Notes under the pieces: generated by a model
What the model saw: only the letters and a program-made list of their open reading frames with translations
Told to the model about the DNA's origin: nothing
The model's database searches: none
Source of the DNA: Syntrophomonadaceae bacterium
Lineage (GTDB): Bacteria; Bacillota; Dethiobacteria; DTU022
Direction: 5' to 3'
DNA: 64,000 bases
NCBI GenBank assembly: GCA_007132095.1
Contig: SLPH01000015.1
Location: 221 to 64,220 of the forward strand
Made by a program: the position numbers and the translations under genes
In this document: piece after piece, positions 1-64,000 of the stretch
Layout of the letters: every line of letters starts with the position of its first letter
How positions within the stretch are numbered: the first letter of the stretch is position 1

Positions 1-146
1 GCTGTGTTCAGGCTGTAGAGGCTCCGGTATCTCCAGGTCAACAGTTCTATGGGGTTGCCGACCCACGCAGGGACGGCGATGCAATGGGCCCACGGACCAT
101 TACTGAGGGCCTGAAGCCTCCTTTAAGGGAAGGGTAGCTGAAAAAC

Positions 147-1412
147 TTAATTGCCTGCGACGGCCTCAATTTCGAAAAGCAAACGGTCAATTTCTGCTTC
201 AGTATTGTAGGGAGACAGGCCAATTCTGATCAACCCGCCTTTATCGGCCAGCCCCAGCCGCTCAACTAAACGCAGGGCGTAAAAGTGGCCGTTCCAGGCA
301 AAAATACCTTTTTCGCCAAGTATTTCGGTAACCCTGTCGGGAGAAATTCCTTCCACGGTAAATGAGACGGTAGATGTGCGCGGCTGTCCGGCCGGGGGAG
401 CATATACCCTGACCCCTTTTATGGCTGCAAGATGTTTAAGCAGTTTATCGGCGAGCGGCTGTTCGTATTTCTCCAGCACTTGCATGCCGGCCAGTATTTT
501 CTCCCGCCTGTCGGGGCAGTTATGCCCGCCGGGATTGCTGACGCAGCTTATGGCCCCGAAGCGGTCTCCGATATCGGCGATGAATTCAACCGCCTCCGCA
601 GCTCCGGCGATGCCTTCGTGGTTAAGCGTGCCGGTCTCTATCCGGTGCGGTATCCCATCCAACTGAACCTGCAACCTGTAAGAGGGCAGGGCGGAGAATG
701 GCTCACGTTTTCCATAGAGCACCCCGATATGGGGGCCGAAGAACTTGTAAGCGGAACAGATCAGGTAATCTACGCCAATAGCTTTAACGTCGATCGGACC
801 ATGGAGGGCGTAGTGAACGGCATCAACGACACTAATTGCCCCAGCTTCTTTCGTTAAACGGGCCATCTCGCCAACATCGCTTATCGTTCCAACGGCGTTG
901 GAAGCGTAGTTGAAGGCGGCTACCAGGGTGTTTTCGCTTAACTTTGCCTTAAAATCTTCAAGGTCGAGAGTGCAGCTTTCCGGATCAAAACGCGCCTCCC
1001 GGATAATGAAACCTTTTTCCTCTAAGGCCTGCCAGGGTCCCCGGTTTGCCTCGTGATCGATTTCAGTTATTATAATTTCGTTGCGCCTGCCCGGGAAGCG
1101 GCCAAGCGCAAGGGCAAGCTGGTAGATCAGGGTGGTGGTGTTCTGGCCAAAGGCGATTTCATCCGCTTCTGAACCGAGAAAATCGGCCAGCGCACAGCGG
1201 GCTCCGGCTATAATTTGATCGCTTTCCTGGCTGGTCTTAAAATAACCGCCGGCATTGGCATTGCAATTCGACAGGTAGCTAACCATCGCTTCGATTACTC
1301 TCTCGGGCACCTGCGTGCCGCCCGGACCGTCAAAATATGCGGCCGGGTGGCCGTTCACGGTTACTTTAAGCGCCGGAAACTGATTCCTGATATATTCCAC
1401 GTCGTATTGCAT
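147..1412 (-). CDS. Class V aminotransferase-fold PLP enzyme (cysteine desulfurase / selenocysteine lyase-like)
   Basis: 421-aa ORF. The SAYKFFGPHIG region places the PLP-lysine in a class-V fold, and the N-terminal DGPGGTQVP and overall layout are typical of the family. I cannot confirm a SufS-type active-site Cys loop. Confidence 0.7.
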   Translation of the reverse strand: MQYDVEYIRNQFPALKVTVNGHPAAYFDGPGGTQVPERVIEAMVSYLSNCNANAGGYFKTSQESDQIIAGARCALADFLGSEADEIAFGQNTTTLIYQLALALGRFPGRRNEIIITEIDHEANRGPWQALEEKGFIIREARFDPESCTLDLEDFKAKLSENTLVAAFNYASNAVGTISDVGEMARLTKEAGAISVVDAVHYALHGPIDVKAIGVDYLICSAYKFFGPHIGVLYGKREPFSALPSYRLQVQLDGIPHRIETGTLNHEGIAGAAEAVEFIADIGDRFGAISCVSNPGGHNCPDRREKILAGMQVLEKYEQPLADKLLKHLAAIKGVRVYAPPAGQPRTSTVSFTVEGISPDRVTEILGEKGIFAWNGHFYALRLVERLGLADKGGLIRIGLSPYNTEAEIDRLLFEIEAVAGN

Positions 1413-1666
1413 GTGTCAAACCTACTTTCCAAAGGATGATTATTTTGCAGTCGGTTAGCTTTATCGATAAGGCTTTTACAATGTTTCCACATCCTGGTGC
1501 TAAATCCTTTATAGCCGCAATGATCTTGTTCCGGGCACTATAAAACCGGCATTATAGCAACTGACTCCTTATTGACTCCATAGTAGATATTTTTGTAAAA
1601 TATTGATTAAAGAGAGCAAATGCTGTAATATTAGGACAACTATTAGCGTTCCGGGGAGGTTATGAA

Positions 1667-2581
1667 GTGGAAGAGGTCAGGTTTGACGGAAAAGTTGCGG
1701 TGGTTACAGGTGCGGGAGGGGGGCTGGGCAAAGCATACGCTTTGCTTTTGGCAGCCCGGGGAGCAAAAGTGGTGGTTAACGACCTGGGAGGAAGTTTCGA
1801 TGGCGAGGGCAGCGATGCTACGCCGGCCCAGGCGGTAGTTGACCAGATCAAAGCTGAAGGCGGTGAAGCGCTGGCCAACTACGATAGCGTAGCAGAGTGG
1901 GAAAGCGCCAGGGGCATCATTCAGACAGCTTTTGACAGTTACGGCAGGATTGATATTTTAATTAACAACGCCGGTATCCTGCGCGATAAAAGCCTGCTGA
2001 AAATGGAGCTGGAAGATTACCACAAAATAATGCAGGTCCACCTTGATGGAACATTTTATTGCACAAAAGCGGCTTTTGCTTACATGAAAGAGCAGTCATA
2101 CGGCAGGATAGTATCAACTGCATCGGCAGCCGGCCTTTACGGCAATTTTGGCCAGGTTAATTACGGGGCGGCGAAAATGGGCATAGTGGGGATGATGAAC
2201 TGCGTTGCCCAGGAGGGCGCCCGATACAATATTAAGGCCAATACTATTGTGCCGACGGCGGGAACGCGGCTAACTTTCACGGTCATGCCCGAAGAGATGA
2301 TTGGCAGGGTCAAACCTGAATACGTCGCTCCCCTGGTAGCCTGGATCTGTTCCGAACAATGTAACGAGACGGCTACAATGTTTAGCGCCGGCGGCGGTTA
2401 TTACAGCCGTGCAGCTATCGTGGAAGGGCAGGGGGTTGTTTTTGACCCTTCCGGTGAGATTAGCATCGAAATGATTGCCGGAAAAATGGACCAGATCCTG
2501 AGCCTGGAAAGCGCGGTTGAATACGCTTCGGCCATGGAACAGGCCGGAACAGTGCTTTCCAAAACCAATTCTGGAAGCTGA
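1667..2581 (+). CDS. Short-chain dehydrogenase, MFE-2 / 17beta-HSD4-type (3R)-hydroxyacyl-CoA dehydrogenase
   Basis: GTG start. Rossmann motif VAVVTGAGGGLGKAYALLLAARGAKVVVNDLGG, then NNAGILRD and a YxxxK context. The N-terminal layout matches the dehydrogenase domain of D-bifunctional protein. Confidence 0.75.
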   Translation: MEEVRFDGKVAVVTGAGGGLGKAYALLLAARGAKVVVNDLGGSFDGEGSDATPAQAVVDQIKAEGGEALANYDSVAEWESARGIIQTAFDSYGRIDILINNAGILRDKSLLKMELEDYHKIMQVHLDGTFYCTKAAFAYMKEQSYGRIVSTASAAGLYGNFGQVNYGAAKMGIVGMMNCVAQEGARYNIKANTIVPTAGTRLTFTVMPEEMIGRVKPEYVAPLVAWICSEQCNETATMFSAGGGYYSRAAIVEGQGVVFDPSGEISIEMIAGKMDQILSLESAVEYASAMEQAGTVLSKTNSGS

Positions 2582-2592
2582 AAAGGGGTGAC

Positions 2593-3447
2593 ATGATGCC
2601 AATAGATCCGGGTTTAGTAGGCCGCGAACTGCCTTCACTGGAATACAGTTACAACAGCAAAGATGTTATCCTCTATGCCCTGGGTATTGGGGCCGGGTCG
2701 AAACCCGTTGATTTGACCTTTCTTTACGAAGGTGATTTAAAGGTATTGCCTACCTTCGGGGTTATCCCGCCTTTTCCCGCTTTAACCGGGATCATCGGGC
2801 TGGAAGGGATGGATTTTAACCCGGCCATGCTGTTGCACGGAGAGCAGTATCTCGAGCTGTTTGGCCCTATACCGGAGCAGGGAAAGGTTAAATCATACCC
2901 GCGTATTTCCGCCATCTACGACAAAGGCAAGGGAGCGCTGGTGGAAATTGAGGTGACAACAAGAGATAGCAAGGAAAAGCCGCTCTTTTTAAATCGCTTC
3001 AGCGTCTTTATCCGCGGAGAAGGCGGTTTCGGGGGCGAAAAGGGTCCGGAACCCGGTTTTGAACCGCCTGACAGGGCTGCAGACCGGGTGGCATCCATGC
3101 CAACCCTGCCTCAGCAGGCATTGCTCTACAGGCTGAGCGGTGACTTTAACCCATTGCATGCCGATCCCCAATTTGCCGCCATGGCGGGCTTTGATATGCC
3201 GATCCTGCATGGGCTATGCACTTTCGGTTTCGCCGGACGGGCAGTTTTAGATGAGTTTTGCAACGGCGATCCGGCCCTCTTCAAGGCGATAAAGGTCCGT
3301 TTTTCCCGCCATGTTTATCCCGGTGAAACTATTGTCACTGAAATGTGGCAGGACCAACCCGACCTGGTTATCCTGCGTTCGAAAACAGTAGAAAGGGGCG
3401 AATACTGTTTGACTAACGCCGCTGTCTGGCTTAAAAGCCAATTATAA
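2593..3447 (+). CDS. MaoC-like (R)-specific enoyl-CoA hydratase (hydratase-2 domain, double hot-dog)
   Basis: 284 aa, the length of a double hot-dog. The NPLHADPQFA motif is characteristic of hydratase-2. It sits 11 nt downstream of the SDR gene. Confidence 0.75.
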   Translation: MMPIDPGLVGRELPSLEYSYNSKDVILYALGIGAGSKPVDLTFLYEGDLKVLPTFGVIPPFPALTGIIGLEGMDFNPAMLLHGEQYLELFGPIPEQGKVKSYPRISAIYDKGKGALVEIEVTTRDSKEKPLFLNRFSVFIRGEGGFGGEKGPEPGFEPPDRAADRVASMPTLPQQALLYRLSGDFNPLHADPQFAAMAGFDMPILHGLCTFGFAGRAVLDEFCNGDPALFKAIKVRFSRHVYPGETIVTEMWQDQPDLVILRSKTVERGEYCLTNAAVWLKSQL

Positions 3448-3466
3448 ATCGGAGGGGTGATAGAAT

Positions 3467-4933
3467 TTGCTGGGAATTAAATCGTACGCGGGATATATAC
3501 CCCGCTATCGCTTGAACCGGATGACAATCTTTAGCTCCATGGGTTGGCTGAACCCGGCTATAATTATGAATGCGGCCGGTGAAAAATCCGTAGCCAATTA
3601 CGACGAAGATTCTGTAACCATGGCTGCTGCGGCCGGCCAGCGCTGCCTTGAAGGGATCGGGCCGGCGCAGGTTGGTGCGCTCTATTATGCTTCGACTACT
3701 TCTCCGTTCCGGGAACGTTCGGCTGCCAATATTGTATCGGCTGCGCTTGGCATTGAGGAAAATGTTCGAAGCGCCGATTTTGGCAGCTCAGCCAAGGCGG
3801 GGACAACCGCCCTCATAAGCGCGATCGAATTTTGCGCCGCTAACCCGGATTTGTCGGCGCTTGCCGCAGCCGCAGACTGCAGAATTGGTAAAGTCGGTTC
3901 TGTCCAGGAGATGGTCTTTGGCGATGCCGGAGCGGCTGTGATGGTAGGCAGTGATGACGTCATAGCCGAGTTTGACGGCTCCTATTCGGTTTCCTGCGAC
4001 TTTGTTGATCATCTGAGGGGATCAGAGAGCAGATATGATCGGCAGTGGGAGGAACGCTGGATCCGCGATCTTGGCTACGAGCGGATCATTCCCGAAGCAA
4101 TTCAGGCTTACCTGGACAAGTATGGCAGCAGGATTGAAGATTATACGAAGATTATCTACCCCTGTTACTACGGCGCGGCCAGAAAGAACATCAACCGCAA
4201 GCTTGGACTTAACCCGGCCCAGCTGCAGGATGACCTGATGATGGAATGCGGCGACAGCGGGTCTGCTCACCCCCTGTTGCTGCTGGCCGGCGCGCTTGAA
4301 AATGCATCTTCCGGCGATAAGCTGATGGTAATTGGGTTCGGTTATGGCTGTGATATCCTCGGTTTTACGGTTACAGAAGCTATAGATCATTATAAGGATA
4401 GACTGAGAGTTTCAGATTCTATTAAAAGAGAGGCCGAATTGGATAGCTTCACCAAGTACCTGGCCTGGCGCGACATGCTCCCCGTTGAGGTGGGCTTGCG
4501 CGGCGAGGAAGATAAAATAACCCGCTGGTCCATGGTCTGGCGCAACCGGGGCGCGATCCTGGGCTTAAAAGGGACTGTTTGCCTGGCCTGCGGAACCAGG
4601 CAGTACCCGCCGCAGCGTATTTGCGTAAACCCTGACTGCGGCGCCATTGACCAGATGGAACCATTCCGCTTTGCTGATCAGGGAGGTAAAGTTGTCAGTT
4701 TCACCTCTGACATGCTGGCCGCGACCATCAATCCTCCCGCTATTTACGGCAACATCGATTTTAACGGCGGAGGGCGCTGCATGATGGACTTTACCGATTG
4801 CGCCATGGAAGATCTGGAGGTTGGAAAAGCGGTAAAATTTACATTCAGGGTTAAGTATTATGACCGGCGGCGGGATACTACTTTCTACTTTTGGAAAGCG
4901 GTCCCGGCAGAGGAGGTGCCTGTAAATGGCTGA
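3467..4933 (+). CDS. HMG-CoA synthase / FabH-like condensing-enzyme fold fused to a C-terminal DUF35 zinc-ribbon + OB-fold domain
   Basis: TTG start after GGAGGGG. The N-terminal ~350 aa look thiolase/HMGCS-like. The C-terminus has a CLACGTRQYPPQRICVNPDCG zinc ribbon followed by a beta-rich OB-fold-like tail, which matches DUF35. The gene overlaps the next thiolase gene by 8 nt. Confidence 0.65.
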   Translation: MLGIKSYAGYIPRYRLNRMTIFSSMGWLNPAIIMNAAGEKSVANYDEDSVTMAAAAGQRCLEGIGPAQVGALYYASTTSPFRERSAANIVSAALGIEENVRSADFGSSAKAGTTALISAIEFCAANPDLSALAAAADCRIGKVGSVQEMVFGDAGAAVMVGSDDVIAEFDGSYSVSCDFVDHLRGSESRYDRQWEERWIRDLGYERIIPEAIQAYLDKYGSRIEDYTKIIYPCYYGAARKNINRKLGLNPAQLQDDLMMECGDSGSAHPLLLLAGALENASSGDKLMVIGFGYGCDILGFTVTEAIDHYKDRLRVSDSIKREAELDSFTKYLAWRDMLPVEVGLRGEEDKITRWSMVWRNRGAILGLKGTVCLACGTRQYPPQRICVNPDCGAIDQMEPFRFADQGGKVVSFTSDMLAATINPPAIYGNIDFNGGGRCMMDFTDCAMEDLEVGKAVKFTFRVKYYDRRRDTTFYFWKAVPAEEVPVNG

Positions 4934-6131
4934 TGGAATCAGGGATAAAGTGGCAATCCTTGGTATGGGTTGTTCCAGGTTTGGCGAGCGCTGGGAGGAC
5001 GATTCTTCCGATCTGATTATCGAAGCCTTCAGGGAATGCCTTGAAGATGCCGGAATTGAGAAAAACGAGGTTCAGGCGGCCTGGATCGGCAATCATATCG
5101 ATCAGGTTAATATTGGCAAAGGCGGGTGCTACCTGGGCAGCACGCTTCATCTTCCCTTTATTCCTATCACCAGGGTGGAAAATTTCTGCGCTTCAGGGAC
5201 AGAAGCTTTTCGCGGAGCTTGCTATGCCGTAGCTTCCGGAGCCTATGACATTGTTCTGGCCGCCGGCGTGGAAAAGCTGAAGGATGTGGGCTATGGCGGC
5301 CTGCCCGATGATCCAATTTTTGGCCAGCTCTACAGGCTGCTTGGTCCCAATGCGACCGCTCCGGGTCTTTTTGCCCAGCTGGCTACCGCTTATTCGGCCC
5401 GTTACGGTGTCCCGATGGAAAAGATTAAGCAGGCTCTTACGCATATTTCCTGGAAAAGCCACCAGAACGGGGCTATGAATCCGCGTGCCCACCTGCGAAA
5501 GGAAATCAGCGAAACCCAGATTGCCGATTCTCCTTTTGTCGCTTATCCCCTGGGCCTTTTTGACTGCTGCGGAGTCAGCGACGGGGCGGCCATGGCCATT
5601 GTAACAACCCCGGAAATTGCATCCCGGCTGAAACCGGGTCAGGACCAGGTTCGGGTCAAAGCTCTGCAGATTGCCGTTAGCTCCGGCGAAGAGCTGATCT
5701 ATAACCGCTGGGACGGAAGTAGTTTTATGACCACGCAGCATGCTGCCAGGAGGGCATATGCAGAAGCGGGGATCAGTAACCCCCGCGAAGAAATTGGCAT
5801 GATGGAAGTGCATGATTGCTTCTCAATTACGGAAATGGTTACCATGGAAGACCTGCAGGTATCGCCTCCCGGCCAGGCTCCGGATGACATTCTGGGCGGG
5901 TTCTTTGATCTTGACGGCCAGATACCGTGCCAGCCTGACGGCGGCCTTAAATGTTTTGGTCATCCCATCGGCGCTTCGGGCCTGCGCATGATCTTCGAGG
6001 TCTATAACCAGCTGCTCAGGCGCTGGCCGGAGGAAAGGCTGGTAAAAGAACCTAAGCTTGGCTTAACCCACAACCTGGGCGGGGTCCCTTCGCAAAATGT
6101 ATGCAGTATCGGAATCTTTGGTTTAAACTAA
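4926..6131 (+). CDS. SCP-x type (nonspecific lipid-transfer protein-like) thiolase
   Basis: N-terminus VAILGMGCSRFGERW is typical of SCPx/DitF-type thiolases, and a [11 protein letters not shown] motif lies near the C-terminus. 401 aa. Confidence 0.75.
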   Translation: MADGIRDKVAILGMGCSRFGERWEDDSSDLIIEAFRECLEDAGIEKNEVQAAWIGNHIDQVNIGKGGCYLGSTLHLPFIPITRVENFCASGTEAFRGACYAVASGAYDIVLAAGVEKLKDVGYGGLPDDPIFGQLYRLLGPNATAPGLFAQLATAYSARYGVPMEKIKQALTHISWKSHQNGAMNPRAHLRKEISETQIADSPFVAYPLGLFDCCGVSDGAAMAIVTTPEIASRLKPGQDQVRVKALQIAVSSGEELIYNRWDGSSFMTTQHAARRAYAEAGISNPREEIGMMEVHDCFSITEMVTMEDLQVSPPGQAPDDILGGFFDLDGQIPCQPDGGLKCFGHPIGASGLRMIFEVYNQLLRRWPEERLVKEPKLGLTHNLGGVPSQNVCSIGIFGLN

Positions 6132-6158
6132 ACCGGGCGGAAAGAGAATATGATCCAT

Positions 6159-6200
6159 GCGGGCCGGGAGAACGGTTACCCGGCCCGCTATATTTGTGAT
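6159..6200 (+). terminator. Rho-independent terminator after the thiolase gene
   Basis: Perfect 10-bp stem gcgggccggg / cccggcccgc with a 10-nt loop, then a T-rich tail (tatatttgtgat). Confidence 0.5.
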
Positions 6201-6383
6201 CTAAATTTCTTTTCTTATATCTTCCGGAGGAAAATGCGCCCTGTTAAGCGAATAATGTTTAATCAACCAAAGAAGATACTTCAGGCCTTGCAGTCATCAT
6301 AGATACCCCAATTTACGGGAAACCAGGTTTAATCGCCTGGTAAACCCCGCATTATGGGTAGTTATGTTTAAGGAGGGGAAATA

Positions 6384-7403
6384 GTGGGGAACACTTATCA
6401 ACCGGTGGAGCGTGCCGTATCTTATCAACCCGCCGGAGAAGGCAAAATATTTACCGATCCCGACGCAGATAAGGCCAGGGAATATTTTTATCACGAAAAG
6501 CCCCGTAAAATGGTGTCCAAAGAGACATCGGTAAAAGAAGCGGTATCAGCGCTGGTGAAAGATGGCGATTATATCGGGGTGGGCGGTTTTGGGGCAAACC
6601 GGATCCCCACAGCAATACTGCATGAAATTGTGCGTCAAAACAAAAAAAACCTGGGCCTGGCCGGACATACGGCAACCCATGACTTTCAGATCCTGGTAGC
6701 AGGCAACTGCATCAATCGTTGTGACATTGCCTATATCGTCGGGTTGGAAGCACGCGGGTTGTCGAAAATGGCCCGCCGGGCTGTCGAAAGCGGAGCGATA
6801 GAGATAACGGAGTGGACTAATGCCGCTCTCGCCTGGAGGTATAAGGCAGCTTCCATGGGGGTCTCCTTTTTGCCGGTCCGCTGCATGCTGGGAACGGACA
6901 CGGCTAAATACAGCGCTGCCGTGAAGATGGAGTGCCCTTTCACCGGATCGGTTTATCTTGCTGTTCCCGCCCTTTACCCTGATCTAGCCATAATTCATGT
7001 CCACCGGGCTGACGTTTACGGCAACTGCCAGATTGACGGGATTATGGTTTCCGATTACGATTTAGCCAGAGCTGCCAAGCGCCTGATTGTGACCACGGAG
7101 CGCTTTGTGCCAAACGAAGTTATCAGGAGAGAACCGGCCCGCACTGCTATTCCCTACTATCTTGTCGATGCCGTAATAGAGGTGCCTTTTGGAAGCTATC
7201 CGGGCAACATGGCTTATGAATACTACAGCGACGAAGAACACCTGCGCCAGTGGCTCGATGCAGACGGCGACGATGAAAAATTGAAGGATTTCCTGGAAAA
7301 GCATCTGTATGGGGTTCCTGATTTTGAAGCCTACCTGCAGACAGTGGGCGGTTTGAAAAAACTGCAAAAATTGCGCTCTCTAGAAAACCTGGTCGAGAAA
7401 TAA
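6384..7403 (+). CDS. gctA: CoA-transferase subunit A (glutaconate / 3-oxoacid CoA-transferase family I)
   Basis: GTG start 7 nt after AAGGAGGGG. GVGGFGANRIPTAILHEIVRQ is typical of GctA/AtoD-like alpha subunits. A B subunit follows. Confidence 0.7.
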   Translation: MGNTYQPVERAVSYQPAGEGKIFTDPDADKAREYFYHEKPRKMVSKETSVKEAVSALVKDGDYIGVGGFGANRIPTAILHEIVRQNKKNLGLAGHTATHDFQILVAGNCINRCDIAYIVGLEARGLSKMARRAVESGAIEITEWTNAALAWRYKAASMGVSFLPVRCMLGTDTAKYSAAVKMECPFTGSVYLAVPALYPDLAIIHVHRADVYGNCQIDGIMVSDYDLARAAKRLIVTTERFVPNEVIRREPARTAIPYYLVDAVIEVPFGSYPGNMAYEYYSDEEHLRQWLDADGDDEKLKDFLEKHLYGVPDFEAYLQTVGGLKKLQKLRSLENLVEK

Positions 7404-7469
7404 AAGAGCCGGATCAGCATTCTCCCGGCATATTTATTTGTCTGGCCTGATAGGAATGGGGTTTATATT

Positions 7470-8252
7470 GTGAGCAGCTACAACAAAATGGAGCTGATGA
7501 TCTGTCTCGCTTCCCGCTACCTTGAAGACGACAGCATCGTTGTGGTCGGAACAGGTGCTCCCTGCGCGGCGGCGATGCTGGCCCAAAAAATGTATTCTCC
7601 CCGGCTGATGATTATGTTCGAGGCGGGAGGTATAGGGCCGCTGCTGCCTTCAATGCCCATATCGGTTGGCGACTCGCGCACTTTCTACCGCGGTCTGGGC
7701 GCCAGCAGCATGCCCGAAATTATGGAAACCTGCCAGCGCGGCCTGGTCGACTACACTTTTTTAGGCGGGGCGCAGATCGATATGTATGGTAATATTAATT
7801 CGACTATGGTCGGAACTGATCACGCCCGCCCAAAAGTTCGCTTTCCAGGCAGCGGAGGGGCAAATGATCTGGCCTCCTTCTGCTGGAAAACGATGATGAT
7901 CACGCCGCAGGATAAGCGGCGTTTCACCGAAAAAATCGATTTTGTCACATCGCCGGGCTACCTTGACGGGCCCGGCGCCCGGGAAGCGGCAGGATTGCCG
8001 CCTGGCACCGGGCCGTATAAAGTTATAACCGACCTTTGCGTGATCGGATTTGATGGCGAGAGCAAGAGAATGAAGGTGGAAAATATTCACCCCGGGCTTG
8101 ATCGGGAAGTTATTGCTGAAAACACGGGGTTCGAACTGCTGTGGTCTGAAAACCTGGTTCAGAGTGAGCCCCCTACAGCTGCAGAACTGCAGTGCCTGAG
8201 GGAGGAAGTAGATCCATACCGCTATATTATCGGCCGCAGCGGTCCCGGTTAA
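7470..8252 (+). CDS. gctB: CoA-transferase subunit B
   Basis: 260 aa. The Gly-rich [12 protein letters not shown] segment is typical of the beta subunit. It sits directly after subunit A. Confidence 0.7.
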
Positions 8253-8295
8253 ACTTATACACCTGTATGCAACCTTAAAAAATGGAGGGATGTTG

Positions 8296-9477
8296 ATGAT
8301 AAAAGAAGCAGTAATCCTCAGCGCTGTCCGGACTGCCGTTGGCACCTATGGCGGGTCTTTAAAAGAGGTGAACGCGGCTGAACTGGGAGCCTTGACTATT
8401 AAAGAATCCCTGCAGCGGGCCGATATTGATCCGGCGATGGTTGATGAAGTGATGATGGGCTGTGTCCTGCAGGGAGGGGTAGGGCAGAACATAGCCAGGC
8501 AGGCGGCCTTAAAAGCGGGTTTGCCGGTGGAGGTCCCCTGCACTACGGTGAACAAGGTTTGCGGCTCCGGGTTAAAATGCATCACTGCCGCAGCTACCGA
8601 AATTATGGCCGGTGAAGCTGACCTGATTGTTGCCGGCGGGATGGAAAATATGAGCGCTTCACCTTACCTGCTTCAAAAAGCGCGCTGGGGGATGCGCATG
8701 GGCGATACCCCTGTTGTCGATATGATGATCAAAGATGGTCTCTGGTGTGCTTTCAACAACTATCACATGGGTATTACAGCAGAGAACCTGGCCGACCAGT
8801 TTGGTATTGGCAGGGAAGAACAGGATCTTTTTGCTTTCGAAAGCCAGGAAAAAGCGCGCAGGGCAATTGAAACCGGGCGTTTTGAAGACGAAATAGTCCC
8901 GGTAGAGATACCGCAGCGTAAAGGAGATCCACTTTATTTTAAAGTTGATGAACACCCTCGTTCAACGACGATGGAATCCCTGGGAGGGCTAAAACCTGCT
9001 TTTAAAAAAGATGGAACTGTTACTGCGGGAAACGCTTCCGGAATAAACGATAGCGCGGCTGCCCTGGTGGTAGCGAGCGCGGAAAAAGCAGAAGAGCTGG
9101 GTTTAAAACCCCTCTGCACCATCCGCAGCTTTGCCTCAGCCGGTGTTGATCCTTCCATCATGGGAACGGGCCCGATCCCTGCATCGCGCAAGGCGCTGAA
9201 AAAAGCGGGATGGTCTATTGGAGATCTTGATCTGGTTGAAGCGAACGAAGCTTTTGCTGTCCAGGCCCTGACTGTCATGAAAGAGCTGGGTCTTGATCCG
9301 GAAAAAACGAATGTAAACGGGGGAGCAATAGCGCTGGGGCACCCGATAGGGGCCAGTGGGGCCCGCATATTTGTCTCCCTGGTGCACGAAATGATCAAGC
9401 GCGGGGCCGGTAAAGGCCTGGCCACGCTTTGTATCGGCGGGGGGATGGGTATAGCCTGCGCCGTGGAAAGGGCATAG
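8296..9477 (+). CDS. Acetyl-CoA C-acetyltransferase (thiolase II)
   Basis: Canonical thiolase motifs: VCGSGLK with the active-site Cys, [18 protein letters not shown], and [10 protein letters not shown] chose the ATG 6 nt after GGAGGG rather than the SD-adjacent ATG at 8290. Confidence 0.85.
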
Positions 9478-9498
9478 TAAAGAAGGAGGTTGCATGCA

Positions 9499-10431
9499 AT
9501 GGCCGTTAACATGAAGGGCAAAGATATAATTTCCATTCATGATCTCAGCCGGGAAGAAGTAGATCAGATCCTTGGTACCGCTGGAATCCTGAAAATGAAG
9601 CAAAAACTGGGCGAGATATATCATCCTTTAAAGGGGAAAAGCCTCGGTATGATTTTCCAGAAATCGTCAACCCGGACCAGGGTTTCCTTTGAGGTGGGGA
9701 TGTGGCAGCTGGGCGGCTATGCGTTATTTCTCAGCGCCGCCGATTTGCAGCTAAAACGCGGCGAAACTATAGCAGACACGGCCAGGAACCTGAGTCGCTA
9801 TCTGGACGGGATCATGATTCGCACTTACGACCATGAAGATGTGGTCCAGATGGCCAAATACAGCTCGGTTCCGGTAATTAACGGTCTGACTGATCTGCTC
9901 CACCCGTGCCAGGTACTGGCCGACCTTTTTACGATCCTGGAAAAGAAAAGAAAGCTGGAAGGCTTGAAACTGGCCTATATCGGCGATGGCAACAATATGG
10001 CTCATTCGCTTATGTTCGGAGGGGCTAAGGTGGGGATGCATGTGGTGATCTGCGCCCCTTCGGGATTCGAACCTGACCCTGAAATCACCAGGCTTTCCAG
10101 GCTTGATGCTGCCAGGACAGGTTCAACAATCACGATCCAGGATGATCCCAGGGCTGCCGTTGAAACTGCAGACATTATTTATACCGATGTCTGGACCAGC
10201 ATGGGTATGGAAGAGGAATACGAACAGCGTCTGAAAAGCTTTTCACGCTACCAGGTCAATAGCGAACTATTAGAAAAAGCGAAAGAAGATGCCCTCGTTA
10301 TGCACTGCCTGCCTGCTCACCGGGGCGAAGAGATTACCGACGAAGTGATAGAAGGCCATCGCTCCATCGTATTTGACCAGGCTGAAAACCGCCTGCACGT
10401 TCAGAAAGCAATAATGGCGCTGATCATGTAA
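9499..10431 (+). CDS. argF: Ornithine carbamoyltransferase
   Basis: All four OTCase motifs are present: STRTR, HPCQ, DVWTSMG and HCLPAHRGEE. I chose the ATG 9 nt after GGAGG. The stop lies 15 nt before the giant downstream gene. Confidence 0.8.
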   Translation: MAVNMKGKDIISIHDLSREEVDQILGTAGILKMKQKLGEIYHPLKGKSLGMIFQKSSTRTRVSFEVGMWQLGGYALFLSAADLQLKRGETIADTARNLSRYLDGIMIRTYDHEDVVQMAKYSSVPVINGLTDLLHPCQVLADLFTILEKKRKLEGLKLAYIGDGNNMAHSLMFGGAKVGMHVVICAPSGFEPDPEITRLSRLDAARTGSTITIQDDPRAAVETADIIYTDVWTSMGMEEEYEQRLKSFSRYQVNSELLEKAKEDALVMHCLPAHRGEEITDEVIEGHRSIVFDQAENRLHVQKAIMALIM

Positions 10432-10446
10432 TAGTGGGAGGTTTTT

Positions 10447-13400
10447 ATGGGAACTGTAGAACAGGACAGATCGGATCTACCTGCAATAGGGCTTGACATA
10501 GGTGTATTTTCATCAAAGGGAGTACTGATAAAAGACGGGAGAATTGATTATATAACCGTTCCTACAGCCGGGCGCCCGGCTGAGGCTGCCTGGGGCTGTT
10601 TAAGCGCCCTGCTCGGTAAAGAGCTTAGCGGCAAAGCCCGTATTGGTATAATGGGCCAGAACGGAAAACTTGTTGCCGGCATTATCGGGCTGCAGCCGGT
10701 CCTCGAAATAGAAGCATTGCAGACCGGGCTGGAAAGCCTGCAAATCGGGGCTGAGTATGTAATATCGCTTGGCCATGAGAATATGCATTACCTTGAGCTG
10801 GATGAAAAGGGACGGATTAAATTTTTTAACCGTAATGGCCAGTGCGCCGCCGGTAGCGGATCGTTTTGGTACCAGCAGGCGACCCGCATGGGCTATAATG
10901 ATCGCCAGCTCGCTGAAATTGCGGCCGAAGCGGAAACGGCAGTTCCTATTTCCGGGCGCTGCGCTGTTTTCGCCAAGTCGGACATGACTCACGCAATCAA
11001 CGAAGGCGCCACCCAAAGCGCTGTCTCAGCCGGTATGGCTGCCGCCCTGGTGGAAACGGTAATTACCGGGGTGGCTTTAAACAGGATGCAGGGGCCGGCC
11101 ACGCTTGCCCTCAGCGGCGGCGTGGCAAATAATAAAGCGGTGACCAAGTATCTCAGGGCCTTTGCCGAAAAAAATGGGATTAAAGTAATTATTCCAGACA
11201 AACATGAATATATAAACGCTGTTGGAGCCGCATTAAAGGGGACGCCGATTGATTTAGGCACCCTGAACGAGAACGTGCTGAAAACCCCAAAGTTTAAAAC
11301 CGACCAGCCCCTGCCTCCGCTGGATCCGGGGCTGGTCCACTACCTGGAAAATGATCAGGCAAGCCCTGAATTTGATTTAAGCCGGGTTTACCTTGGAGTT
11401 GACTGCGGATCGGTCTCAACCAAGTGCGTTTTGCTCGATCAGCAGGGCGAAAAAATTGGAGGGATTTACCTTCCCACAACCGGCCGTCCCGCCCTGCAGG
11501 TTTTGCAGCTAATTCGTCACGTTGCCGATCGCTATGGGAAAATGCTCGAAGGTTCGCCTATTACGGTCTGCACTACCGGTTCAGGCCGCTTTCTGTCCCA
11601 AAAGATTCTGAACGCCGAGTATGCTGTTGATGAAATAACCTGCCAGGCCGAAGGATTGAAATACCTCTTTCCTGATGAACAGGCCCTGGCAATTATTGAA
11701 ATCGGCGGAGAAGATTCAAAGTTTGTCCAACTTAAGGAAGGTATTTTATACGACTACAACATGAACCCGGTTTGCGCGGCCGGAACGGGAACGTTTTTGG
11801 AAAACCTGGCCGAACTGCTTGGCGTCAAGATCGACGGCGAGTTCTCCCAGAAGGCCTTTCAGGCAGAGTATGCGGTAGACCTCGGCGATATCTGCACACT
11901 TATATCCCAATCGATCCTGGCTTCCGCATCAGCCAGGGGCCTGCCGCTGAACGAACAGCTGGCCAGCCTTGCTTATTCATCGGCCCAAAACTATCTCAGT
12001 AAAACAGTTGATAAGCGGCCCCTGGAAGGAAAGATTGTTTTTGCCGGGGCTACGGCAAAAAACAGCGCCCTTGCTGCAGCTTTGGCTACGATCTGCGAAA
12101 ATGAGATCACCGTGTCTGCCGAACCGGAACTGACAGGAGCGCTGGGTTGTGCCCTGATGGCCAGGCAGCTATACCGGAAAGGGAAAAAAGGATTATACTC
12201 ATTCCGCAACCTTTCTGATATAAGGAAGTTTACCACCGATAAGCGGCCCTGCAAGGCCGATTGCATTCATGAACATAACTGTATTCTTAACATAATAACT
12301 TTTGCTGACGGAAACAGATTCATTTACGGCGATCGCTGCGGACGTTTTTCGGGCCTGGAAAGACGCAGCGACCATTACGAGCTGCCGGATTACTGCGCTG
12401 AACGCAATGGACTCCTGGCCGGATATGAAAATGAAAAGAAAGAGACGGGTCCGCTGGTCTGCATGGCCCGCAGCGGTCTCTACTATGAATACTTTCCTTT
12501 CTGGTCGGCTTTTTTCAACAAGCTGGGCTGCAGGGTCTCCCTTTCAAAGTATTCTACCGCCGAAACCCTGGAAAAAGGCAAGGTCAGCCTTGATTCAGAG
12601 ATGTGTTACCCTATGAAGGTTATAGTCGGCCATTATGCAGAGCTGCTTGAGGGCGACTGCGATTATATTTTTATACCCGAAGTTGTGGATATGGAAGCCC
12701 TGCCCTGGACCGATCTTTGGCCTCGCTCCTTTGTCTGTCCGCTGCTGCAAACCCTGCGCGGAACAGTGGTCAACTCCCTGGATATTGATGAAAATAGAAT
12801 TCTCTATGCCCAGTTAAATTACCGGGCCGGCCCCAGGGTGATCCGGGATCAGCTTAAGCCCCTTGCATTCGAAATACTTGGTCCCGATTACAGCGAAGCC
12901 AGATTTGAACAGGCCCTGGATAGCGCTTACAGCGCCTTAAATGAATTCCGCGGCGAGCTTGTCGTAGCCGCTGAAAGAGCCCTGGAAAGCCTGGCCGGCA
13001 ATACCGATAACGGAGCTGTTGTCTTCCTGGGGAGAAGCTATACGCTTTACGACGACTACATAGCCAAGAAATCGATGCACTATGCCAGGGAAAGCGGGCT
13101 CTTTTCGCTGCCCCACGAATATCTCTTTTACTATATGTCGGCCTGGATGAAAGGGGAAATTAAATCGGCCTTTCTTGATCGCTACAGGCAGGAATTTAAA
13201 GATTACCTTGAACGGCATATCGAGATCATGGAAAATATCTACCCGGCCCAGCTGCAAAGAATGCTTTCTGTGGTCCTGCTGGTTAACTTTCTTAACCTGA
13301 AAAACGGCGAAACCGGTTTACCCCGCCTCAACCTGATCTTTCTCGATCCGTTCAAATGCGGGCCTAATGCCATGATGCGCCACTACTTAAGCGGCCTTTG

Positions 13401-14790
13401 CAGCTACCTCCGCTTAACGATAGACGAGCATACTGCCGCCGCCGGGATGATAACCCGGCTTGAGGCTTTCAAAAATACCTGTCTCTCTAACACCAGCGTC
13501 AGGCAGATAGAGATGCATTCATCGAAAACATGCTCGGTTACCGATGAAAACTGGAACAAGATCCTGATCCCTGAGCCGACCAGGCACGCTGCTATATTTG
13601 CTGCGCTGTTCAGGAGCGCCGGCGTTGAGGCGGAGGTTATTCCCCGCAGCAAAACCGGCGACCTTTCTTTAGCCCGAAAATATGTAAACGGCGAGGAATG
13701 TCTTCCATTCCTGCAAAACCTGCAGGATTTCCTGGCGTACCTGAAAAGCGAGGTTGTAAGCGAAGAGAGCAGGCCGGTTTTCTTCCAGGGATGGGCCTGC
13801 GGCCCCTGTCGGTACGGTCTATATGCACCCACCCAGGCTTTGGCCATTAACAGGGCGGGATTTGGCGAGATGAGGGTCTGTGCGATTAAGTTTAGCGACG
13901 TTGCAAAGAGGTTTGGATATGGGTTTGTCCTCGGCTTTTACAGCGCGGTTTTAACGATGGATATTCTCTATAAACTGCTGCATCGCGTCCGGCCTTATGA
14001 AACGAAAAAAGGCGAAGCAGACCAGGTTTTTGAGCGATATACCAACAGGCTTATCGAAGAGGCGGAAAAATTCCGCTTCCGGTTAGCGGCTTTCCCGGGA
14101 GGCCGCTACAGGAAACCTTTTGAGACGCTTATTGGTGAAGCGGCAGAAGAATTCGCCAGGATCGAGCGAAAAAGCGGAGTCAAGCCGAGGATTCTCTTAA
14201 ACGGCGAATTCTACGTGCGCCTCGACGATCGTTGTAACCAATCTGTGATCGATAAAATTGAGGCAGCGGGAGGAGAAGTCTCACTGGCCCCTGCGACCGA
14301 GTTATTCGCCTACACTATACACATTGATTACCTTGAAGCCATCCATTCGTTCAGGATCAACCGCAGGCCGGGCGATTATTTCAAGCGCATTTTCTATAAG
14401 CAGCTGATCAAGGTTGCCCATCGCGATGAAGCCGCTTTACACAAAGCTGCAGGACCTTTGCTGAGGGGACTTGAAGAACCTTCACCCGAAGAGATCATGC
14501 AGAGAGCGCAAAAATATGTATCGCCCCACTATGGCGGTGAACCGCCGATGACCATAGGCAGGGCAGCTGCTTTTGCCAGGAGGGGGAAGGCTGCAGGAGC
14601 AATTTTTGTCGCCCCCTTTACCTGCATGCCGGCCTCTGTCGTTGAAGCCCAGCAGGGAAGCCTCCAGGAGGAGCTCGGTATACCTATGGTAACAGTTTAT
14701 TACGATGGTAAAGAGAACAGCAACCGTGACGAGCTGGTCGAAGGGCTGGTTTTCCAGGCCCGTCAGCGTATCGGGGCCGGAAAAGCTTAA
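10447..14790 (+). CDS. Giant fusion of two BadF/BadG/BcrA/BcrD-type (HgdC-like) acyl-CoA dehydratase activase ATPase domains with a long C-terminal region I think matches DUF2229 (distantly HgdA/B-like)
   Basis: 1447 aa. The N-terminal ~600 aa hold two actin-fold ATPase repeats (IGLDIGVFSSKG..., VYLGVDCGSVSTKC...). The remaining ~850 aa carry Cys motifs CPLLQTLRG, FKCGPNAMMRHY, GWACGPCRYG and FTCMPASVV. The name DUF2229 is from memory and unverified. Confidence 0.7.
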   Translation: MGTVEQDRSDLPAIGLDIGVFSSKGVLIKDGRIDYITVPTAGRPAEAAWGCLSALLGKELSGKARIGIMGQNGKLVAGIIGLQPVLEIEALQTGLESLQIGAEYVISLGHENMHYLELDEKGRIKFFNRNGQCAAGSGSFWYQQATRMGYNDRQLAEIAAEAETAVPISGRCAVFAKSDMTHAINEGATQSAVSAGMAAALVETVITGVALNRMQGPATLALSGGVANNKAVTKYLRAFAEKNGIKVIIPDKHEYINAVGAALKGTPIDLGTLNENVLKTPKFKTDQPLPPLDPGLVHYLENDQASPEFDLSRVYLGVDCGSVSTKCVLLDQQGEKIGGIYLPTTGRPALQVLQLIRHVADRYGKMLEGSPITVCTTGSGRFLSQKILNAEYAVDEITCQAEGLKYLFPDEQALAIIEIGGEDSKFVQLKEGILYDYNMNPVCAAGTGTFLENLAELLGVKIDGEFSQKAFQAEYAVDLGDICTLISQSILASASARGLPLNEQLASLAYSSAQNYLSKTVDKRPLEGKIVFAGATAKNSALAAALATICENEITVSAEPELTGALGCALMARQLYRKGKKGLYSFRNLSDIRKFTTDKRPCKADCIHEHNCILNIITFADGNRFIYGDRCGRFSGLERRSDHYELPDYCAERNGLLAGYENEKKETGPLVCMARSGLYYEYFPFWSAFFNKLGCRVSLSKYSTAETLEKGKVSLDSEMCYPMKVIVGHYAELLEGDCDYIFIPEVVDMEALPWTDLWPRSFVCPLLQTLRGTVVNSLDIDENRILYAQLNYRAGPRVIRDQLKPLAFEILGPDYSEARFEQALDSAYSALNEFRGELVVAAERALESLAGNTDNGAVVFLGRSYTLYDDYIAKKSMHYARESGLFSLPHEYLFYYMSAWMKGEIKSAFLDRYRQEFKDYLERHIEIMENIYPAQLQRMLSVVLLVNFLNLKNGETGLPRLNLIFLDPFKCGPNAMMRHYLSGLCSYLRLTIDEHTAAAGMITRLEAFKNTCLSNTSVRQIEMHSSKTCSVTDENWNKILIPEPTRHAAIFAALFRSAGVEAEVIPRSKTGDLSLARKYVNGEECLPFLQNLQDFLAYLKSEVVSEESRPVFFQGWACGPCRYGLYAPTQALAINRAGFGEMRVCAIKFSDVAKRFGYGFVLGFYSAVLTMDILYKLLHRVRPYETKKGEADQVFERYTNRLIEEAEKFRFRLAAFPGGRYRKPFETLIGEAAEEFARIERKSGVKPRILLNGEFYVRLDDRCNQSVIDKIEAAGGEVSLAPATELFAYTIHIDYLEAIHSFRINRRPGDYFKRIFYKQLIKVAHRDEAALHKAAGPLLRGLEEPSPEEIMQRAQKYVSPHYGGEPPMTIGRAAAFARRGKAAGAIFVAPFTCMPASVVEAQQGSLQEELGIPMVTVYYDGKENSNRDELVEGLVFQARQRIGAGKA

Positions 14791-14835
14791 AATAAGTCTC
14801 CTGACTGCTAATTTCCCAGGATCCGGGTGGGCGGA

Positions 14836-15186
14836 TTATTCCTGCTGATCGAACTCGAGGTGGACGATTTCAGACGCCTTCAGCTTCAGGGTTTTCCCGC
14901 GATCGGTGCGGATAGTGATTTGGCCTGTTGCCGGATCGCAGCGCAGCGGCAGACCCCGGTAACAGCAGCGGCTGTAGCTGTCCATGGTATCTATTTTGAG
15001 AGACTGCCCGGTTTGCAGGGCCTGTTCAAGCAGGCGCTGCATTTCTTCGCGCCGCTGTTCGTCGAGCTGCGGCCTGCGCAGCTCTTCTTCGCGGATCAGT
15101 TCTTCACAGTGCCGCTCGAGGTTGGTGCGGTGTTCGGGCAGCATCATTTTGCTGCAGGAAAACTGCTGGTCTATCTTTCTGATCAT
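14836..15186 (-). CDS. yolD: YolD-like protein (accessory partner of Y-family polymerases)
   Basis: 116-aa ORF that overlaps the stop of the upstream Y-family polymerase gene by 4 nt. This is the classic Bacillus uvrX-yolD / yqjW-yqzH arrangement. Confidence 0.7.
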   Translation of the reverse strand: MIRKIDQQFSCSKMMLPEHRTNLERHCEELIREEELRRPQLDEQRREEMQRLLEQALQTGQSLKIDTMDSYSRCCYRGLPLRCDPATGQITIRTDRGKTLKLKASEIVHLEFDQQE

Positions 15187-16415
15187 GCATCGTGGCCTCC
15201 AATCTTGCCTGCACGCTGAAAAAGCTGGCTTCCGGGAGCCAGCGAAGAGGCCCGGAAAAGACTTGTTTTGCCGAACCGTTCGCGCACAACGTCGGCGGCG
15301 CCGGTCAGGGCCTCTTCGCGCCTGGCGCGATCGGAGAAGGCGAAGCTTAGCTGGTGGAAAACGCTCAGGCCGGTCAGGCTGATTCCCACCGCTCTCAATG
15401 GCCGGGCATCCCAGTGTTCCCGAAAAAGCTGCTGCACCGTCGGGTAAACGGCGAGGGCGGCTGCGGCCGGCCGGGGAAGCTTTTTCTGGCGCGAAAACCC
15501 GGTGGGGAAGTCGAAGTCGGCTCCCCGGCAGTAGAGGTGGACCGTGGAGGCGATCTTTCCCTGCTTGCGGACCCTGTAACAGACCTCTTCGGTCATCTCC
15601 AGCAGAACGAGCTCTATCTCTTCCCGGCGCCGGTAATCGCGCGGCAGGGTTGCCGTATGGCCCACGCCTTTCTGCTCTTCAGCTGCGCCTGGGTTGATCG
15701 TGGAGTAATCGATGCCGCGGGCATTGAGCCAGAGTACTTCTCCGCTGACTCCCCAGCGGCGGCGCATCATCTCGCGGGGCAGGCCGGCGAGATGACCGAT
15801 AGTTCTTACGCCGATGCGGTGAAAATTGCGCCGCATCCGGTGCCCTACACCGAATAGATCTTCGATTGGCAGGGGCCAGACCAGCCCGGAATAGGTTTCA
15901 CTGTTCAGCGAGAAGAAACCGTTTTTGTTTTTTTTGGCAAAGCGATCGCAGGCCATCTTGGCCTGAAGGGGATTTTCGCCCATCCCAATCCGGCAGCGGA
16001 TGCCGGTTTGAACCATAATTTCTGCGATCATAGCCGCTGCCGCCTCCCGGGGAGGTCCGAGCAGTTTTTCGGAACCGGTCAGATCGAGAAACTGTTCGTC
16101 GATTGAATACGGCAGGACGCGATCGCTGTATTTCTCCAGGATGGAGGTTATCTTCAGGGAATAATCAATATAGGCCTGCATGCGCGGGTGGACAAAATGG
16201 ACCCAGGGGCACATCCGTTTTGCCTCCCAGGCCGGCTGCCCCGTTTTGATCCCGAAAGCTTTCGCCTCGCGGCTGGCGGCAAGGATAATCCCGTGCCGCA
16301 GGGCCGGATCGCCGCAGACAGCAACGGGTTTGCCGCGCAGGGCCGGGTTAAGAGAAGTTTCGACGCTGGCGTAAAAAGATTCCATATCAGCCAGCAGAAT
16401 AGTTTTTTTATCCAT
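15183..16415 (-). CDS. Y-family DNA polymerase (DinB / UvrX-like translesion polymerase)
   Basis: N-terminus ILLADMESFYASVE carries the Y-family catalytic DxD/E context. About 410 aa. A Cheo-type LexA box lies upstream. I chose the start MDKKTIL, 7 nt after AGGTGA. Confidence 0.8.
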   Translation of the reverse strand: MDKKTILLADMESFYASVETSLNPALRGKPVAVCGDPALRHGIILAASREAKAFGIKTGQPAWEAKRMCPWVHFVHPRMQAYIDYSLKITSILEKYSDRVLPYSIDEQFLDLTGSEKLLGPPREAAAAMIAEIMVQTGIRCRIGMGENPLQAKMACDRFAKKNKNGFFSLNSETYSGLVWPLPIEDLFGVGHRMRRNFHRIGVRTIGHLAGLPREMMRRRWGVSGEVLWLNARGIDYSTINPGAAEEQKGVGHTATLPRDYRRREEIELVLLEMTEEVCYRVRKQGKIASTVHLYCRGADFDFPTGFSRQKKLPRPAAAALAVYPTVQQLFREHWDARPLRAVGISLTGLSVFHQLSFAFSDRARREEALTGAADVVRERFGKTSLFRASSLAPGSQLFQRAGKIGGHDA

Positions 16416-16435
16416 GGTGCCGATCACCTGCCATA

Positions 16436-16449
16436 CGAACTGATGTTTG
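16436..16449. promoter_or_regulatory. Cheo-type LexA (SOS) box upstream of the polY-yolD operon
   Basis: cgaactgatgtttg matches the Firmicutes consensus CGAAC-N4-GTTCG with one mismatch. It lies 21 nt upstream of the polymerase start. Confidence 0.45.
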
Positions 16450-16575
16450 CCAGACCATTATACGCCGCCCGGGCAGAAAAGTAAAGGGCCAAATTGCAGC
16501 GGTAAAAAGGAGGCCCTGACAGGATTCGACGGGGTGGTGTAGAATAGGTTTAGCATTTAAAGGAGGAAGCTGAAG

Positions 16576-17763
16576 ATGCAGAAACCGTTATCCGGAATTA
16601 AAGTAGTCGATCTTAGCCGTTTTATTGCCGGCCCTTACTGCACCATGAAACTGGGGGACATGGGGGCAGAGGTGATCAAAATTGAAACACCCGGTAAAGG
16701 CGACGACTCGCGCGCCCTTGGCCCCCCGTTCATCAATGGCGAGTCGGCCTACTACCTTTCGTTTAACCGCAACAAGAAAAGCCTTACCCTGAACTTACGT
16801 GAAGCTGAAGCAAAAGAAATCCTGATTAAACTGATCCGGGAAGCCGATATCCTGGTAGAAAATTTCCGGATCGGGGTTACGGCCAAAATGGGCCTGACTT
16901 ATGAAGACGTTAAGAAAATAAAAGAGGATATCATTTACTGTTCTATTACCGGGTACGGTCATAACAGCCCTTACCGGGAAAAGCCAAGTTTTGATGTAAT
17001 GATCCAGGGTGAAGCGGGGCTGATGAGTATTACCGGGTTTCCCGATGGTCCGCCGCAAAGGGTGGGCATAGCCATTGCCGATATAATGGGCGGATTCCAC
17101 GCTGTCGAAGGCATCCTGCTGGCCCTGCTCGTTCATGGCAGAACCGGAAAGGGCCAGTTTGTCGATGTTTCGCTGATGGATTCAATCATCGCTATTCTAA
17201 CTTACCAGGCCGGGCACTTTCTGGCCACAGGCGAAGCCCCGGAGCGTGTCGGCAACCGTCACCCCATGATAACCCCTTACGAAAGCTTTGAAACCGCTGA
17301 CGGCTACGTTATTTTTGCCGTCGGAAACCAGCGCCTCTGGGAGAGTTTTATCTCCAGGCTGGGCCGGGAAGACCTGGGCCTGGATTCGCGTTTTGCCGAC
17401 ATGCAGGGAAGAAACAGCCATCCGGCGGATTTGAAAGAAATCCTCGAAGATATCACCCGTCAGAAGACTACGGAAGAATGGGTAGAGATCATGGAAGGGG
17501 CCGGTGTGCCCTGCGGCAGGATTCGCACCCTGGACCAGGTGCTAACCGATCCCCATGTCGATGCCAGGGAGATGGTGCTTGAGAAAGAACATCCCCTGGC
17601 CGGAAAGATCAAACTGACGGGAGTACCGACCAAACTCTCCCTGACGCCGGGAGAAGTTATGGCTGCGCCGCCAACCCTGGGCCAGCATAATGAGGAGATC
17701 CTGCTGAAGCTTGGTTACGAGAAAAAGGAGATCGCCAGGCTGACTGAAGGAAGCATTATTTAA
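16576..17763 (+). CDS. Family III CoA-transferase (CaiB/BaiF / alpha-methylacyl-CoA racemase superfamily)
   Basis: N-terminus LSGIKVVDLSRFIAGPYCTMKLGDMGAEVIKIE is diagnostic of the CaiB/BaiF family. Confidence 0.8.
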   Translation: MQKPLSGIKVVDLSRFIAGPYCTMKLGDMGAEVIKIETPGKGDDSRALGPPFINGESAYYLSFNRNKKSLTLNLREAEAKEILIKLIREADILVENFRIGVTAKMGLTYEDVKKIKEDIIYCSITGYGHNSPYREKPSFDVMIQGEAGLMSITGFPDGPPQRVGIAIADIMGGFHAVEGILLALLVHGRTGKGQFVDVSLMDSIIAILTYQAGHFLATGEAPERVGNRHPMITPYESFETADGYVIFAVGNQRLWESFISRLGREDLGLDSRFADMQGRNSHPADLKEILEDITRQKTTEEWVEIMEGAGVPCGRIRTLDQVLTDPHVDAREMVLEKEHPLAGKIKLTGVPTKLSLTPGEVMAAPPTLGQHNEEILLKLGYEKKEIARLTEGSII

Positions 17764-17839
17764 GCGTTTTAAGCCTGCTGCTTACAAATAATGAACCTGC
17801 CGCTTAAATGCGCCAACGGCAGGAAAAGGGGTTATTCGG

Positions 17840-18793
17840 GTGAGAATTGTCGCAGCGCTGGGCGGAAATGCGCTTTTAAAGTCTGGCCAGAAAGGAACGG
17901 CCGAAGAGCAATACGCCAACATTGAAACGGCCTGCCGGCAGCTGGTCCGGATTGCAGCTGAACATGAACTGGTTATTACCCACGGCAACGGGCCCCAGGT
18001 AGGAAGAATCAATTTGCAAAATGAAGCGGCCCGGGAAGAAACCCCCACGCTGCCGCTTGATATTTGCGGAGCTATGTCGCAGGGTCAGATCGGTTACATG
18101 CTCCAGCAGGGGCTCAGCAAAGAGCTGTCCAGGCAGGGCCTGGAACTGGATCCGGTTACGGTTGTGACCAGGATTCTGGTTTGCAAAGATGACCCAACCC
18201 TGGTCAGCCCCGGCAAGCCGATCGGATCCTATTTCAGCCGGAAAGAGGCGGAAGCCCGGGCCAGGGACCTGGGGGAAAAATGGATTGAAGATAAAACCAG
18301 GGGCGGCTGGCGCAAAGTGGTGGCATCGCCCAGGCCGGTATGGATTGTTGAAGAAAGGGCGATCAAGACCCTGCTCGAAAACCGGTTCCTCGTGATTGCC
18401 CTGGGCGGGGGAGGAATTCCAGTGCTGGGAAGCGAACAGGGAGGTTACCAGGGCGTTGAAGCGGTAGTAGACAAAGATCTGGCCGGGGGTATCCTTGCCG
18501 ATGCGGTGGGAGCGACCATCTTTCTCATTCTCACCGATGTGCCCGCAGTCTATCTTGATTACGGTAAGCCGACGCAGCGCCCCTTAGGAACAGTCAGCCT
18601 GGACGAGATGGTCAGCTATTCCAGGGAAGGTCACTTTGCAGCCGGAAGCATGGGACCCAAGGTTGAAGCGGCTGTTAAGTTTGCCCGCGAAAGAGGGCAT
18701 AAAACGATAATTACTTCGCTGGAACTGGCCCTGGAAGCGATTGAAGGCAGGGCCGGAACCTGCCTGGCAGCAAGCGGCTGCGGCGAGGCATAA
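17840..18793 (+). CDS. arcC: Carbamate kinase (YqeA/ArcC-like)
   Basis: MRIVAALGGNALL ... VITHGNGPQVG is canonical for carbamate kinase. 317 aa. It sits directly upstream of YqeB/YqeC, as in yqeA-yqeB-yqeC loci. Confidence 0.8.
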   Translation: MRIVAALGGNALLKSGQKGTAEEQYANIETACRQLVRIAAEHELVITHGNGPQVGRINLQNEAAREETPTLPLDICGAMSQGQIGYMLQQGLSKELSRQGLELDPVTVVTRILVCKDDPTLVSPGKPIGSYFSRKEAEARARDLGEKWIEDKTRGGWRKVVASPRPVWIVEERAIKTLLENRFLVIALGGGGIPVLGSEQGGYQGVEAVVDKDLAGGILADAVGATIFLILTDVPAVYLDYGKPTQRPLGTVSLDEMVSYSREGHFAAGSMGPKVEAAVKFARERGHKTIITSLELALEAIEGRAGTCLAASGCGEA

Positions 18794-18841
18794 GGAATAT
18801 TTACAAGTAAGATGACATGAAGAAGCTGAAAGGAGCAGGCC

Positions 18842-19669
18842 ATGAACACTGCGCTGCCCGGGCCGGTTTTGATCAAAGGCGCCGGCGACCTGGCCTCAGG
18901 GGTCGCACACCGTCTTTACCGGGCCGGCTTTGATATAATTATGCTTGAGCTGCCCCAGCCCCTGGTTGTCAGGCGGACGGCATCCTTTGCCGAAGCGGTA
19001 TTCAGGGGCGAAACCGTCCTGGAAGAGGTGAAGGCAAGGTTTTGCCCGACAGCGGAGAGCGCTGACCGAATTCTGCAGCGAAAAGAGATCCCTGTTATTG
19101 TTGACCCGGCGGGGCAGTCACGATTGCGCTTTAATCCGCCGGTCCTTATAGACGCTATTATGGCGAAGCGGAATACAGGCACTGCTCTTAGCGATGCTCC
19201 CCTTGTTATAGGTCTTGGGCCCGGTTTCTCAGCGGGAAGCGATGTTCACGTTGTTGTTGAAACAATGCGGGGCCACAACCTGGGCCGGGTCATTTATGAA
19301 GGAGAGGCTGAAGCTAATACTGACCTACCCGGCGAAGTTGGCGGAAAAGATCTGGAAAGGCTGCTGAGATCTCCCGGGGAAGGCAGATTTGAGCCGCTCT
19401 GTTCAATCGGCGATCTTGTGGAAAAGGGGCAGTTAGTGGCAAAAGTGGGCGCCGGTGAAATCATTGCCGCAACGGGGGGATTGATCAGGGGTCTTCTCTA
19501 TCCCGGGATCCTGGTAAAGCCCGGCATGAAAGTGGGCGATATTGACCCTCGCGGCAGTTCTGTTGACTGGAGAACCATATCCGATAAAGCAAGATCGATT
19601 GGCGGCGGCGTATTAGAGGCTGTAATGCACCATTTCTTTTTCCGGGAGATTGACAGGGAGGGGTCATAA
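18842..19669 (+). CDS. Selenium-dependent molybdenum hydroxylase system protein, YqeB family (short form)
   Basis: 275 aa with an N-terminal Rossmann-like IKGAGDLASGVAHRLYRAGF. The size and N-terminal motif fit the YqeB family as I recall it. Context: flanked by carbamate kinase and YqeC. Confidence 0.55.
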   Translation: MNTALPGPVLIKGAGDLASGVAHRLYRAGFDIIMLELPQPLVVRRTASFAEAVFRGETVLEEVKARFCPTAESADRILQRKEIPVIVDPAGQSRLRFNPPVLIDAIMAKRNTGTALSDAPLVIGLGPGFSAGSDVHVVVETMRGHNLGRVIYEGEAEANTDLPGEVGGKDLERLLRSPGEGRFEPLCSIGDLVEKGQLVAKVGAGEIIAATGGLIRGLLYPGILVKPGMKVGDIDPRGSSVDWRTISDKARSIGGGVLEAVMHHFFFREIDREGS

Positions 19670-21048
19670 TGAGAACCATGTCCCTGGCAGCCTGTCTAGA
19701 CCTGAAGAGAAACAGGGTCGTTTCCTTTTACGGCGCCGGGGGGAAAACCACCCTTATGCACCGCCTCGCTTCTGAACTGGCGGCGCTTGGTAAAAGAGTG
19801 CTGGTTACGACAACAACCAGGATCTACCCCCATCCGGCCCACAGGATAGTTTTCGCAAATAATGCAGGGCAGGTACGGGACATGCTGCAGGCGGGGCTTG
19901 CCAAAGAGCGCATCTGTATTGCCGCTGCCGGCATAGATGAAGGTAAGCTTATCGGTTTTGAGCCTCGCCTGATTGACGAACTGAAAGAACTGGACGACTT
20001 TTTTATTCTCGTCGAAGCAGATGGTTCGAAAGGTAAATCGCTCAAAGGTTTTGCCTTTCACGAACCGGTTATTCCGGCTTCATCCGATTTGATTGTTCCG
20101 CTGGCAGGGCTTGACGCCCTGGGCGGAACCCATGATCACGAAACAGTCCACCGCCTCCCGGAGCTGCTGGCCCTCACCGGGGCCAAAGAGGGAGAGATGA
20201 TCGGGGAAAGGCATATTGCCTCATATTTTAACCACGCTGTACGTCTGGGTTCCGCCCAGGCGCCTGGAGCGGCAATTATTCCGGCTTTAAACAAGAGCGA
20301 TCTTCTAACTAACCCGGCTTTTGCAACCTGGACCATTTCCTCCTTACTGACAGATGTAAAAATGATTAAATCGGTGATCGCTGTCCGGGTGGCAGGGGAA
20401 ATGCCGGTAAAAGCAATCTTTCCTTTTATAGGCGCGGGACCGGAAATTAAAATAACCGCGGTTATACTCGCCGCAGGAAGGGCCGCCAGGATGGGTAGAG
20501 ATAAACTCTCTCTTCAATTCGGAGAAAAAACAATCCTCGAACAGACCCTGGATAATGTAAGGTCAGGCGGAATAGAAGATATTGTTATAGTGATTCAGCC
20601 GGGCAGCCACTGGCCGGCAAAAATCAATTATGCCGGGGTCAGGTTTACCGAAAACCCGGATTATCATACCGGGCAGGCCAGTTCGGTCAAAGCCGCATTA
20701 AATGCGCTTGATCCGTATACACAGGCGGCCATGTTCGTTCTGGCTGACCAGCCGATGGTCGAGCCGGACATATACCGGCAGCTCGCAGGCAGCTACCGGG
20801 GCGCTCTCAAGCCCGTTACCTGCCCGGTTTTTAACGGCGCCAGGGGCAACCCGGCCATATTCGACCGTATTCTGTGGCCGGAACTGGCTCTGCTGAGCGG
20901 TGACACCGGGGGAAGGGCCATTATAAGCGAGCTTCCGGGCGCAATGATCGATCCTGTGCCGGTACGGTCTCCTTCGGTGCTTCAAGACATAGACACCGGC
21001 GAAGACTATAAACAACACCTTTCCGGCAGCAATAACCGGAAAACATAA
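19669..21048 (+). CDS. Fusion: YqeC-type P-loop accessory protein (N-term) + MocA/MobA-like molybdenum cofactor cytidylyl/nucleotidyl-transferase (C-term)
   Basis: N-terminal P-loop SFYGAGGKTTLMHRLA and a TTTTRIYP segment are YqeC-like. The C-terminal half carries ITAVILAAGRAARMGRDKL, the MobA/MocA glycine-rich NTP-transferase motif. The start overlaps the YqeB stop. Confidence 0.6.
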   Translation: MRTMSLAACLDLKRNRVVSFYGAGGKTTLMHRLASELAALGKRVLVTTTTRIYPHPAHRIVFANNAGQVRDMLQAGLAKERICIAAAGIDEGKLIGFEPRLIDELKELDDFFILVEADGSKGKSLKGFAFHEPVIPASSDLIVPLAGLDALGGTHDHETVHRLPELLALTGAKEGEMIGERHIASYFNHAVRLGSAQAPGAAIIPALNKSDLLTNPAFATWTISSLLTDVKMIKSVIAVRVAGEMPVKAIFPFIGAGPEIKITAVILAAGRAARMGRDKLSLQFGEKTILEQTLDNVRSGGIEDIVIVIQPGSHWPAKINYAGVRFTENPDYHTGQASSVKAALNALDPYTQAAMFVLADQPMVEPDIYRQLAGSYRGALKPVTCPVFNGARGNPAIFDRILWPELALLSGDTGGRAIISELPGAMIDPVPVRSPSVLQDIDTGEDYKQHLSGSNNRKT

Positions 21049-21186
21049 TTTTGTTTTAACCAAGTAGAGCAAATTCTGCCTTTGCCATTTTGCAATTCTA
21101 CACTGCATTATCTAGAACAGGATACTTTGTTCAGCCTGCCCGCTATAATGCGGATTGCATAAGCCGTTATCATCTTAATTATAAGG

Positions 21187-21750
21187 ATGGTCGGGAGTTT
21201 GTTTAAAAGCCTGGCTCGATTTTGGGCAACAGATCTGCGTTACCGGTGGAGTAAGATCCGGCACCGCGGTTCGCTGCTCAGTACTAACGTCCGGGAGGAT
21301 CTCTACCCGGAAACCGTTCCTGCCCTTAAAGAGACAGCAGTGGAGCTTCATAAAAACTTCGTTTACGTGCGTGACGGTTTTTTAAGGCTTTACGACAGCA
21401 TCGATACTCCGGCCAACTGCTGGAACCGCGCCTTTAATCCCGGCCCGCTGAAAGACGATTGCGACGGGTTCCATTCAGCGCTCTACTGGGCATCAGGGAA
21501 GCACTTTGAGTGTTATCTCGTAACAATTGTCTCGACCGATCTAGTAAATAGCCACACCTCTCTCTGGCTGCCCGGTGTGGGGATTATCGATTATACCCGC
21601 CTCTATGAAGGCAGCAACCTTGATCAACTGGTCGCAAAACTCCAAAAACGCCGCAAAATCCCGGGCATAATCCTGATCGAACTTTCAGATTGGAACGGAG
21701 TGAAATGGTCCAGTCATAAAACTTATCCCGGTTGGTGTAATATTAACTGA
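21187..21750 (+). CDS. Hypothetical protein, possibly a transglutaminase-like Cys-His-Asp fold
   Basis: 187 aa. DDCDGFHSALYW resembles the TGase-like C-x-x-[FY]-x-[SA] motif, with a later His (NSHTSLW) and Asp (IIDY). Assignment is tentative. Confidence 0.4.
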   Translation: MVGSLFKSLARFWATDLRYRWSKIRHRGSLLSTNVREDLYPETVPALKETAVELHKNFVYVRDGFLRLYDSIDTPANCWNRAFNPGPLKDDCDGFHSALYWASGKHFECYLVTIVSTDLVNSHTSLWLPGVGIIDYTRLYEGSNLDQLVAKLQKRRKIPGIILIELSDWNGVKWSSHKTYPGWCNIN

Positions 21751-21860
21751 GCATCTAGCCTTATTATATGAGCCTTGTGACCATATGGTATAATATAAGA
21801 ACAAGACTGAGTTTCATCAAGCCTTGAATAGTTATTTTTGCGAAAGAGAGGAGAAGAGCT

Positions 21861-22040
21861 ATGGTTAAAGATTACTCATGGCCCGATATATCTGATACTG
21901 CTTCAATCGCAAAAATTATTACCGTGGTGGCAATAACGGCAATTGCATACTTTGTTGTATCAAGCGGAGAGGGCCCGCCGATTACTTACGAGGTTGACCT
22001 CCCCGTGTTGTTTTTTCCGGGCTCCTGGTCGCTTCCATGA
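21861..22040 (+). CDS. Small hypothetical membrane protein (59 aa)
   Basis: ATG 8 nt after GAGAGGAGAAGAG. One hydrophobic helix (IAKIITVVAITAIAYFVV). Below the 60-aa cutoff of the ORF track. Confidence 0.3.
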   Translation: MVKDYSWPDISDTASIAKIITVVAITAIAYFVVSSGEGPPITYEVDLPVLFFPGSWSLP

Positions 22041-22179
22041 TCTTTATTCCCCGGTAAAAATCTAAATTTAAGTATTTGGCAAAATAAATCCTATCGGTAA
22101 ATTTACAGTTACAGAAGGCATAGTAAAAATCAAAAAAGGTTTCGAAGACTTTATTGTCCCCGAAACCTCTTTGTCTTTC

Positions 22180-22255
22180 TGGTGAGCCATCTAGGATTCG
22201 AACCTAGGACACCCTGATTAAAAGTCAGGTGCTCTACCAACTGAGCTAATGGCCC
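22180..22255 (-). tRNA. tRNA-Lys (anticodon TTT)
   Basis: The reverse complement folds as a cloverleaf: GGGCCAT acceptor, CTTTTAA anticodon loop, GGTTCGAATCC T-arm, encoded CCA. Confidence 0.9.
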
Positions 22256-22256
22256 A

Positions 22257-22345
22257 TGGTGGTGGAGAGGACTGGATTCGAACCAGTGAAGGCGCTGCCA
22301 GCAGATTTACAGTCTGCCCCCTTTGGCCAACTTGGGTACCTCTCC
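22257..22345 (-). tRNA. tRNA-Tyr (anticodon GTA)
   Basis: Reverse complement: GGAGAGG acceptor, CTGTAAA anticodon loop, long variable arm, GGTTCGAATCC T-arm, CCA. Confidence 0.85.
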
Positions 22346-22356
22346 ATGTCTATCTG

Positions 22357-22431
22357 TGGAGCCGACGAAGGGACTCGAACCCCCAACCTGCTGATTACAA
22401 ATCAGCTGCTCTTCCGTTGAGCTACGTCGGC
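22357..22431 (-). tRNA. tRNA-Thr (anticodon TGT)
   Basis: Reverse complement: GCCGACG acceptor, TTTGTAA anticodon loop, GGTTCGAGTCC T-arm, CCA. Confidence 0.9.
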
Positions 22432-22563
22432 CAATCGTTGCCTCTTAGAGCATAATTAGTATAGCTCATTTTAAAATCGGCGTCAACACCAACCGGAAGG
22501 ATTTTTCCTTAATTTCAGCGAAGTGTTATCCGGACAGATCCTATTTGAAAGAGAGGCTGCAAA

Positions 22564-23358
22564 ATGTCAGGACTGAAAGTGGCAATAATCGGGGGCACTG
22601 GTGTCTATAATCAATCGCTCTTAGAGGACGAAAAAGAGATTACTGTTGATACAAGATTCGGCAGGGTGACAATGAAAGAGGGCCGTTATTTTGACCGGAC
22701 GGTCTATTTCCTGCCCCGCCACGGCGGAGGGCATTCTGTTCCGCCACATATGGTAAACTACCGGGCCAACATCACAGCTTTAAGAAAAATAGGGGTGGAT
22801 GCCGTTATTTCCACTGCTGCCGTTGGTACCCTGCGCAGCGATATGCCTCCTGGCGGCAGGATCCTGATCGATCAATTTATCGACTTTACCAGGAACAGGC
22901 ACCTTACCTTTTTTGACGGCAGCGACGGATTGGTTGTCCATACAGATTTTAGCGAGCCATACTGTCCTGAAGTGCGCAGCGCCGCGCTGCGGGCAGCGGC
23001 CGGGTTGGACCAGAAGCTGGTCGACGGGGGCTGCTATGCCTGTTGTGAAGGACCGCGTTTTGAAACACCGGCAGAAATTAAGATGCTTAAAACCCTGGGC
23101 GCAGATCTGGTTGGGATGACTAACGTGCCCGAAGTTACCCTGGCTCGCGAGGCCGGGCTCTGCTATGCTACGATCTGCCTGGCCACTAACTACGCCGCCG
23201 GCATATCGGAAACGGCGTTAACCCACGAAGAAGTCCTTGAGGAAATGGAGCGGGGCAAGCCTGAATTAGACCGGCTCCTGGCCGCGGTGGCGAAAGAAAT
23301 CCTACCCGGGCAAAGCTGCAGCTGCAGCGAAGCGGGTAAATATTTTAAGGCGGATTAA
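22564..23358 (+). CDS. mtnP: S-methyl-5'-thioadenosine (or methylthioinosine) phosphorylase, MTAP/PNP family
   Basis: VAIIGGTGVY, FLPRHGGGHSVPPHMVNYRANI, C-terminal Cys pair. Typical MTAP. Confidence 0.8.
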   Translation: MSGLKVAIIGGTGVYNQSLLEDEKEITVDTRFGRVTMKEGRYFDRTVYFLPRHGGGHSVPPHMVNYRANITALRKIGVDAVISTAAVGTLRSDMPPGGRILIDQFIDFTRNRHLTFFDGSDGLVVHTDFSEPYCPEVRSAALRAAAGLDQKLVDGGCYACCEGPRFETPAEIKMLKTLGADLVGMTNVPEVTLAREAGLCYATICLATNYAAGISETALTHEEVLEEMERGKPELDRLLAAVAKEILPGQSCSCSEAGKYFKAD

Positions 23359-23362
23359 AACA

Positions 23363-24424
23363 ATGAGCGGTAAAGGTACACCGGAAACTTTATATTTTAA
23401 AGATAATATGTTACACCTTCTCGATCAGAGGTTGCTGCCCAATAAGCTCTCTTACCGTGTTTGTAAGAGCCCTGAAGAGGTCGCGGCCGCTGTCAGGGAG
23501 ATGTCAGTTCGCGGGGCGCCTGCTATTGGTGTCAGCGCAGCTTATGGTTACCTGCTTGCAGTGATTGAGGCGAAGGAAAAAGGTTTTACGGGAACAGACT
23601 TTTTCAGCCACATTGAAACCGCATTTAACACCCTGGCCGGCGCCAGGCCGACTGCCGTTAACCTGGTCTGGGCCTTGCAAAGAATGCAGGAAAAGCTGGA
23701 GCATTACCGCGATTGTTCCGCCCAAATGATTTGCCTTGAAATGAATAAGGAGGCCGACAGTATTTTTGCCGAAGATTACCGGAACAACATGCTGATCGGA
23801 AAACATGGATCCGCCCTGGTAGAAGGTAAATCGTCCTTTTTAACCCATTGCAATGCCGGAGCCCTGGCTACAGCCGGCTACGGCACCGCACTTGGTGTGA
23901 TCAGGGCTTCTCATGAAGAGGGCAAAGTGTTGAAGGTTTATGCCGATGAAACAAGACCTTTGCTTCAGGGTGCCCGCCTGACTGCTTTTGAGCTGATGGA
24001 GGAAGGAGTACCGGTAGCCCTGATTACCGACAGCTGTGCCGGGTCGCTGATGCAGCAGGGTAAGATTGACCTGGTGGTAGTCGGGGCCGATCGCATCGCC
24101 GCAAATGGTGATACAGCCAACAAGATCGGCACATACAGCCTGGCTGTTCTGGCTTCTTATCACTGGATCCCCTTTTACGTGGCAGCGCCATTGTCTACCA
24201 TTGATCTTTCGCTGGTTACGGGACAGGATATCAATATAGAAAACAGGGCTGCGGAAGAAATAACCTCTATCGGCCGGGAAAAAGTCGCTCCAGATGGCGT
24301 AGAGGCTCTAAACCCGGCCTTCGATGTCACCCCGGCCGGGCTGATTAGGGCTATCATTACCGAAAAGGGAGTTGTCCATGAACCGGATCGTGATAAAATT
24401 GAAGCTTTATTTCATAACTGGTAG
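23363..24424 (+). CDS. mtnA: Methylthioribose-1-phosphate isomerase (eIF-2B-related)
   Basis: GAPAIGVSAAYGYLLA and the 353-aa length fit MtnA. It sits directly after mtnP. Confidence 0.8.
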   Translation: MSGKGTPETLYFKDNMLHLLDQRLLPNKLSYRVCKSPEEVAAAVREMSVRGAPAIGVSAAYGYLLAVIEAKEKGFTGTDFFSHIETAFNTLAGARPTAVNLVWALQRMQEKLEHYRDCSAQMICLEMNKEADSIFAEDYRNNMLIGKHGSALVEGKSSFLTHCNAGALATAGYGTALGVIRASHEEGKVLKVYADETRPLLQGARLTAFELMEEGVPVALITDSCAGSLMQQGKIDLVVVGADRIAANGDTANKIGTYSLAVLASYHWIPFYVAAPLSTIDLSLVTGQDINIENRAAEEITSIGREKVAPDGVEALNPAFDVTPAGLIRAIITEKGVVHEPDRDKIEALFHNW

Positions 24425-24471
24425 TTTAAAGCAAATGGTTCAGGTTCAAAATAGAAGCGGAGGTTAGAGCG

Positions 24472-25779
24472 TTGTCTAAACTACTACTGCAGAATGCCCT
24501 GATCATACCACTTGATGATGACAGCGAAGATTATTACAGGGGCGATATTTTAATCCGGGGCGGCGTTATTGAAAGAATTATTCCCAGGCCGCTCGCGGGC
24601 GGGGCAGAAGATGTTAAAAATATTATCGATTGCACCAACATGGCCGTAATGCCCGGTTTTGTAAATACCCACGGCCATGCATCAATGAGCCTGATGCGCG
24701 GTTATGCCGACGATATGCCGCTGCAGAGCTGGCTTGAGGATAAAATATGGCCGCTTGAAGAATACCTGCAGAGCGATGATATCTACTGGGGGGCGCAGCT
24801 TAGTATCGCGGAAATGATTAAGGGCGGGACAACTACCTTTACGGACATGTATTTTGAGATGGACCGCGTTGCCGAGGCTGCTGCCGAAAGCGGAATCAGG
24901 GCGGTCCTGGCCCGCGGCCTGATCGGCCTCGACAGCGGAGGAGAAGAAGCTTTAAAAGACACTGCCCGTTTCATTGACGATTGGCACGGTGAAGCGGGGG
25001 GACGGATCAATATTTCACTGGGGCCGCATGCTCCTTACACCTGCCCGCCCGAATTTCTGAAAAAAGTAATTGCCCTGGCTGAAAAAAGCGGCCGCCTGGT
25101 ACAGATTCACCTTTCCGAAACGGCATTCGAAGTTCAGGAATGTCTGAAGCAATACGGGGTAAGGCCGCCGCAGCTGTTAAATGAGGCCGGGTTATTAGAG
25201 CTTCCCGTCATTGCCGCGCACTGTGTCCATCTTGATCCGGATGATATCAGCATCCTGGCCGAAAAGCGGGTCGGTGTGGCCCACAACCCGGGCAGTAATT
25301 TAAAACTGGGCAGCGGGGTTGCTCCTCTCTGTTCAATGCTTGAAGCTGGTATCAAGGTTGGACTGGGAACGGATGGGCCGGCAAGCAATAATAACCTGGA
25401 TATGGTCGAAGAGATGCGGCTGGCTTCATTACTGGCGAAAGGAATAGCGCAGGATCCAACCCTGGTTCCGGCAAAGAAGGCTCTTCAGCTGGCTACCCGA
25501 GGTGGGGCTGAGGCGCTTGGACTGACGGGTATCGGTCAGCTGCGGGAAGGCTACAGGGCTGACCTGATCGGTTTTAAGCTGGATGTGCCGCATCTTATAC
25601 CCCTGCATGATCCCCTGGCCCATTTAGCTTATGCCGCTTCTGCAGCCGATGTAGACCTGGTTATTGTCGACGGTGCCATCCTGCTTGAAAAGGGGAAGCT
25701 GGTTAGGGTTGATGAAGATAAAATAAGAGCTGAAGCGACCAGGTGCGCCTTCACGTTAATTGAAAGGAGCAAAAAATAA
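24472..25779 (+). CDS. mtaD: 5-methylthioadenosine / S-adenosylhomocysteine deaminase (amidohydrolase)
   Basis: VNTHGHASMSLMRGYADDMPLQSWL holds the metal-binding HxH, and HLSE and the rest of the amidohydrolase layout follow. 435 aa. Confidence 0.75.
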   Translation: MSKLLLQNALIIPLDDDSEDYYRGDILIRGGVIERIIPRPLAGGAEDVKNIIDCTNMAVMPGFVNTHGHASMSLMRGYADDMPLQSWLEDKIWPLEEYLQSDDIYWGAQLSIAEMIKGGTTTFTDMYFEMDRVAEAAAESGIRAVLARGLIGLDSGGEEALKDTARFIDDWHGEAGGRINISLGPHAPYTCPPEFLKKVIALAEKSGRLVQIHLSETAFEVQECLKQYGVRPPQLLNEAGLLELPVIAAHCVHLDPDDISILAEKRVGVAHNPGSNLKLGSGVAPLCSMLEAGIKVGLGTDGPASNNNLDMVEEMRLASLLAKGIAQDPTLVPAKKALQLATRGGAEALGLTGIGQLREGYRADLIGFKLDVPHLIPLHDPLAHLAYAASAADVDLVIVDGAILLEKGKLVRVDEDKIRAEATRCAFTLIERSKK

Positions 25780-26590
25780 ACTGAAAGAAAAAGAGCCAAT
25801 TCATATCCTGCTCACAAATGATGACGGTATCCATGCCGAAGGGATTCGAGTTTTAAGCCAAATCCTTCACGAGGAACATCAGGGGATTAAGCTCTCTATT
25901 GTTGCTCCCGACAGGGAACGAAGCGCAATCGGCCATGCCATTACTATGCACCGTCCCCTGAGAGTCGAGGAGGTTAGCCTGCTGCATAATTCAGGGCTAC
26001 GGGGCAGCGCCGTTAACGGGACGCCTTCCGATTGCGTTAAACTGGCGGTGGAAGCGCTGCTTGACGATCGCCCCGACCTGATCATCTCCGGCATAAACAG
26101 GGGCAGCAACCTTGGAACTGATATCCTTTATTCCGGAACCGTTTCAGCTGCGGTGGAAGGGGTTATGCACGGCATACCGTCCATGGCCGTATCCCTGACT
26201 GAAGGCGGAAAAAGCGATGACTTTGCCTATGCAGCTCGCTTTGTCGGCAAACTGGTCAGGCGCTTTTTCGCTAATGGTCTGCCCGAGGCTACCTTGCTGA
26301 ATATCAATGTCCCGCCAGGAGGGGCGAAAGTCAAGGGAGCCAGGGCAACAACCCTGGGAATCAGGCGCTATCGAAATGCTTTTGACTGCCGTGTAGATCC
26401 GCGGGGAATGCAGTATTACTGGCTGGCCGGAGATGTAGTAGAAGACGATCCTGAGGAAGAAAGCAGCGATACCAGGGCCGTTAGGGAGGGTTTTATTTCT
26501 CTGACGCCGATTTATTTCCAGCTGACCAATCATGAAGCGCTGCCGGCGCTGAAGAAGATCCTTGATTGGCCGGGTTTATTACCGCAGTAA
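25760..26590 (+). CDS. surE: 5'/3'-nucleotidase SurE
   Basis: HILLTNDDGIHAEG is the N-terminal SurE signature. The start codon is uncertain: the track start is a TTG overlapping the mtaD 3' end, with no good SD. Confidence 0.75.
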   Translation: MKGAKNKLKEKEPIHILLTNDDGIHAEGIRVLSQILHEEHQGIKLSIVAPDRERSAIGHAITMHRPLRVEEVSLLHNSGLRGSAVNGTPSDCVKLAVEALLDDRPDLIISGINRGSNLGTDILYSGTVSAAVEGVMHGIPSMAVSLTEGGKSDDFAYAARFVGKLVRRFFANGLPEATLLNINVPPGGAKVKGARATTLGIRRYRNAFDCRVDPRGMQYYWLAGDVVEDDPEEESSDTRAVREGFISLTPIYFQLTNHEALPALKKILDWPGLLPQ

Positions 26591-26617
26591 TTTTTGTTTG
26601 CAAGCGAGGTGATCCTT

Positions 26618-28048
26618 ATGCCGGAACTTGAACCCTTGAGCAATAACTGCTACCGTATCGCCCGACAGGGCAATATGAATGCCCATGTCCACGTTTACCT
26701 GAGCAGAGTGCTTTATGAAGAGTTGAGCGAAGAAAAATCCCTGGAACAGCTCATCGATGCTGCCTCTCTTCCCGGGGTAGTCAGTCCTGTTGTCGGAATG
26801 CCTGATATTCATACCGGCTTCGGTCTTCCCATCGGAGGCGTTATGGCTATGGATGCAGAGGAGGGACTGGTCTCGGCCGGAGCAGTGGGGATGGATATAA
26901 ATTGCGGAGTCCGCTTACTGAAGACCAACCTTGACAGCAGGGATTTCGACAAGCCCCTGCTGCGCCGGATTATTAAAGCTATTACCGCAAGGGTTCCCAG
27001 CGGGATTGGACACAAAAGCATCCATCACAAAGAGGTTAAAGCTAATTTCGGTAGTTTAATCGAGAAAGGAGTTCCGCATTTAATCCAAATGGGTTATGGG
27101 CGCCAGGAAGATTTAGATGCTATCGAGGACCGGGGGGTTATGGCCGATGCAGATCAAAGGGCTGTCAGTAAGGCCGCTACCGACCGGGGTCTTCAGCTTT
27201 CCACCATAGGCGGGGGAAACCACTTCATTGAACTGGGGCGGGTAGAGGAGATTTTCGATGTCGATTATGCCGCTTCCCTCGGGCTGAACGAAAAAACGGT
27301 TACCGTCTTAATTCATACCGGCAGCCGCGGTTTTGGCCATCAAATCTGCACCGATTTTATGGCTGAAATGAAAGGCATGGCTGGTAAATATGGTATTAAA
27401 CTGCCTTCAGCCGGGCTTGCTGCCGTACCGATCAAGTCGCCGGAAGGAAAGCGTTACCTGAGGGCAATGGCCTGCGCCGTTAACTTTGCTTATTGCAACC
27501 GCCAGTGGGTTACCGACGACGTGCGCAAAGCTTTTGTTTCAGCGCTTGGTGGTAAGGAAAACGATTATGACTTAGGGCTTGTATATGATGTAGCCCATAA
27601 TACAGCCCGTTTTGAAAAAATAGGCGGCCGTAAATTATTAATTCATCGTAAGGGTGCTGTCAGGGCCCTGCCGCCCCGTCATCCTGATACCCCCGCTAAG
27701 TTCAGGGAAATGGGACATCCTGTTCTGATACCGGGCAGCATGGGTTCGTCTTCCTATATAATTGTTGCAGAGCCGGAGGTAGAAAATGTATTTAACTCCG
27801 TCAACCACGGGGCCGGGAGGGTTTTATCAAGGACCGCTGCCAAAAAAACTGTTTCCGTTGAACAGCTGAAAAATCGCCTTGGCGAGGTCATGGTTTCAGG
27901 CCGCAACTACAAGGCCTACCTGGATGAAGCTCCCCAGGCTTACAAGAATATCGACGCTGTTATTGAAACATTTACCGAAATCGGATTCTGCAGAAAAATT
28001 GCCCGGCTCACACCCCTGGCCGTAATCAAGGGAGAGGGCGGAGATTAA
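26618..28048 (+). CDS. rtcB: RNA-splicing ligase RtcB
   Basis: GGGNHFIELG, NHGAGR and the metal-binding His/Cys pattern are present. I chose the ATG 7 nt after GAGGTGA over the upstream in-frame ATG at 26594. Confidence 0.85.
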   Translation: MPELEPLSNNCYRIARQGNMNAHVHVYLSRVLYEELSEEKSLEQLIDAASLPGVVSPVVGMPDIHTGFGLPIGGVMAMDAEEGLVSAGAVGMDINCGVRLLKTNLDSRDFDKPLLRRIIKAITARVPSGIGHKSIHHKEVKANFGSLIEKGVPHLIQMGYGRQEDLDAIEDRGVMADADQRAVSKAATDRGLQLSTIGGGNHFIELGRVEEIFDVDYAASLGLNEKTVTVLIHTGSRGFGHQICTDFMAEMKGMAGKYGIKLPSAGLAAVPIKSPEGKRYLRAMACAVNFAYCNRQWVTDDVRKAFVSALGGKENDYDLGLVYDVAHNTARFEKIGGRKLLIHRKGAVRALPPRHPDTPAKFREMGHPVLIPGSMGSSSYIIVAEPEVENVFNSVNHGAGRVLSRTAAKKTVSVEQLKNRLGEVMVSGRNYKAYLDEAPQAYKNIDAVIETFTEIGFCRKIARLTPLAVIKGEGGD

Positions 28049-28103
28049 GCCGTCGCAGGAATTGACAGGCGCTCAAAAATAGACTAAAATAATATCTGCG
28101 CAA

Positions 28104-28179
28104 AGGGGAGTAGCTCAACTGGCAGAGCAGCGGTCTCCAAAACCGCAGGCTGCGGGTTCAAGTCCTGTCTCCCCTGCCA
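28104..28179 (+). tRNA. tRNA-Trp (anticodon CCA)
   Basis: AGGGGAG acceptor, CTCCAAA anticodon loop, GGTTCAAGTCC T-arm, encoded CCA. Confidence 0.9.
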
Positions 28180-28190
28180 GAATAATGAAG

Positions 28191-28221
28191 GGTGCTGCCT
28201 TAGTAAGGCAGCGCCCTTTTT
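28191..28221 (+). terminator. Rho-independent terminator after tRNA-Trp
   Basis: 9-bp stem ggtgctgcc / ggcagcgcc with one G-U pair, 7-nt loop, then CTTTTT. Confidence 0.7.
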
Positions 28222-28315
28222 ACCGCCCGGATGCCTCTGATAATTGAAACAATTTAGCTTGTAACTGCAAAATAGCCCGGCACTTAGCCTGGCTTATTTA
28301 CCGAAAGGATGGCCA

Positions 28316-28906
28316 ATGAAGCAGGGCGAATTTTTTAAAGCATTGGAGAACGAGGCTTCAGTCCACCTCAGAAATAGCCCTTCGCTGGAGATGGAGGGGG
28401 CGGCTTCCTGGGTTGAGGCAACTGCCAAAATGGATGCCGATAATGCAGGTCCAGTCCCTGACAGGGCTGAAGCCGACGGTTTGCAGCCGGGTATTGGATT
28501 TCTGATGCGCGATATCTATATTCCCGCTGAAAATAACGTCAGGTCGATCTGGGTCCGTCCCGGGACCTTATTATTTAACCTCAGCCGAAGGGTTGTTAAT
28601 TTGGCTTCAGCCACCGGGTTCAGAAAACATGCCCTGACCCTGTACTTACTAACCGGCCTGGAACCGATCCTGCCCAGGGTAAATATTTGCGTCAACCTGG
28701 GCCGGGCCGACCTGCTTTACCCCAGGGTGGAAAGTGGTTCCGAACCCCGTGGTAAATTGCTGGATTTATTATGCCGGCTGCATCCTGGCGGCGGGAATAA
28801 ATTAATTATAAAAAATATTGTAAAAGCTATTGACAAATTAACCGAAGCGATCAATAATATACTTCCAGGTTCCGAGAGACTGGAAAACGAACCGGGTTTG
28901 GTCTAA
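28316..28906 (+). CDS. Hypothetical protein (196 aa)
   Basis: AAGGA SD 6 nt upstream of the ATG. I recognise no domain. It lies between tRNA-Trp and the pro leader. Confidence 0.45.
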   Translation: MKQGEFFKALENEASVHLRNSPSLEMEGAASWVEATAKMDADNAGPVPDRAEADGLQPGIGFLMRDIYIPAENNVRSIWVRPGTLLFNLSRRVVNLASATGFRKHALTLYLLTGLEPILPRVNICVNLGRADLLYPRVESGSEPRGKLLDLLCRLHPGGGNKLIIKNIVKAIDKLTEAINNILPGSERLENEPGLV

Positions 28907-28929
28907 GGGAGAACCGGAGTGGGTGAAGG

Positions 28930-29210
28930 GCTTACCGAAATCCGTGTAAGGATTATCCCTTAAGCCGAATTGCTGAAAGTGGCGGACCATGAAAAGCCTG
29001 AACAGGCTGGGAGTGGCCGAAACAATCGGCGCGGGACTAGAGTAGCGGTCTGGAGGTTGGGCAGATGCTATCCGGAGGAGGTAGCGGAAACTCAGTCGCA
29101 GATGGACGCGCGAAGAAGTTCCGGCGGTAAGTTAGAAGGCCTGTTGGAACCTGGTTTTATATTTACAGATAAACCTGCGGCGGTTGCCTGTGTGCCGGGG
29201 GTTTTTTATA
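28930..29210 (+). promoter_or_regulatory. Candidate T-box leader (proline-responsive) upstream of proC-proB-proA
   Basis: About 400 nt of non-coding leader. The only ORF in it is R/G-rich with no coding character. A small stem-loop gcua-uCCGgaggagg-uagc exposes a CCG proline codon. A T-box-like GTTGGAACCTGG (consensus GGTGGNACCGCG) sits just upstream of a terminator hairpin cctgcggc/gccggggg followed by TTTTTT. Confidence 0.35.
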
Positions 29211-29305
29211 TTAATGATAGCAGCCGAAAATACAGGCATCTATTGCATAAAACACCCGGTTCAGTTAGAATTATTCCTATAGCTTTTAAACCGGGGGTAT
29301 GAAAA

Positions 29306-30115
29306 ATGTCGGACAAAATTGGCTTAATCGGATGCGGCGCTATGGGATCTGCCCTGGCAAAGGGCATGATCAAGAACATGGGCATTACAGCTGATTCAAT
29401 TTACGTTTATGACTTGAATGTGCATCGAAAGAAGGATCTTGCAGCAGAAATTGATGCTGTCGCTGCAGACAATCTTGTCGATCTTGTTCCATACTGCCGG
29501 CATATTTTTATTGCTGTAAAACCGCAGGATATTGAAGGCCTGCTCTACTCGATGAAAGAGATGACCAGGCCGGACCAAATAGTTGCCTCCATAGCTGCCG
29601 GAATTACCATCCATTATATCGAAAGCTGCCTGCCTGCCGGAGTCAGGGTGATCAGGCTGATGCCTAACACCCCCTGCCTCCTTGGCGAAGGAACTATTGC
29701 GATCAGTACGGGCGATAATGTAAACGATGAGGAACGCAAAGAAGTGGAGCAACTCCTGCAGCCTCTTGGCTTGACGGTTCGCCTGCCGGAATACCTGATG
29801 GATGCCGCTACAGGGCTTAGCGGAACCGGTCCTGCTTATGTCTTTCTTTTTATTGAAACGATGATTGATGCCGGGGTTGCTGTTGGCATCAGGCGAGATG
29901 TCGCTTCTGAAATGGTTATCCAAAATGTAATCGGGTCTGCATTAATGCTGCGGGATAACGTGAAGCACCCGGCTGAATTGCGAAATTCAGTTACATCTCC
30001 GGCTGGAACAAGCGCTGCCGCCCTGCAGGTGCTGGAAGAAAACAGTTTCCGCAGCTGCCTGCAAAAAGCAGTGATCCAGGCTACCAGGAGGGCGGAGGAG
30101 CTTCGCCGTGGTTAA
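29306..30115 (+). CDS. proC: Pyrroline-5-carboxylate reductase
   Basis: N-terminal IGLIGCGAMGSALAKGM NADP motif. 269 aa. Confidence 0.85.
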   Translation: MSDKIGLIGCGAMGSALAKGMIKNMGITADSIYVYDLNVHRKKDLAAEIDAVAADNLVDLVPYCRHIFIAVKPQDIEGLLYSMKEMTRPDQIVASIAAGITIHYIESCLPAGVRVIRLMPNTPCLLGEGTIAISTGDNVNDEERKEVEQLLQPLGLTVRLPEYLMDAATGLSGTGPAYVFLFIETMIDAGVAVGIRRDVASEMVIQNVIGSALMLRDNVKHPAELRNSVTSPAGTSAAALQVLEENSFRSCLQKAVIQATRRAEELRRG

Positions 30116-31241
30116 TGAATTTACCAGCCTGTCTTTGCCAAACCCCTGCCGCATTGTCGTTAAAGTAGGTACCAGGTTACTTACTCACTCGACAGGCAAA
30201 TTAAACCTGGGTTATATGGAGAAGCTGGTGCGCCAGCTATCTGATCTACGTAACCGGGGACACGAGGTGATCCTGGCTACTTCCGGCTCAGTTGGAGCCG
30301 GCCGCGGCAGGCTAAATATTTCCCGAAGCCAGATTACTATTCCCGAAAAGCAGGCTATAGCCGCTGTTGGACAGGGCATACTGATCCAGATTTATGAAAA
30401 ACTCTTTTCTGAATACGGGTTGATAGTAGGACAAATTTTACTGACCCGATCTGATTTGATGAGCAGAAGGCGTTATATCAACGCCTGTAACACGGTGATA
30501 ACCCTGCTGAAGCTGGGTGTAATTCCGATCATCAATGAAAACGATACAGTTTCTGTGGAAGAGCTGAAGTTTGGCGATAACGATCGCCTATCGGCTCTTG
30601 TTGCAGGCCTTAGCGATGCCGACCTGCTGGTGATACTAACCGATGTCGACGGCCTTTATAATGCAAACCCGCGAAAAGATCCCGACGCCAAGCTAATCGC
30701 TTTTGTCGATAAGATAGATGAAAAGATCAGGTCGGGCGCAGAAGCTTCAAATGATGAACTGGCGACCGGAGGCATGATTACCAAGCTTCAGGCTGCAGAA
30801 ATTGCAACAAGTTCGGGAATACCGATGTATATAGCAAACGGGTCCGATCCCAGCGTGGTCACCAGGCTGCTCGACGGTGAGCACGCAGGTACTTATTTTC
30901 GGCCGCAGGAACACTTTTTAAGCCAGAGGAAGCGCTGGATTGCTTACGGGCAGGTAGCCAGGGGCAGGGTCATAATCGATACCGGCGCCTGCAGCGCCCT
31001 GTTATCAGGCGGCAAGAGCCTTCTGCCGGTCGGCGTGGTTGAAATTGAAGGCAAGTTTGACCAGGGAGACCTGGTTTCGGTAGTCGATCCCGACGGCAAA
31101 GAGCTTGGGCGCGGCCTCAGTAATTTCTCGTCAGAAGAGCTGTCAAGGATTAGAAGGCATGCCAGCTCGGAAATAAAAAATATTGTCGAACGCCCGGCAG
31201 CCGAAGAAGTTATACATCGCGATAACCTGGTGATTTACTGA
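30108..31241 (+). CDS. proB: Glutamate 5-kinase (with C-terminal PUA domain)
   Basis: IVVKVGTRLLT amino-acid-kinase N-terminus, then a PUA-like C-terminus (VVEIEGKFDQGDLVSV). GTG start overlapping the proC stop. Confidence 0.85.
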   Translation: MVNEFTSLSLPNPCRIVVKVGTRLLTHSTGKLNLGYMEKLVRQLSDLRNRGHEVILATSGSVGAGRGRLNISRSQITIPEKQAIAAVGQGILIQIYEKLFSEYGLIVGQILLTRSDLMSRRRYINACNTVITLLKLGVIPIINENDTVSVEELKFGDNDRLSALVAGLSDADLLVILTDVDGLYNANPRKDPDAKLIAFVDKIDEKIRSGAEASNDELATGGMITKLQAAEIATSSGIPMYIANGSDPSVVTRLLDGEHAGTYFRPQEHFLSQRKRWIAYGQVARGRVIIDTGACSALLSGGKSLLPVGVVEIEGKFDQGDLVSVVDPDGKELGRGLSNFSSEELSRIRRHASSEIKNIVERPAAEEVIHRDNLVIY

Positions 31242-31263
31242 GCTTAAAGGAGCTGTGCATATC

Positions 31264-32517
31264 ATGCATGCCGAGGTAGAGGGCAAGTGCAAGCTGGCCA
31301 AAAAGGCGGCGCCGCTGCTGGCAGCGCTAACGGCAGCTGCGAAAAATGAGGTTTTAGAAGCAATTGCAGGGGCCCTTGAAAATAGTGTTCAACCCATTAT
31401 CGAAGCGAACCGGATCGACCTTGAAAACCTGCAAAAAAAAGATCCTTATACAACCGCTTTTCACGACCGTCTCCTATTGAACAGGGAACGGATTGAAGCG
31501 ATGGCGGCGGGATTAAGAGAAATAGCCCTGTTAGACGATCCCGTTGGTGTTGTCGCAGGGATGTGGAAACGGCCTAACGGCTTACAAATTGGCCTGGTTA
31601 GCGTGCCAATTGGTGTAGTGGGTATCATTTACGAGGCCAGGCCCAATGTTACCGTTGATGCCGCCGGGCTGGCCTTGAAAGCAGGCAACGCAGTTGTTCT
31701 CAGGGGGAGCTCGGAGGCGATAAACTCAAACCGCGAGCTGGTTCGTCTTATTAACGAAGCGGTTTCGACAACTAATCTCCCGGCAGGAACGGTATCGCTG
31801 ATTACCGACACTTCACGCGAAGCGGCGGCGGATCTGATGAAAGCTGACCGTTATCTCGATCTTCTAATACCCAGGGGCGGTCCCGGGTTAATCCGCTCAG
31901 TCCTTGATAATTCAACTGTCCCGGTCATTCAGACAGGGGCCGGAAACTGCCACATATTTGTAGACAGGGAAGCTGACCTGGAAATGGCTAAAGGAATCGC
32001 AGTAAACGCCAAGGTTCAGCGGCCGGGGGTCTGTAATGCAATGGAAACCCTTCTGGTTCATGAAGGGATAGCCGATCGATTCCTGCCGGTAACTTTGGAA
32101 GCCCTGAAAGAACAGGGAGTACAGGTCAGGGGATGCGAAAAGACAGCCCGGTACAGCCCGGATGTGCTGCCGGCTGAAGAAAGCGACTGGGAAACAGAAT
32201 ACCTTGACCTGATCCTGGCGGTTAAAGTTGTCGTTTCAATAGATGAAGCAATTGACCACATTAATCGTTACAACACCGGCCATTCAGAGGCAATCATCAC
32301 AAATGACTATTTTAACTCACGCCTTTTCCTTGAACGGGTCGATGCGGCAGCCGTTTATGTTAATGCTTCGACAAGATTTACAGACGGCTCCGAATTTGGG
32401 CTGGGCGCGGAAATGGGTATAAGTACGCAAAAGCTGCATGCTCGCGGGCCGATGGGACTGGAAGCCCTGACCAGCAAAAAGTATATTATTTATGGTTCGG
32501 GGCAGATCAGAAATTAA
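31264..32517 (+). CDS. proA: Gamma-glutamyl phosphate reductase
   Basis: Aldehyde-dehydrogenase-fold ProA with the AGNCHIFVD region. I chose the ATG 11 nt after AAGGAG; an in-frame GTG at 31255 is too close to the SD. Confidence 0.85.
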   Translation: MHAEVEGKCKLAKKAAPLLAALTAAAKNEVLEAIAGALENSVQPIIEANRIDLENLQKKDPYTTAFHDRLLLNRERIEAMAAGLREIALLDDPVGVVAGMWKRPNGLQIGLVSVPIGVVGIIYEARPNVTVDAAGLALKAGNAVVLRGSSEAINSNRELVRLINEAVSTTNLPAGTVSLITDTSREAAADLMKADRYLDLLIPRGGPGLIRSVLDNSTVPVIQTGAGNCHIFVDREADLEMAKGIAVNAKVQRPGVCNAMETLLVHEGIADRFLPVTLEALKEQGVQVRGCEKTARYSPDVLPAEESDWETEYLDLILAVKVVVSIDEAIDHINRYNTGHSEAIITNDYFNSRLFLERVDAAAVYVNASTRFTDGSEFGLGAEMGISTQKLHARGPMGLEALTSKKYIIYGSGQIRN

Positions 32518-32549
32518 TCCGGCTTACATTTTCTAAAGGAGGAAATAAA

Positions 32550-33740
32550 TTGAATCGTTTTCTGAAAGCTTTAGAGTCAGATTTACCAATCCTGGTTGAT
32601 ACAACGCTTAGAGATGGCGAACAAACCGCGGGTGTTGTTTTTTCCAATCGCGAAAAACTGCGCATCTTCAAAATGCTTGACAATCTCGGCATACACCAGG
32701 TTGAAGCGGGTATCCCGGTTATGGGGGGAGATGAAAAAGCAGTTATTAAAGAAATGGTCTCCTACAACCTTGATATCAGCATAATGGCCTGGAACAGGGC
32801 AAACATTGAAGACATTAAACAATCCCTGGAATGCGGGGTTGATTCGGTGGCTATATCTATATCTACCTCTGATATCCATATCGCCCATAAACTTGGCACT
32901 TCCCGTGAATGGGTTTTGGACAACATGACCAGGGCAGTGGATTTTGCCAAAAAAGAAGGGGTCTATATTTCCGTTAACGCCGAAGATGCATCTCGCAGCG
33001 ATCAGGATTTCCTGATTGAGTTTGCCAGGCAGGCCAAACAGGCCGGGGCTGATCGTTTGCGTTTTTGCGACACTATCGGTGTATTGGAACCGTTTCGCAC
33101 CTACGACCAGATCAAGAGGCTGATCGGTGAAATTAACATGGATATTGAGATGCACACCCATAACGACTTTGGCATGGCTACAGCTAATGCCCTGGCCGGT
33201 TTGAGGGCCGGAGCGCGCTTTATTGGTGTGACCGTCAACGGTCTTGGGGAAAGGGCCGGTAACGCTGCCCTGGAAGAAGTTGCCATGGCTCTGAAACATC
33301 TGTTTGGAGTTAACCTGGGGGTAAACACGAAAGATTTCCGTAACCTCTGCGAATACGTGGCACGCGCTTCAGGCAGGCAGCTCTATCCGAATAAACCGAT
33401 CGTTGGCACGAATACCTTTGCTCACGAGTCGGGTATTCATGCAGACGGGGTACTGAAGAACCCCTTGACTTACGAGGTTTTCAGCCCTGACGATGTAGGG
33501 TTGGAAAGGCAGATCGTGATCGGGAAGCATTCCGGTTCGGCGTCGATAAAAATGAAGTTTGTCGAGTATGGCATCGATCTTTCCGATGAGGAAGCCAGGG
33601 ATCTGCTGGAAATTGTGCGGGAAGTAACCGTTGATGTAAAAAGAGCCCTGTTTGACAAAGAGCTGATCTACATCTATGAAGATTATCTATATGACAAGAA
33701 AACAGCTCCCGAGATAGCCGCCAGAAAAGAAAAAAGCTAA
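32550..33740 (+). CDS. Short-form 2-isopropylmalate / homocitrate / citramalate synthase family protein (HMGL-like TIM barrel, NifV/CimA-like)
   Basis: LVDTTLRDGEQTAG ... HTHNDFGMATANALAGL are the DRE/HxH motifs of the LeuA family. At 396 aa it lacks the LeuA regulatory domain. TTG start 7 nt after AAGGAGG. Confidence 0.7.
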   Translation: MNRFLKALESDLPILVDTTLRDGEQTAGVVFSNREKLRIFKMLDNLGIHQVEAGIPVMGGDEKAVIKEMVSYNLDISIMAWNRANIEDIKQSLECGVDSVAISISTSDIHIAHKLGTSREWVLDNMTRAVDFAKKEGVYISVNAEDASRSDQDFLIEFARQAKQAGADRLRFCDTIGVLEPFRTYDQIKRLIGEINMDIEMHTHNDFGMATANALAGLRAGARFIGVTVNGLGERAGNAALEEVAMALKHLFGVNLGVNTKDFRNLCEYVARASGRQLYPNKPIVGTNTFAHESGIHADGVLKNPLTYEVFSPDDVGLERQIVIGKHSGSASIKMKFVEYGIDLSDEEARDLLEIVREVTVDVKRALFDKELIYIYEDYLYDKKTAPEIAARKEKS

Positions 33741-33760
33741 CCGCGGGCAGGTGCAACCTG

Positions 33761-34720
33761 ATGGCAGCTGAACAACTATACTGCGTCGTCGACATAGGCG
33801 GAACAAAAATCCTGGTCATGATTATCGATCAGAACCGGAATGTTTTATTCCGGGATAAATTTAACACCCCTGAAGAGGCAACCCCTGAAGGTGTGGTAAA
33901 TTCAGTCCGGGAAAGGTTGAACTCTTTTTATCCCGATCACAATTATGATCCGGAATCCCTGAAGGGGTTAGGTATTTGTGTCGCCGCTTTTGTGAACCAC
34001 GAAAAAGGGGAGATCTACCACGCACCGAATATCTCCTGGCACAATGTGCCCCTGAAGGCGCTTTTTGAGGATAGCTTTTCCGACAGCAGGTGCTCCGTAT
34101 ACCTGGAAAACGATGCCACTGCTGCTGTTGCCGGCGAGGTTGCATTTGGGGCGGCCGGGGGACATCTGAATGTTATCTATGTAACCCTCAGCACCGGTAT
34201 AGGCGGAGGGCTATACCTGAACGGCCGGCTTTACCGGGGTTCAACAGGTTTTGCCGGAGAGGTGGGGCATACCAAACCTTTTGGGAAGGGAAGGACCTGC
34301 AGCTGCAGCGGCGAGGATTGCCTGGAAATATGGGCATCCGGGAGCGCTATCGCTGCCAGCGCCGCTATTTTGTGGCCGGAAGGATTGAAGAACAGAGAGA
34401 AACTTACTACAGCCCAGGTTTTTGAAGAAGCTGACGGCGGCAACCCTCTGGCGGCCAGGATAATTGAAGAAGCTGCTCACAAATCCGCTACCGGCCTGGC
34501 GAACCTGGTTACCCTGTTTAACCCTTCTTGCCTGGTGGTCGGCGGAGGCGTTGCCGCCAACAGGCCGGAATACCTGGAAAAAGTATTCTCCCTGGTCAGG
34601 CAGCAGGCGATTGAGCCTTCTGTGAGGGGAACAGGCCTTTTACTTGAAGCTGCCCGTTTAAAGTCTGATTCAGGAGCATGGGGCATGTACGCCCTGATGA
34701 CGGGAGAGGTGGAGGGCTAA
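33761..34720 (+). CDS. ROK-family sugar kinase (glucokinase-like)
   Basis: N-terminal VVDIGGTKI, and the ROK zinc motif GHTKPFGKGRTCSCSGEDCLE (CxCGxxGCxE). Confidence 0.75.
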   Translation: MAAEQLYCVVDIGGTKILVMIIDQNRNVLFRDKFNTPEEATPEGVVNSVRERLNSFYPDHNYDPESLKGLGICVAAFVNHEKGEIYHAPNISWHNVPLKALFEDSFSDSRCSVYLENDATAAVAGEVAFGAAGGHLNVIYVTLSTGIGGGLYLNGRLYRGSTGFAGEVGHTKPFGKGRTCSCSGEDCLEIWASGSAIAASAAILWPEGLKNREKLTTAQVFEEADGGNPLAARIIEEAAHKSATGLANLVTLFNPSCLVVGGGVAANRPEYLEKVFSLVRQQAIEPSVRGTGLLLEAARLKSDSGAWGMYALMTGEVEG

Positions 34721-34724
34721 ACCG

Positions 34725-35453
34725 ATGGAAGCCGTTGAACCGATCGAACAAATATATGAATTCATGGAAATGCTGATCCGCCGTTACGGCTCAATGGGCA
34801 TTGCTGCAGCCATGTTCGCCGAAAGCGCCGGTCTCCCGTTCGCATCGGCTGTTGTTTTACTAACTTCCGGGACTATGATTTTAGGGGGAACGGTTTCTTT
34901 CTGGTCGATCTTTTTTGCTTCAACTATTGGCATTACCCTTGGAAGTATTTTTAGTTACCTGGTAGGGTTGGCAGGAAGCTATATCGGCAAGGCTGTCTGG
35001 CTGAACCGAATCAGGAACAACCGGCCCGACGATCAAAAAAAATCAACGAACCCGGTGCTCCGGTTTTGGAAGAGATACGGCAATTTTTCTATTTTCATGG
35101 GGCAGTTTTGGGGAGTGACGCGGACCTTCATATCCTTTCCTGCAGGAGCCATGCATATGAATTTTCCGCTTTTCATTATTTACACCCTTGCAGGTGGGGC
35201 GCTATTCAGCCTGGCAATGATTGGTCTCAGCATTGCCCTTACCGGAACCATGAGCCTGACCCTAAAGGCTTTGCGATTACTGGCCGATTTTTCTCCCTGG
35301 TTACTCTTAATACCGGTTACACTGGTAATAGTATTTGTCTACATTTACCGCAGCCGGGGCTGGAAAGTTTCGTTTCCTTTTAATAATGGAGACAACAATA
35401 AAAAGGAGGCAGGAGAGGACAATAAAGATGGCAAAAAAGAGTTTCAAGCTTAA
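34725..35453 (+). CDS. DedA / TVP38-family membrane protein
   Basis: The GLPFASAVVLLTSG region and multiple transmembrane segments fit DedA. Confidence 0.75.
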   Translation: MEAVEPIEQIYEFMEMLIRRYGSMGIAAAMFAESAGLPFASAVVLLTSGTMILGGTVSFWSIFFASTIGITLGSIFSYLVGLAGSYIGKAVWLNRIRNNRPDDQKKSTNPVLRFWKRYGNFSIFMGQFWGVTRTFISFPAGAMHMNFPLFIIYTLAGGALFSLAMIGLSIALTGTMSLTLKALRLLADFSPWLLLIPVTLVIVFVYIYRSRGWKVSFPFNNGDNNKKEAGEDNKDGKKEFQA

Positions 35454-35664
35454 TGTTTACAACGAAAGGTGTAAAGAGTGCGGGATTTGTTTCGCTTTTT
35501 GCCCGAAGGATAACCTCAGGACAACCGAGGATGGTTCACCTGAATTTATTGATCCGGAGAACTGCACGGGATGCAAGCTATGTGAATACCTGTGCCCCGA
35601 TTTTGCCATTCAGGTTTTCACTGAAGATGATGAAAATGAGCTTGAAGAACCTGAAAAGGACTAA
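35428..35664 (+). CDS. 2[4Fe-4S] ferredoxin (78 aa)
   Basis: Two CxxCxxCxxxCP motifs: CKECGICFAFCP and CTGCKLCEYLCP. ATG 6 nt after GGAGAGGA. It overlaps the dedA 3' end by 26 nt in another frame. Confidence 0.55.
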   Translation: MAKKSFKLNVYNERCKECGICFAFCPKDNLRTTEDGSPEFIDPENCTGCKLCEYLCPDFAIQVFTEDDENELEEPEKD

Positions 35665-35667
35665 TTA

Positions 35668-36849
35668 TTGATGAAACCTGATTTTGATCGCATTATCGAC
35701 AGGAAAAATACCCGCTCCATGAAGTGGGACGGCATGGAGCCTTATTTCGGGGAGAACAACCTGGTTCCTCTCTGGGTCGCCGACATGGACTTTAAGTCGC
35801 CCCCGCCGGTGATAGAAGCCCTTTCGAGGCGGGCTGAACACGGGGTTTACGGTTATGCGGGCAGCTACAACGCCTATTTTGAAGCTGTGCGCGGGTGGAT
35901 GCAAAACCGCTTCGGGTGGAATCTGGAGCAGGAGTGGATCTCTCCCGCACCGGGTGTCATACCCGCTTTAATTCTGCTGATAAATGCTCTTTCCATGCCC
36001 GGAGACCGGGTTGTCGTTCAACCCCCCGTTTATCCTCCCTTTTTTGCCGCCGTCAATAACTGTGGGCGTCACCTGGTTTATAATCCGCTTATCGAGGAGC
36101 AGGGCTGTTATAGGATAGATTTTGAAGACCTTGAGCTTAAGCTGGCCTGGGAGAGGGTACGCCTGCTAATTCTATGCAGTCCCCACAACCCCGTCGGCCG
36201 GGTGTGGACTAAAGATGAACTTGAACAGGTTGTTTCCATAGCCTCCAGGCACGGCGTATTTGTTATTGCCGACGAAATTCATGCCGATCTCGTTTTTGGT
36301 CAGGCGCGGCACACCCCGCTGGCAATGATATCGGACCAGGCTGCGCAGAACTGCGCCGTTCTTACTGCGGCCAGTAAAACTTTTAACCTGGCCGGACTGC
36401 AGACATCGAACACGATCATAAAGAATGAAAAGATCAGAAACCTCTACTGGACGGCATCAAAGAACTCCGGTTTTGCCCGTCCCAATATTTTTGGTCTTGA
36501 AGCCCTGATAGCTGCCTACAATGAAGGCGAAAGCTGGCTTGAGGAGCTTTTGGTTTACCTGTCCGGAAATTATGCCCTTCTCCAAAATTATCTTGCTGAA
36601 AAAATGCCCTCGCTAAAAGCAGCCAGTCCTGAAGGAACATACCTGGCCTGGGTTGATTGCAGGGCGATCTTAAGCAGGAAAGGAAACCCCGCCCGTTTCT
36701 TCCAGGATGAAGCAGGACTTGCTTTTAACGATGGCAGTGATTATGGCCCGGGGGGCGCTGGGTTTATCCGCATAAATTTCGCCTGCCCCCGCCCGCTTTT
36801 GGAACAAGCCCTGGAAAGCATGGCTGCTGCCCTGGACAACCTTGAATAA
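35668..36849 (+). CDS. patB: PatB/MalY-type C-S lyase (cystathionine beta-lyase family, class I/II aminotransferase fold)
   Basis: N-terminus IDRKNTRSMKWDGMEPYFGENNLVPLWVADMDF is diagnostic of MalY/PatB. The PLP-lysine lies in the SKTFNLAGL region. Confidence 0.75.
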   Translation: MMKPDFDRIIDRKNTRSMKWDGMEPYFGENNLVPLWVADMDFKSPPPVIEALSRRAEHGVYGYAGSYNAYFEAVRGWMQNRFGWNLEQEWISPAPGVIPALILLINALSMPGDRVVVQPPVYPPFFAAVNNCGRHLVYNPLIEEQGCYRIDFEDLELKLAWERVRLLILCSPHNPVGRVWTKDELEQVVSIASRHGVFVIADEIHADLVFGQARHTPLAMISDQAAQNCAVLTAASKTFNLAGLQTSNTIIKNEKIRNLYWTASKNSGFARPNIFGLEALIAAYNEGESWLEELLVYLSGNYALLQNYLAEKMPSLKAASPEGTYLAWVDCRAILSRKGNPARFFQDEAGLAFNDGSDYGPGGAGFIRINFACPRPLLEQALESMAAALDNLE

Positions 36850-36876
36850 ATCCGCATCAAGAGGGGAGAAAAGAGT

Positions 36877-38244
36877 TTGAATCCTGATTTCGAGAAGCTG
36901 CTGCGCTCCGTGGGGCCTATCGGAGCAGGGAAAAGCAGTTATATCATTACCATGGGCTGCCAGATGAACGAACATGATTCGGAAGTGATCGCGGCTATCG
37001 TTCAGGGTATGGGTTTCAACGAAGCCGAAAGCGCTGAAGAAGCAGATCTGATCATTATCAATACCTGCGCGGTCCGAAAAAAGCCTGAAGATAAAGTCGC
37101 TTCGCTGCTGGGTAAATATCTGGCCCTGAAAGAAGAAAAAAAAGAGCTGCTGATTGCAGTCGGCGGCTGCATGCCTCAGCAGCCTGAAGCTGCCGCTTAC
37201 CTGAAAAAAAGATTTCATCATGTCAACCTGATATTCGGCACCCATGCCCTGCCCAGGCTCCCGGCGCTGCTGCAGCAGTGCAGCAGCGGCAGGGGAACAG
37301 TTATTGCCATTGAGGAAGATTATCCTGATCGCGAAGGGCTGCCTGCGGTGCGCCGCAGCGATTTTCAGGCCTGGCTTCCGATCAGTTATGGCTGCAACAA
37401 CTTTTGCTCTTATTGCGTGGTTCCCCATGTACGGGGAAGGGAACGAAGCAGAACGCCTGAACAGGTAAGCGGCGAATTTGCCCGCTTAAAGCAGGCCGGT
37501 TACCTTGATATCACCCTGCTCGGCCAAAATGTTAACTCTTACGGGCACGATCTGCCAGATCGATCCTCTTTCGCTCTACTGCTCCGGACTTTGAATGAAG
37601 GGGCAGGCAAAACGAGGATCCGCTTTATGACCTCTCATCCAAAGGACCTGTCACGAGAACTGGTCCAAGCAGTTGCCGACTCCCATTCTTTATGCGAGCA
37701 TTTTCACCTTCCCGTTCAGTCGGGGAGTAACCGCATCCTGAAGCTTATGAATCGCCGCTATACGCGCGAACACTACCTGGAGCTAATCTCCATGATCAAA
37801 ACGCTGGTGCCAGGAGCGTCGATCACCACCGATTTAATTGTCGGTTTTCCCGGCGAAACCGAGGAAGATTTTAAGCAATCTTTAACCCTGGTTAAGGAAG
37901 CGCGTTTCGACAACGCTTTTTCGTTTATCTACTCACCCAGGAAAAATACTGCGGCGGCCGCCTTGGACGATTCACTCTCCAGGAGTGAAAAAGAAGCAAG
38001 GCTGACCCGTCTAAACAATCTCCAGCACAAAATAAGCAAGGAGATCAATGAATCGTTAAAAGGTTCACATTTAGAGGTGCTGGTAGAAGGACGCAGTAAG
38101 AGCGATCCTGCGATGCAGACAGGGCGGACCCGTACCAATAAGCTGGTTCATTTTGAAGCCGGGGAAGACCTTGGCGGTTCTTTTGTCACCCTGGAGATCA
38201 CGGAAGCGCGGACCTGGAGCCTGATCGGGGAGGTGAGAGCGTGA
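36877..38244 (+). CDS. miaB: tRNA-i6A37 methylthiotransferase MiaB
   Basis: Three motifs: the MTTase N-terminal Cys, the radical-SAM CNNFCSYC, and a TRAM C-terminus. It precedes mutS-mutL-miaA, as in many Firmicutes. Confidence 0.85.
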   Translation: MNPDFEKLLRSVGPIGAGKSSYIITMGCQMNEHDSEVIAAIVQGMGFNEAESAEEADLIIINTCAVRKKPEDKVASLLGKYLALKEEKKELLIAVGGCMPQQPEAAAYLKKRFHHVNLIFGTHALPRLPALLQQCSSGRGTVIAIEEDYPDREGLPAVRRSDFQAWLPISYGCNNFCSYCVVPHVRGRERSRTPEQVSGEFARLKQAGYLDITLLGQNVNSYGHDLPDRSSFALLLRTLNEGAGKTRIRFMTSHPKDLSRELVQAVADSHSLCEHFHLPVQSGSNRILKLMNRRYTREHYLELISMIKTLVPGASITTDLIVGFPGETEEDFKQSLTLVKEARFDNAFSFIYSPRKNTAAAALDDSLSRSEKEARLTRLNNLQHKISKEINESLKGSHLEVLVEGRSKSDPAMQTGRTRTNKLVHFEAGEDLGGSFVTLEITEARTWSLIGEVRA

Positions 38245-40865
38245 GCAAACCGAGTCCGATGATGGAACAATACCGATCCATTAAGGAGCAGCACCCCGAT
38301 AAACTGCTCTTCTTTCAGGTGGGTGATTTCTTCGAACTATTTTATGAAGATGCCAGGATTGCCGCCCGGGAAATGGACATTGCTTTAACTTCAAGGGGGA
38401 TGGATAGGGAAGAGCCGATCCCTCTTGCCGGTGTGCCTATTCATGCTGCTGAGACCTACCTGAACAAGCTATTGGCCAGGGGCCACAAAGTTGTCATCTG
38501 CGAGCAGGTTGAGGAATCTTCCCAGGCCAGGGGCCTGGTTAAAAGAGAGATAACCCGGATTCTTACCCCGGGGACAATTACAGACCCCCGATTGCTCGAA
38601 GAAAGCCGGAACAACTACCTGGCAGCGGTGGTTGCCCTGCCCGGTAACATTGTCGGACTGGCTGCTGTTGATGTGTCGACCGGAGATTTTAAGGCAACCG
38701 AAAAGCGGGGCGATGGAGCTGCTGAAAGCATTTTCGATGAACTTAACCGTCTCGCGCCATCAGAATGTATCTGCAGTTCGGAAGATCTTTCCCGCCTGGC
38801 CGGTACGCTTTTAAATACGCCTTCCGGCTGTTCGGTAGAGCAGATTAAACGCCTTCCCGGGCCGGAGGAATCCAAAGGGTTAATCAGTTCGCAATGGGGA
38901 GATAATATCTACGATGAGCTGGAACTGCAGCGCTATACAGGGGCAGCCCTGGCTGCTTCTTCCGCCCTGCAGTACCTGCAGCAGCTGCAGCACCCCCGGG
39001 GCATGAAGCATTTTCATCCACTGGAACTCTATTTTAGCGAAAAGCAGATGATTATTGATCCGGTAACGGCAAGGAACCTCGAGTTGACCCAGTCATACCT
39101 GGAAGGCACAAAAAAAGGCAGCCTGCTGCACCTGGTCGACCACTGCGTAACCGGTATGGGTAAACGCCTGCTGAGACGATGGCTTGAACAGCCCCTGCTG
39201 GACAGGAAGGCGATTGAAGAGCGTCACGAAGCAGTAGAAGAGCTGCTGCAAAAACCGCTGCAAAGAGACGAACTAAGGCGTTTTCTGCAGCAGATCATCG
39301 ATCTTGAGCGTTTTTCAGGTCGCCTTTCCTACCGCAGTGTCAATGCGCGCGACCTGGTCCACTTAAAAAATACGCTCTCCCAGGTTGGCCCGATTAAGAC
39401 CCTGAGCTCGAGTTTTAACTCCTCGCTGCTCCAGACCCTGGGCGCTGAGCTGCCCGCTTTTAAAGAACTGATTGATTTAATAGGTGCTGCCCTGGTTGAT
39501 GAACCCCCGCCCGGCTTAAAAGAGGGGGGCCTCATTCGCACCGGCTATAACAGCGAAGTGGACAACCTTAAAAAATTAGCCGGCGATGGAAGCGACATGC
39601 TGCTTCAACTGGAGCAGAAAGAGAAAGAACGGACGGGAATTAAATCGCTCCGGGTTGGCTACAACAGAAATTTTGGCTATTATTTTGAAATTACCAGGGC
39701 TAACCTTGAACTTGTGCCGGCAGAATACCAGCGCAGGCAAACCCTGGTTAACGCCGAGCGTTTTACCATGCCAGAATTGGAGGAGATGGAAAACAGGATC
39801 ACGGGGGCCAGGGATAAACTGATCCGTCTCGAATATAGCCTTTTTGAAGAGCTGCGGGAAAGAGCTGCCGCCTATATACCGGCAATCAGCGCCGCGGCGG
39901 ACAGCCTTGCCGGTATTGACTGTCTGCAGGGGTTCGCCGAAACTGCTGATAAATACAATTACTGCCGTCCCCGGATGGCCGATAACAATCTTTTCAGTCT
40001 CAAAGAAGCCCGCCACCCGGTTGTAGAAGCGCTGACGACGGAGAAATATGTTCCCAACGATATCTTCATGGATGAGAAGAGCTATATCCTGCTGATTACC
40101 GGTCCCAACATGGCCGGTAAGAGCACCTATATTCGCAGCGCAGCCCTGGCTTCCGCCCTGGCTCAGGCCGGGTCGTTCGTCCCGGCCGGCGAGGCGCAGC
40201 TGCCTATCCTGGATCGGATCTTTGCCCGTGTCGGGGCCGGGGATGATTTAAGCCGCGGTCACAGCACTTTCATGGTGGAAATGCAGGAAACGGCAGCTAT
40301 TTTATGTGAGGCGACAGATAAAAGCCTTGTTATCCTCGACGAAATAGGACGCGGTACAAGCACTTATGACGGTATGAGTATTGCCCGCAGCGTAATTGAA
40401 TATATAGGATCCCGGTTGAAAGCAAAAACGCTTTTCTCTACCCACTATCACGAGCTGACTAACCTTGAAGGCGATATTGCAGGTATAAAAAACTACACCA
40501 TGGCGGTGAAAGAGAAAGGGAAAAAGGTTATATTTCTCAGAAAAGTAGTGCCGGGTAAGGCAGATAAAAGCTACGGTATCAACGTTGCCCGGCTGGCCGG
40601 TATCCCCCTGGAAGTCTTGATCAGGGCCGAAGAAGTGCTGGCAGAGCTGGAATTGAAAGCATCAACTGCAGGCGAACGGCAGCTCTCCCTGCTGCCCCTT
40701 GTAAGCAAACCGCTGCCCGAGAAAGTGCTGGAACTGGAAATAGCGGCGGAACTTAAAGATCTTGATTTAAACCGGACTACCCCGATGGAAGCGATCCAAA
40801 AGCTGTTCGAACTGCAAAGCAGGCTTATCGAAGGGGAAAAGGGAGAGGAAGATGGGGATGATTAA
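38241..40865 (+). CDS. mutS: DNA mismatch repair protein MutS
   Basis: N-terminal TPMMEQY mismatch-binding domain, then Walker A GPNMAGKST and the ABC ATPase core. 874 aa. Confidence 0.9.
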   Translation: MSKPSPMMEQYRSIKEQHPDKLLFFQVGDFFELFYEDARIAAREMDIALTSRGMDREEPIPLAGVPIHAAETYLNKLLARGHKVVICEQVEESSQARGLVKREITRILTPGTITDPRLLEESRNNYLAAVVALPGNIVGLAAVDVSTGDFKATEKRGDGAAESIFDELNRLAPSECICSSEDLSRLAGTLLNTPSGCSVEQIKRLPGPEESKGLISSQWGDNIYDELELQRYTGAALAASSALQYLQQLQHPRGMKHFHPLELYFSEKQMIIDPVTARNLELTQSYLEGTKKGSLLHLVDHCVTGMGKRLLRRWLEQPLLDRKAIEERHEAVEELLQKPLQRDELRRFLQQIIDLERFSGRLSYRSVNARDLVHLKNTLSQVGPIKTLSSSFNSSLLQTLGAELPAFKELIDLIGAALVDEPPPGLKEGGLIRTGYNSEVDNLKKLAGDGSDMLLQLEQKEKERTGIKSLRVGYNRNFGYYFEITRANLELVPAEYQRRQTLVNAERFTMPELEEMENRITGARDKLIRLEYSLFEELRERAAAYIPAISAAADSLAGIDCLQGFAETADKYNYCRPRMADNNLFSLKEARHPVVEALTTEKYVPNDIFMDEKSYILLITGPNMAGKSTYIRSAALASALAQAGSFVPAGEAQLPILDRIFARVGAGDDLSRGHSTFMVEMQETAAILCEATDKSLVILDEIGRGTSTYDGMSIARSVIEYIGSRLKAKTLFSTHYHELTNLEGDIAGIKNYTMAVKEKGKKVIFLRKVVPGKADKSYGINVARLAGIPLEVLIRAEEVLAELELKASTAGERQLSLLPLVSKPLPEKVLELEIAAELKDLDLNRTTPMEAIQKLFELQSRLIEGEKGEEDGDD

Positions 40866-40868
40866 CTG

Positions 40869-42650
40869 ATGGCTATCAAGATATTGCAAAAACTGGTCGC
40901 CGAACAGATTGCCGCAGGCGAGGTAATCGAAAATCCTTCTTCCGTGGTGAAAGAACTGGTGGAAAACTCGCTTGACGCCGGGGCGGACAGGATTGAAGTA
41001 AGTATAGATTCAGGCGGCAAAGAGAAGATTTCCGTCGTCGATAACGGTACCGGGATCGTTCCGGAAGAAGTTCCCCTGGCCTTTCAGCGATTTGCCACCA
41101 GTAAGCTCGGTTCTATCACTGATCTCGACCGACTCTCAACGCTTGGCTTCCGGGGAGAAGCGCTGCCCAGCATTGCCGCGGTGGCCAGGGTGACGATGGT
41201 AACGCGCAGGGCTGAAGAAATCGCCGGCACCCGGCTGGTTATTGAAGGCAGCGAGGTCAAAGAAGTCGAAAGCGCCGGTTCGGCCACCGGTACTGCCGTT
41301 ACTGTGGAAGACCTGTTTTTCAATACACCGGGCAGGGAGAAGTTTTTAAGGGCTCATTCTGTTGAAACGGGGAGAGTTACATACCTCGTCACCAACTTCG
41401 CCCTGGCGAACCCTGCTGTTGCCTTTCGGCTCAACAACGGTCCGAAGAATATTTTTCATTCGCCGGGTGACGGAAACCTGCTGCATGCCTTTGCCGCTGT
41501 CCACGGAGCGGAGATGGCGGGATCGATGATCGAGCTGAAACGGCGCGATCCGCAGAGCGGGTGCGAGGTGGAAGGTTATATTTCCTCGCCTCACACCCAC
41601 CGGTCTTCAAGAAGATGGATTACCCTGATTGTTAACGGCCGGCTGGTCAAGGATGCCATGCTGCTTAATGCTCTCGAGCGAGGTTACAGCAGTCTTTTAC
41701 CTGGCAGGCGCTATCCCCTGGCTGTGTTGAAAATAACCGTTCCCCCGGACAGTATTGATGTAAATGTTCATCCGGCAAAAACAGAAATTCGCTTTCAGCG
41801 GCCGGAAGATATCAAAGAACTGCTCTATCGGGCTGCCAGGGCGACCCTGTCCGGTGACAGGATGATGCGCAGCTGGCCGGGGCAGAAAATCGATTTATCT
41901 TCAAGCCCTGATCAATCGCTTCAGCAGAAAGTTTTACCCGGGGAAAACCTGTTTTCCGGTTCCGGAAACGCCCGGGATCTGCCTGAAATTAAGCATTATG
42001 AGGCGGGGGAGGGGGAGAGGAGGAGCGACTGTCGCACAGGAAGTTTTATTGATGCAGTGCACGAAAACACGATCGATAATCAATACCGGTTAATCGGGCA
42101 ATATCTCCAAAGTTACCTGGTCGTGCAAAAAGGCGAGAACCTGCTCCTGATCGACCAACACGCCGCTCATGAAAGTGTTGTTTATCATCAGCTGCTGGCA
42201 GATCAAGAGCGGGGAAAGAGAGGGGTACAGCTCACTCTGCCCCTCGTTCTCGAACTGCCGGCAGCCTGGGTAACGCAGCTGGAGGTTTTGCTTCCCCATT
42301 TAAAGAGCGCCGGGTTTGATTTGGAACCTCTTGGAGAAAACAGCTTTACAGTGAGGGCTGTCCCCTACGGCGACCGGGAGAGCTTTAGCGCTGAAGCAGT
42401 GTATGATCTGCTTGATGAGCTGATTAATAGTGATGATCAGGAAGCTGACCGGGGAAAACATGTCTTAAAAACCGTTGCCTGCAAGCGTGCCGTAAAAGCG
42501 AAGCAGCTTCTTTCAAGGGAAGAGATGCAGCAATTGCTGGATGATTTTGCCGCATCACCGGCAGTGCGATACTGCCCGCACGGCCGGCCGTCGGTGATCA
42601 GTTTTGAGCGCGCAAGCCTGGAAAAAAGTTTCGATCGCAAAGGACATTAA
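40869..42650 (+). CDS. mutL: DNA mismatch repair protein MutL
   Basis: GHKL ATPase N-terminus (VVKELVENSLDAGA, DNGTGI), and a C-terminal endonuclease region with a CPHGRP motif. Confidence 0.9.
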   Translation: MAIKILQKLVAEQIAAGEVIENPSSVVKELVENSLDAGADRIEVSIDSGGKEKISVVDNGTGIVPEEVPLAFQRFATSKLGSITDLDRLSTLGFRGEALPSIAAVARVTMVTRRAEEIAGTRLVIEGSEVKEVESAGSATGTAVTVEDLFFNTPGREKFLRAHSVETGRVTYLVTNFALANPAVAFRLNNGPKNIFHSPGDGNLLHAFAAVHGAEMAGSMIELKRRDPQSGCEVEGYISSPHTHRSSRRWITLIVNGRLVKDAMLLNALERGYSSLLPGRRYPLAVLKITVPPDSIDVNVHPAKTEIRFQRPEDIKELLYRAARATLSGDRMMRSWPGQKIDLSSSPDQSLQQKVLPGENLFSGSGNARDLPEIKHYEAGEGERRSDCRTGSFIDAVHENTIDNQYRLIGQYLQSYLVVQKGENLLLIDQHAAHESVVYHQLLADQERGKRGVQLTLPLVLELPAAWVTQLEVLLPHLKSAGFDLEPLGENSFTVRAVPYGDRESFSAEAVYDLLDELINSDDQEADRGKHVLKTVACKRAVKAKQLLSREEMQQLLDDFAASPAVRYCPHGRPSVISFERASLEKSFDRKGH

Positions 42651-42654
42651 GCCA

Positions 42655-43617
42655 ATGGAGAGGTTAAATGGAGACGGTCCCTTAAAGATACCGGTGCTTG
42701 TCCTGGCCGGGCCGACGGCTTCGGGGAAAACCGCGCTGGCCATGGAAGTAGCTTTGCGCCTGGGCACAGAGATAATCAGCGCCGATTCAGCCCAGGTTTA
42801 TCGGCGCCTGAATATAGGTACGGCAAAACCGACCCCCCTGGAGCAGGCCCGGGTTGCCCACCACCTGGTAGATTTGATTGAACCGGACCGGGAGTATAGT
42901 GTGGCCGAATATCAAACGGCGGCTTTTAAAATGATTACTGATTTTTATCAAAGCGGACGGATTCCCTTCATGGTGGGAGGAACAGGCCTGTATATAAAGG
43001 CTGTTCTGGACAATTACGCTTTTGGAGAAAAAGGCGGTAATGAAGAATTACGGCGGGAACTGGCTGATTTTGCAGCTTCCCGGGGCCTGCCTGCGCTTTA
43101 TCAAAAACTGCAAAAGGACGACCCCCTTGCCGCTGCGGCAATTCACCCAAACGACGAACGTCGAATTATCAGGGCCATGGAGGTTAAGATCCTTGAAGGC
43201 CGCCCTATATCGGATCAGGTCAGGCGTACAGAAGCGAGAAGCTCTCCCTATGATCCGCTATTCTTCTGCCTGAGCATGGATAGGCAGCAGTTATACGGCA
43301 GGATAGAAGAGCGGGCAGACCTGATGATTAAAGCCGGCCTGCTTGAAGAGACAAAAAAACTTTTGGGCAGCGGTTTCAAGCCCGAAGATCCCGGTTTGCA
43401 GGTAATCGGTTACCGGCAGATGGCCGCTTTTTTAACCGGCCGGTGCAGTTTTCCCGATGCCCTGGCGGATATGAAAAAGCAAACCCGTAATTACGCCAAG
43501 CGGCAGATGACCTGGTTCAAAAGGGACGGGCGTATCCGCTGGTTAAGTAAGGAAGAGCATAGTTTTAAGCAGATGGTAGAAATTATTTGCACCGCAGTGA
43601 AGGAACTTGGCTGTTAA
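42655..43617 (+). CDS. miaA: tRNA dimethylallyltransferase MiaA
   Basis: P-loop LAGPTASGKTALA, DSAQVYRRLNIGTAKP. I chose the first in-frame ATG after the mutL stop. Confidence 0.85.
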   Translation: MERLNGDGPLKIPVLVLAGPTASGKTALAMEVALRLGTEIISADSAQVYRRLNIGTAKPTPLEQARVAHHLVDLIEPDREYSVAEYQTAAFKMITDFYQSGRIPFMVGGTGLYIKAVLDNYAFGEKGGNEELRRELADFAASRGLPALYQKLQKDDPLAAAAIHPNDERRIIRAMEVKILEGRPISDQVRRTEARSSPYDPLFFCLSMDRQQLYGRIEERADLMIKAGLLEETKKLLGSGFKPEDPGLQVIGYRQMAAFLTGRCSFPDALADMKKQTRNYAKRQMTWFKRDGRIRWLSKEEHSFKQMVEIICTAVKELGC

Positions 43618-43671
43618 CGGGCGAATTATAAGACAGTTGGCACTATAGATAGAAAAGAAGGGAGCCCAATA

Positions 43672-43926
43672 ATGAAAGGCGCAATAAACCTGCAAGATGC
43701 TTTTTTAAACCAGGTCCGCAAAGAAAATATGCTAATGACTGTTTTTCTGATCAACGGCTACCAGATAAAAGGGGTTGTTCGCAGCTTTGATAATTTTACG
43801 ATCATGCTCGAGGTAGAAGGAAAACAGCAGTTAGTTTACAAGCATGCTGTTTCAACTATTATCCCGGTAAGAAACGTTAACCTGAAAAACAGCAACGAGG
43901 ACAGCAGCGGCGAGGATAACGAGTAA
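43672..43926 (+). CDS. hfq: RNA chaperone Hfq
   Basis: Sm1/Sm2 motifs ([30 protein letters not shown]). 84 aa. Confidence 0.9.
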
Positions 43927-43968
43927 GGAATAGCCAGACTGAACTTAGAGAAGATTAATCATTTAGAA

Positions 43969-43999
43969 GAGGCGCTGAAGGATAGGCGCCTCGTTTACT
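43969..43999 (+). terminator. Probable terminator after hfq
   Basis: 7-bp stem gaggcgc / gcgcctc with a 10-nt loop, followed by GTTTACT. The U-tract is weak. Confidence 0.4.
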
Positions 44000-44030
44000 A
44001 AGAACCGATGCGAAAGGGGTATAATAATTA

Positions 44031-45278
44031 TTGGCTGAAAAAGCGGTGCTTGTAGCCCTCGATCGAGACAAACCGGACAGCAGCATTGAACGCAGCATGG
44101 ATGAACTCTCTCTGCTCGCCCTGACCGCGGGTGCAGAAGTAGTTGATACCATGATCCAGAAAAGATCTGCTCCCGATGCCGCCTATTATATCGGTAAAGG
44201 GAAAGCGGAAGAACTGAAAGCAGTTGTCGACTATTTTGATGCTGAACTGGTCATATTCAATGATGAACTCTCTCCATCCCAGGTTCGCAATTTAGACCGG
44301 ATCCTGGGCGTAAAAACGATCGACAGAACCGCCTTAATCCTGGATATATTCGCCCGCCGCGCTATTTCCAGGGACGGTAAGCTGCAGGTTGAACTGGCCC
44401 AGATGCAGTACTTGCTGCCGCGCCTGATCGGCCTGGGACAGCAGTTGTCGCGTTTAGGAGGCGGTATCGGAACCAGGGGACCGGGAGAAACTCAGCTTGA
44501 AATTGACCGACGGGTAATCCGGAAGCGGATCAGTGATTTGAAAAAAGAGATCATCCAGCTTCGAAAGCACCGTCTGCAGCATCGTAAGCGCCGGGCAAAA
44601 AACCGCTGCACCGTGGTCAGCCTGGTTGGCTATACCAATGCGGGAAAATCAACCCTGCTCAATGCGCTTACCGGGGCAAACTTATATACTGAAGACAAGC
44701 TTTTTGCCACCCTTGACCCCTCGGTAAGAAGGGGCAAGGTAGACCATGAAAGGGAAGTGCTCTATACCGACACTGTAGGTTTTATCGAAGAACTGCCCCG
44801 TCAGCTGGTTACCGCTTTCAGGGCTACTTTGGAAGAAATTGCTGCTGCCGATATACTTTTACATGTTGTCGATATCAGCCATCCGCATTGGATGAAGCAG
44901 ATCAGCATTGTTCGCGAACATCTCTCGCACATTGATCCTGATTTTCACCAGCGCGAACTGATGGTTTTTAATAAAATTGATTTGCTCGAAGATGAATCCC
45001 TTGCAGCTTACCTGAAGCGGGAATTTCCCGGGGCCTGTTTTATTTCAGCCCTGGCGAAAGCTAACCTGGAAAATTTAAAAGAATCTATAATTAAGCGCAT
45101 GGACCTGGAAAAACACCGCCTGGAATTAAAACTGCCCTACAGCGAGGGCAGGTTACTGGCGGCGATAAAAGCGGAAGGTGACATATTCAGGATCGATTAC
45201 CGGGAAGATTATATCGAGGTCGACGCAGAAGTCAGTTCCAGCCTCGCGGGAAGGCTGGAAAAATATATGGCCGGTTAA
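44031..45278 (+). CDS. hflX: GTPase HflX
   Basis: HflX N-domain, then G-domain motifs GYTNAGKST and DTVGF. TTG start. Confidence 0.85.
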   Translation: MAEKAVLVALDRDKPDSSIERSMDELSLLALTAGAEVVDTMIQKRSAPDAAYYIGKGKAEELKAVVDYFDAELVIFNDELSPSQVRNLDRILGVKTIDRTALILDIFARRAISRDGKLQVELAQMQYLLPRLIGLGQQLSRLGGGIGTRGPGETQLEIDRRVIRKRISDLKKEIIQLRKHRLQHRKRRAKNRCTVVSLVGYTNAGKSTLLNALTGANLYTEDKLFATLDPSVRRGKVDHEREVLYTDTVGFIEELPRQLVTAFRATLEEIAAADILLHVVDISHPHWMKQISIVREHLSHIDPDFHQRELMVFNKIDLLEDESLAAYLKREFPGACFISALAKANLENLKESIIKRMDLEKHRLELKLPYSEGRLLAAIKAEGDIFRIDYREDYIEVDAEVSSSLAGRLEKYMAG

Positions 45279-45299
45279 GGGGATAATCCTTCCGGCAGA

Positions 45300-45911
45300 C
45301 TAATAGATGTGGCGGTAGAGTCCCGCTACCCTGCCCAGAATTTCAGCTTCTTCGGTAATGATCGGTTCGTAGGCATCGTTTTCCGGAAGCAATTTCACGG
45401 TTTTACCTTCCCGGTAAAACCGTTTCACTGTCGCCTCTTCACCCAGCAGGGCCGCTACGATATCGCCGTTTTCGGCAGACTTCTGCTGCTTCACAATCAC
45501 GTAATCGCCATCAAGAATGCCGGCCCCGATCATGCTGTCGCCGCTAACCTTTAAGACAAAGCAATCCTCCCCGGCTGTAATCTCGAGCGGGATGGGGAAA
45601 AAGCCTTCCAGGTTTTCTTCGGCTAAAATAGGGGCCCCGGCGGTAATTCTGCCGATAAGGGGGGCGTAACCGCATTTCTTGGTAGGTTGTCCGGAAGAGT
45701 CCCTGATAATTTCAATCGCCCGCGGCATTGTACGCATGCGGGATATATAGCCCTTCTTTTCCAGGGCATCAAGGTGATGGTGGACCGTTGCTGTGGATTT
45801 TATACCGAGCGCTTTACAAATTTCCCTGACAGAAGGAGGATAATTACAGCGTTCAACTTCCTTTTCTATATAATCGAGGATTTGTTTATGCTTATCGCTC
45901 AGAGGATCCAT
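45300..45911 (-). CDS. lexA: SOS repressor LexA
   Basis: N-terminal wHTH, then a C-terminal S24 peptidase with the Ala-Gly cleavage site and a Ser...Lys dyad (GDSMIGAGI ... VKQQKSAENG). 203 aa. Confidence 0.9.
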   Translation of the reverse strand: MDPLSDKHKQILDYIEKEVERCNYPPSVREICKALGIKSTATVHHHLDALEKKGYISRMRTMPRAIEIIRDSSGQPTKKCGYAPLIGRITAGAPILAEENLEGFFPIPLEITAGEDCFVLKVSGDSMIGAGILDGDYVIVKQQKSAENGDIVAALLGEEATVKRFYREGKTVKLLPENDAYEPIITEEAEILGRVAGLYRHIY

Positions 45912-46002
45912 CCTAAATCACCCTTTTCATTAAAAAGTATAAGAGAAGCAGTTTGGTGGGTCCGACGGTTCAATTAGTATATCACGAATTTTAGCCTATA
46001 TC

Positions 46003-46014
46003 AAACAATTGTTC
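46003..46014. promoter_or_regulatory. Cheo-like LexA box in the lexA promoter region
   Basis: aaacaattgttc matches GAAC-N4-GTTC with one mismatch. It lies ~90 nt upstream of the lexA start, consistent with autoregulation. Confidence 0.4.
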
Positions 46015-46019
46015 TCTAA

Positions 46020-47561
46020 TCAGGAACCATTAATCCGGACAAGCTTGTTAAGCCCGTTAAGGTAAGCCTTGACGCTGGCCTCAATGATATCAGTGCTTAC
46101 ACCCCTGCCGGTTATGGTGCGATCCTGGTAGGACATTTCAACTTTGACTTCACCGAGAGCATCGCGCCCCTGGGTAACGGCATCTATTTTATACTTATTC
46201 AGGCTGATAAAGAGACCGGTGATCTTGTTAACAGCGTTATAGGCAGCATCAATCGGCCCGGATCCGGTAGCCACTTCTTCAATCAGCGTACCGTCTTCTT
46301 TCTTCAGGCGAACAATGGCAGCCGGCACGCTCATGGTTCCGCTGATCGTCTGCAAAAAGTCAAGTTTATAGCGCGGTTCTGAAGTTGTGAGGTGATCAAG
46401 AACCAGCGCTTCAAGATCTTCCGGGTAAACCTCTTTCTTTTTATCGGCAAGTTCGACAAAATGTTTATAGATCGTTTTCAGCTGGCTGTCATCGAGCGAA
46501 AAGCCGATTTTCTTCAAGGCATCTAATACGGCATGCCGCCCCGAACGGGCCGTCAGGCACATCTTGGCCGCCTGGCCGCCTACCAGGGCGGCGTCGATTA
46601 TTTCATATGTTTCTTTTTTCTTCAGCACCCCGTCCTGGTGGATGCCGGAGGAGTGGGCAAACGCGTTTGAACCAACGACAGCTTTATTGACCGGAACCGA
46701 AATGCCGGTCAGTTTGCTGACCAGCCTGCTGGTGCGGTATATTTCCGGAAAATTAATATCCGTGTGGTAGGGGAAATGATTGCCCCGGATCCTGAGGGCG
46801 ACGGCGATCTCTTCCAGGGCAGCATTACCGGCTCTTTCCCCGATACCATTAATATTGCATTCGATCTGGCGGGCCCCGTTTTTCACCGCCTCAAGGGAAT
46901 TGGCTACGGCAAGGCCGAGATCGTTATGACAGTGAACGCTGATAACCACTTTGTCTATGCCCTTTACATTTTCCCGCAGTCTTCTAATCAGGGCCCCAAA
47001 TTCTTCAGGAACGGCATAGCCAACCGTGTCGGGAATGTTGAGTGTGGTAGCGCCGGCCTTGATTACAGCTTCAAGGAGCCTGTACAGGTATTCTTCACGC
47101 GCCCTTGTAGCGTCCTCGGGAGAGTATTCAATGTCGTCGGTAAAGCGCTTCGCATACCTGACGGCGGCAACTGCCTGTTCCATAAGCGCTTCCGGGCTCT
47201 TTTTCAGCTTGTGTTCCATATGGATATCAGACGCGGCCAGAAAAACGTGGAGACGGCTTCTTTCGGCGTCTTTAATCGCTTCCCAGGCTGCGTCTATGTC
47301 TTCCTGGACTGTGCGGGCCAATCCGCAGATAACAGGACCTTTCACTTCTCTTGCTATGGACTGAACCGCTTTTAACTCACCCGGCGAGGAAATAGGGAAC
47401 CCCGCCTCGATAACATCTACCCCGAGGCGGGCCAGCTGTCTTGCCACCTCTAATTTTTCATCGTGGTTGAGCCGTGCCCCCGGAGTTTGCTCGCCGTCGC
47501 GCAGGGTGCTGTCAAAGAGATAAATCTTTTCCGAACCTGTCTTTTCCATTGTCTTTTCCAT
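46020..47561 (-). CDS. leuA: 2-isopropylmalate synthase (long form with C-terminal regulatory domain)
   Basis: LFDSTLRDGEQTPG and HCHNDLGLAVANSLEAV, 513 aa with the LeuA dimerisation/regulatory C-terminus. The start may be the internal MEKTGSEK. Confidence 0.85.
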   Translation of the reverse strand: MEKTMEKTGSEKIYLFDSTLRDGEQTPGARLNHDEKLEVARQLARLGVDVIEAGFPISSPGELKAVQSIAREVKGPVICGLARTVQEDIDAAWEAIKDAERSRLHVFLAASDIHMEHKLKKSPEALMEQAVAAVRYAKRFTDDIEYSPEDATRAREEYLYRLLEAVIKAGATTLNIPDTVGYAVPEEFGALIRRLRENVKGIDKVVISVHCHNDLGLAVANSLEAVKNGARQIECNINGIGERAGNAALEEIAVALRIRGNHFPYHTDINFPEIYRTSRLVSKLTGISVPVNKAVVGSNAFAHSSGIHQDGVLKKKETYEIIDAALVGGQAAKMCLTARSGRHAVLDALKKIGFSLDDSQLKTIYKHFVELADKKKEVYPEDLEALVLDHLTTSEPRYKLDFLQTISGTMSVPAAIVRLKKEDGTLIEEVATGSGPIDAAYNAVNKITGLFISLNKYKIDAVTQGRDALGEVKVEMSYQDRTITGRGVSTDIIEASVKAYLNGLNKLVRINGS

Positions 47562-47607
47562 TTATAATACCCCCGTGTCGATTTTTTGGGAGTGGGGAAG
47601 AGGGCAT

Positions 47608-47880
47608 AAAAAAAACGCCTCCAAGAGACGAAAATTATGCTTTCCGTGATACCACTCTTCTTGGCAGCATGACGTCTACCGCCCACTCTTTATGATAACG
47701 GAAGTCTCCGGCCAGCCCTACTTGCGAAGTGGAAAGGTGTTGCCTTTCCTGCTTTCAGGTGGCGGCTCCCGGAGGAGTTCGCCGGCTTTTTCATACCGTT
47801 TTGCACCTGCCAACGGTTCTCTGAAAATGAATGGGCCGATTACTGGTTCCGGTCATCGCCTTTTCAATATTAAACTGATA
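47608..47880 (-). promoter_or_regulatory. Candidate T-box leader (leucine-specific) upstream of leuA
   Basis: Read on the minus strand. A stem-loop ggcg-AACUCCUCCGGGAG-ccgcc exposes a CUC leucine codon. A T-box-like AGAGUGGUAUCACGG sits immediately 5' of a terminator hairpin CGUCUC-UUG-GAGGCG followed by U8. The leader is about 315 nt. Confidence 0.45.
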
Positions 47881-47883
47881 TTT

Positions 47884-47912
47884 AGGATAACCAATAAGGC
47901 CGGTTTTGTCAA
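47884..47912 (-). promoter_or_regulatory. Putative sigma-A promoter for the leuA leader
   Basis: On the minus strand: TTGACA, 17-nt spacer, TATCCT. The -10 is weak. Confidence 0.3.
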
Positions 47913-48049
47913 TAACTTTTCTCCAAAAAAGGTTTGCCGAACAGGTAATAAATACCAAACGATCATAAAATACCGTTTAAGCTTGACTTTTTGGCAATAA
48001 TCCTTCAGAATATATATATAATTCCGCATATACCTCGCCGAACGGAGGT

Positions 48050-49012
48050 TTGTCGGTGCAAGCCCGTAAAAGCGGCCCGCCGGTTTTAAACGGTTACGAG
48101 CAAAATGCCCTGCTAAGACAGCCTAACCCCAAAGCTGCCACAGGTCTTCGTAACCTCTGCATTATAGTCCTTATGCTGAAAGCCGGTTTGCGAACCGGAG
48201 AAATTACCGAACTGCAGGCAGATTCCTTTGACTGGGATGAAAGAAAGATTTACATCAGCGAAAGTGGGGGAGCCGAGAGCAGAATTCTTCTGCTGGCTGC
48301 CGATGAAATAGATATCCTTTCAACCTGGAACGCCAAAAGACCCTTCTCAAGCCCCTATTTTCTTTGTACCCTGGCCGGGGATAAGCTGAAAGACCGCTAT
48401 ATCAGGGAAATGATCAAACGGTTGGCCAGAAAAGCCGATATTAAGAAGGATGTTCACCCGCACATGCTGCGCCATACCTTTGCAGCCGACCTGCTCAGGG
48501 AGACTGGAGATCTGACCCTTGTGCAGAAAGCGCTTGGCCATCGCGATATTTCCGCTACTCGGATATATATGAATTTGGCTCCGGAAACTAAAGGCCATTG
48601 CCCTGACGGACCCGAAGCGCATCAAAGAAGCGGGATTCCGGAACTGGAGGATCAGCAGATGCAATTCAAACTGCCCGACGAAAAATACGGTCACAAGGAC
48701 AATCGCGGCAACGACAGCCCTGCACAGGAAAAGGAAGAGGCAGATACTTTGCCGTTAAAGGAAGATCAGGACCAGCTATCCATGAGCAATAACCGGGCCG
48801 CAGCTTCTGTTAAAAAGGAAAGAGACCCAGGTGAAACAGGAGAAAGCGGTTCTATCGTAAAGGAGGCCGGAATTACGATAGAGACCCGCCGTGTGCCCAT
48901 TCCGGCGATAAAGTGCAGCAAGTGCAGTTATATTTTGCGCTTCCAGGAAAACTGCCCCCAGTGTGGCGAACCGTTTATCTCTATCCTTAAACACTGGGGG
49001 AGAAGGATTTGA
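48050..49012 (+). CDS. Tyrosine recombinase catalytic-domain protein with a low-complexity linker and C-terminal zinc ribbon; no N-terminal core-binding domain
   Basis: TTG start 8 nt after ACGGAGG. The catalytic residues are all present: R (GLRTGE), HxxR (HMLRH), H (GHRDI) and Y (RIYMN). They begin ~35 aa from the N-terminus, so the SAM-like N-domain is missing. The C-terminus is CSKCSYILRFQENCPQCGEPF. Confidence 0.6.
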   Translation: MSVQARKSGPPVLNGYEQNALLRQPNPKAATGLRNLCIIVLMLKAGLRTGEITELQADSFDWDERKIYISESGGAESRILLLAADEIDILSTWNAKRPFSSPYFLCTLAGDKLKDRYIREMIKRLARKADIKKDVHPHMLRHTFAADLLRETGDLTLVQKALGHRDISATRIYMNLAPETKGHCPDGPEAHQRSGIPELEDQQMQFKLPDEKYGHKDNRGNDSPAQEKEEADTLPLKEDQDQLSMSNNRAAASVKKERDPGETGESGSIVKEAGITIETRRVPIPAIKCSKCSYILRFQENCPQCGEPFISILKHWGRRI

Positions 49013-49308
49013 TCAGCGAAAACAGTTAAGAGAAGGAGCATTATTGGCAGCGCTGCATATTCCGATAATATATCTTATGTAAAGTAGAAGAGGGAGGCGC
49101 ACTGATCCGGCGCTTCTCTTCATGTCTCTTCATGATTTTGTATATCATACCCCTGAGCCTTCCCGTGTCTGTTTGTGCTTCAGAACCTGTGGCTTTAGAC
49201 TGTAAATAAACTGCCGGATAATGCGCCAGTTGATGGTCCGCCACCGAAAGGTTATACTAATGCCGTAACTCTTTTAAATTTTTCAACCTGAAAGGTCCGG
49301 TCTGCCAG

Positions 49309-50226
49309 ATGCTAAACAACCTTTACCATTTAACTAAACGCAAGATCTATTTTCTTACCCTGATTGTAACTTTGTTCCTTGCGCTTGGTTTTCTGTTTGC
49401 CTGCCAACCCGATAGGGCTTTAAACGATACCGGCACAGAAGTTGATAATACAGTAGAAAGCCCGCAGGACGAGCCTGACAGCACAGATGAACCAGAAGAA
49501 CCTGTCGAACCGGATCCCCCTCCTCCCTCTCCCCTACCAGTATTTGGTATATATGCCGGGGCCGGCAGCTGGCTTGAAAACGTTGAGGCAATCTCTAACT
49601 TTCTGGATCACTACGGGTATGAATGGTATCAATTCGATGCAGAAGAAGCAGCCACTTCAGAACCGGCCGATCTTTATGACGTGATCTGGTTTCCGGGCGG
49701 TTTTGCCGCTGAATATAAGCATTATATCGGGGATCATGAAAATATCCGCTCTTTTGTCCACCAGGGCGGTACCTTTATCGGTTCCTGCGCCGGCGCCTAT
49801 TACGCTTCTGCTGTATTGCGCTGGTCTGGAACTGCTTACGATTACCCCCTCTCGCTTTTCGAAGGTGAAGCGGTCGGGCCGATGTCCGGTTTGATCGGCT
49901 GGGGAAGCCAGGCCGAAATCAGCCCTGAAGCGGGCCATCCGGTTTCAGAAAACTTCCCCGAAAAGATTGAAATGTGCTATTGTGACGGCCCTTATTTTAA
50001 AGCTGATCAAAATGGGCAGGACCTGGTAGTCCTTGCCCGTTATATTGTTAATGATAAACCGGCTGTAGTTGCTGTACCTTTTGGATCAGGTAAAGCGCTG
50101 CTGCTCGGTCCTCACCCGGAATTAAGCCGCTACGATCCCTCCTCTGCCGGCTTCGACCTTGAAGGCGGGGAAGGATCCCAGTGGCCCTGGCTTCACGAGG
50201 CCATCCTCTGGCTGATTGATTGGTGA
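49309..50226 (+). CDS. Putative lipoprotein with a class-I glutamine-amidotransferase-like (BPL_N / DJ-1-like) domain
   Basis: Signal peptide with lipobox LFAC, then an acidic Pro-rich linker. The GGFAAEY ... GGTFIGSCAGAYYAS region resembles a GATase1-like nucleophile elbow. Confidence 0.45.
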   Translation: MLNNLYHLTKRKIYFLTLIVTLFLALGFLFACQPDRALNDTGTEVDNTVESPQDEPDSTDEPEEPVEPDPPPPSPLPVFGIYAGAGSWLENVEAISNFLDHYGYEWYQFDAEEAATSEPADLYDVIWFPGGFAAEYKHYIGDHENIRSFVHQGGTFIGSCAGAYYASAVLRWSGTAYDYPLSLFEGEAVGPMSGLIGWGSQAEISPEAGHPVSENFPEKIEMCYCDGPYFKADQNGQDLVVLARYIVNDKPAVVAVPFGSGKALLLGPHPELSRYDPSSAGFDLEGGEGSQWPWLHEAILWLIDW

Positions 50227-50290
50227 CTCCTGTGATATAATAAAACAGTATAAGTTAAACCAGCTCAACTAACCGAAAGGTGGATCCTAA

Positions 50291-51607
50291 ATGCGTAGAA
50301 TTACTTTCTTAATCCTGGGTCTTGTCCTTGTTGTTCTCGCTTTCTGGGGCGGGACAGCCCTGGGTGAAATGTTCCCCATATTTGAAACTGCACCGGATAC
50401 CGCAGCGGAAGAAAGCGTTGTTGAAATAGTTGATGAGCCTGAGGAAGAAGAAGAGATTTTCAATCCGGATCTGCGAACGGCCAGTTTAGTGGCTGTGGGA
50501 AACATAATGGCTCATACGCCCCAGATCGAGCAGGCCCATATTGGCGATGGCGAGTATGATTTCAGTCCCAGCTTTGAATATATCGCTCCCTATCTGCAGC
50601 CGGCTGACCTGGCGATAGCCGACCTTGAAGTTTCTCAGGCCGGGCCCGATATTTCTTTCTGGAACTACAGCGGTTACACGGGGTTTCCTCTTTTCAACGC
50701 CCCCCAGGAGCTCTCTGTTGCTCTTCGTGATGCCGGCATCGATGCTATGACCCTGGCGAACAACCATGCCATGGATCGAGGCTACGACGGCCTGCAGATA
50801 ACGATCGACCACCTGGGCAGCCTTGGGATCGAGACCTTCGGGGCTTACAAGAGCCGGGAAGAGCGCGACACTCCGACTATCGTGGATTTGAACGGCATTG
50901 AAGTCGCCCTCATCGGTTACACCTACAGTACAAACGGTATTCCTGTCCCCGACGGACATGATTATGCCGTTAATATCACCGAAGAGTTCCGTGATACCGA
51001 GCCTGTTATAAATGACATAAATCAGGCCCGGTTGGCGGGAGCCGATCTGGTGGTTGTATTCCCTCACTGGGGCGCCGAGCACACCACAGAGCCTCAGCCG
51101 GGTTACCTGCGCGACGCTGCTTATGAAATGGCGGCTGCGGGCGCCGACCTGATTATCGGCGGCCATCCGAAGTATATCCAGCCCCTGGAGTGGTTTTTCT
51201 TTGAAAATCCGGATGGCACAGAAAGAGCTTCTCTTGCCGTCTATTCGCAGGGCAACTTTATATCTAACCAGCACTATCCCCATAATCTTTCCCCCCACGT
51301 TGAATACGGCCTGCTGCTCGATTTCGAGCTAACCAAAAGCATGGATACCGGAAAGGCCTGGATCAGCGGCGTCGATTATGAAATAACCTGGGTTCACCGC
51401 GCCTGGCGGCACCGGATTTTGCCTTTGAGCGAAGTCATGACCGGGAACCCGGACACCTATAACCTCACCTCGTCAAAGGTTGATGAACTGGAAAGCTGGA
51501 GACAACGGATTATTGATGTTATTGATCTCTACGGCTACAGTGATGAGAAATCGAGGGCCATGGCCCTGGCAAACGCTCTTCTTGACGAGGCAATGAAACC
51601 ACAATAA
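50291..51607 (+). CDS. CapA / PgsA-family metallophosphatase-fold protein
   Basis: N-terminal transmembrane anchor. VAVGNIMAHTP and LANNHAMDRGYDGL are typical CapA motifs. 438 aa. Confidence 0.7.
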   Translation: MRRITFLILGLVLVVLAFWGGTALGEMFPIFETAPDTAAEESVVEIVDEPEEEEEIFNPDLRTASLVAVGNIMAHTPQIEQAHIGDGEYDFSPSFEYIAPYLQPADLAIADLEVSQAGPDISFWNYSGYTGFPLFNAPQELSVALRDAGIDAMTLANNHAMDRGYDGLQITIDHLGSLGIETFGAYKSREERDTPTIVDLNGIEVALIGYTYSTNGIPVPDGHDYAVNITEEFRDTEPVINDINQARLAGADLVVVFPHWGAEHTTEPQPGYLRDAAYEMAAAGADLIIGGHPKYIQPLEWFFFENPDGTERASLAVYSQGNFISNQHYPHNLSPHVEYGLLLDFELTKSMDTGKAWISGVDYEITWVHRAWRHRILPLSEVMTGNPDTYNLTSSKVDELESWRQRIIDVIDLYGYSDEKSRAMALANALLDEAMKPQ

Positions 51608-51620
51608 CGGGGTATGTGAT

Positions 51621-52850
51621 TTGAACATCGGTATTTTTACAGACAGCTATCGTCCTTACACCAGCGGAGTGGTAAGATCGATTGAGCTCTTTTCCCGCGA
51701 ATTTAACAGCCGTGGCCATAAAGTATATATATTCGGCCCCGATTATCCACTGCTGCCCTCTACCAAGGAAGATCGGGTATACCGCTTTGCCTCGGTGCCT
51801 GCCCCCACATTTCCTGAGTTCTCCCTGGCTATTCCCATATCTGCTCAGCTGGGGCAAACGATCAGGGAAATAGATTTGGATATTATTCATGTCCAGTCCC
51901 CATTCCTGCTGGGCAGGCTTGGAGCCAGATCTGCCAGGAAACACCGTTTACCCCTGGTCTTTACCTTTCACACTCTTTATGATCAGTACGTTCACTACTT
52001 CCCAATCGCTGAAAAAACATCGAAGCAGATTATCCAGCGTATGGGCAGGGAATTTTGCAACCGCTGCAATGCAGTTATAGCCCCTTCCCGCCTGGTAGCC
52101 GGTTACTTGCAGCGGATCGGCGTGGAAACGGAAATACATACTATCCCAACCGGAATTGACCTTGACGAATTCAAAGACTTGAACAGCTCCTGGCTGCAGG
52201 ATAATCATGGTGTTAAGCCCGAAGAAAAAGTGCTTCTCTTTGTCGGCAGGCTGGGTCAGGAAAAAAACGTCTCTTTCCTGCTGAAGTCCTTTAAAAAAAT
52301 TCTTTCCCGGCAGCCTCAAACCCGCCTGGTGCTCGTGGGTAAGGGCCCCCAGGAGGCTCGCTTGCGCAAACAGTGCAGGCAGCTCGGTATTTTAGATAAT
52401 GTAATATTTACCGGTGTTCTTCCCCGGCAGAAAATAGTTCACTGTTTTGCCAGCTCGCATATATTTACCTTCCCTTCGGTGACTGAAACCCAGGGGATTG
52501 TTATTGGCGAAGCGATGGCCACCGGCCTTCCCGTGGTTGCCATCAGGGCCTTTGGGCCGGCTGAAATGGTTAGCGACGGAGAAGACGGCTTTCTCACCGA
52601 GCCGAACCTGAACGCCTTTACCGATGCGGTTTTGAAACTTCTGGCCGATGATGAGCTCTACAAGAGCATGAGTGCCAGGGCCAAAGAAAACGTCCAGAAT
52701 ATTTCACTAAGCCGCTGCGCCGACCGGATGCTTGATCTTTACAGCGACCTGATCGACAGAAACGTAGCCGCACCCAGGCTTTGGCCCTATAAGAATACTG
52801 GAAAAGGGCCTGTAAAGACTTGGCTTGATACATTCAAGGAGGATAACTGA
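51621..52850 (+). CDS. Family 4 glycosyltransferase (GT4, GT-B fold)
   Basis: The N-terminal IGIFTDSYRPYTSGV acceptor domain and C-terminal donor domain with the GEAMATGLPVVA region and an E-x7-E-like context fit GT4. TTG start. Confidence 0.75.
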   Translation: MNIGIFTDSYRPYTSGVVRSIELFSREFNSRGHKVYIFGPDYPLLPSTKEDRVYRFASVPAPTFPEFSLAIPISAQLGQTIREIDLDIIHVQSPFLLGRLGARSARKHRLPLVFTFHTLYDQYVHYFPIAEKTSKQIIQRMGREFCNRCNAVIAPSRLVAGYLQRIGVETEIHTIPTGIDLDEFKDLNSSWLQDNHGVKPEEKVLLFVGRLGQEKNVSFLLKSFKKILSRQPQTRLVLVGKGPQEARLRKQCRQLGILDNVIFTGVLPRQKIVHCFASSHIFTFPSVTETQGIVIGEAMATGLPVVAIRAFGPAEMVSDGEDGFLTEPNLNAFTDAVLKLLADDELYKSMSARAKENVQNISLSRCADRMLDLYSDLIDRNVAAPRLWPYKNTGKGPVKTWLDTFKEDN

Positions 52851-52854
52851 GCAA

Positions 52855-53946
52855 ATGAATACGATTGAAAAAGCTTTAATGCACGGTCTTTTCGTCCACC
52901 TGCATCACAATATCGATAAGGCAATCGATTTTAGCGTATTTAAAAAGCTTAATGAAAAGGTGGCCGAAAATTCACCGGGTCGCTTGCTGGTTGGTCCCGA
53001 TGCCAATGATGACGCTGCAGTTTTCCAGCTGCCCGGCGATGATGGCCTGGTAGCGGCAAAAATGGAAAGCCACTGTTCACCCTGTGTACCCAGGCCCTAC
53101 GATAGCGCCGCCACCGGTGCCGGGGGAGCCATGCGCGATGTTGTTGCCATGGGCGCCCGCCCCCTTTTCCTGCTTGATTTTATCGGCACCCGCCCCCTGG
53201 ACCAGGAGGTTCTGGTCGGCCCCTGCGGTTTTAAGGGTGAATGCACCTGCGGCGAATGTTTAACCATGACCAGCGGCGAGCGCGTTGACCTGATTGTCAG
53301 GGGGATCAGGGATATGTGTGAAACCATGGGCGTATATGTTGTCGGAGGCGGCCTCTCCACTTCTTTTAGTGATATAGTGCCGGCTGTTGTCGCCGCTGTA
53401 ATCGGCAGGATGGTCGTTGATCAGCCTCTCACAAAACCGGCAAAAAATGAAGGCGATCGGTTAATCATTGTCGGCGAAACCGACAACGACGGAAATGATA
53501 CCTTATACAGGGCCGGTCTGGCAGATGTAATGCGCCCGGCTGTAGCCCTTTTTGATGAAGAGAAAAAGACCATGGAAGCAGCTCTCGCCGCTATTAAGAC
53601 AGGGAAAATAAACGCCTGCTCTGATCTTGGCGCTGCCGGCGTCGGCGCCGCAGTTAGCGAGTCGGTCCGCTTTGGCGGTCTCGGCGCCCTTGTAGATCTC
53701 TCCCTGGTTCCGCTTAAAAAGGCAGGGTTGAGCCCGGAAGAAATCCTGATCTGTGAAACCCAGGCCCGTATGCTCTTCCAGGTTAATCCGGGCGATGTAG
53801 ATACCGTAATCGCCGCTGTACGCGGCAAGGGTGCCCCTGTCGCAGAAATCGGGGAGATAACCGGCAGCAAAGAAGCTGTATTTATGCACGGGGAAAGTAG
53901 AATTGCCACTGTTCCGCACCAGCCGCCCCGGGAACTGTTTGAGTAA
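52855..53946 (+). CDS. AIR-synthase-related (PurM-superfamily) protein of unknown function
   Basis: GPDANDDAAVF and the GAGGAMRDVVAMGARPLFLLDFIG region show a PurM/HypE/ThiL-like fold. ATG 12 nt after AGGAGG. The gene is tightly linked to the GT4 gene. Confidence 0.65.
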   Translation: MNTIEKALMHGLFVHLHHNIDKAIDFSVFKKLNEKVAENSPGRLLVGPDANDDAAVFQLPGDDGLVAAKMESHCSPCVPRPYDSAATGAGGAMRDVVAMGARPLFLLDFIGTRPLDQEVLVGPCGFKGECTCGECLTMTSGERVDLIVRGIRDMCETMGVYVVGGGLSTSFSDIVPAVVAAVIGRMVVDQPLTKPAKNEGDRLIIVGETDNDGNDTLYRAGLADVMRPAVALFDEEKKTMEAALAAIKTGKINACSDLGAAGVGAAVSESVRFGGLGALVDLSLVPLKKAGLSPEEILICETQARMLFQVNPGDVDTVIAAVRGKGAPVAEIGEITGSKEAVFMHGESRIATVPHQPPRELFE

Positions 53947-54113
53947 CTCTTTGAAGAAACGAATCTTTACTGCCTGTTATTGTATATGCAATACTAAGCG
54001 ACCGGACTGGTGTTGAAAGCTAAAAAACTCAATGGTCAAAATTCTATATACCGGCCGGGCCGGAAACCAAACGCTTAACAGCGAGGAAAGGTCAAATGGC
54101 TGAATCGGGTTAG

Positions 54114-54998
54114 TTACAAGAGCTCACCGCCCGCAACCATGACCACCCTCCCTCCTACTTCGACCTCAATAATGCCCTCTTTCTCTTCCGCTTTCAGGAA
54201 AAGGAGCGAGGGCCTTTTAATTTCGTAACCCTGTTCGACGCGCAGATCAACTACTTCCGTCCCGAAATAACGGTTCTTGACCAGGTATGCTGCCAGGCAC
54301 CCGTTAGCGCTGCCCGTGGCCGGGTCTTCCGGAATTCCGTGATAATGATCAAACATTCGTGCGTTCAGCTGGTTCTCCCTGCTATAGCACTCAGGGCTGA
54401 AAACAAATATCGATTTAGCGTCAGTATCTTCGATTAAACTTTCATAACGCTCCATGTTAACCCGGCATGATTTTACCGCAGCAAGGTTTTTCAGCGGGAC
54501 AATGATGAAAGGAAGCCCCGTGGAAACTTCTTCAATGGGGTGGCGGTTATCTATTTGCCCCTCAGTGAGACCAAGAACAGGAGCCAGGTCCCGGGGGCTG
54601 TATTTCCTGCCGAAAACCGGCGGGATCTGCTTCATCCATAAAATGTCCGGCCTGCCGTTGAGGTATGAAAAACTGACCGGTATAGGGCCAACTCCAAGGT
54701 TCAGGGTAACCTCATCTACTTCCGATCTGATTAGCTCCTGCTGGATAATATATGCCGTGCCGAGGGTCGGATGCCCTGCAAAGGGCAGCTCTTCGTCAAG
54801 CGAGAAAATGCGGACACTGTAACCGCCCTGAATAGGCTCATCCTGCAAAATAAAGGTTGTTTCAGAGTAATTCATTTCAGCAGCTATCTTTTGCATTTCT
54901 TCGCCGGTCAGGTTGGCGGCGTTTCTAATAACGGCAAGCTGGTTACCGGCATACTTATCTTCGGCAAAAACATCAACCAGGTAGAATGGATGCGTCAT
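54114..54998 (-). CDS. PhzF-family isomerase (phenazine biosynthesis-like, DapF fold)
   Basis: N-terminal FYLVDVFAEDKYAGNQLAV and ETTF are typical PhzF motifs. I chose the start MTHPF. Confidence 0.75.
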   Translation of the reverse strand: MTHPFYLVDVFAEDKYAGNQLAVIRNAANLTGEEMQKIAAEMNYSETTFILQDEPIQGGYSVRIFSLDEELPFAGHPTLGTAYIIQQELIRSEVDEVTLNLGVGPIPVSFSYLNGRPDILWMKQIPPVFGRKYSPRDLAPVLGLTEGQIDNRHPIEEVSTGLPFIIVPLKNLAAVKSCRVNMERYESLIEDTDAKSIFVFSPECYSRENQLNARMFDHYHGIPEDPATGSANGCLAAYLVKNRYFGTEVVDLRVEQGYEIKRPSLLFLKAEEKEGIIEVEVGGRVVMVAGGELL

Positions 54999-55085
54999 TA
55001 TCAGTCCCCCCTCTTTAATAGCAGTATAATACAACTGATCCGGGGGAGTAAACCGCTTCTTGCCTTTCTTGATGCTGCAGGCTCC

Positions 55086-55114
55086 TCTTTAGCTGCGGTA
55101 CTTTGTGTTATAAT
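55086..55114 (+). promoter_or_regulatory. Putative extended -10 promoter for the small-ORF / EVE pair
   Basis: TGtTATAAT at 55106-55114, with a weak -35 (TCTTTA) 17 nt upstream. It lies 22 nt before the SD of the small ORF. Confidence 0.35.
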
Positions 55115-55135
55115 TTGATTCAGGGAGGCCTGATT

Positions 55136-55303
55136 ATGAGTAACATTGACCGGCAGATCGAGGAAGTACAGAGAAAAATTGATGATATAAAGAAGCGCTG
55201 GCCCTTCCATTCCCCCAAGGTATCCATGGTCCGGGAGCTGGAGGATTTGGAACTGGAGTTGGAGCGCTTATTGTCAATAAACCACGGGGAAGCCGGGAGG
55301 TGA
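55136..55303 (+). CDS. Small hypothetical coiled-coil protein (55 aa)
   Basis: ATG 6 nt after GGGAGG. Charged heptad-like sequence. Its TGA stop is embedded in the SD of the downstream EVE gene. Confidence 0.4.
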   Translation: MSNIDRQIEEVQRKIDDIKKRWPFHSPKVSMVRELEDLELELERLLSINHGEAGR

Positions 55304-55309
55304 GCCGAG

Positions 55310-55714
55310 ATTAAACGATGGCTCTTAAAAATTGAACCGCACGAATACAGTTTCGAAGACCTGGTCAGGGAAAAAATCGCAGTCTGGGACGGGGTCAGCG
55401 CCCCGGCGGCATTAAAAAACATGCGCGCCATGAAAAAAGGCGATCCCGTTTTCATTTACCACACCGGGACCGAAAGGGCGATCGTGGGGACCGGAACGGT
55501 GGTCGAAGAAGCCTACCCTGATCCGTTGAAGGAAGATGAGCGCTATGTTGTGGTAGAGATAGAGGCCGGCGAAGCCCTGAACAGCCCGGTTACCCTGGCT
55601 GAAATTAAATACTCCGACCTTTTCCCCGATTGGGACCTGGTCAGGATCCCCCGTCTCTCCGTGGTGCCCGTAAGCAAAAAGCAGTGGGACCAGGTTATCC
55701 GCTGGAGCCGCTAA
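55310..55714 (+). CDS. EVE (PUA-like) domain protein; non-canonical start (ATT?) or disrupted
   Basis: The conserved N-terminus WLLKIEPHEYSFEDL ... precedes the first ATG at 55421. The only start-like codon after the in-frame TGA at 55301 is ATT at 55310, 6 nt after a perfect GGAGGTGA SD. Confidence 0.55.
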   Translation: MKRWLLKIEPHEYSFEDLVREKIAVWDGVSAPAALKNMRAMKKGDPVFIYHTGTERAIVGTGTVVEEAYPDPLKEDERYVVVEIEAGEALNSPVTLAEIKYSDLFPDWDLVRIPRLSVVPVSKKQWDQVIRWSR

Positions 55715-55756
55715 AAACCTGAACGCACTGCCTTAATTTAAGCCTGTCCTGGAAAC

Positions 55757-56563
55757 TTAGTCCGGGATGCTGTTCTCACAGGGGACATCAACCTGGCACT
55801 TGCCGCAGGCACTGTACGGGTAGCTGTACTTATCCCTGATTGCTCCGGAAAATTGATCAAGCTTCTCGATCTGGCCCTTGCAGGCCGCCTTATCCATGCC
55901 CTCTTCAGATATTGCTCCCGCGGGGCAGCGATCGATACAGGCGCCGCAGCTTTTATCGATCAAGAAGGGGCAATCTTTATAATAAACCTCAGACGACCTG
56001 ATTGAAGGCGGAAAATTCAGGTCTGTAATGACGCTGCCAAAGCGCCCTGCCATCCCTTTTTCTGTAATCAGCCCCCTGCTTAAACCAAACGTTCCCAGCC
56101 CCGCCGCAAAGGCAACGTGCCGTTCGGACCAGTTGCTCAGACCTCTGTCATGATCATACGCAAAATCTGGTTCGCAAACCGGGGCAATGGCCCTGCCGCC
56201 GCTTTCTGTCAGCATCCTGACGATTAAATTACGGATCTTGTCGTTTACTTTCTCGCCCAGGAACCGGGCGTGCATCCAGTCTTCCGAAGGTTCATTGATC
56301 TTGTAGTTGGCTTTCTTTATCGCCATGGTAAAGGGCAGGAAATATGAAATTATCGTTACTGCTCCGGGCAGCCATTCGCCGGGCAGCCGAAAGACGGATC
56401 CGATAATTGCGTCATCTTTCATTTTTTCGAACAGGGGATCTGCCGCATCAACAAATCCGACCAGGGGCTGGTCATATATTTTATCCCCCGCCGGGGTCCT
56501 GTTTTCACTGTCGCTATCCAGTAAAGAAATAATGGCCTCATTCAAGCTGCTGCTCTCTAGCAT
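55757..56563 (-). CDS. Iron-sulfur protein with a 2[4Fe-4S] C-terminal region (QueG / reductive-dehalogenase-related?)
   Basis: CGACIDRCPAGAI and CGKCQVDVPC motifs. The N-terminal domain is weakly QueG/DUF1730-like. Family call is uncertain. Confidence 0.5.
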   Translation of the reverse strand: MLESSSLNEAIISLLDSDSENRTPAGDKIYDQPLVGFVDAADPLFEKMKDDAIIGSVFRLPGEWLPGAVTIISYFLPFTMAIKKANYKINEPSEDWMHARFLGEKVNDKIRNLIVRMLTESGGRAIAPVCEPDFAYDHDRGLSNWSERHVAFAAGLGTFGLSRGLITEKGMAGRFGSVITDLNFPPSIRSSEVYYKDCPFLIDKSCGACIDRCPAGAISEEGMDKAACKGQIEKLDQFSGAIRDKYSYPYSACGKCQVDVPCENSIPD

Positions 56564-56759
56564 AATATTCCCTCCAGTGTAGAAAAAGATAACCCAGGCC
56601 AAACCGGAACCTTATCCGGGGAGCTGGATTCACGGTTCAACCTAATTCTGACGCTTAATAAAGTGGTTGCAGCGTATAAGCTGGTTTAAATGAGATTGGG
56701 CAGTACAGGTTACTGAACCAGGGACAGCAGTTACGCAAATTAAGGGAAGCAATTAATAA

Positions 56760-56835
56760 TGGCTGCGGGACTAGGGATCGAACCTAGGCTTGGTGATCCA
56801 GAGTCACCCGTGCTACCGCTACACCATCCCGCAGC
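56760..56835 (-). tRNA. tRNA-Gln (anticodon CTG)
   Basis: The reverse complement folds as a cloverleaf with a CTCTGGA anticodon loop, GGTTCGATCC T-arm and CCA. It lies downstream of gltX on the same strand. Confidence 0.9.
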
Positions 56836-56932
56836 GTCTCTTAAATTATAACGGAGGGGCATCAAAAATTCAAGGCGGCCCGGAAACGGTCCCCTTTTGA
56901 GCTGATCGGTAAATGTCAGGGGACCGTGAAGA

Positions 56933-58381
56933 CTAAAACTCAGTCTCGATAAACTCTGCAGCCCTGAACAACCGTGCGGCTGTTTTTTCACGGCCCAGGA
57001 CCTCCATGATCGCAAACAGGCCGGGCCCGTCCATCCTGCCTGTCAGGGCCAGCCGCGTTGGAGCAATCAACCGCCCCTTGGAAATATCCAGCTCTTCGCA
57101 TAAATTGTTGAATTTTTCCTCGGCAGCTTCTGCGTTAAAAAGGGATAGCTTAAGAAGCGACCCCGCTGCCTGGCGCAGCAGGTCTGCAACTCCTTCTTTC
57201 TGAAAATGCTTTGCAGCGCCTTTTTGATCGTAATCGTAATCATCGCGGTAAAAATAAGTCGATACCTGGGCCAGTTCAGCCAGGGTTTTTGCCCTCTCCC
57301 GCACTGTTTCGACAACTTTTTCCAGGTAGGCCTGCTCGTTATCTTCAAGGGGTCTTGTGACCAGCTCAATGTTTTCGTAAAAGGGCAGCGCTTCGCTGAT
57401 AAGCTGATCGATCGGGTAATCACGGATGTAGTTTCCGTTCATCCAGGTCAACTTGGTTACATCGTAAATGGCCGCTGTTTTAGTCACCTTGTCAAGCGAG
57501 AACTTTGCTGCCAGTTCATCCATGGACATGATCTCTTCTTCCTCCCCGCCTGGTGACCAGCCAAGCAGGACAATGTAATTTATCAGGGCTTCCGGCAGGT
57601 AACCGCCATCCTTAAACTCCTCTACCGAGGTAGCGCCGTGCCTTTTGCTGAGTTTACTGCGATCAGGAGCCAGGATCATGGGAACATGGGCAAATATAGG
57701 CAGCTTATAACCGAGAGCCATGGCGCAGAGCTGCTGCCTTGGCGTATTGGAGAGGTGTTCTTCTGCGCGGATGACGTGGGTGATCTCCATTTTAAGATCG
57801 TCAATGATGCTGGCAAAATTATAAGTGGGCAGGCCGTTTGATTTCATGATAATAAAATCATCGAGGCCGGAGTTTTCAAAAGAGACCTCTCCCCGGACCA
57901 TATCGCTGACCACGGTTTGTCCGTTATCCGGGGTTAGCAGGCGCACAACCGGCTTCTGGCCCTCTGCCAGCAGCTTTTCGCGTTTTTCAGGGCTCAGGTT
58001 GCGGCAGGTTCCCGGGTACAAAAAGGTCCGGCCTTCTTTTTTGGCCGCCTCCCTCCCACTTTCAAGCTCTTCCGTGGTGCAGAAGCAATGATAGGCCAGT
58101 TTTCCGGAGATAAGTATTTCGGCTTCTTCCCGGTATATCTCGAGTCTTTGTGATTGGCTGTAAGGGCCTTCGTCCCAGTCCAGACCCAACCATTTCATTG
58201 AAGCCACTAGTTTATCTATGTATTGATCACGGGAGCGTTCAAGGTCGGTATCGTCAATGCGCAGTACAAATACGCCTCCCGTGCCGCGGGCGAAGAGGTA
58301 GTTGAACAGGGCAGTTCGCGCTCCGCCTATGTGCAGTTCACCTGTTGGGCTGGGGGCAAACCTTACTCTCGGTGCAGACAT
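56933..58381 (-). CDS. gltX: Glutamyl-tRNA synthetase
   Basis: The class-I HIGH motif appears as RFAPSPTGELHIGGARTALFNY, and KLSKR is KMSKS-like. 482 aa. Confidence 0.9.
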   Translation of the reverse strand: MSAPRVRFAPSPTGELHIGGARTALFNYLFARGTGGVFVLRIDDTDLERSRDQYIDKLVASMKWLGLDWDEGPYSQSQRLEIYREEAEILISGKLAYHCFCTTEELESGREAAKKEGRTFLYPGTCRNLSPEKREKLLAEGQKPVVRLLTPDNGQTVVSDMVRGEVSFENSGLDDFIIMKSNGLPTYNFASIIDDLKMEITHVIRAEEHLSNTPRQQLCAMALGYKLPIFAHVPMILAPDRSKLSKRHGATSVEEFKDGGYLPEALINYIVLLGWSPGGEEEEIMSMDELAAKFSLDKVTKTAAIYDVTKLTWMNGNYIRDYPIDQLISEALPFYENIELVTRPLEDNEQAYLEKVVETVRERAKTLAELAQVSTYFYRDDYDYDQKGAAKHFQKEGVADLLRQAAGSLLKLSLFNAEAAEEKFNNLCEELDISKGRLIAPTRLALTGRMDGPGLFAIMEVLGREKTAARLFRAAEFIETEF

Positions 58382-58514
58382 TTTATAACCTCCGCATATT
58401 TTTAGTCACAAGGCCCTGAAAGGGCTAAATTAACAGGCCCGGCTTCTCAACCGGGCCGATAACTGGCAGCAGAGCCGGGATATAAATCAGCCTCTTTCCC
58501 GGGTTTAAAGCAGT

Positions 58515-59648
58515 TTAGGTTAGAATGGAAAGCAGAATACCTGCTGCTACAGCCGAACCGATTACACCGGCAACATTCGGGCCCATGGCGTGCATGAGCA
58601 GGTAATTGTTCGGGTTTTCCTCTTTACCAACAGCCTGGGAGACCCTGGCGGCCATCGGGACCGCTGAAACTCCGGCTGAACCGATTAACGGGTTGATCCG
58701 GCCGCCGGTGAACTTATAGAGCAATTTACCCATCAGCACTCCGGTGAAAGTTCCGAAAGCAAAAGCAGCAAGGCCGAGGCCAATAATTTTCAGGGTGTCG
58801 GGGGTGAGGAAATATGCGGCAGTAGCTTTACCTCCCACGCTGATTCCAAGGAAAATAACGACAATATTATTCAGCTCATTCTGGGCGGCTTTACTCAAAC
58901 GCTCTGTAACTCCGCTCTCCCTGAGCAGGTTGCCAAGCATAAGCATCCCGAGCAGCGGGATAGCTGCCGGGAGAAGTAATCCGGTAAGGATAATGACAAT
59001 GATCGGAAAGAGAACTTTTTCCGTCTTTGAGACGGGTCGCAGCTGTTCCATCACTACCTGCCGCTCTTTTTTGGTGGTCAAAAGCTTCATAATCGGCGGT
59101 TGGATGATGGGAACCAGGGCCATGTAAGAGTAAGCGGCTATAGCGATGGAGCCGAGAAGCTCCGGCGCAAGCTGGTTGGCCAGAAAGATCGCCGTTGGCC
59201 CGTCGGCCCCCCCGATTATTCCGATTGCTCCTGCCTGCTGGGGAGAAAAGCCCATAAAAAAGGCGCCGACAAAAGTCATGAATATACCGAACTGGGCTGC
59301 CGCGCCCAACAGCAGGGTAACAGGGTTGGCAATCAGGGGTCCGAAATCTGTTAAAGCCCCGACGCCTAAAAAGATCAGCGGTGGATAAATACCATATTCC
59401 AAACCGAGGGCAAGATAATAAAGCAGGCCGCCGGCATCCTGTCCGGGGCCGGGAGCAGCCATCAGGTCGCCCAGCGGCAGGTTTACAAGTAAAATGCCGA
59501 AGCTGATCGGAACCAGCAGCAGCGGTTCATACTTCTTAACAATACCCAAATATAGCAGGAAGCAGGCAATCACGATCATGAGCACTTCCGGCGGTGTCAG
59601 GTTAAAATAACCGGTTGATTCTAAAAATTCCCAGGCTAGTTCAATCAC
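58515..59648 (-). CDS. oadB: Na+-translocating decarboxylase beta subunit (OadB/GcdB/MmdB family)
   Basis: 377-aa polytopic membrane protein. The OadB-like Gly-rich helices fit the family. Confidence 0.8.
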
Positions 59649-59689
59649 AGGTTCATCCCCTTTTTAAGTAATTTTAGTGGCGCGTCATT

Positions 59690-60112
59690 TTACGACAACA
59701 CTACCAGGGGATCGCCGCTGTTAACTGTATCGCCTTTTTTCACCATGACCTGAGAAACGGTGCCTGCCTGGGAAGCGGTAAGTTCATTTTCCATTTTCAT
59801 CGCCTCCAGGATCAATAATACATCACCGTCTTTTACGACATCACCTTCGTTGACAACAACATTTATTACTGAGCCCGGCATTGGCGCTTTTACGGTAAAC
59901 CCGGCGCCGCTCGCAGCGGGCTGGGGGCTTTCCTGTTTAGCGGGAGTTTCTGCCGGTTTAGCAGCTGCGGCAGGAGCCGGACTTGCTGCCGGTGCAGGAA
60001 CGGAAGCGGCTGCGGCAGGCTGGCTGTCGGTGGAGTTTTCGCCGCTTTCCTTCAGTTCTTCAACCTGAACTGTAAAAGGCTGTCCATCTACTGTTACTTT
60101 AAATGTTTTCAC
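59690..60112 (-). CDS. Biotin carboxyl carrier subunit of the decarboxylase (GcdC/MmdC-like)
   Basis: Ala/Pro-rich linker, then a biotinyl domain with the EAMKMENE motif. Confidence 0.8.
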   Translation of the reverse strand: MKTFKVTVDGQPFTVQVEELKESGENSTDSQPAAAASVPAPAASPAPAAAAKPAETPAKQESPQPAASGAGFTVKAPMPGSVINVVVNEGDVVKDGDVLLILEAMKMENELTASQAGTVSQVMVKKGDTVNSGDPLVVLS

Positions 60113-60497
60113 GCTGTTTATTCCTCCTAATCTGTTCTAAAACTATTCTACCGGATTGAAGGCGTTTCCGGCCATTAATAACCCAGTTGTTTGCACTCCC
60201 CCCGCCAGGCTGCTGAACAGAAATAGTTAATCTGCCCGGTGAGTAAGAAGCACCCATCCCTTCGATATAAGCGTATACTGCTCCCATTGCTGCAGCGATA
60301 ACCGCTTCCGGCGCTTTTCCCGCAGGTTCGGAAGCTACAGCAGGAGCGGTGGTTCCTTCTGATTTCGCCGGTTTTTCTTTTTTATAAAAGATGCGATTAA
60401 AAAGGATCAGAAGAAAAAAGAGGGAGATCAGTGTTACAAGGACAACAGTAAAGCCAAGAACCAGAACCTGTAATGCAAATGTTAGATCATTTCCCAT
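60099..60497 (-). CDS. Decarboxylase small membrane-anchor subunit (OadG-like)
   Basis: N-terminal transmembrane helix, then an Ala/Pro-rich segment, typical of OadG/GcdD-type subunits. It overlaps the biotin-carrier gene by 14 nt. Confidence 0.6.
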   Translation of the reverse strand: MGNDLTFALQVLVLGFTVVLVTLISLFFLLILFNRIFYKKEKPAKSEGTTAPAVASEPAGKAPEAVIAAAMGAVYAYIEGMGASYSPGRLTISVQQPGGGSANNWVINGRKRLQSGRIVLEQIRRNKQRENI

Positions 60498-60582
60498 CTA
60501 TGTAATAATCCCTCCCGGGTGAGCATATACTCAATAATAGCATTTATGAAGCGGCCTGAAAAGGGCGATTTAGCCTTTTACC

Positions 60583-61410
60583 TTAATTCATCAGTATCTT
60601 GAGCCTGTCAAGGTAAAATCCATCCACGGCTAAATGAGTAGGATATTGATGCCCGGCGCTGTTATCACCATGGTAATCCGATCCTCCTGTAACGACAAGC
60701 CCTTTTGCTTCAGCAACCTGCAGGTAAAAATGTCTCAGGGAAAAATCATGATCGGGATGAAAAACTTCAATCCCCCTGATCCCTGCTGCGACAAGTTCTC
60801 CAACCAGGGATTGACAGGCGCGGCCCGGATGGGCCAAAACAGGCACCGCTCCGCAATCGGTGAGAAGTTTAATGGTCTGAGCCAGGGTATAAGTTTCACG
60901 GGGAATGTAGGCCGGCTGCCCCTTGCCAATGAAGCTTTTAAAGGCCCGTTCAATTGAATTAACATATCCCTTGCGGTGTAACAGGCGGGCCAGGTGCAGG
61001 CGGCCGGGAGCGGCTTCTCCGCTCTCAGCAGCAATCTCTGACTCACTTACAGAAAAACCCAATCTATTTAAGGCTTTCAGCATTGCTGCCATTCGTCCTG
61101 CCCGTTTGCTGCGCAGCTTGTAAAGTGATTCTTGCAGCCGGTCTAGCTTTTTAAGCCCGTATCCTAAAATGTGTATTTCTCTCCCCTTTTCGATTACCCC
61201 GATTTCAACTCCCGCTACAACTTCGGTCTGGTGCTTTTTTCCGGCTGTGAAGGCTTCTTCCAGCCCTTCAACAGTATCATGATCGGTGAGGGCAACGGCA
61301 GAGAGCCCATATCCTGAGGCCATGCCTATCAGTTCGCCAGGTCTGAGCAGTCCATCCGAACAGCTGCTGTGCAGGTGCAAGTCAACCTTATACTTTATCG
61401 TTTTCACCAA
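60583..61410 (-). CDS. PHP-domain phosphoesterase (TrpH/YciV-like)
   Basis: VDLHLHSSCSDG and the downstream His/Asp metal ligands fit the PHP family. Confidence 0.75.
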   Translation of the reverse strand: MVKTIKYKVDLHLHSSCSDGLLRPGELIGMASGYGLSAVALTDHDTVEGLEEAFTAGKKHQTEVVAGVEIGVIEKGREIHILGYGLKKLDRLQESLYKLRSKRAGRMAAMLKALNRLGFSVSESEIAAESGEAAPGRLHLARLLHRKGYVNSIERAFKSFIGKGQPAYIPRETYTLAQTIKLLTDCGAVPVLAHPGRACQSLVGELVAAGIRGIEVFHPDHDFSLRHFYLQVAEAKGLVVTGGSDYHGDNSAGHQYPTHLAVDGFYLDRLKILMN

Positions 61411-61456
61411 CTTCTTTAATTTAATTGCTTATTACTATATAGGTTATTTGTGGAAG

Positions 61457-61506
61457 TGGATCACTTATTTCCTGGCGTTTTGCTCAAAAATGGATCACTT
61501 TTATTT
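61457..61506. repeat. Direct repeat TGGATCACTT(A/T)TATTT x2, 34 nt apart, in the PHP-gene promoter region
   Basis: tggatcacttattt at 61457 and tggatcacttttattt at 61491. This could be a regulator binding site. Confidence 0.3.
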
Positions 61507-61621
61507 AAGCGTTTATAATTTAATTGTATTTGGCCTGTTACCGCACAGTCATATTATATCAAAGAGGATAATTCTTATGGCGCAAACAGGGGCCTAAAAT
61601 AGATAAATTTCATACTGAAGC

Positions 61622-61657
61622 AAAAAAAGCGCTCCCTTTTCTAAGTTAAGAGAGCGC
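61622..61657 (-). terminator. Rho-independent terminator after spoVS
   Basis: On the minus strand: gcgctc / gagcgc stem with a 17-nt loop, followed by TTTTTTT. Confidence 0.55.
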
Positions 61658-61688
61658 CTAAGATCTTTTTATCCGGAAGAGATATTCT

Positions 61689-61949
61689 TTAACGGGGTTC
61701 AATAATTAGCTTTATAGCAGTCCTCTCTTCTCCATCAATTTCGATGTCGGTAAAAGCGGGGATACAAATTAAATCAATCCCGCCCGGCGCAACAAAGCCG
61801 CGAGCAATAGCGACCGCTTTTACCGCCTGGTTCAGGGCGCCGGCACCTATAGTCTGGATCTCTGCTCCCCCTCTTTCCCGCAGCACCCCTGCCAGAGCGC
61901 CGGCTACAGAATTGGGATTGGATTTTGCTGAAACTTTTAATACCTCCAT
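61689..61949 (-). CDS. spoVS: Stage V sporulation protein S
   Basis: 86 aa, a near-invariant SpoVS sequence (KVSAKSNPNSVAGALAGVLRE...). Confidence 0.9.
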   Translation of the reverse strand: MEVLKVSAKSNPNSVAGALAGVLRERGGAEIQTIGAGALNQAVKAVAIARGFVAPGGIDLICIPAFTDIEIDGEERTAIKLIIEPR

Positions 61950-62036
61950 TGTCGTAGGCCTCCTCTGCGGATTTAAGCTATATTTCTGCGTCTATTACAA
62001 ATATCCTGCCAGAATTATATGAAATTTATCTATTTC

Positions 62037-62819
62037 CTATTTTATTATACTATTAATTCTCTCTATTGACAGAGCCTTACCCGTCCTGACCTCAAAATCG
62101 ATGAAAACGGCATTGAAAAGCTTTCTGCCGCCTGTAATACTCAGTTCAGCCGGTAGCTGAGTCAAAAAGCGCTTCAATGGCCCTTCAGGGTCAACACCCA
62201 GGATGGAGTTATATTGGCCGGCCATCCCCACATCACTAATATAGGCTGTCCCTCCTGGCAGGATCCTTTCGTCTGCTGTTTGCACATGGGTGTGAGTGCC
62301 TATAACAGCCCCGACCCGTCCGTTTAAGTGCCAGGCCAGGGCCTGTTTTTCTGAAGTGGCTTCGGTATGAAAGTCGATTATAGTAATGTCGGCATCTTTC
62401 CCCTGCGCAGTGCAAATTTTATTTGCGCAGGAAAAAGGGCAGTCTATCGGCCGCATGAATACCCTTCCCAGGATATTGGCTATGCAGTACCTGGTACCGT
62501 TTCTTTCAATCACTATCGAGCCGCGGCCGGGTGTGCCTTCAGGGTAATTGGCCGGTCTGAGCAGCTGCTCGGAACTGTCGATAAACTGGAAGATCTCTTT
62601 CCGGTCCCAGATATGGTTCCCCCCTGTTACCAGGTCAATGCCGGCTTCAGTCAGTTCATCCAACACCTTTTCTGTGATGCCGGCTCCTCCGGCCGCATTT
62701 TCACCGTTTGCAATAACGAGATCGGGGTTGCGCCTTGCTATAAGTCCGGGAAGCACTTTATTTACAGCCTCTCTGCCAGGTTTGCCTACAATGTCGCCAA
62801 TAAAAAGTATGCTGGCCAT
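62037..62819 (-). CDS. ymdB: YmdB-type 2',3'-cyclic-nucleotide phosphodiesterase (metallophosphoesterase)
   Basis: ILFIGDIVGKPGR and GENAAGGAGIT are YmdB motifs. The gene sits between rny and spoVS, as in Bacillus. Confidence 0.85.
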   Translation of the reverse strand: MASILFIGDIVGKPGREAVNKVLPGLIARRNPDLVIANGENAAGGAGITEKVLDELTEAGIDLVTGGNHIWDRKEIFQFIDSSEQLLRPANYPEGTPGRGSIVIERNGTRYCIANILGRVFMRPIDCPFSCANKICTAQGKDADITIIDFHTEATSEKQALAWHLNGRVGAVIGTHTHVQTADERILPGGTAYISDVGMAGQYNSILGVDPEGPLKRFLTQLPAELSITGGRKLFNAVFIDFEVRTGKALSIERINSIIK

Positions 62820-62902
62820 ATTTCCTCCTAGAGAAAAGTGCCCCTCATGTTAAGAAAAGGGGCACTTAGTTAGTTATAGGGTAATAAGCTGCGAACAGGC
62901 CT

Positions 62903-64000
62903 CTACTTGGCGTAATCGACTGCCCTGGTTTCCCTGATCACAGTTACCTTAATCTGACCGGGGTATTCAAGATCACTTTCGATCTTTTTAACAATATCCC
63001 TGGCTATCTTGATTGATGAATAATCATCAATCTTGTCCGGCTTAACCATGATCCGGATCTCCCTGCCGGCATGGATGGCATAGGCTTTTTCCACGCCATC
63101 AAAAGAGTCGGCAATGTTCTCCAGTTTCTCGAGCCGCTTGATATAAGCTTCAAGGGTTTCGCGCCTGGCGCCGGGCCGGACTGCCGAAATTGCATCAGCG
63201 GCCTGAATTAAAACGGCTTCCATGGTCTGAAAATCAATATCGCCGTGGTGGGCCGCAATAGCATTGATAATACCGTTGTTTTCCTTGTATTTCTTTGCCA
63301 TTTCTGCGCCAATTACAACATGCGAGCCTTCAGTTTCGTGGTCGATCGCTTTTCCAATATCATGAAGCAGGCCTGCCCTCTTGGCAAAGTTGATATCCAG
63401 GCCCAGTTCAGCTGCCATAATTCCGGCCAGGTGGGCCACTTCAATAGAATGTTGAAGCACATTTTGTCCATAACTGGTTCTGAATTTGAGTTTGCCCAGC
63501 AGGAGGACCAGTTCGGGATGAAGGCCGTGAACACGAGCTTCAAATGTTGCCCGTTCTCCTTCTTCCTTGATCTGAGCGTCAACCTCTTTACGGGTTTTTT
63601 CTACGATCTCTTCAATTCGGGCCGGGTGTATCCGGCCGTCGCTGACTAACTTCTCCAGGGCCAGGCGGGCAACTTCCCTCCGGATCGGGTCGAATCCCGA
63701 TATGATAACGGCTTCCGGGGTATCGTCGATAATCAGATCAATTCCGGTCAGCGTTTCCAATGCCCTGATATTTCTCCCCTCCCGGCCGATAATCCGGCCC
63801 TTCATTTCATCATTAGGGAGAGAAACAACCGATACGGTTGACTCGGAGACATGATCGGCAGCGCACCTTTGGATAGCCATGGTGACTATATCGCGCGCCT
63901 TCTTGTCAGCTTCTTCTTTTGCCTTGGTCTCGATATCCTTAACCATGATCACCATTTCATGCTCAATTTCGTTTCTTACGCGCTGTAAAAGAATTTCTTT
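62903..64000 (-). CDS. rny: Ribonuclease Y, C-terminal part (KH + HD domains); N-terminus lies beyond the window end
   Basis: KH motif [13 protein letters not shown], then an HD-domain HxxD...H pattern. The ORF runs open to coordinate 64000. Confidence 0.85.

Follow-up and report, generated by a model that had tools for sequence, protein, structure and literature searches.

A putative (R)-specific beta-oxidation operon with a proposed pseudo-enzyme scaffold for its thiolase in a Syntrophomonadaceae bacterium

Introduction

A four-gene module of a Syntrophomonadaceae bacterium raises the question of what an HMG-CoA-synthase (HMGCS)-like protein fused to DUF35 is doing among enzymes of the beta-oxidation type. 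The module lies in a stretch of 64,000 nt (GCA_007132095.1 SLPH01000015.1:221-64220), referred to below as the window. An earlier reading, made from the sequence alone, had described it as a split module of MFE-2 and SCPx type with a condensing enzyme between hydratase and thiolase, dedicated to a hindered acyl-CoA. Here, we propose that the operon accounts for the middle and late part (three steps) of an NAD-linked (R)-specific (D-specific) beta-oxidation, with the thiolase held by a pseudo-enzyme scaffold, a reading to which we give a probability of roughly 0.6.

Results

Layout of the module

The four ORFs, all on the plus strand, were recovered with exactly the boundaries proposed in the sequence-only reading (Table 1). 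Gaps of 11 nt (SDR/hydratase) and 19 nt (hydratase/fusion) separate the first three, and the fusion and thiolase genes overlap by 8 nt. The GTG start codon of the SDR gene (1667) is preceded by the ribosome-binding site GGGGAGG and, 66 nt upstream, by a promoter-like site; such sites are no more numerous in the region than expected from shuffled sequences. The hairpin located 28 nt past the thiolase stop codon has a minimum free energy of -27.3 kcal/mol (z = -4.8), with an equally good fold in 0 of 200 shuffles, and is likely a terminator or attenuator ending the four-gene unit. It was overlooked by a simple terminator scan because its loop has 10 nt.

Table 1. Features of the module and its surroundings (positions within the window)
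Feature	Position	Strand	Details
Promoter-like site	1572-1601	+	TTGACT, 18 nt spacer, TAAAAT; consensus match only
MFE-2-type SDR	1667-2581	+	304 aa; adh_short, PDB matches
Two-domain hydratase-2	2593-3447	+	284 aa; MFE-2_hydrat-2_N + MaoC_dehydratas
HMGCS-like::DUF35 fusion	3467-4933	+	488 aa
N-terminal HMGCS-like (thiolase-fold) domain	3467-4471	+	residues 1-335
Interdomain linker, low confidence	4472-4543	+	residues 336-359; AlphaFold2 pLDDT <50
DUF35: Cys4 zinc ribbon + OB fold	4544-4933	+	residues ~360-488; stop included
SCP2/archaeal-type 3-ketoacyl-CoA thiolase	4926-6131	+	401 aa; NF004810, 6ESQ_A
GC-rich hairpin	6159-6188	+	10-bp stem, then UAUAUUUGUG
Glutaconate-CoA-transferase-type subunits A and B	6384-8252 (A 6384-7403, B 7470-8252)	+	CoA_trans (Pfam)
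Ordinary thiolase II (acetyl-CoA C-acetyltransferase)	8290-9477	+	Thiolase_N 2.6e-103; TIGR01930 492 bits

Three enzymes with intact motifs

Pfam, NCBIfam and PDB sequence matches agreed on the identity of all four genes, which stand as first proposed. The SDR (adh_short, 4e-44) matched the (3R)-hydroxyacyl-CoA dehydrogenase of Candida tropicalis MFE-2 (2ET6, 1e-137) and human HSD17B4 (2e-91), with 1ZBQ (2e-91) and 1GZ6 (6e-90) among the PDB entries matched, and it keeps the TGxxxGxG, NNAG and Y166-x3-K170 motifs. Asp39, at the end of beta-2 (VVVNDLG), was shared by every homologue that has a residue aligned there (42, out of 43 rows). An Asp at this position is an established marker of NAD(H) preference in classical SDRs, as in MFE-2. 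The protein is thus probably an NAD-dependent (3R)-hydroxyacyl-CoA dehydrogenase, both the stereochemistry and the cofactor preference being predicted from sequence. The hydratase gave matches to MFE-2_hydrat-2_N (3.7e-41), MaoC_dehydratas (2.3e-29) and human MFE-2 hydratase-2 (1S9C, 2e-74). Its motif YRLSGDFNPLHADPQFA, including the catalytic D184 and H189, is nearly invariant in 29 sequences, and a putative (R)-specific enoyl-CoA hydratase is indicated. The split MFE-2 type was in this way confirmed for both proteins.

The thiolase showed matches to Thiolase_C_1 (3.4e-27) and Thiolase_N. Against NF004810/PRK06157 it scored 634 bits (cutoff 403), whereas the FadA-type model TIGR01930 gave just 72 bits, in agreement with its earlier placement in the SCPx type rather than with FadA; the enzyme is of the SCP2 (HDCF) type. 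Its best match of solved structure was the thiolase of M. thermolithotrophicus (6ESQ_A, 2e-54), and it also matched SCP2-thiolase (6HSJ, 1e-40), BbsB (7PXP_C, 2e-37) and Ltp2 (2e-13); PhlC was matched by the C-terminal third alone (1e-21). In an alignment of 66 sequences (the window protein and 65 homologues), C88, H296-D-C-F and G-H346-P are kept in 63-64. With an MFE-2-type SDR, a hydratase-2 and an SCP2-type thiolase, the module does differ from the standard fadBA set.

The fusion protein has lost the HMG-CoA synthase active site

The 488-aa protein combines an HMGCS fold with DUF35, as had been supposed. Residues 2-338 matched the archaeal HMG-CoA synthase model PRK04262 (1e-59), and ACP_syn_III_C was weakly matched. 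At the C-terminus, zf-ChsH2 scored above its cutoff (26.9 bits) and OB_ChsH2_C just under (22.7 bits). This marginal single-sequence match of DUF35 became solid once a family profile was used, with 6ESQ_E matched over its full length (4.5e-13) and PhlB at about 4e-5 (4.4e-5). The zinc-ribbon residues C372, C375, C386 and C391 are invariant in 33 sequences.

The HMGCS-like domain matched PhlA (5M3K_A, 7e-39), with the HMGCS of M. thermolithotrophicus trailing (6ESQ_I, 4e-29); PhlA, this HMGCS and MucA were also the top Foldseek matches (target-normalised TM-score 0.83-0.87). Residue-by-residue alignment revealed that the catalytic tetrad E-C-H-N is fully replaced by T78, A109, P232 and D263. 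It is missing in all 132 homologues examined, the sets including 120 homologues and nine distant fusions (eight records from cultured bacteria and the metagenomic locus L087). The domain resembles PhlA more than a true HMG-CoA synthase and, judging from these replacements, should be catalytically dead, i.e. no condensing enzyme. The sequence-only reading had likened the locus to the archaeal channelling of acetoacetyl-CoA to HMG-CoA; this analogy fails at the catalytic core because all four tetrad positions are replaced, here and across the family. PhlA and the HMGS-DUF35 fusion of P. fluorescens, which is likewise inactive (PMC12960953), are the closer relatives.

Genomic distribution and neighbourhoods

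Adjacency of the fusion and thiolase genes is practically obligate, holding in 72 of 73 genomic loci from several phyla, and the SDR and hydratase-2 genes lie immediately upstream of the pair in 24 of 27 Bacillota loci. Identity to the window proteins was higher for the thiolase than for the fusion, both in Bacillota (80-86% vs 63-70%) and in cultured Proteobacteria and Actinobacteria (46-62% vs 32-40%), a pattern in keeping with a scaffold serving a catalytic subunit. The combination had been thought peculiar to an anaerobic Firmicute. This did not hold, since the pair occurs in Actinomycetota, Chloroflexota, Desulfobacterota and cultured aerobic Proteobacteria and Actinobacteria, and the identical four-gene order was found in cultured Variovorax paradoxus and Sphingomonas paeninsulae, where it adjoins acyl-CoA dehydrogenases and CoA-transferases.

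Linkage to (R)-type hydratases, SDRs, acyl-CoA dehydrogenases, ligases and CoA-transferases recurs among these loci. In V. paradoxus the order is LysR, SDR, MaoC, fusion, thiolase, acyl-CoA dehydrogenase, CoA-transferase and TTT binding protein. In Dehalococcoidia the genes are those for an acyl-CoA ligase, fusion, thiolase, split MaoC hot-dogs, SDR(s) and two acyl-CoA dehydrogenases; L087 has an acyl-CoA dehydrogenase, SDR, hydratase-2, fusion, thiolase, ligase and crotonase, and four acyl-CoA dehydrogenases accompany the pair in Diaphorobacter. In Actinomycetota the pair usually stands without beta-oxidation neighbours.

In the window, the upstream neighbour is a cysteine-desulfurase-like gene on the opposite strand, and no acyl-CoA dehydrogenase or synthetase lies on that side; the rest of the window is housekeeping. 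Downstream, the CoA-transferase subunits matched GctA (1POI_A, 5e-33) and GctB (1POI_B, 2e-51), with the Glu of MFEAGG in subunit B aligned to the Glu of GctB IIVESG, which we take to be the catalytic one. CoA-transferase genes come after the module in eight Bacillota loci and a thiolase II lies near it in 16 of 31; either may be functionally linked to it.

Discussion

Proposed function

In the reading preferred here, hydratase-2 would convert 2-enoyl-CoA to (3R)-hydroxyacyl-CoA, the SDR would oxidise this with NAD+ to 3-oxoacyl-CoA, and the thiolase would cleave the product with CoA. The fusion would be a pseudo-enzyme and no fourth enzyme of the route. By analogy with the archaeal thiolase/HMGCS/DUF35, PhlACB and MucABC complexes, it most likely binds the thiolase, which would stay soluble and assembled, and it may also provide a surface on which the dehydrogenase and hydratase dock. 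A precedent is the DUF35-thiolase core of S. acidocaldarius, which binds an (R)-specific SDR and a MaoC dehydratase (bioRxiv 10.1101/2024.07.05.601840). In P. fluorescens, PfACAT/HMGS-DUF35, in which the HMGS is fused and lacks the tetrad while the ACAT has Cys/HDxF/GHx, cleaves acetoacetyl-CoA and forms neither acetoacetyl-CoA nor HMG-CoA (PMC12960953), and the window pair is expected to behave likewise, with thiolysis rather than HMG-CoA synthesis. As substrates, acyl-CoAs with a straight or 2-methyl-branched chain would be candidates, and so would (R)-3-hydroxyacyl-CoAs, for example PHA monomers. The beta-oxidation cycle is incomplete locally, since neither the operon nor the 64-kb window holds an acyl-CoA dehydrogenase, ETF or ligase.

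The peroxisomal MFE-2/HSD17B4 and SCPx enzymes supply the same three reactions, with homologous dehydrogenase and hydratase-2, intact motifs and the HDCF signature. In the window, however, the enzymes are encoded by separate genes, neither carries an SCP2 lipid-transfer domain, and the pseudo-HMGCS/DUF35 partner of the thiolase has no counterpart in the eukaryotic system. The complex of M. thermolithotrophicus (6ESQ) has the same three modules, with a TM-score of 0.87 for the HMGCS fold, but its HMGCS is active and channels acetoacetyl-CoA to HMG-CoA, its DUF35 is a separate protein, and its partners are mevalonate rather than beta-oxidation enzymes.

Alternative explanations

The direction of the reactions is not fixed by sequence, and archaeal relatives of the complex favour condensation. 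The same proteins might therefore work in reverse and form the bacterial counterpart of the CoA-dependent fatty-acid synthase complex of archaea: the scaffolded thiolase would condense acetyl-CoA, or acyl-CoA with acetyl-CoA, the SDR would pull the reaction by reducing 3-oxoacyl-CoA to (R)-3-hydroxyacyl-CoA, and hydratase-2 would dehydrate it, for PHA synthesis or for CoA-dependent chain elongation and butyrate formation. We consider this unlikely, although several observations speak for it. The archaeal KT/DUF35 complex has a 60-fold higher catalytic efficiency for condensation than the stand-alone thiolase (bioRxiv 10.1101/2024.07.05.601840), the closest solved relative of the thiolase is archaeal, Syntrophomonas wolfei is known to turn over PHA (PMC4324140), and the operon has no acyl-CoA dehydrogenase. 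The SDR-hydratase-2 pair also exists without fusion and thiolase, once as a close pair (L086) beside the PHA synthase genes PhaE-PhaC, which hints at a biosynthetic or storage link. On the other hand, the sole characterised complex with a fused, dead HMGS performs thiolysis and no condensation in vitro (PMC12960953), and neither PhaC/PhaE nor an enoyl-CoA reductase is encoded in the window. The S. acidocaldarius system likewise unites a DUF35-associated thiolase, an (R)-type SDR and a MaoC-family hydratase/dehydratase, but its reductase is strictly NADPH-dependent and biosynthetic, an MDR enoyl-CoA reductase takes part, no HMGCS-like domain is present and its genes are dispersed, whereas the window SDR is NAD-type (Asp39) and MFE-2-like and the hydratase is a two-domain protein. 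The neighbours in other phyla, which are acyl-CoA dehydrogenases, ligases, CoA-transferases and uptake proteins and not reductases or synthases, count for the catabolic reading.

A degradative route for a hindered acyl-CoA (2-methyl-branched, alicyclic, alkylsuccinate-derived, isoprenoid or steroid-like), as first suggested for the locus, would need a DUF35-associated SCP2-type thiolase, the substrate being closed to ordinary FadA. In peroxisomes, 2-methyl-branched and bile-acid intermediates are handled by MFE-2 and SCPx, and the two-domain architecture of hydratase-2 gives MFE-2 room for bulky substrates. Rieske dioxygenase subunits, crotonases and an acyl-CoA ligase accompany the pair in Rhodococcus, M. 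avium and Variovorax SRS16, a setting that recalls the ibuprofen ipfABDEF theme (PMC9195938), and a phytanoyl-CoA dioxygenase-family gene lies near the module in Sphingomonas. BbsB and Ltp2 are detectable relatives, and in BbsAB benzoylsuccinyl-CoA thiolase, the Ltp2-ChsH2(DUF35) steroid aldolase and IpfDE, all of them catabolic, the SCP2-type thiolase fold requires a DUF35 partner. Nevertheless, BbsB and Ltp2 show much lower similarity to the window thiolase, DUF35 is alone or fused to a MaoC hydratase in these systems and never to an HMGCS-like domain, and their substrate-specific neighbour genes are absent from the window. Nothing in the 64 kb points to the alkylsuccinate, alicyclic or isoprenoid candidates, and glycyl-radical, ring-reducing, carboxylating and isoprenoid-specific enzymes are absent from the window and from the Bacillota relatives. 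The closest counterpart of the thiolase is an acetoacetyl-CoA thiolase, its characterised relative cleaves plain acetoacetyl-CoA, and the adjoining CoA-transferase and thiolase II suit short-chain substrates. A hindered substrate seems doubtful, more so than the condensing direction.

The HMGCS-like domain is closest to PhlA in sequence and fold and shares with it the tetrad loss and a tripartite architecture, as would suit a Friedel-Crafts C-acyltransferase of the PhlACB (P. protegens) or MucABC (S. macacae) type acting on a small-molecule acceptor. This is disfavoured and highly improbable, since the thiolase keeps the HDxF motif like true thiolases, whereas PhlC and MucB, which acetylate small molecules, have lost it, and the linked genes encode beta-oxidation enzymes; the partial PhlC match also speaks against it. 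DUF35 is a separate protein in those systems and the genes lie in secondary-metabolite clusters, while PKS or NRPS genes are absent by the module, as they are around PfACAT/HMGS-DUF35. Public entries name the fusion 'hydroxymethylglutaryl-CoA synthase', and the PRK04262 match, the fold and the 6ESQ-like partners would agree with a working synthase/thiolase channelling complex in mevalonate, leucine or isovalerate metabolism. Such a function is effectively refuted by the missing nucleophile. The PRK04262 score (202 bits) is under the family cutoff of 244, no mevalonate-pathway genes lie near the module, and the archaeal enzyme no longer forms HMG-CoA once its tetrad is mutated (PMC12960953).

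Relation to the published class

The window pair answers to the published description of PfACAT/HMGS-DUF35 in its HMGS-like::DUF35 fusion, the loss of E-C-H-N and the retained thiolase motifs. About 1,000 'uncharacterised' bacterial HMGS/ACAT/DUF35 loci have been reported, and their authors see in the class an 'evolutionary intermediate' that no pathway has so far recruited (Liao et al., Nat Commun 2026, PMC12960953). The cassette is common in bacteria, and annotations routinely misname it "HMG-CoA synthase". In contrast to an unrecruited class, the pair studied here shares a conserved operon with the dehydrogenase and hydratase of a split MFE-2, and it is accompanied by acyl-CoA dehydrogenases, ligases and CoA-transferases in other phyla.

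Results

Organization of the four-gene module

All four components proposed in the sequence-only reading, an MFE-2-type dehydrogenase (SDR), a hydratase-2, an HMG-CoA synthase (HMGCS)-like::DUF35 protein (the fusion) and its partner thiolase, proved correct, and their open reading frames lay exactly where that reading had placed them. The intergenic gaps in this module are 11 nt and 19 nt, and the fusion and thiolase genes overlap by 8 nt. A promoter-like site is regarded as weak evidence, since the counts of the simple promoter and terminator scan were not above those of shuffled sequences, while the hairpin behind the thiolase gene was spotted by eye and then confirmed by folding. Based on the short gaps and the overlap, together with the promoter-like site and the hairpin, the four genes look like a single transcription unit. 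Its upstream neighbour is a cysteine-desulfurase-like gene on the opposite strand, and downstream lie genes for glutaconate-type CoA-transferase subunits A and B, a thiolase II, an ornithine carbamoyltransferase (OTC) and a BcrAD/BadFG-DUF2229 protein of 1447 aa. When the ORFs of 150 aa or more were annotated with Pfam, neither PKS/NRPS or other secondary-metabolite genes nor an MDR enoyl reductase turned up in the window.

Features of the window considered in this analysis
Feature	Position	Strand	Details
Promoter-like site	1572-1601		TTGACT, 18 nt spacer, TAAAAT; weak evidence
SDR gene	1667-2581	+	304 aa, GTG start
Hydratase-2 gene	2593-3447	+	284 aa
Fusion gene	3467-4933	+	488 aa, TTG start
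Thiolase gene	4926-6131	+	401 aa
Hairpin	6159-6188		10-bp GC-rich stem, then U-rich stretch; 28 nt 3' of thiolase stop; MFE -27.3 kcal/mol, z = -4.8
Glutaconate-CoA-transferase-type A/B pair and thiolase II	6384-8252, 8290-9477	+	conserved directly 3' of the module in 8 Bacillota loci
Giant 'CoA-enzyme activase'	10447-14790	+	1447 aa; two BcrAD/BadFG ATPase domains and DUF2229; just after OTC
Family-III CoA-transferase	16576-17763	+	PF02515, 2.5e-133
Cumulative GC skew peak	about 44000-49000		gene orientation shifts from mostly + to mixed or -
LeuA-type 2-isopropylmalate synthase gene	46020-47561	-	
T-box leader	47621-47865	-	120.7 bits; upstream of the LeuA-type gene
Tyrosine recombinase gene	48050-49012		Phage_integrase family
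Na+-translocating decarboxylase membrane module	58515-60497	-	OAD_beta, 140-aa biotin carrier with EAMKM, 132-aa gamma-like protein

The fusion has lost the catalytic residues of HMG-CoA synthase

In the AlphaFold2 model of the fusion (mean pLDDT 77, pTM 0.82), residues 1-335 form an HMG-CoA-synthase fold, which is followed by a low-confidence linker (336-359) and by a Cys4 zinc ribbon plus OB fold (about 360-488). Matches to DUF35 were marginal with the single fusion sequence. A profile built from 33 family members aligned over the full length with the DUF35 chain of 6ESQ, the Methanothermococcus thermolithotrophicus thiolase/HMGCS/DUF35 complex (4.5e-13), and matched PhlB at 4e-5, and because of this full-length match the protein does contain the DUF35/OB part that had been assigned to it. 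Three of the four zinc-ribbon cysteines are lost in the fusions of Sphingomonas paeninsulae (L091; C,T,S,D) and Variovorax sp. SRS16 (L093; C,T,S,R), and therefore zinc binding is not universally required in the family.

When aligned to the archaeal synthase (6ESQ_I), the catalytic Glu, Cys, His and Asn correspond to Thr78, Ala109, Pro232 and Asp263 in the fusion. In 120 homologues, Thr stands in place of Glu, Asp in place of Asn and, without exception, Pro in place of His; the Cys position is occupied by Leu, Val, Ile, Thr or Ala, never by Cys. The tetrad is likewise missing in nine distant homologues (eight from cultured bacteria and one from a metagenomic locus), whose partner thiolases show perfect motifs. 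The fusion scored below the cutoff of the NCBIfam HMGCS models, and in sequence as well as in fold its HMGCS-like domain is nearest to the non-catalytic PhlA subunit of the PhlACB acyltransferase, with true HMG-CoA synthase less close. Judged by its residues, the fusion is a predicted pseudo-enzyme as regards HMG-CoA synthesis. Homologues in public records (P0003, P0014, P0048, P0063, P0070 and others; 485-490 aa) carry the name 'hydroxymethylglutaryl-CoA synthase (family protein)' or 'FabH C-terminal domain protein', although every homologue examined lacks the catalytic tetrad. The loss of the tetrad corrects this common mis-annotation as HMG-CoA synthase, and mevalonate/HMG-CoA readings of the fusion in MAG reconstructions of Syntrophomonadaceae, Geothermincolia, Dehalococcoidia and Desulfobacterales would be wrong.

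The thiolase is related to SCP2 and archaeal thiolases

The thiolase passed the NCBIfam model NF004810 with 634 bits (cutoff 403), as compared with 72 bits for the FadA/thiolase-II model TIGR01930. Its best solved relative is the thiolase of the M. thermolithotrophicus complex (2e-54), followed by SCP2-thiolases (1e-40) and BbsB (2e-37); the match to PhlC (1e-21) was confined to the C-terminal third, and Ltp2 matched at 2e-13. The motifs C88-A-S, H296-D-C-F and G-H346-P are present, and Cys88, HDCF and GHP are kept in 63-64 sequences of an alignment of 66, made up of the window protein and 65 homologues. Thus, the protein carries the SCP2-type HDCF signature and is nearer to SCP2/archaeal thiolases than to FadA/thiolase I-II, in agreement with the earlier expectation that it would not group with FadA. 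Unlike eukaryotic SCPx, which has a C-terminal SCP2 lipid-transfer domain, it consists of thiolase domains only, and no Pfam match to an SCP2 domain was found in the module proteins. The thiolase HDxF and the DUF35 connector are shared with the archaeal thiolase/HMGCS/DUF35 complex, the DUF35 being fused in the window instead of free.

The dehydrogenase and the hydratase resemble a split MFE-2

Comparison with PDB sequences placed the SDR in the MFE-2 (3R)-hydroxyacyl-CoA dehydrogenase subfamily. Its best solved relatives are Candida tropicalis MFE-2 (2ET6, 1e-137), human HSD17B4 (1ZBQ, 2e-91) and 3OML (9e-91), with Drosophila and rat MFE-2 also among them, and FabG-type SDRs matched much more weakly (about 1e-44). 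Cofactor and catalytic motifs are intact. Classical SDRs that prefer NAD(H), MFE-2 among them, are marked by an Asp where strand beta-2 ends; Asp39 occupies this place in the window SDR (VVVNDLG) and was found in 42 of the 42 relatives with a residue aligned there (43 rows). The hydratase-2 is a two-domain hot-dog protein carrying both Pfam domains, MFE-2_hydrat-2_N and MaoC, and the motif [YF]-x-x-[STGC]-G-D-x-N-P-[LIV]-H. It is matched by human hydratase-2 (1S9C) at 2e-74, and its motif YRLSGDFNPLHADPQFA, including the catalytic Asp184 and His189, is nearly invariant in 29 sequences. From homology and Asp39, both enzymes are predicted to be (R)-stereospecific and the SDR to depend on NAD+. 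In contrast to MFE-2, in which dehydrogenase, hydratase and SCP2 domains reside in a single polypeptide, the genes in the window are separate.

The fusion-thiolase pair is conserved across phyla

A full-length fusion homologue was found in 80 loci from species-representative genomes, all of them MAGs, which span Syntrophomonadaceae and other Bacillota, Actinomycetota (Geothermincolia, Anoxymicrobiaceae), Dehalococcoidia, Desulfobacterales and a few other groups. Room for a thiolase gene directly 3' of the fusion exists in 73 loci, and it is present there in 72 (median gap, 12 nt); these counts come from tblastn, as ORF calls in some high-GC Actinomycetota loci took antisense ORFs. With respect to the window proteins, conservation is in every case higher for the thiolase than for the fusion, with identities of 80-86% versus 63-70% in Bacillota and of 46-62% versus 32-40% in cultured Proteobacteria and Actinobacteria, a difference which fits an enzyme paired with a scaffold.

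SDR and hydratase-2 genes are found directly upstream of the pair in 24 of 27 Bacillota loci, the remaining three having the SDR only. Bacillota relatives share further synteny with the window (CoA-transferase A/B, thiolase II, OTC, a DinB-like polymerase and the family-III CoA-transferase), and a contig of GCA_007123165.1 encodes a 99%-identical fusion protein in the same gene order; taken together, these likenesses put the window in an uncultured lineage akin to Syntrophomonadaceae. Outside Bacillota, the partners differ in detail, not in kind. Dehalococcoidia combine an acyl-CoA ligase, fusion, thiolase, two half-size MaoC hot-dog proteins, one or two SDRs and two acyl-CoA dehydrogenases (ACADs). 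In L056 and L057, both from Desulfobacterales, MaoC and a ligase come after the ACAD(s), fusion and thiolase, and L056 also has an SDR ahead of MaoC. MaoC and SDR are commoner neighbours than crotonase and (S)-type 3-hydroxyacyl-CoA dehydrogenase. In eight Actinomycetota and two Desulfobacterota loci (L028, L031-L033, L039, L040, L047, L051, L057 and L070), the pair is joined by a conserved protein of about 120 aa that matches no Pfam family; its gene is directly upstream of the fusion in nine of them and downstream of the thiolase in L057, and the window has no homologue of it.

Beyond MAGs, tblastn of plasmids and chromids yielded 36 records with full-length fusion homologues at about 30-40% identity, and in all eight annotated records that were read an "acetyl-CoA acetyltransferase" of about 400 aa is encoded 3' of the fusion gene. 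Variovorax paradoxus VAI-C and Sphingomonas paeninsulae YZ-8 show the order of the window: SDR, MaoC, fusion, thiolase. Genes for a LysR regulator, for ACADs, for family-III CoA-transferases and for TTT-type binding proteins flank the V. paradoxus cassette; Diaphorobacter has four ACADs, with SDR and MaoC genes just downstream, and Azoarcus KH32C has ETF, SDR and split MaoC genes near the pair. The distribution of the cassette extends well past anaerobic Firmicutes, with the fusion-thiolase pair occurring in Actinomycetota, Dehalococcoidia and Desulfobacterales and the complete four-gene order in cultured Variovorax and Sphingomonas. In Rhodococcus qingshengii, M. avium pP7a and Variovorax SRS16, the pair is located amid Rieske dioxygenase subunits, crotonases and an ACAD, with an acyl-CoA ligase also nearby in the first two. 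This arrangement recalls the ibuprofen genes ipfABDEF, in which IpfDE is a thiolase pair (PMC9195938), and is only a lead.

A reverse search, starting from hydratase-2 homologues with 63-67% identity, showed that the SDR-hydratase-2 pair is a conserved unit by itself. It occurs with ACAD, fusion, thiolase, ligase and crotonase in locus L087, and alone in L088 and L089. In L086 (6053-11800), fusion and thiolase are missing, and a pair 64% identical to that of the window has a class-III PHA synthase (PhaE-PhaC) and an ACAD as neighbours; this context suggests a connection of the split MFE-2 pair with PHA metabolism. A conserved multi-4Fe-4S (Fer4) protein of about 332 aa is encoded convergently beside those SDR-hydratase-2 pairs that lack fusion and thiolase (L086 7910-8905, L088 8617-9615, L089 7954-8952, all on the minus strand).

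Discussion

The pair belongs to a class described in 2026, and its enzymes are of well-known families. In a genome-mining study, Liao et al. (Nat Commun 2026) collected 1,030 bacterial loci where HMGS, ACAT and DUF35 genes lie together, of which 1,001 were without secondary-metabolite genes; from these they characterised a Pseudomonas fluorescens complex in which HMGS and DUF35 are fused, the tetrad is missing and the ACAT keeps Cys, HDxF and GHx (PMC12960953). When given acetyl-CoA, this complex yielded no acetoacetyl-CoA and no HMG-CoA, but acetoacetyl-CoA itself was cleaved in a reaction that required the HDxF histidine (PMC12960953). The window pair shows all sequence-level features of this class, as taken from the paper's description: an HMGS-like fold followed by the DUF35 zinc ribbon/OB in one polypeptide, absence of E-C-H-N, an adjacent thiolase with CxS, HDxF and GHx, and no PKS/NRPS nearby. 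Regarding the coupling of the pair to a split MFE-2 in a conserved operon, and its embedding in acyl-CoA catabolic clusters across phyla, no earlier description was found in the literature searched. Likewise, we found no published description of the four-gene cassette; searches for literature on DUF35/MaoC/anaerobic thiolase and on HMG-CoA synthase/OB-fold/beta-oxidation yielded only steroid and unrelated papers.

Among the activities that a thiolase/HMGCS/DUF35 locus could have, that of an active HMG-CoA synthase is rejected because of the replaced tetrad residues in the fusion and its homologues, and the archaeal channelling likeness drawn in the sequence-only reading does not extend to a competent Glu-Cys-His-Asn synthase. 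A Friedel-Crafts acylase of the PhlACB/MucABC type, in which the ACAT-like subunit lacks HDxF and the acceptor pocket is remodelled (PMC12960953), is rejected because of the conserved HDCF of the window thiolase. Liao et al. viewed the P. fluorescens class as an evolutionary intermediate not yet recruited to a pathway (PMC12960953). The neighbourhoods contradict this view, since the pair is strongly constrained, obligately adjacent and repeatedly found in acyl-CoA catabolic operons, preferentially with (R)-type hydratases and SDRs, and they offer a concrete, testable physiological role. The initial interpretation holds in that the genes make up a D-specific beta-oxidation module whose thiolase is of the SCP2 type and associated with DUF35; what it misses is that the HMGCS part is dead.

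In such a D-specific module, hydratase-2 would convert 2-enoyl-CoA to (3R)-hydroxyacyl-CoA, the NAD-type MFE-2-like SDR would then oxidise it, and the thiolase would cleave the product. The pseudo-synthase/DUF35 fusion would hold the thiolase in a heteromer, paralleling MucB and Saci_1121, thiolase-type subunits that are insoluble or not expressible without their partners (PMC12960953; bioRxiv 10.1101/2024.07.05.601840); by this analogy, the thiolase is probably in a heteromer with the fusion. What was measured for the P. fluorescens complex, the NAD type of the SDR and the gene neighbours seen elsewhere favour the catabolic direction, although it is not proven for the window organism. No ACAD is present in the window operon. 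Nothing in the window points to the alkylsuccinate, alicyclic or isoprenoid substrates suggested earlier; the nearby Gct-type CoA-transferase and thiolase II would suit short-chain substrates, e.g., (R)-3-hydroxybutyrate or crotonate-derived CoA esters. A connection with PHA turnover, a process established for Syntrophomonas wolfei (PMC4324140), is reasonable as a sub-hypothesis, and the PhaEC genes in L086 hint at it too.

In Sulfolobus acidocaldarius, the fatty-acid synthase complex has a thiolase/DUF35 core to which a MaoC dehydratase and an (R)-specific SDR reductase are bound (bioRxiv 10.1101/2024.07.05.601840). The archaeal reductase is NADPH-specific, with an NADPH enoyl-CoA reductase as partner, whereas the window SDR has the NAD-type Asp39. 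Docking of SDR and hydratase-2 on the scaffold is only an analogy with this archaeal complex, gene linkage being what is observed. We speculated that the four proteins might constitute one physical 'D-specific beta-oxidation metabolon', in which the dead HMGCS-DUF35 hub docks SDR and hydratase-2 onto the archaeal-type thiolase and 3-oxoacyl-CoA is channelled through a retained inter-subunit CoA chamber, a proposal to which we give roughly one chance in four. If it is true, roughly 1,000 bacterial HMGS/ACAT/DUF35 loci that are now orphans would acquire a physiological role and be tied evolutionarily to the archaeal mevalonate/fatty-acid-synthase complexes and to peroxisomal MFE-2/SCPx. A fusion acting as assembly hub would be a clear case of a dead enzyme retained as a scaffold; in bacteria, it would be the counterpart to peroxisomal MFE-2/SCPx as well as to the archaeal fatty-acid synthase complex.

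Other features of the window

In subunit B of the CoA-transferase pair behind the module, the Glu of MFEAGG aligns to the Glu of GctB's IIVESG, which we take to be the catalytic residue. Since subunit B is far closer to GctB (2e-51) than to the AibAB decarboxylase or the IpdAB hydrolase (1e-19 and 2e-10), and since this Glu is aligned, a true CoA-transferase is the more likely prediction. Together with thiolase II, the pair may supply or remove short-chain CoA esters. A protein of about 1480 aa, 26% identical to the giant activase, is encoded near the fusion in a Desulfobacteraceae locus (L049). The family-III CoA-transferase is syntenic in related Bacillota MAGs, and its family also flanks the V. 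paradoxus cassette. No carboxyltransferase (alpha) gene was found near the decarboxylase membrane module. The window also contains a T-box leader upstream of a 2-isopropylmalate synthase gene and a tyrosine recombinase gene, and the region of the cumulative GC skew peak may be a replication-terminus region or an integration site.

Follow-up and report, generated by a model that had tools for sequence, protein, structure and literature searches.

A catalytically dead HMG-CoA synthase-like protein fused to DUF35 probably partners an SCP2-type thiolase in a peroxisome-like beta-oxidation module of an anaerobic Bacillota

Among the closest described systems to the protein discussed here is a fused HMGS-DUF35/ACAT complex of Pseudomonas fluorescens, in which the E-C-H-N tetrad of HMG-CoA synthase (HMGCS) is absent (Liao et al., Nat Commun 2026, PMC12960953). 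This complex makes neither HMG-CoA nor acetoacetyl-CoA; it cleaves acetoacetyl-CoA via the HDxF histidine of its thiolase, and the ACAT substitution H294Y nearly abolishes activity. In the same study, mutating the whole tetrad of an archaeal HMGCS abolished HMG-CoA formation. Liao et al. also mined ~1,000 uncharacterised bacterial HMGS-ACAT-DUF35 loci and proposed an 'evolutionary intermediate not yet recruited into a pathway' (PMC12960953). In PhlACB, PhlA lacks both the Cys and the Glu, and only Cys88 of PhlC is catalytic (PMC6392133). In Sulfolobus acidocaldarius, a DUF35-thiolase core binds both an SDR and a MaoC enzyme and is biosynthetic (bioRxiv 10.1101/2024.07.05.601840). The archaeon M. 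thermolithotrophicus has a thiolase/HMGCS/DUF35 complex (6ESQ) with an active HMGCS (Glu82, Cys114, His238, Asn270). By consuming the acetoacetyl-CoA that the thiolase makes, this HMGCS draws the endergonic condensation on to HMG-CoA, which feeds the mevalonate pathway.

The gene that we analysed lies in a 64,000-nucleotide stretch (the window) of contig SLPH01000015.1, from an uncultured anaerobic Bacillota of the Syntrophomonadaceae (assembly GCA_007132095.1; Table 1). It is a real open reading frame, opened by TTG, and its product has the make-up of the P. fluorescens protein: an HMGS-like domain without its tetrad fused to DUF35, and next to it a thiolase with Cys, HDxF and GHx, without PKS or NRPS neighbours. 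This likeness rests on architecture, motifs and numbering, the HDxF motif standing at residue 294 in proteobacterial partner thiolases (those of Variovorax and Azoarcus), to be compared with H294Y. What differs is the setting, an anaerobe in which the pair belongs to a conserved MFE-2-like dehydrogenase/hydratase module. In a full-text literature search, we found nothing on the fused protein in anaerobes beyond the papers cited here.

Table 1. Features of the locus (positions in the window, all on the forward strand)
Feature	Position	Strand	Evidence or remark
Promoter-like site TTGACT-18-TAAAAT upstream of first module gene	1572..1601	+	Consensus scan 10/12; consensus match only
SDR, peroxisomal-MFE-2-type (3R)-hydroxyacyl-CoA dehydrogenase, 304 aa	1667..2581	+	Pfam adh_short 4e-44
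MFE-2 hydratase-2 / MaoC (R)-specific enoyl-CoA hydratase, 284 aa	2593..3447	+	Pfam MFE-2_hydrat-2_N 4e-41, MaoC 2e-29
Shine-Dalgarno GGAGG	3451..3455	+	Read from sequence; 11 nt before TTG start
Fused pseudo-HMGCS-DUF35 gene, 488 aa (subject of the finding)	3467..4933	+	ORF, Pfam, NCBIfam, PDB, MSA, profile alignment
HMGCS-like (thiolase-fold) domain, aa 1-320, tetrad lost	3467..4426	+	NCBIfam NF003274, PDB, Foldseek
Thr78 codon, general-base Glu position (Glu82 of 6esq_I)	3698..3700	+	Thr in 118/120 close homologs
Ala109 codon, nucleophile Cys position (Cys114 of 6esq_I, Gly115 of PhlA)	3791..3793	+	Alignments
Pro232 codon, catalytic His position (His238 of archaeal HMGCS)	4160..4162	+	Pro in 120/120 close homologs
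Asp263 codon, tetrad Asn position (Asn270); Asp in PhlA too	4253..4255	+	Alignments
Conserved linker, aa 321-365, motif G-x-RGEE...TRWSxVWRNR	4427..4561	+	
DUF35 module, aa 366-482: Cys4 zinc ribbon then OB fold	4562..4912	+	Pfam, PDB
SCP2-type thiolase, 401 aa, presumed catalytic partner	4926..6131	+	NCBIfam PRK06157 634 bits; PDB 6esq_A 2e-54
Two-subunit CoA-transferase, glutaconate CoA-transferase family, 339 + 260 aa	6384..8252	+	Pfam CoA_trans; PDB 1poi_A 5e-33
Classical acetyl-CoA C-acetyltransferase (thiolase II), 395 aa	8290..9477	+	NCBIfam TIGR01930 492 bits, PRK05656 596 bits

The archaeal-type HMGCS model NF003274 (NCBIfam) covers residues 2-338, and, by sequence and predicted structure, this region is a member of the HMGCS/thiolase-superfamily fold. 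Its best match in the PDB is PhlA (7e-39, or 2e-52 with a profile), and the archaeal HMGCS 6esq_I is matched at 4e-29. Foldseek places 5mg5_A, 9skh and 6esq_I on top for the predicted fused protein, with target-normalised TM scores of 0.74-0.78 to PhlA and 6esq_I, for a model of mean pLDDT only 64. This AlphaFold model, made from an 18-sequence alignment, suffices for assigning the fold, not for analysing the pocket. PhlA, the archaeal HMGCS and MucA, the proteins that match best in the PDB and by fold, all belong to thiolase/HMGCS-like/DUF35 complexes as subunits.

The first-pass annotation of this DNA had described a fused C-terminal DUF35 module, which is indeed there: Pfam recognises zf-ChsH2 (4e-6) and OB_ChsH2_C (9e-5) at residues 367-461, and the PDB match to 6esq_E reaches 5e-6 (7e-13 with a profile). 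The four zinc-ribbon cysteines, C372, C375, C386 and C391 (nt 4580-4639), are all present in 120/120 homologs, and mean identity to homologs is 69% in the DUF35 domain and 61% in the HMGCS-like domain. The linker between the two is conserved in the homolog alignment, with G343, R345, G346, E347, T352, R353, W354, W358 and R359 invariant. It aligns to residues 15-24 of PhlB (E 0.0098); in PhlACB, the tail of PhlB lies buried between the other two subunits (PMC6392133). PhlA and PhlB are separate proteins, whereas their counterparts are fused in the window.

The HMGCS-like domain has lost its active site. In the stretch around the nucleophile position, DFGSSAKAGTTAL (residues 103-115), Ala109 aligns with Cys114 of the M. 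thermolithotrophicus enzyme (6esq_I) in the pairwise, family and profile alignments, and also with Cys111 of S. aureus HMGCS (1tvz) and Gly115 of PhlA. All three sequence alignments convert the tetrad Glu-Cys-His-Asn into Thr78, Ala109, Pro232 and Asp263, and the fold matches agree. Thus, the suggestion made from the bare sequence, that this condensing-enzyme domain lacks its catalytic Cys and is not a working synthase, holds for all four positions. Its G-x-C-x-G nucleophile context does not; the HMGCS motif is rather (E/D)xxxAC(K/Y)(A/G)xT. Because neither Cys, Glu nor His occurs at the tetrad columns in any of 120 close homologs (57-99% identity), or in any of 130 full-length distant representatives (31-55% identity, out of 527 clusters at E<=1e-30), this loss is not a matter of chance or sequencing error. 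Across the family, the nucleophile column holds Leu, Val, Ile, Thr, Ala, Met or Gly. PhlA is alike in having no Cys (Gly115) and no Glu (Cys83), and in carrying Asp at the Asn position.

Could the protein nevertheless be a functional HMG-CoA synthase that has been misaligned, or the decaying pseudogene of one? Its homology to HMGCS is genuine, and many homologs bear the JGI/IMG label 'hydroxymethylglutaryl-CoA synthase'. Against this stand the non-catalytic residues found at every tetrad position in three sequence alignments, the predicted fold, whose best PDB matches are the same proteins as in the alignments, and scores under both NCBIfam HMGCS cutoffs (202.3 bits for NF003274, cutoff 244; 137.6 bits for TIGR00748, cutoff 353). 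Decay is excluded, since every locus examined has an unbroken open reading frame and the >500 clusters that conserve it span several phyla. We give this explanation practically no credence: as read from its sequence, the fused protein is not a catalytically active archaeal-type HMG-CoA synthase, and the canonical route to HMG-CoA is closed to it.

Many charged and polar residues of the pseudo-domain are invariant. It also contains cysteines outside the nucleophile position, and the first-pass annotation had allowed that one of them might align there. None does: Cys138 (in AADCRIG) stands opposite the Thr of 'GADT' in the alignments to HMGCS and to PhlA, and it is variable (kept in 94/120 close and 37/130 distant relatives), and it is therefore rejected as a relocated nucleophile. 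Two others flank the former active site in most close homologs, Cys233 adjoining the former His (112/120) and Cys295 in the oxyanion loop (116/120); together with the invariant charged residues they may point to some leftover or novel function. The domain would then be neo-functionalised, with other residues (Cys233, Cys295 or Asp263, for example) catalysing a different reaction on a CoA thioester, or it would serve as a ligand-sensing or substrate-holding site. Its high conservation fits this idea, and Ibero et al. speculated on another activity for the homolog in an oestrogen cluster (PMC7793797). We nonetheless find it improbable, given that Cys occupies these columns in only 12/130 and 39/130 distant representatives, Ala, Ser, Gly or Val mostly replacing it, which disqualifies either residue as an essential nucleophile. 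Even 4-8 of the 120 close homologs do without them, and the nucleophile column is usually filled by a bulky Leu or Val. In addition, mutating the thiolase alone nearly removed the activity of the P. fluorescens complex (PMC12960953), and the substrate in PhlACB is contacted by PhlC residues only (PMC6392133).

The presumed partner is encoded immediately downstream. As already noticed in the first reading, the stop of the fused gene overlaps the ATG of the thiolase gene (4926) by 8 nt. The pair is translationally coupled through this overlap and its order is invariant: the thiolase gene follows in 79/80 loci, that is, in every locus with a long enough contig. The thiolase is fully equipped, with Cys88 (nt 5187-5189), HDCF at residues 296-299 (nt 5811-5822) and a GHP motif at 345-347 that includes His346 (nt 5961-5963); Cys88, HDCF and His346 are kept in 77/77 partner genes where these positions are covered. 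Its best PDB match is 6esq_A, the thiolase of the archaeal complex.

These features bear on a further possibility, namely that the complex is a Friedel-Crafts C-acyltransferase like PhlACB and MucABC and transfers acetyl groups to a small molecule of secondary metabolism. Like PhlACB (PpATase, 5M3K/5MG5) and MucABC (SmaATase, 9VBO), the locus combines a dead HMGCS, DUF35 and an SCP2-type thiolase of which only the Cys would act; PhlA is the best match in both PDB and Foldseek searches, and the Asp at the tetrad Asn position is shared with it. However, PhlC and MucB, which acetylate small molecules and have gained residues for binding the acceptor, have lost HDxF, whereas the window thiolase retains HDCF and is far closer to the archaeal thiolase (2e-54) than to PhlC (1e-21, C-terminal part only). 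PhlACB and MucABC sit in polyketide or NRPS-PKS clusters (phlD, muc), and Pfam scans of the genes flanking our pair, between 147 and 14790, detect no PKS or NRPS gene. What they do contain is an aminotransferase, beta-oxidation genes, an OTCase and an activase-like protein. With HDCF retained and a catabolic context, we reject this acylase, which we rate as very improbable.

In place of these systems, the first-pass annotation had put forward ChsH2-DUF35 with Ltp2, and BbsA with BbsB, as models. The comparison is right in that each of these systems joins an SCP2-type enzyme of the thiolase fold to a DUF35 module, and BbsB, a true thiolase, keeps HDxF. It is too distant in other respects: neither system has an HMGCS-like module, Ltp2 is a retro-aldolase, and the DUF35 of BbsA stands alone, unlike the fused one here. 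The window thiolase matches Ltp2 at 2e-13 and the BbsB model NF053628 with 132 bits (cutoff 750). PhlACB, MucABC, PfACAT/HMGS-DUF35 and 6ESQ are nearer. The general idea behind the proposal, a non-catalytic DUF35-bearing scaffold for the thiolase, is supported by the tetrad loss, the intact thiolase motifs, the invariant pair, the PDB and fold matches and the P. fluorescens complex. With the archaeal 6ESQ complex, the locus shares three homologous modules, two of them fused here, and the thiolase motifs Cys, HDCF and GHx. The difference is again the tetrad: with the HMGCS active site gone, there is no second reaction to channel into.

What, then, is the thiolase for? Upstream of the pair, the SDR matches 2et6 (1e-137) and human HSD17B4 (1zbq, 2e-91), and the hydratase matches human MFE-2 hydratase 2 (1s9c, 2e-74). 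An SDR gene precedes the pair in 27/30 Bacillota-type loci, and CoA-transferase genes follow it in 9/30. Further afield, the family has >500 sequence clusters, with loci from Bacillota, Actinomycetota, Desulfobacterota and Pseudomonadota. In D. alkenivorans, two acyl-CoA dehydrogenase (ACAD) genes and an SDR gene precede the pair and a two-subunit MaoC hydratase follows; in Variovorax the order is SDR, MaoC, pair, ACAD, CoA-transferase and a transporter protein. SDR, MaoC, fused gene and thiolase thus remain linked all the way from the anaerobic Bacillota to the aerobic Variovorax. Cultivable carriers of the pair include Variovorax paradoxus (INQ48_38075/38080) and Desulfatibacillum alkenivorans DSM 16219. 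In Actinomycetota, the pair occurs without SDR and MaoC genes, which tells against the beta-oxidation module proposed below. Catabolic regulators and transporters are also found beside relatives. Some family members (P0129, P0151, P0128) are natural fusions to SDR and/or SCP2 domains, and one SDR/SCP2-fused member adjoins an MFE-2-like gene, an ACAD and a thiolase. A 723-aa protein combining HMGCS-like, ATP-grasp and molybdopterin-binding parts (P0233) looks like a chimeric gene call and was excluded as evidence.

The family also reaches into steroid catabolism. In the edc cluster of Novosphingobium tardaugens, a 'HMG-CoA synthase' (EGO55_13555) adjoins a thiolase (EGO55_13550), and its function was not assigned (Ibero et al. 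2020, PMC7793797). In Novosphingobium sp. ES2-1, the edc-type oestrogen-degradation cluster of plasmid p3 encodes a 467-aa fused homolog (32% identity, tetrad T/L/S/F) followed by its thiolase (Cys87, HDCF, GHP), the pair lying between SDR/ACAD and ECH genes. This is a distant relative from an aerobic steroid-ring pathway; the window itself holds no steroid-degradation genes.

The MFE-2-like neighbours, the ACADs, the CoA-transferases, the oestrogen genes and the SDR/SCP2 fusions all point to a thiolase complex of degradative beta-oxidation. The same complex could also run in the biosynthetic direction, the thiolase performing a non-decarboxylative Claisen condensation that an (R)-specific reductase and a dehydratase would pull. 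This would amount to CoA-dependent, ACP-independent chain elongation, or reverse beta-oxidation, as in the ketothiolase/DUF35/SDR/MaoC complex of Sulfolobus acidocaldarius. In gene content, the core module equals that archaeal complex: an SCP2-type thiolase, a protein with DUF35, an SDR and a MaoC enzyme, four activities that form one tight module in the window. An HMGCS-like module is absent from the archaeal complex. Biosynthetic routes, too, typically have the (R)-stereochemistry of MFE-2-type enzymes, the window's module encodes no acyl-CoA dehydrogenase, and the host lineage is related to syntrophs, whose beta-oxidation runs near equilibrium. We still consider synthesis unlikely, as the sole characterised fused complex cleaved acetoacetyl-CoA and did not condense acetyl-CoA (PMC12960953), relatives adjoin acyl-CoA dehydrogenases, catabolic regulators, transporters and an oestrogen-degradation cluster, and the pair has no visible enoyl-CoA reductase gene as a neighbour.

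We therefore favour, with a probability of about three in four, a complex of the pseudo-HMGCS-DUF35 protein and the active downstream thiolase that serves an (R)-specific, peroxisome-like beta-oxidation module. The fused protein would be a pseudo-enzyme, an archaeal-type HMGCS fold minus Glu-Cys-His-Asn joined by the conserved linker to DUF35, that most likely assembles with the SCP2-type thiolase much as in the archaeal thiolase/HMGCS/DUF35 and the bacterial PhlACB complexes; we infer this assembly by analogy. The only active site would be that of the thiolase, made of Cys88, His296 of HDCF and His346. For its architecture, and probably for a part of the chamber that binds CoA, the thiolase would depend on the dead HMGCS-like dimer together with DUF35. 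The complex would carry out the C-C cleaving step of the module, with the MFE-2-type hydratase and dehydrogenase encoded directly upstream and the CoA-transferase and thiolase II downstream. Thiolysis of acetoacetyl-CoA without HMG-CoA synthesis is carried over from the homologs in the literature, and we infer in which direction the complex runs in the cell, what its substrate is and whether it touches the SDR or hydratase.

A bolder and more doubtful extension is that the dead HMGCS-DUF35 protein is the organising hub of a bacterial counterpart to the peroxisomal MFE-2/SCPx system. The (3R)-hydroxyacyl-CoA dehydrogenase and hydratase 2 may be docked onto the thiolase, so that the last three steps of beta-oxidation would be channelled; in the fatty acid synthase complex of Sulfolobus, DUF35 plays this part for the thiolase, SDR and MaoC enzymes. 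Such a role would explain why a full-size dead enzyme is kept under selection in >500 clusters, why SDR and SCP2 domains occur fused to certain members, and why the four genes travel together in such different bacteria.

That an HMGCS-like protein can lose its active site and remain in a complex was already established by PhlA (2018) and by the P. fluorescens complex (2026); what is added here is the genomic context, in a clear case of a whole enzyme domain retained as a structural subunit. Homologs labelled HMGCS in Syntrophomonadaceae, Geothermincolia/Solincola and Desulfobacterota MAGs could mislead as evidence for the mevalonate pathway or ketogenesis. The puzzling 'HMG-CoA synthase' gene of oestrogen-degradation clusters could be accounted for in the same way. 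The conserved MFE-2-like module argues for a settled catabolic role and against an intermediate not yet recruited, and its conserved synteny gives the ~1,000 orphan HMGS-ACAT-DUF35 loci a plausible home, the beta-oxidation of CoA-activated acids.

The 488-aa fused protein, here called the scaffold, carries a DUF35 module (ChsH2-type zinc ribbon plus OB fold, residues 367-461 in Pfam), and its N-terminal part gives a weak FabH-C match in Pfam and nothing else. NCBIfam places residues 2-338 on archaeal-type HMG-CoA synthase (HMGCS) from end to end, with scores under the curated cutoffs (NF003274, 202 bits against 244; TIGR00748, 138 against 353). Among solved structures, the scaffold's best relatives are the Pseudomonas PhlACB acyltransferase subunit PhlA (5m3k_A, E 7e-39), a homolog from Chromobacterium (9skh), the Methanothermococcus HMGCS that is part of a thiolase/HMGCS/DUF35 complex (6esq_I, 4e-29) and MucA (9vbo_A); the C-terminal part matches the DUF35 chain, 6esq_E, of that archaeal complex. 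These four N-terminal relatives are also the top structural matches of an AlphaFold model whose mean pLDDT of 64 makes it good for fold assignment only. [quoted passage not shown]

The scaffold has lost the whole HMGCS catalytic tetrad. In alignments to solved relatives, Glu82 of 6esq_I becomes Thr78 (archaeal GS-E-SHPY, scaffold AS-T-TSPF), Cys114 becomes Ala109 (EFA-C-KAGT, GSS-A-KAGT), His238 becomes Pro232 (VF-H-QPNG, IY-P-CYYG) and Asn270 becomes Asp263 (LG-N-TYS, CG-D-SGS). An 18-member family profile compared with S. aureus HMGCS (1tvz: Glu79, Cys111, His233; E 1e-15) gives an identical mapping. Thus, the missing nucleophile suspected in the first-pass annotation is confirmed. The Cys of AADCRIG, named then as one that could refute this, does not take its place: in HMGCS as well as PhlA the residue opposite this Cys138 is the Thr of GADT, and the position is variable in the scaffold family. 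Cys233 and Cys295, close to the old active site, are conserved among the close family; a nucleophile relocated to either is unlikely, because Ala, Ser, Gly or Val mostly replaces them in the wider superfamily.

In fact, tetrad loss is a family-wide trait. The 120 nearest database proteins have 57-99% identity to the scaffold, and all are fusions of about 485-490 aa. Their Glu column holds Thr in 118, the His column Pro in all 120 and the Asn column Asp in 119, while the nucleophile column holds Leu, Val, Ile, Thr, Ala, Met or Gly and never Cys. An exhaustive HMMER search over 1.84 billion cluster representatives matched the family to 527 clusters at E<=1e-30; in 130 full-length fused representatives (31-55% identity) the Glu column never holds Glu, the Cys column never Cys and the His column never His. 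The HMGCS-like domain is conserved even so, its mean identity to close homologs being 61%, against 65% in the linker and 69% in DUF35. The scaffold is a pseudo-enzyme that has been maintained, and its gene is not in decay. One 723-aa protein from the representative search, P0233, joins an HMGCS-like N-terminal part to ATP-grasp and molybdopterin-binding domains and lacks DUF35; it was left out of the evidence, as the gene call may be chimeric or the fusion another one.

The partner is an SCP2-type thiolase (401 aa; PRK06157, 634 bits), whose best solved relative is the thiolase chain 6esq_A of the Methanothermococcus complex (2e-54). It has Cys88 (VENFCASG), HDCF (296-299) and GHP (345-347), and its ATG overlaps the scaffold stop by 8 nt, as first described. 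The 80 loci of scaffold relatives that we fetched come from Bacillota MAGs (Syntrophomonadaceae and others), Actinomycetota (Geothermincolia/Solincola), Nitrospinota and Desulfobacterota, including cultured Desulfatibacillum alkenivorans DSM 16219. The thiolase gene directly follows the scaffold in 79 of them, the contig stopping there in the last, and its catalytic motifs are intact wherever covered (77/77). The thiolase is more conserved across loci (63-86% identity) than the scaffold (53-70%). An identical thiolase occurs on PWST01000115.1 (GCA_003563115.1), and the nearest named relatives are Syntrophomonadaceae MAGs. Family-wide tetrad loss beside an intact, adjoining thiolase supports the earlier reading of a non-catalytic scaffold.

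Complexes of this kind are known. PhlA lacks the catalytic Cys (Gly115) and Glu (Cys83), catalysis in PhlACB relies on PhlC residues only, notably Cys88, and the DUF35 protein PhlB joins PhlA and PhlC dimers via its buried N-terminal tail (Pavkov-Keller et al., PMC6392133). Liao et al. (PMC12960953) mined 1,030 bacterial HMGS/ACAT/DUF35 loci, 1,001 of them without biosynthetic neighbours. Their P. fluorescens complex pairs a fused HMGS-DUF35 lacking E-C-H-N with an ACAT carrying Cys, HDxF and GHx; it cleaved acetoacetyl-CoA, did not form it, and made no HMG-CoA either, and almost all activity was gone in ACAT H294Y. The pair in the window shows all sequence-level features of this class. Our finding is therefore correct, but of a kind already published.

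In the window, the order is SDR, 11 nt, hydratase, 19 nt, scaffold and thiolase. By sequence the first two are strikingly similar to the halves of peroxisomal MFE-2, the SDR to the dehydrogenase domain of human HSD17B4 (2e-91) and the hydratase to hydratase 2 (2e-74). A 252-nt gap then precedes a two-subunit CoA-transferase of the glutaconate CoA-transferase family and a thiolase II. The hairpin in this gap may serve as an attenuator or partial terminator between the four-gene core and the genes 3' of it; in some ENA contigs a 50-aa ORF is called there. Adjacency of thiolase II and ornithine carbamoyltransferase recurs in four fetched loci (L007, L012, L015, L035), an odd but conserved tie of an arginine-metabolism gene to an acyl-CoA module. 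The 1447-aa protein, encoded from 15 nt past the ornithine carbamoyltransferase gene, is similar to proteins that activate 2-hydroxyacyl-CoA dehydratase or benzoyl-CoA-reductase-type enzymes; the glutaconate-CoA-transferase-like genes lie a few kb upstream on the same strand. The T-box leader fits a Bacillota origin.

Features of the window and of fetched loci (L-numbers)
Feature	Position	Strand	Remarks
Scaffold ORF	3467-4933	+	488 codons; TTG start 11 nt 3' of GGAGG
Partner thiolase	4926-6131	+	ATG at 4926
Thiolase/CoA-transferase gap	6132-6383		GC-rich hairpin GGGCCGGG...CCCGGCCC, then T-containing tail
Ornithine carbamoyltransferase	9490-10431	+	starts 12 nt 3' of thiolase II
1447-aa protein	10447-14790	+	two BcrAD/BadFG-type ATPase domains, DUF2229 ("CoA enzyme activase")
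Three-tRNA cluster	22183-22431	-	
tRNA gene	28104-28176	+	
T-box leader, full-length	47621-47865	-	120.7 bits; upstream of 513-aa ORF 46020-47561 (-)
tRNA gene	56763-56833	-	
~108-aa ORF	L086:7553-7879	+	also L043:2096-2416, L049:9571-9888
Two adjoining multidomain genes (709 and 911 aa)	L091:3836-8736		JGI metagenome contig Ga0186781_1225644

The SDR-MaoC-scaffold-thiolase block is kept in 27 of 30 Bacillota-type loci and in Variovorax paradoxus (38% identity), where an acyl-CoA dehydrogenase (ACAD), a CoA-transferase and a carboxylate-binding transporter protein lie 3'. D. alkenivorans has, in this sequence, a sigma-54 regulator, two ACADs, SDR, scaffold, thiolase and a two-subunit MaoC hydratase. 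In natural fusions the scaffold is followed by SDR and SCP2 (911 aa), by SDR alone (800 aa) or by two SCP2 domains (722 aa). On the 5' side of the 911-aa gene stands a 709-aa hydratase2-SDR-SCP2 gene (MFE-2 domain content, order changed), with ACAD and a TetR regulator close by, and on its 3' side an SCP2-type thiolase gene. An oestrogen-degradation (edc-type) cluster of Novosphingobium sp. ES2-1 contains a fused homolog of 467 aa (T/L/S/F at the tetrad positions) together with its HDCF thiolase; this homolog corresponds to the "HMG-CoA synthase" of N. tardaugens left unexplained by Ibero et al. (PMC7793797). Actinomycetota have the pair without SDR and MaoC genes and carry directly 5' a conserved ~108-aa ORF, without a Pfam match and absent from the window. 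It occupies the equivalent position in 38/80 loci (35-84% identity), namely 34 of 35 Actinomycetota-type loci and four others, at least three Desulfobacterota-type. Its product may be an additional subunit or an accessory protein specific to the clade.

Beyond what is observed here (domain architecture, loss of the tetrad residues, motifs of the partner, synteny), we propose that the fused protein would contribute a dead HMGCS-like dimer and a DUF35 clamp to a 6ESQ/PhlACB-like assembly whose sole active site would be that of the thiolase. Complex formation and thiolytic activity would carry over from characterised homologs. Here, the complex would carry out thiolysis within an (R)-specific beta-oxidation module; we infer substrate, direction and any docking of SDR or hydratase. 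As the main rival reading, the same machine could run in the condensing direction, like the Sulfolobus thiolase/DUF35/SDR/MaoC fatty acid synthase complex, but we consider this improbable because relatives have catabolic neighbours and acetyl-CoA was not condensed by the fused complex that has been characterised.

JGI/IMG names tetrad-less fused proteins (among others P0003, P0014, P0016, P0021, P0138 and P0275-P0277) "(3-)hydroxy(-3-)methylglutaryl-CoA synthase". This over-annotation is systematic and could lead pathway reconstructions astray; NCBI names are neutral ("OB-fold domain-containing protein", "HMG-CoA synthase family protein"). The finding corrects such annotations in MAGs. The gene context is the part that goes past the published literature, giving orphan bacterial HMGS-ACAT-DUF35 loci a beta-oxidation context.

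What the first reader, a model, noticed from the sequence alone, without database searches (positions are those of the whole stretch)
10447..14790. 1447-aa single-chain fusion of two radical-enzyme activase ATPases with an HgdAB-like C-terminal half
Both BcrAD/BadFG/HgdC-type ATPase repeats and a long C-terminal region carrying four conserved Cys motifs (CPLL, KCGPNAM, ACGPCRYG, FTCMP) are fused into one polypeptide. Stand-alone HgdC-type activators deliver electrons to separate HgdAB/BcrBC-type partners. Here the activator pair and a dehydratase-like [4Fe-4S] module are covalently joined. The gene sits at the end of an acyl-CoA metabolism operon. The function of these giant proteins is, as far as I know, undefined. 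This copy offers a concrete substrate context of glutaconyl/crotonyl/branched acyl-CoA.
Basis: partly seen in the sequence, partly recalled or inferred. Interest (0 to 1): 0.55.

Follow-up and report, generated by a model that had tools for sequence, protein, structure and literature searches.

The report
Single-chain PlsA/Ger-type ether-lipid synthase homolog

Summary

The statement that the function is undefined is out of date. This Act1-Act2-Red1-Red2 architecture is that of plasmalogen synthase PlsA/PlsR (2021) and glycerol ester reductase Ger (2022), both validated by expression in E. coli. I recovered the validated C. perfringens plsA-plsR operon. The window protein is colinear with PlsA then PlsR (E 2e-65 and 4e-13) and keeps every cysteine, but is only 24-26% identical.

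It belongs to a discrete Bacillota clade (53-68% identity inside, at most 33% outside). That clade lies nearer a broad non-PlsA branch (Brocadiia, Deltaproteobacteria, Armatimonadota MAGs) than the PlsA group. No Ger sequence could be obtained.

The acyl-CoA/OTCase linkage holds only in relatives at 65% identity or more, where the whole neighbourhood is syntenic. Elsewhere the neighbours vary (Lgt twice, TetR plus radical SAM).

Best reading: an ATP-driven Fe-S reductase that makes ether lipids. Whether the product is a vinyl or an alkyl ether is undetermined. New member of a known kind, modest interest.

The parts
10436..10441 (+). Shine-Dalgarno GGGAGG, 5 nt before the ATG and 15 nt after the OTCase stop; probably co-transcribed with argF
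   Evidence: sequence read directly
10447..14790 (+). Whole gene: 1447-aa single-chain Act1-Act2-linker-Red1-Red2 protein (PlsA/PlsR-Ger superfamily)
10480..11244 (+). Act1 (about residues 12-266): first BcrAD/BadFG ASKHA ATPase repeat. It keeps both cluster Cys (C133, C172) but has non-canonical phosphate motifs (DIGVFSSK; LGHEN at residues 107-111)
   Evidence: (74.2 bits, matches profile positions 116-269 only)
11386..12180 (+). Act2 (about residues 314-578): second, fully canonical ATPase repeat (DCGSVSTK, EIGGEDSK) with cluster Cys C443 and C483
   Evidence: (HadI 4eht E 1.7e-27; HgdC 1hux E 8.6e-25; DCCP-R 7yyl_E)
12238..12351 (+). 4-Cys linker (residues 598-635: C602-x3-C606-x5-C612-x18-C631), a small beta-rich module; an extra metal site (Fe-S or Zn, unresolved)
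   Evidence: 82/82 conserved; aligned with PlsA C602/C605/C609/C628; beta strands, pLDDT about 70
12448..13476 (+). Red1 (about residues 668-1010): DUF2229 module with HAD/BCR catalytic-subunit fold; 3-Cys site C720, C764, C971
13552..14766 (+). Red2 (about residues 1036-1440): second HAD/BCR-like module, equivalent to PlsR; 3-Cys site C1085, C1121, C1393 plus the clade-specific C1118
   Evidence: (DUF2229 E 0.003; HGD-D E 0.15)

Best explanation
The gene encodes a self-contained, single-chain member of the PlsA/PlsR-Ger family of anaerobic ether-lipid synthases.

Proposed mechanism; every step is inferred by homology and none was shown for this protein. (1) The two ATPase repeats fold as an intramolecular HgdC-like pseudo-dimer. 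They hold one [4Fe-4S] cluster through C133/C172 and C443/C483, and that cluster is reduced by ferredoxin or flavodoxin. (2) ATP binding and hydrolysis, probably mainly at the canonical Act2 site, drives a conformational change. This injects the low-potential electron, possibly through the 4-Cys linker site, into the 3-Cys [4Fe-4S] clusters of Red1 and Red2. (3) The sn-1 acyl-ester carbonyl of a membrane glycerophospholipid binds at the open iron of a Red cluster. It is reduced through a ketyl-type radical in successive electron/proton steps and then dehydrated to a 1-alk-1'-enyl (vinyl) ether. In Ger-type enzymes it is reduced further to a saturated 1-O-alkyl ether.

The product type for this clade cannot be assigned from sequence. 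The clade lies nearer the non-PlsA branch of the family. The gene works as a stand-alone unit and is not part of the upstream acyl-CoA genes.
For: Architecture: identical to that reported for Ger ('BBD' plus small D/H hits) and PlsA (Act1-Act2-Red1-Red2): PMC13159169, PMC12838417. The window protein gives B, B, D, then weak D (E 0.003) and H (E 0.15).

Direct comparison with the validated C. perfringens operon. I recovered it with both published cloning primers, which lie 4,199 bp apart, the fragment size quoted for Jackson's clone. PlsA aligns colinearly to window residues 63-867 (E 2e-65) and PlsR to residues 1021-1295 (E 4e-13).

Cysteines: all 14 candidate ligand Cys align between the window protein and PlsA/PlsR. 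They are conserved in 82/82 full-length superfamily representatives.

Fold: the C-terminal half has the HAD/BCR/DCCP catalytic fold.

Genomic behaviour: stand-alone. There are 10 contexts with no conserved partner. Lgt, which uses phosphatidylglycerol, lies directly upstream in two of them, and TetR plus a radical-SAM gene lie downstream in a Dethiobacteria contig. The validated enzymes also act alone in E. coli. The Listeria homolog is likewise solitary.

Taxonomy: Dethiobacter sp., a taxon that carries the clade, is listed among Bacillota with co-occurring Ger and Mss homologs.

Size: 1447 aa, against 1415-1639 aa for validated single-gene PlsA.
Against: Identity to validated or presumed plasmalogen synthases is only 24-26% globally. 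That is below the >30% identity cut-off the field uses for calling homologs.

The clade is discrete and long-branched. HMMER scores fall from 1265 bits (own cluster) to 370 bits, which leaves room for neofunctionalisation.

No Ger sequence (T. maritima AGL49404, D. alkenivorans SHJ90043) could be obtained, so a phylogenetic bracket by validated enzymes is not shown.

Homology alone does not guarantee activity. The T. geofontis and Ca. Kuenenia homologs gave no ethers in E. coli.

Act1 has degenerate ATP-binding motifs in this clade.

No lipid data exist for any carrier of the clade. The nearest relatives do keep the gene next to thiolase and CoA-transferase genes.
Confidence: 0.6

Rival explanations
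1. One reading: the same ATP-driven ketyl machinery acts on a CoA thioester supplied by the upstream genes (glutaconyl-, crotonyl- or branched acyl-CoA). The protein would then be a fused 2-hydroxyacyl-CoA dehydratase or acyl-CoA reductase with its own activator.
For: The fold and Cys pattern match HadBC and BzdNO. The gene follows CoA-transferase A/B, thiolase and OTCase with a 15-nt gap. That order recurs in four members of the clade. A paper speculated that a similar Ruminococcus protein is an acyl-CoA reductase. The clade is divergent.
Against: The linkage disappears at 53-59% identity, in six contexts. Where it persists, the genes on both sides are also syntenic (YolD, DinB, YqeC, MTAP, MtnA), so shared ancestry explains it. 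The intervening OTCase pairs with carbamate kinase downstream, not with acyl-CoA chemistry. No member of the DUF2229-containing fused family has been shown to use a CoA ester, whereas six have been shown to make ether lipids. The HGD-D Pfam model is not matched (12 bits against a cutoff of 28.4). No sequence-level hit to any HAD or BCR catalytic subunit was found in the PDB.
Confidence: 0.17
2. A fused double-cubane-cluster-protein (DCCP/DCCP-R, YjiL/YjiM-like) system that reduces small molecules at an [8Fe-9S] cluster.
Against: The DCCP 7-Cys motif (CX19CX18-19CX29CX166-170CX32-34CX32C; PMC7317905) is absent. Each Red module has only 3 universally conserved Cys, plus one clade-specific Cys in Red2. 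The protein also carries DUF2229, which marks PlsA and Ger, not DCCP.
Confidence: 0.04
3. A decaying or regulatory relic: the degenerate Act1 nucleotide site means the enzyme no longer couples ATP hydrolysis to reduction.
For: Act1 has GVF in place of GST and LGHEN in place of GG(E/Q)D.
Against: These substitutions are themselves 80-90% conserved across the clade. All 14 metal-ligand Cys and the whole 1447-aa frame are intact in more than 100 homologs at 53-68% identity. That pattern indicates purifying selection on a working protein. Asymmetric activator pairs are normal in BCR (BcrA/BcrD, MbdP/MbdQ).
Confidence: 0.03

Closest known systems
PlsA/PlsR anaerobic plasmalogen synthase (C. perfringens CPE1194-1195, UniProt Q8XL48/Q8XL47; single-gene forms in E. 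faecalis EF1327, L. cremoris, B. longum; the Listeria homolog)
   Same: Same domain order, Act1-Act2-4Cys linker-Red1 | Red2. Colinear alignment (E 2e-65 and 4e-13). All 14 candidate ligand Cys are shared. DUF2229 is present. Same size class. Stand-alone gene.
   Different: Only 24-26% identical, whereas C. perfringens and Listeria are 48% identical to each other. The DUF2229 score is half as high (146 against 277 bits). Act1 phosphate motifs are degenerate here and canonical in PlsA. There is an extra Cys (C1118) in Red2, where PlsR has Gly. Here the protein is one chain; in C. perfringens it is two genes.
Ger, glycerol ester reductase ('modified PlsA'; T. maritima Tmari_0479/AGL49404, D. alkenivorans SHJ90043)
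   Same: The reported Pfam architecture, BBD followed by short D and H hits, matches what I find here: B, B, D, weak D, weak H. The window clade is nearer the broad non-PlsA branch, which contains Brocadiia and Deltaproteobacteria MAG proteins (31-33% identity), than the PlsA group (24-26%). The literature places Kuenenia and D. alkenivorans 'modified PlsA' together.
   Different: No Ger sequence could be obtained, so identity and tree position relative to Ger are unknown. The field itself states that Ger and PlsA cannot be told apart from primary sequence (PMC13274423).
2-hydroxyacyl-CoA dehydratases with separate activator (HadBC + HadI, HgdAB + HgdC)
   Different: All parts are fused into one chain. 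The two activator copies are non-identical. There is an extra 4-Cys linker. No sequence-level match to HadB/C or to HGD-D. Characterised relatives of the fused family act on lipid oxygen-esters, not CoA thioesters.
Class I ATP-dependent benzoyl-CoA reductases (BzdNOPQ, MbdONPQ)
   Different: A four-subunit complex rather than one chain. It includes an [8Fe-9S] cluster (title of PMC11971306), for which the Cys count here is insufficient. Its substrate is an aromatic CoA ester.

Membership tests
HgdC/BcrAD/BadFG 'archerase' activator ATPases (PF01869, TIGR00241) | ASKHA ATPase domain matching the family models above the curated cutoffs, present twice | tested here: met
   PF01869 186.6 bits (cutoff 31.5), 2 stretches; TIGR00241 224.6 bits (cutoff 125.4), 2 stretches. 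PDB hits to HadI, HgdC, DCCP-R and MbdQ/P.
HgdC/BcrAD/BadFG 'archerase' activator ATPases (PF01869, TIGR00241) | Two Cys per ATPase domain to hold the interfacial [4Fe-4S] cluster | tested here: met
   C133, C172, C443 and C483 are conserved in 82/82 representatives and in PlsA. Cluster binding itself was not tested.
HgdC/BcrAD/BadFG 'archerase' activator ATPases (PF01869, TIGR00241) | Canonical phosphate-1 (DxGSTxxK) and phosphate-2 (GG[E/Q]D) nucleotide motifs in both copies | tested here: not met
   Act2 is canonical. Act1 reads DIGVFSSK and LGHEN, conserved within the clade. Only one site looks hydrolysis-competent; this is an inference.
HAD/BCR/DCCP catalytic subunits (HgdAB-like) | Catalytic-subunit three-dimensional fold, twice in tandem | tested here: met
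HAD/BCR/DCCP catalytic subunits (HgdAB-like) | Sequence membership in Pfam HGD-D (PF06050) | tested here: not met
   Best hit is 12 bits, E 0.15, against a cutoff of 28.4. No PDB sequence hit to any catalytic subunit.
HAD/BCR/DCCP catalytic subunits (HgdAB-like) | CoA-thioester substrate | not testable with these tools
   Needs biochemistry. Characterised DUF2229-type relatives act on glycerolipid esters.
PlsA/PlsR-Ger anaerobic ether-lipid synthases | Domain order: two activation domains, DUF2229 reduction domain, second reduction/dehydration module (Act1-Act2-Red1-Red2; 'BBD...') | tested here: met
   compared with the descriptions in PMC13159169 and PMC12838417. The same Pfam pattern was obtained on validated PlsA/PlsR.
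PlsA/PlsR-Ger anaerobic ether-lipid synthases | Significant full-length colinear homology to an experimentally validated member | tested here: met
   Against C. perfringens PlsA: E 2e-65 over residues 63-867. Against PlsR: E 4e-13 over residues 1021-1295.
PlsA/PlsR-Ger anaerobic ether-lipid synthases | The field's operational cut-off: E<=1e-30 (or 1e-50) and >30% identity to the validated reference (T. maritima Ger) | not tested
   The Ger sequence could not be obtained. Against PlsA as a substitute reference, the E-value criterion is met but identity is 26%, below 30%. Identity is 31-33% to Brocadiia, Deltaproteobacteria and Armatimonadota relatives of unvalidated function.
PlsA/PlsR-Ger anaerobic ether-lipid synthases | Conservation of all cluster-ligand cysteines | tested here: met
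   14/14 align with PlsA/PlsR and are conserved in 82/82 representatives.
PlsA/PlsR-Ger anaerobic ether-lipid synthases | PlsA signature motifs described by Jackson et al. 2021 | not tested
   The paper (PMC7812594) is not held.
PlsA/PlsR-Ger anaerobic ether-lipid synthases | Formation of vinyl- or alkyl-ether glycerolipids | not testable with these tools
   Requires anaerobic heterologous expression and lipid GC-MS.
Double-cubane cluster proteins (DCCP / YjiM) | 7-Cys motif for an [8Fe-9S] cluster | tested here: not met
   Only 3 universally conserved Cys per Red module, against the motif given in PMC7317905.

The most novel reading that the evidence does not exclude
This discrete Bacillota clade has four distinguishing features: at most 33% identity to anything outside it, an apparently dead Act1 nucleotide site, a clade-specific fourth Cys (C1118, CxxC) that could close the open iron of the Red2 cluster, and retention next to thiolase/CoA-transferase genes in one sublineage. 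The most novel reading is that the clade has diverged in function. It might apply the PlsA/Ger ATP-driven ketyl chemistry to a different ester or thioester (for example an acyl-CoA), or to a different lipid position or step (an sn-2 ether, or vinyl-to-alkyl reduction).
Probability: 0.15. Interest if true: 0.6.

Novelty: new member of a known kind. Interest (0 to 1): 0.25.

Why it matters
As first stated ('giant activase-dehydratase fusions of undefined function') the finding would have been notable before 2021. Today the architecture is explained.

Three practical points remain.

(1) Public annotation has not caught up. Sources name this protein and even the Listeria pls homolog 'acyl-CoA dehydratase activase' or '2-hydroxyacyl-CoA dehydratase', which invites the acyl-CoA reading made here.

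(2) The family is very large: 2,683 representatives at 50% clustering. It splits into deep branches, and only a handful of members have been tested. The field cannot yet tell vinyl-ether from alkyl-ether makers by sequence. A discrete clade with a distinctive Act1 site and an extra Red2 cysteine is a reasonable candidate for mapping that specificity.

(3) If active, the gene predicts ether lipids in uncultured anaerobic Bacillota, including Dethiobacteria. This bears on the sources of bacterial ether lipids and brGDGT-type biomarkers.

Tried and rejected
1. Fetching the validated E. faecalis plsA from genome contigs with the published primers. The forward 20-mer gave 0 hits. The reverse 19-mer gave 105 AT-rich chance hits, none encoding a homolog.

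2. Obtaining a Ger sequence (T. maritima, D. alkenivorans). There were no sequences in the held supplements. A thermophile-composition screen of representatives was followed by cluster look-ups and homolog searches with P0223 and P0163. These returned Brevinematia, Hydrothermales, Acidobacteriota, Deltaproteobacteria, Brocadiia and Armatimonadota MAGs, but no Thermotoga or Desulfatibacillum.

3. Jackson et al. 2021 (PMC7812594) is not held, so the PlsA motifs were not checked.

4. The AFDB50 fold library was unavailable.

5. The promoter/terminator scan was no better than shuffled sequence.

6. The radical-SAM gene next to the Dethiobacteria homolog could not be identified as Mss. NCBIfam gave only generic SPASM-type hits.

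7. I considered the published rule that one activation domain indicates plasmalogen and two indicate alkyl ether. I rejected it as a discriminator here, because in my Pfam run the validated plasmalogen synthase PlsA of C. perfringens also shows two BcrAD_BadFG stretches.

8. I looked for a second copy in the window and found none.

9. The DCCP reading was rejected on the Cys count.

Full report
OBSERVATION. Window 10447-14790 (+) is one uninterrupted ORF of 1447 codons. It starts at an ATG preceded by GGGAGG at 10436-10441, 15 nt after the stop of an ornithine carbamoyltransferase gene. NCBIfam TIGR00241 'acyl-CoA dehydratase activase' also matches twice, above its cutoff. An identical protein is called in NCBI assembly GCA_007123165.1. 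More than 100 independent homologs of 1440-1465 aa share the architecture, among more than 3352 hits, so the fusion is real.

WHAT IS ALREADY KNOWN. The claim that such proteins have no defined function is out of date. Sahonero-Canavesi et al. [quoted passage not shown] It has two PF01869 domains, one PF09989 domain and short further D/H hits. They show that the T. maritima and D. alkenivorans genes make 1-O-alkyl glycerol ethers in E. coli, and only under anaerobic conditions. Ger is a homolog of the plasmalogen synthase PlsA/PlsR of C. perfringens (Jackson 2021, cited). In E. faecalis, L. cremoris and B. longum the plasmalogen synthase is a single gene of 4,248-4,920 bp with domains Act1-Act2-Red1-Red2. 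Each of these produces plasmalogens when expressed in E. coli (PMC12838417).

DIRECT COMPARISON WITH A VALIDATED ENZYME. No tool supplies reference sequences by name, so I used the published cloning primers as exact DNA patterns. The E. faecalis primers failed. The C. perfringens forward primer hit 11 metagenome contigs. In L109 the forward and reverse primers lie 4,199 bp apart, which is the fragment size quoted for Jackson's clone. They bracket two ORFs, PlsA (975 aa) and PlsR (420 aa). The window protein aligns colinearly with PlsA over residues 63-867 (26% identity, E 2e-65) and with PlsR over residues 1021-1295 (21% identity, E 4e-13). All 14 cysteines have aligned partners. PlsA/PlsR give the same Pfam pattern, B, B, D | weak D. 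A single-chain Listeria monocytogenes homolog (1475 aa, named '2-hydroxyacyl-CoA dehydratase' by PGAP) was recovered from the plasmid collection. Listeria is cited as a plasmalogen producer with a pls ortholog.

POSITION IN THE FAMILY. An exhaustive HMMER search with the C-terminal half found 2,683 representatives at E<=1e-3, of which 306 are at E<=1e-30. The window protein has one full-length representative in its own 50% cluster (1265 bits). The score then drops to 370 bits at 34% identity. In a distance tree the window clade is a single long branch nested among the representatives, and C. perfringens PlsA+PlsR is the most divergent sequence. Global identities are as follows. C. perfringens against Listeria: 48%. 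Window against either of those: 24-26%. Those proteins against the PlsA group: 26-29%. Those proteins among themselves: 32-42%. So the window clade is a discrete group within a broad non-PlsA branch. Named members are Bacillota and Dethiobacteria MAGs. The literature groups the Kuenenia (Brocadiia) and D. alkenivorans 'modified PlsA' together. It is therefore plausible, but not shown, that Ger lies in the same branch. I could not obtain any Ger sequence. The field itself states that Ger and PlsA cannot be distinguished from primary sequence, and that some genomes hold several PlsA-like paralogs of unclear role (PMC13274423).

GENOMIC CONTEXT. The genes upstream in the window are an SDR, a MaoC hydratase, an HMG-CoA-synthase-like protein fused to a ChsH2 zinc ribbon, a thiolase-like protein, CoA-transferase A/B, acetyl-CoA acetyltransferase and OTCase. 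Downstream, convergent yolD-dinB are followed by a family III CoA-transferase, carbamate kinase, YqeB/YqeC/MocA, MTAP and MtnA. The thiolase-OTCase-giant gene order recurs in four clade members at 65-100% identity, where the genes on both sides are also syntenic. At 53-59% identity the neighbours differ. They are DUF1538/P-II ... TetR plus radical SAM, RNase H-Lgt directly upstream, DUF1538/P-II/rubredoxin, universal stress proteins, and the end of an ATP synthase operon. There is no conserved partner, which fits an enzyme that is self-sufficient when moved into E. coli. OTCase's catabolic partner, carbamate kinase, sits on the far side of the gene, so the locus is a mosaic and not one acyl-CoA pathway. 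Dethiobacter sp. is listed among Bacillota with co-occurring Ger and Mss homologs. The radical-SAM neighbour in the Dethiobacteria contig could not be identified as Mss.

MECHANISM (INFERRED). By homology with HgdC/HadI, BCR and DCCP-R, the two ATPase repeats should form a pseudo-dimer around one [4Fe-4S] cluster held by four Cys. ATP-driven conformational change should deliver a low-potential electron to the 3-Cys clusters of Red1 and Red2, possibly through the 4-Cys linker site. [quoted passage not shown] By that route the sn-1 ester carbonyl of a phospholipid would be reduced and dehydrated to a vinyl ether, or reduced further to an alkyl ether in Ger-type enzymes. What is shown here is domain content, fold, Cys conservation and homology to a validated enzyme. 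Cluster types, the electron path, the substrate and the product are all inferred.

CLADE-SPECIFIC FEATURES. In Act1 the phosphate-1 and phosphate-2 motifs read GLDIGVF.VK and LGHEN, and this is 80-90% conserved in the clade. PlsA, most representatives and all Act2 copies have DxGS(T)xxK and GG(E/Q)D. Only Act2 looks competent for hydrolysis. C1118 makes a CxxC with C1121 in Red2, which could provide a fourth ligand. These features, together with the long branch, are the reason I leave 15-20% for a diverged function.

VERDICT. The protein is a new, divergent member of a known kind, the PlsA/PlsR-Ger ether-lipid synthases. Confidence in the lipid function is 0.6. Interest is 0.25.

Noticed in passing
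window 10765-10779 (residues 107-111) and 10492-10524 (residues 16-26): ATPase repeat 1 has non-canonical ASKHA nucleotide motifs (LGHEN in place of GG[E/Q]D; DIGVFSSK in place of DxGSTxxK). These are conserved within the clade but not in PlsA or most of the superfamily. This suggests an asymmetric activator with one hydrolysing site.
   Followed up: partly
window 13798-13800 (C1118): A clade-specific cysteine forms a CxxC with the universally conserved C1121 in Red2. PlsR has Gly at this position, and other representatives mostly have Asp, Ser or Thr. It could be a fourth ligand to the Red2 cluster.
   Followed up: partly
window 12250-12339 (C602...C631): A universally conserved 4-Cys module (C-x2/3-C-x3/5-C-x18-C) lies between the ATPase pair and Red1. 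It is beta-rich in the model. It is not named in any paper passage I read. It could bind Fe-S or zinc.
   Followed up: partly
window 3467-6131: An HMG-CoA-synthase-like protein fused to a ChsH2/DUF35-type zinc ribbon (488 aa) is followed by a thiolase-like protein (PRK06157, 634 bits) and preceded by an SDR and a MaoC hydratase. From my own knowledge, this resembles the archaeal thiolase/HMGCS/DUF35 type of condensing complex, here within a beta-oxidation-like gene set.
   Followed up: no
window 9490-10431 and 17840-18793: Ornithine carbamoyltransferase and carbamate kinase, a catabolic ATP-yielding pair, are separated by the giant gene, convergent yolD-dinB and a family III CoA-transferase. 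Next come YqeB/YqeC/MocA, the selenium-dependent molybdenum-cofactor maturation genes (18842-21048).
   Followed up: partly
window 22180-22431 (-), 28104-28179 (+), 56760-56833 (-), 47621-47865 (-): A tRNA-Lys/Tyr/Thr cluster, tRNA-Trp, tRNA-Gln and a T-box leader (120.7 bits). The T-box fits a Bacillota origin.
   Followed up: no
L119:14644-16886 (Dethiobacteria MAG GCA_049684075.1): A TetR-family regulator and a 460-aa SPASM-type radical-SAM gene lie immediately downstream of the clade homolog P0034. [quoted passage not shown] Identity with Mss could not be tested.
   Followed up: partly
L122:9227-9964 and L129:6176-6955: Prolipoprotein diacylglyceryl transferase (Lgt), which uses phosphatidylglycerol, lies 36-45 nt upstream of the clade homolog in two contigs, preceded by RNase H. 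A third contig has Lgt 9 kb away (L124).
   Followed up: partly
L132:4016-8443 (L. monocytogenes NCTC7974) and the names: Public annotation names members of this family 'acyl-CoA dehydratase activase' or '2-hydroxyacyl-CoA dehydratase'. This includes the homolog in Listeria, a reported plasmalogen producer. No NCBIfam model specific to PlsA or Ger matched.
   Followed up: yes
L109:6694-9618 (C. perfringens PlsA): In my Pfam run the validated plasmalogen synthase PlsA shows two BcrAD_BadFG stretches. The published tendency that one activation domain goes with plasmalogens and two with alkyl ethers therefore does not separate these cases.
   Followed up: yes
Genome-contig scans: Neither published E. 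faecalis K-4 plsA primer has an exact match in the species-representative genome collection. The C. perfringens primers matched 11 metagenome contigs exactly.
   Followed up: no
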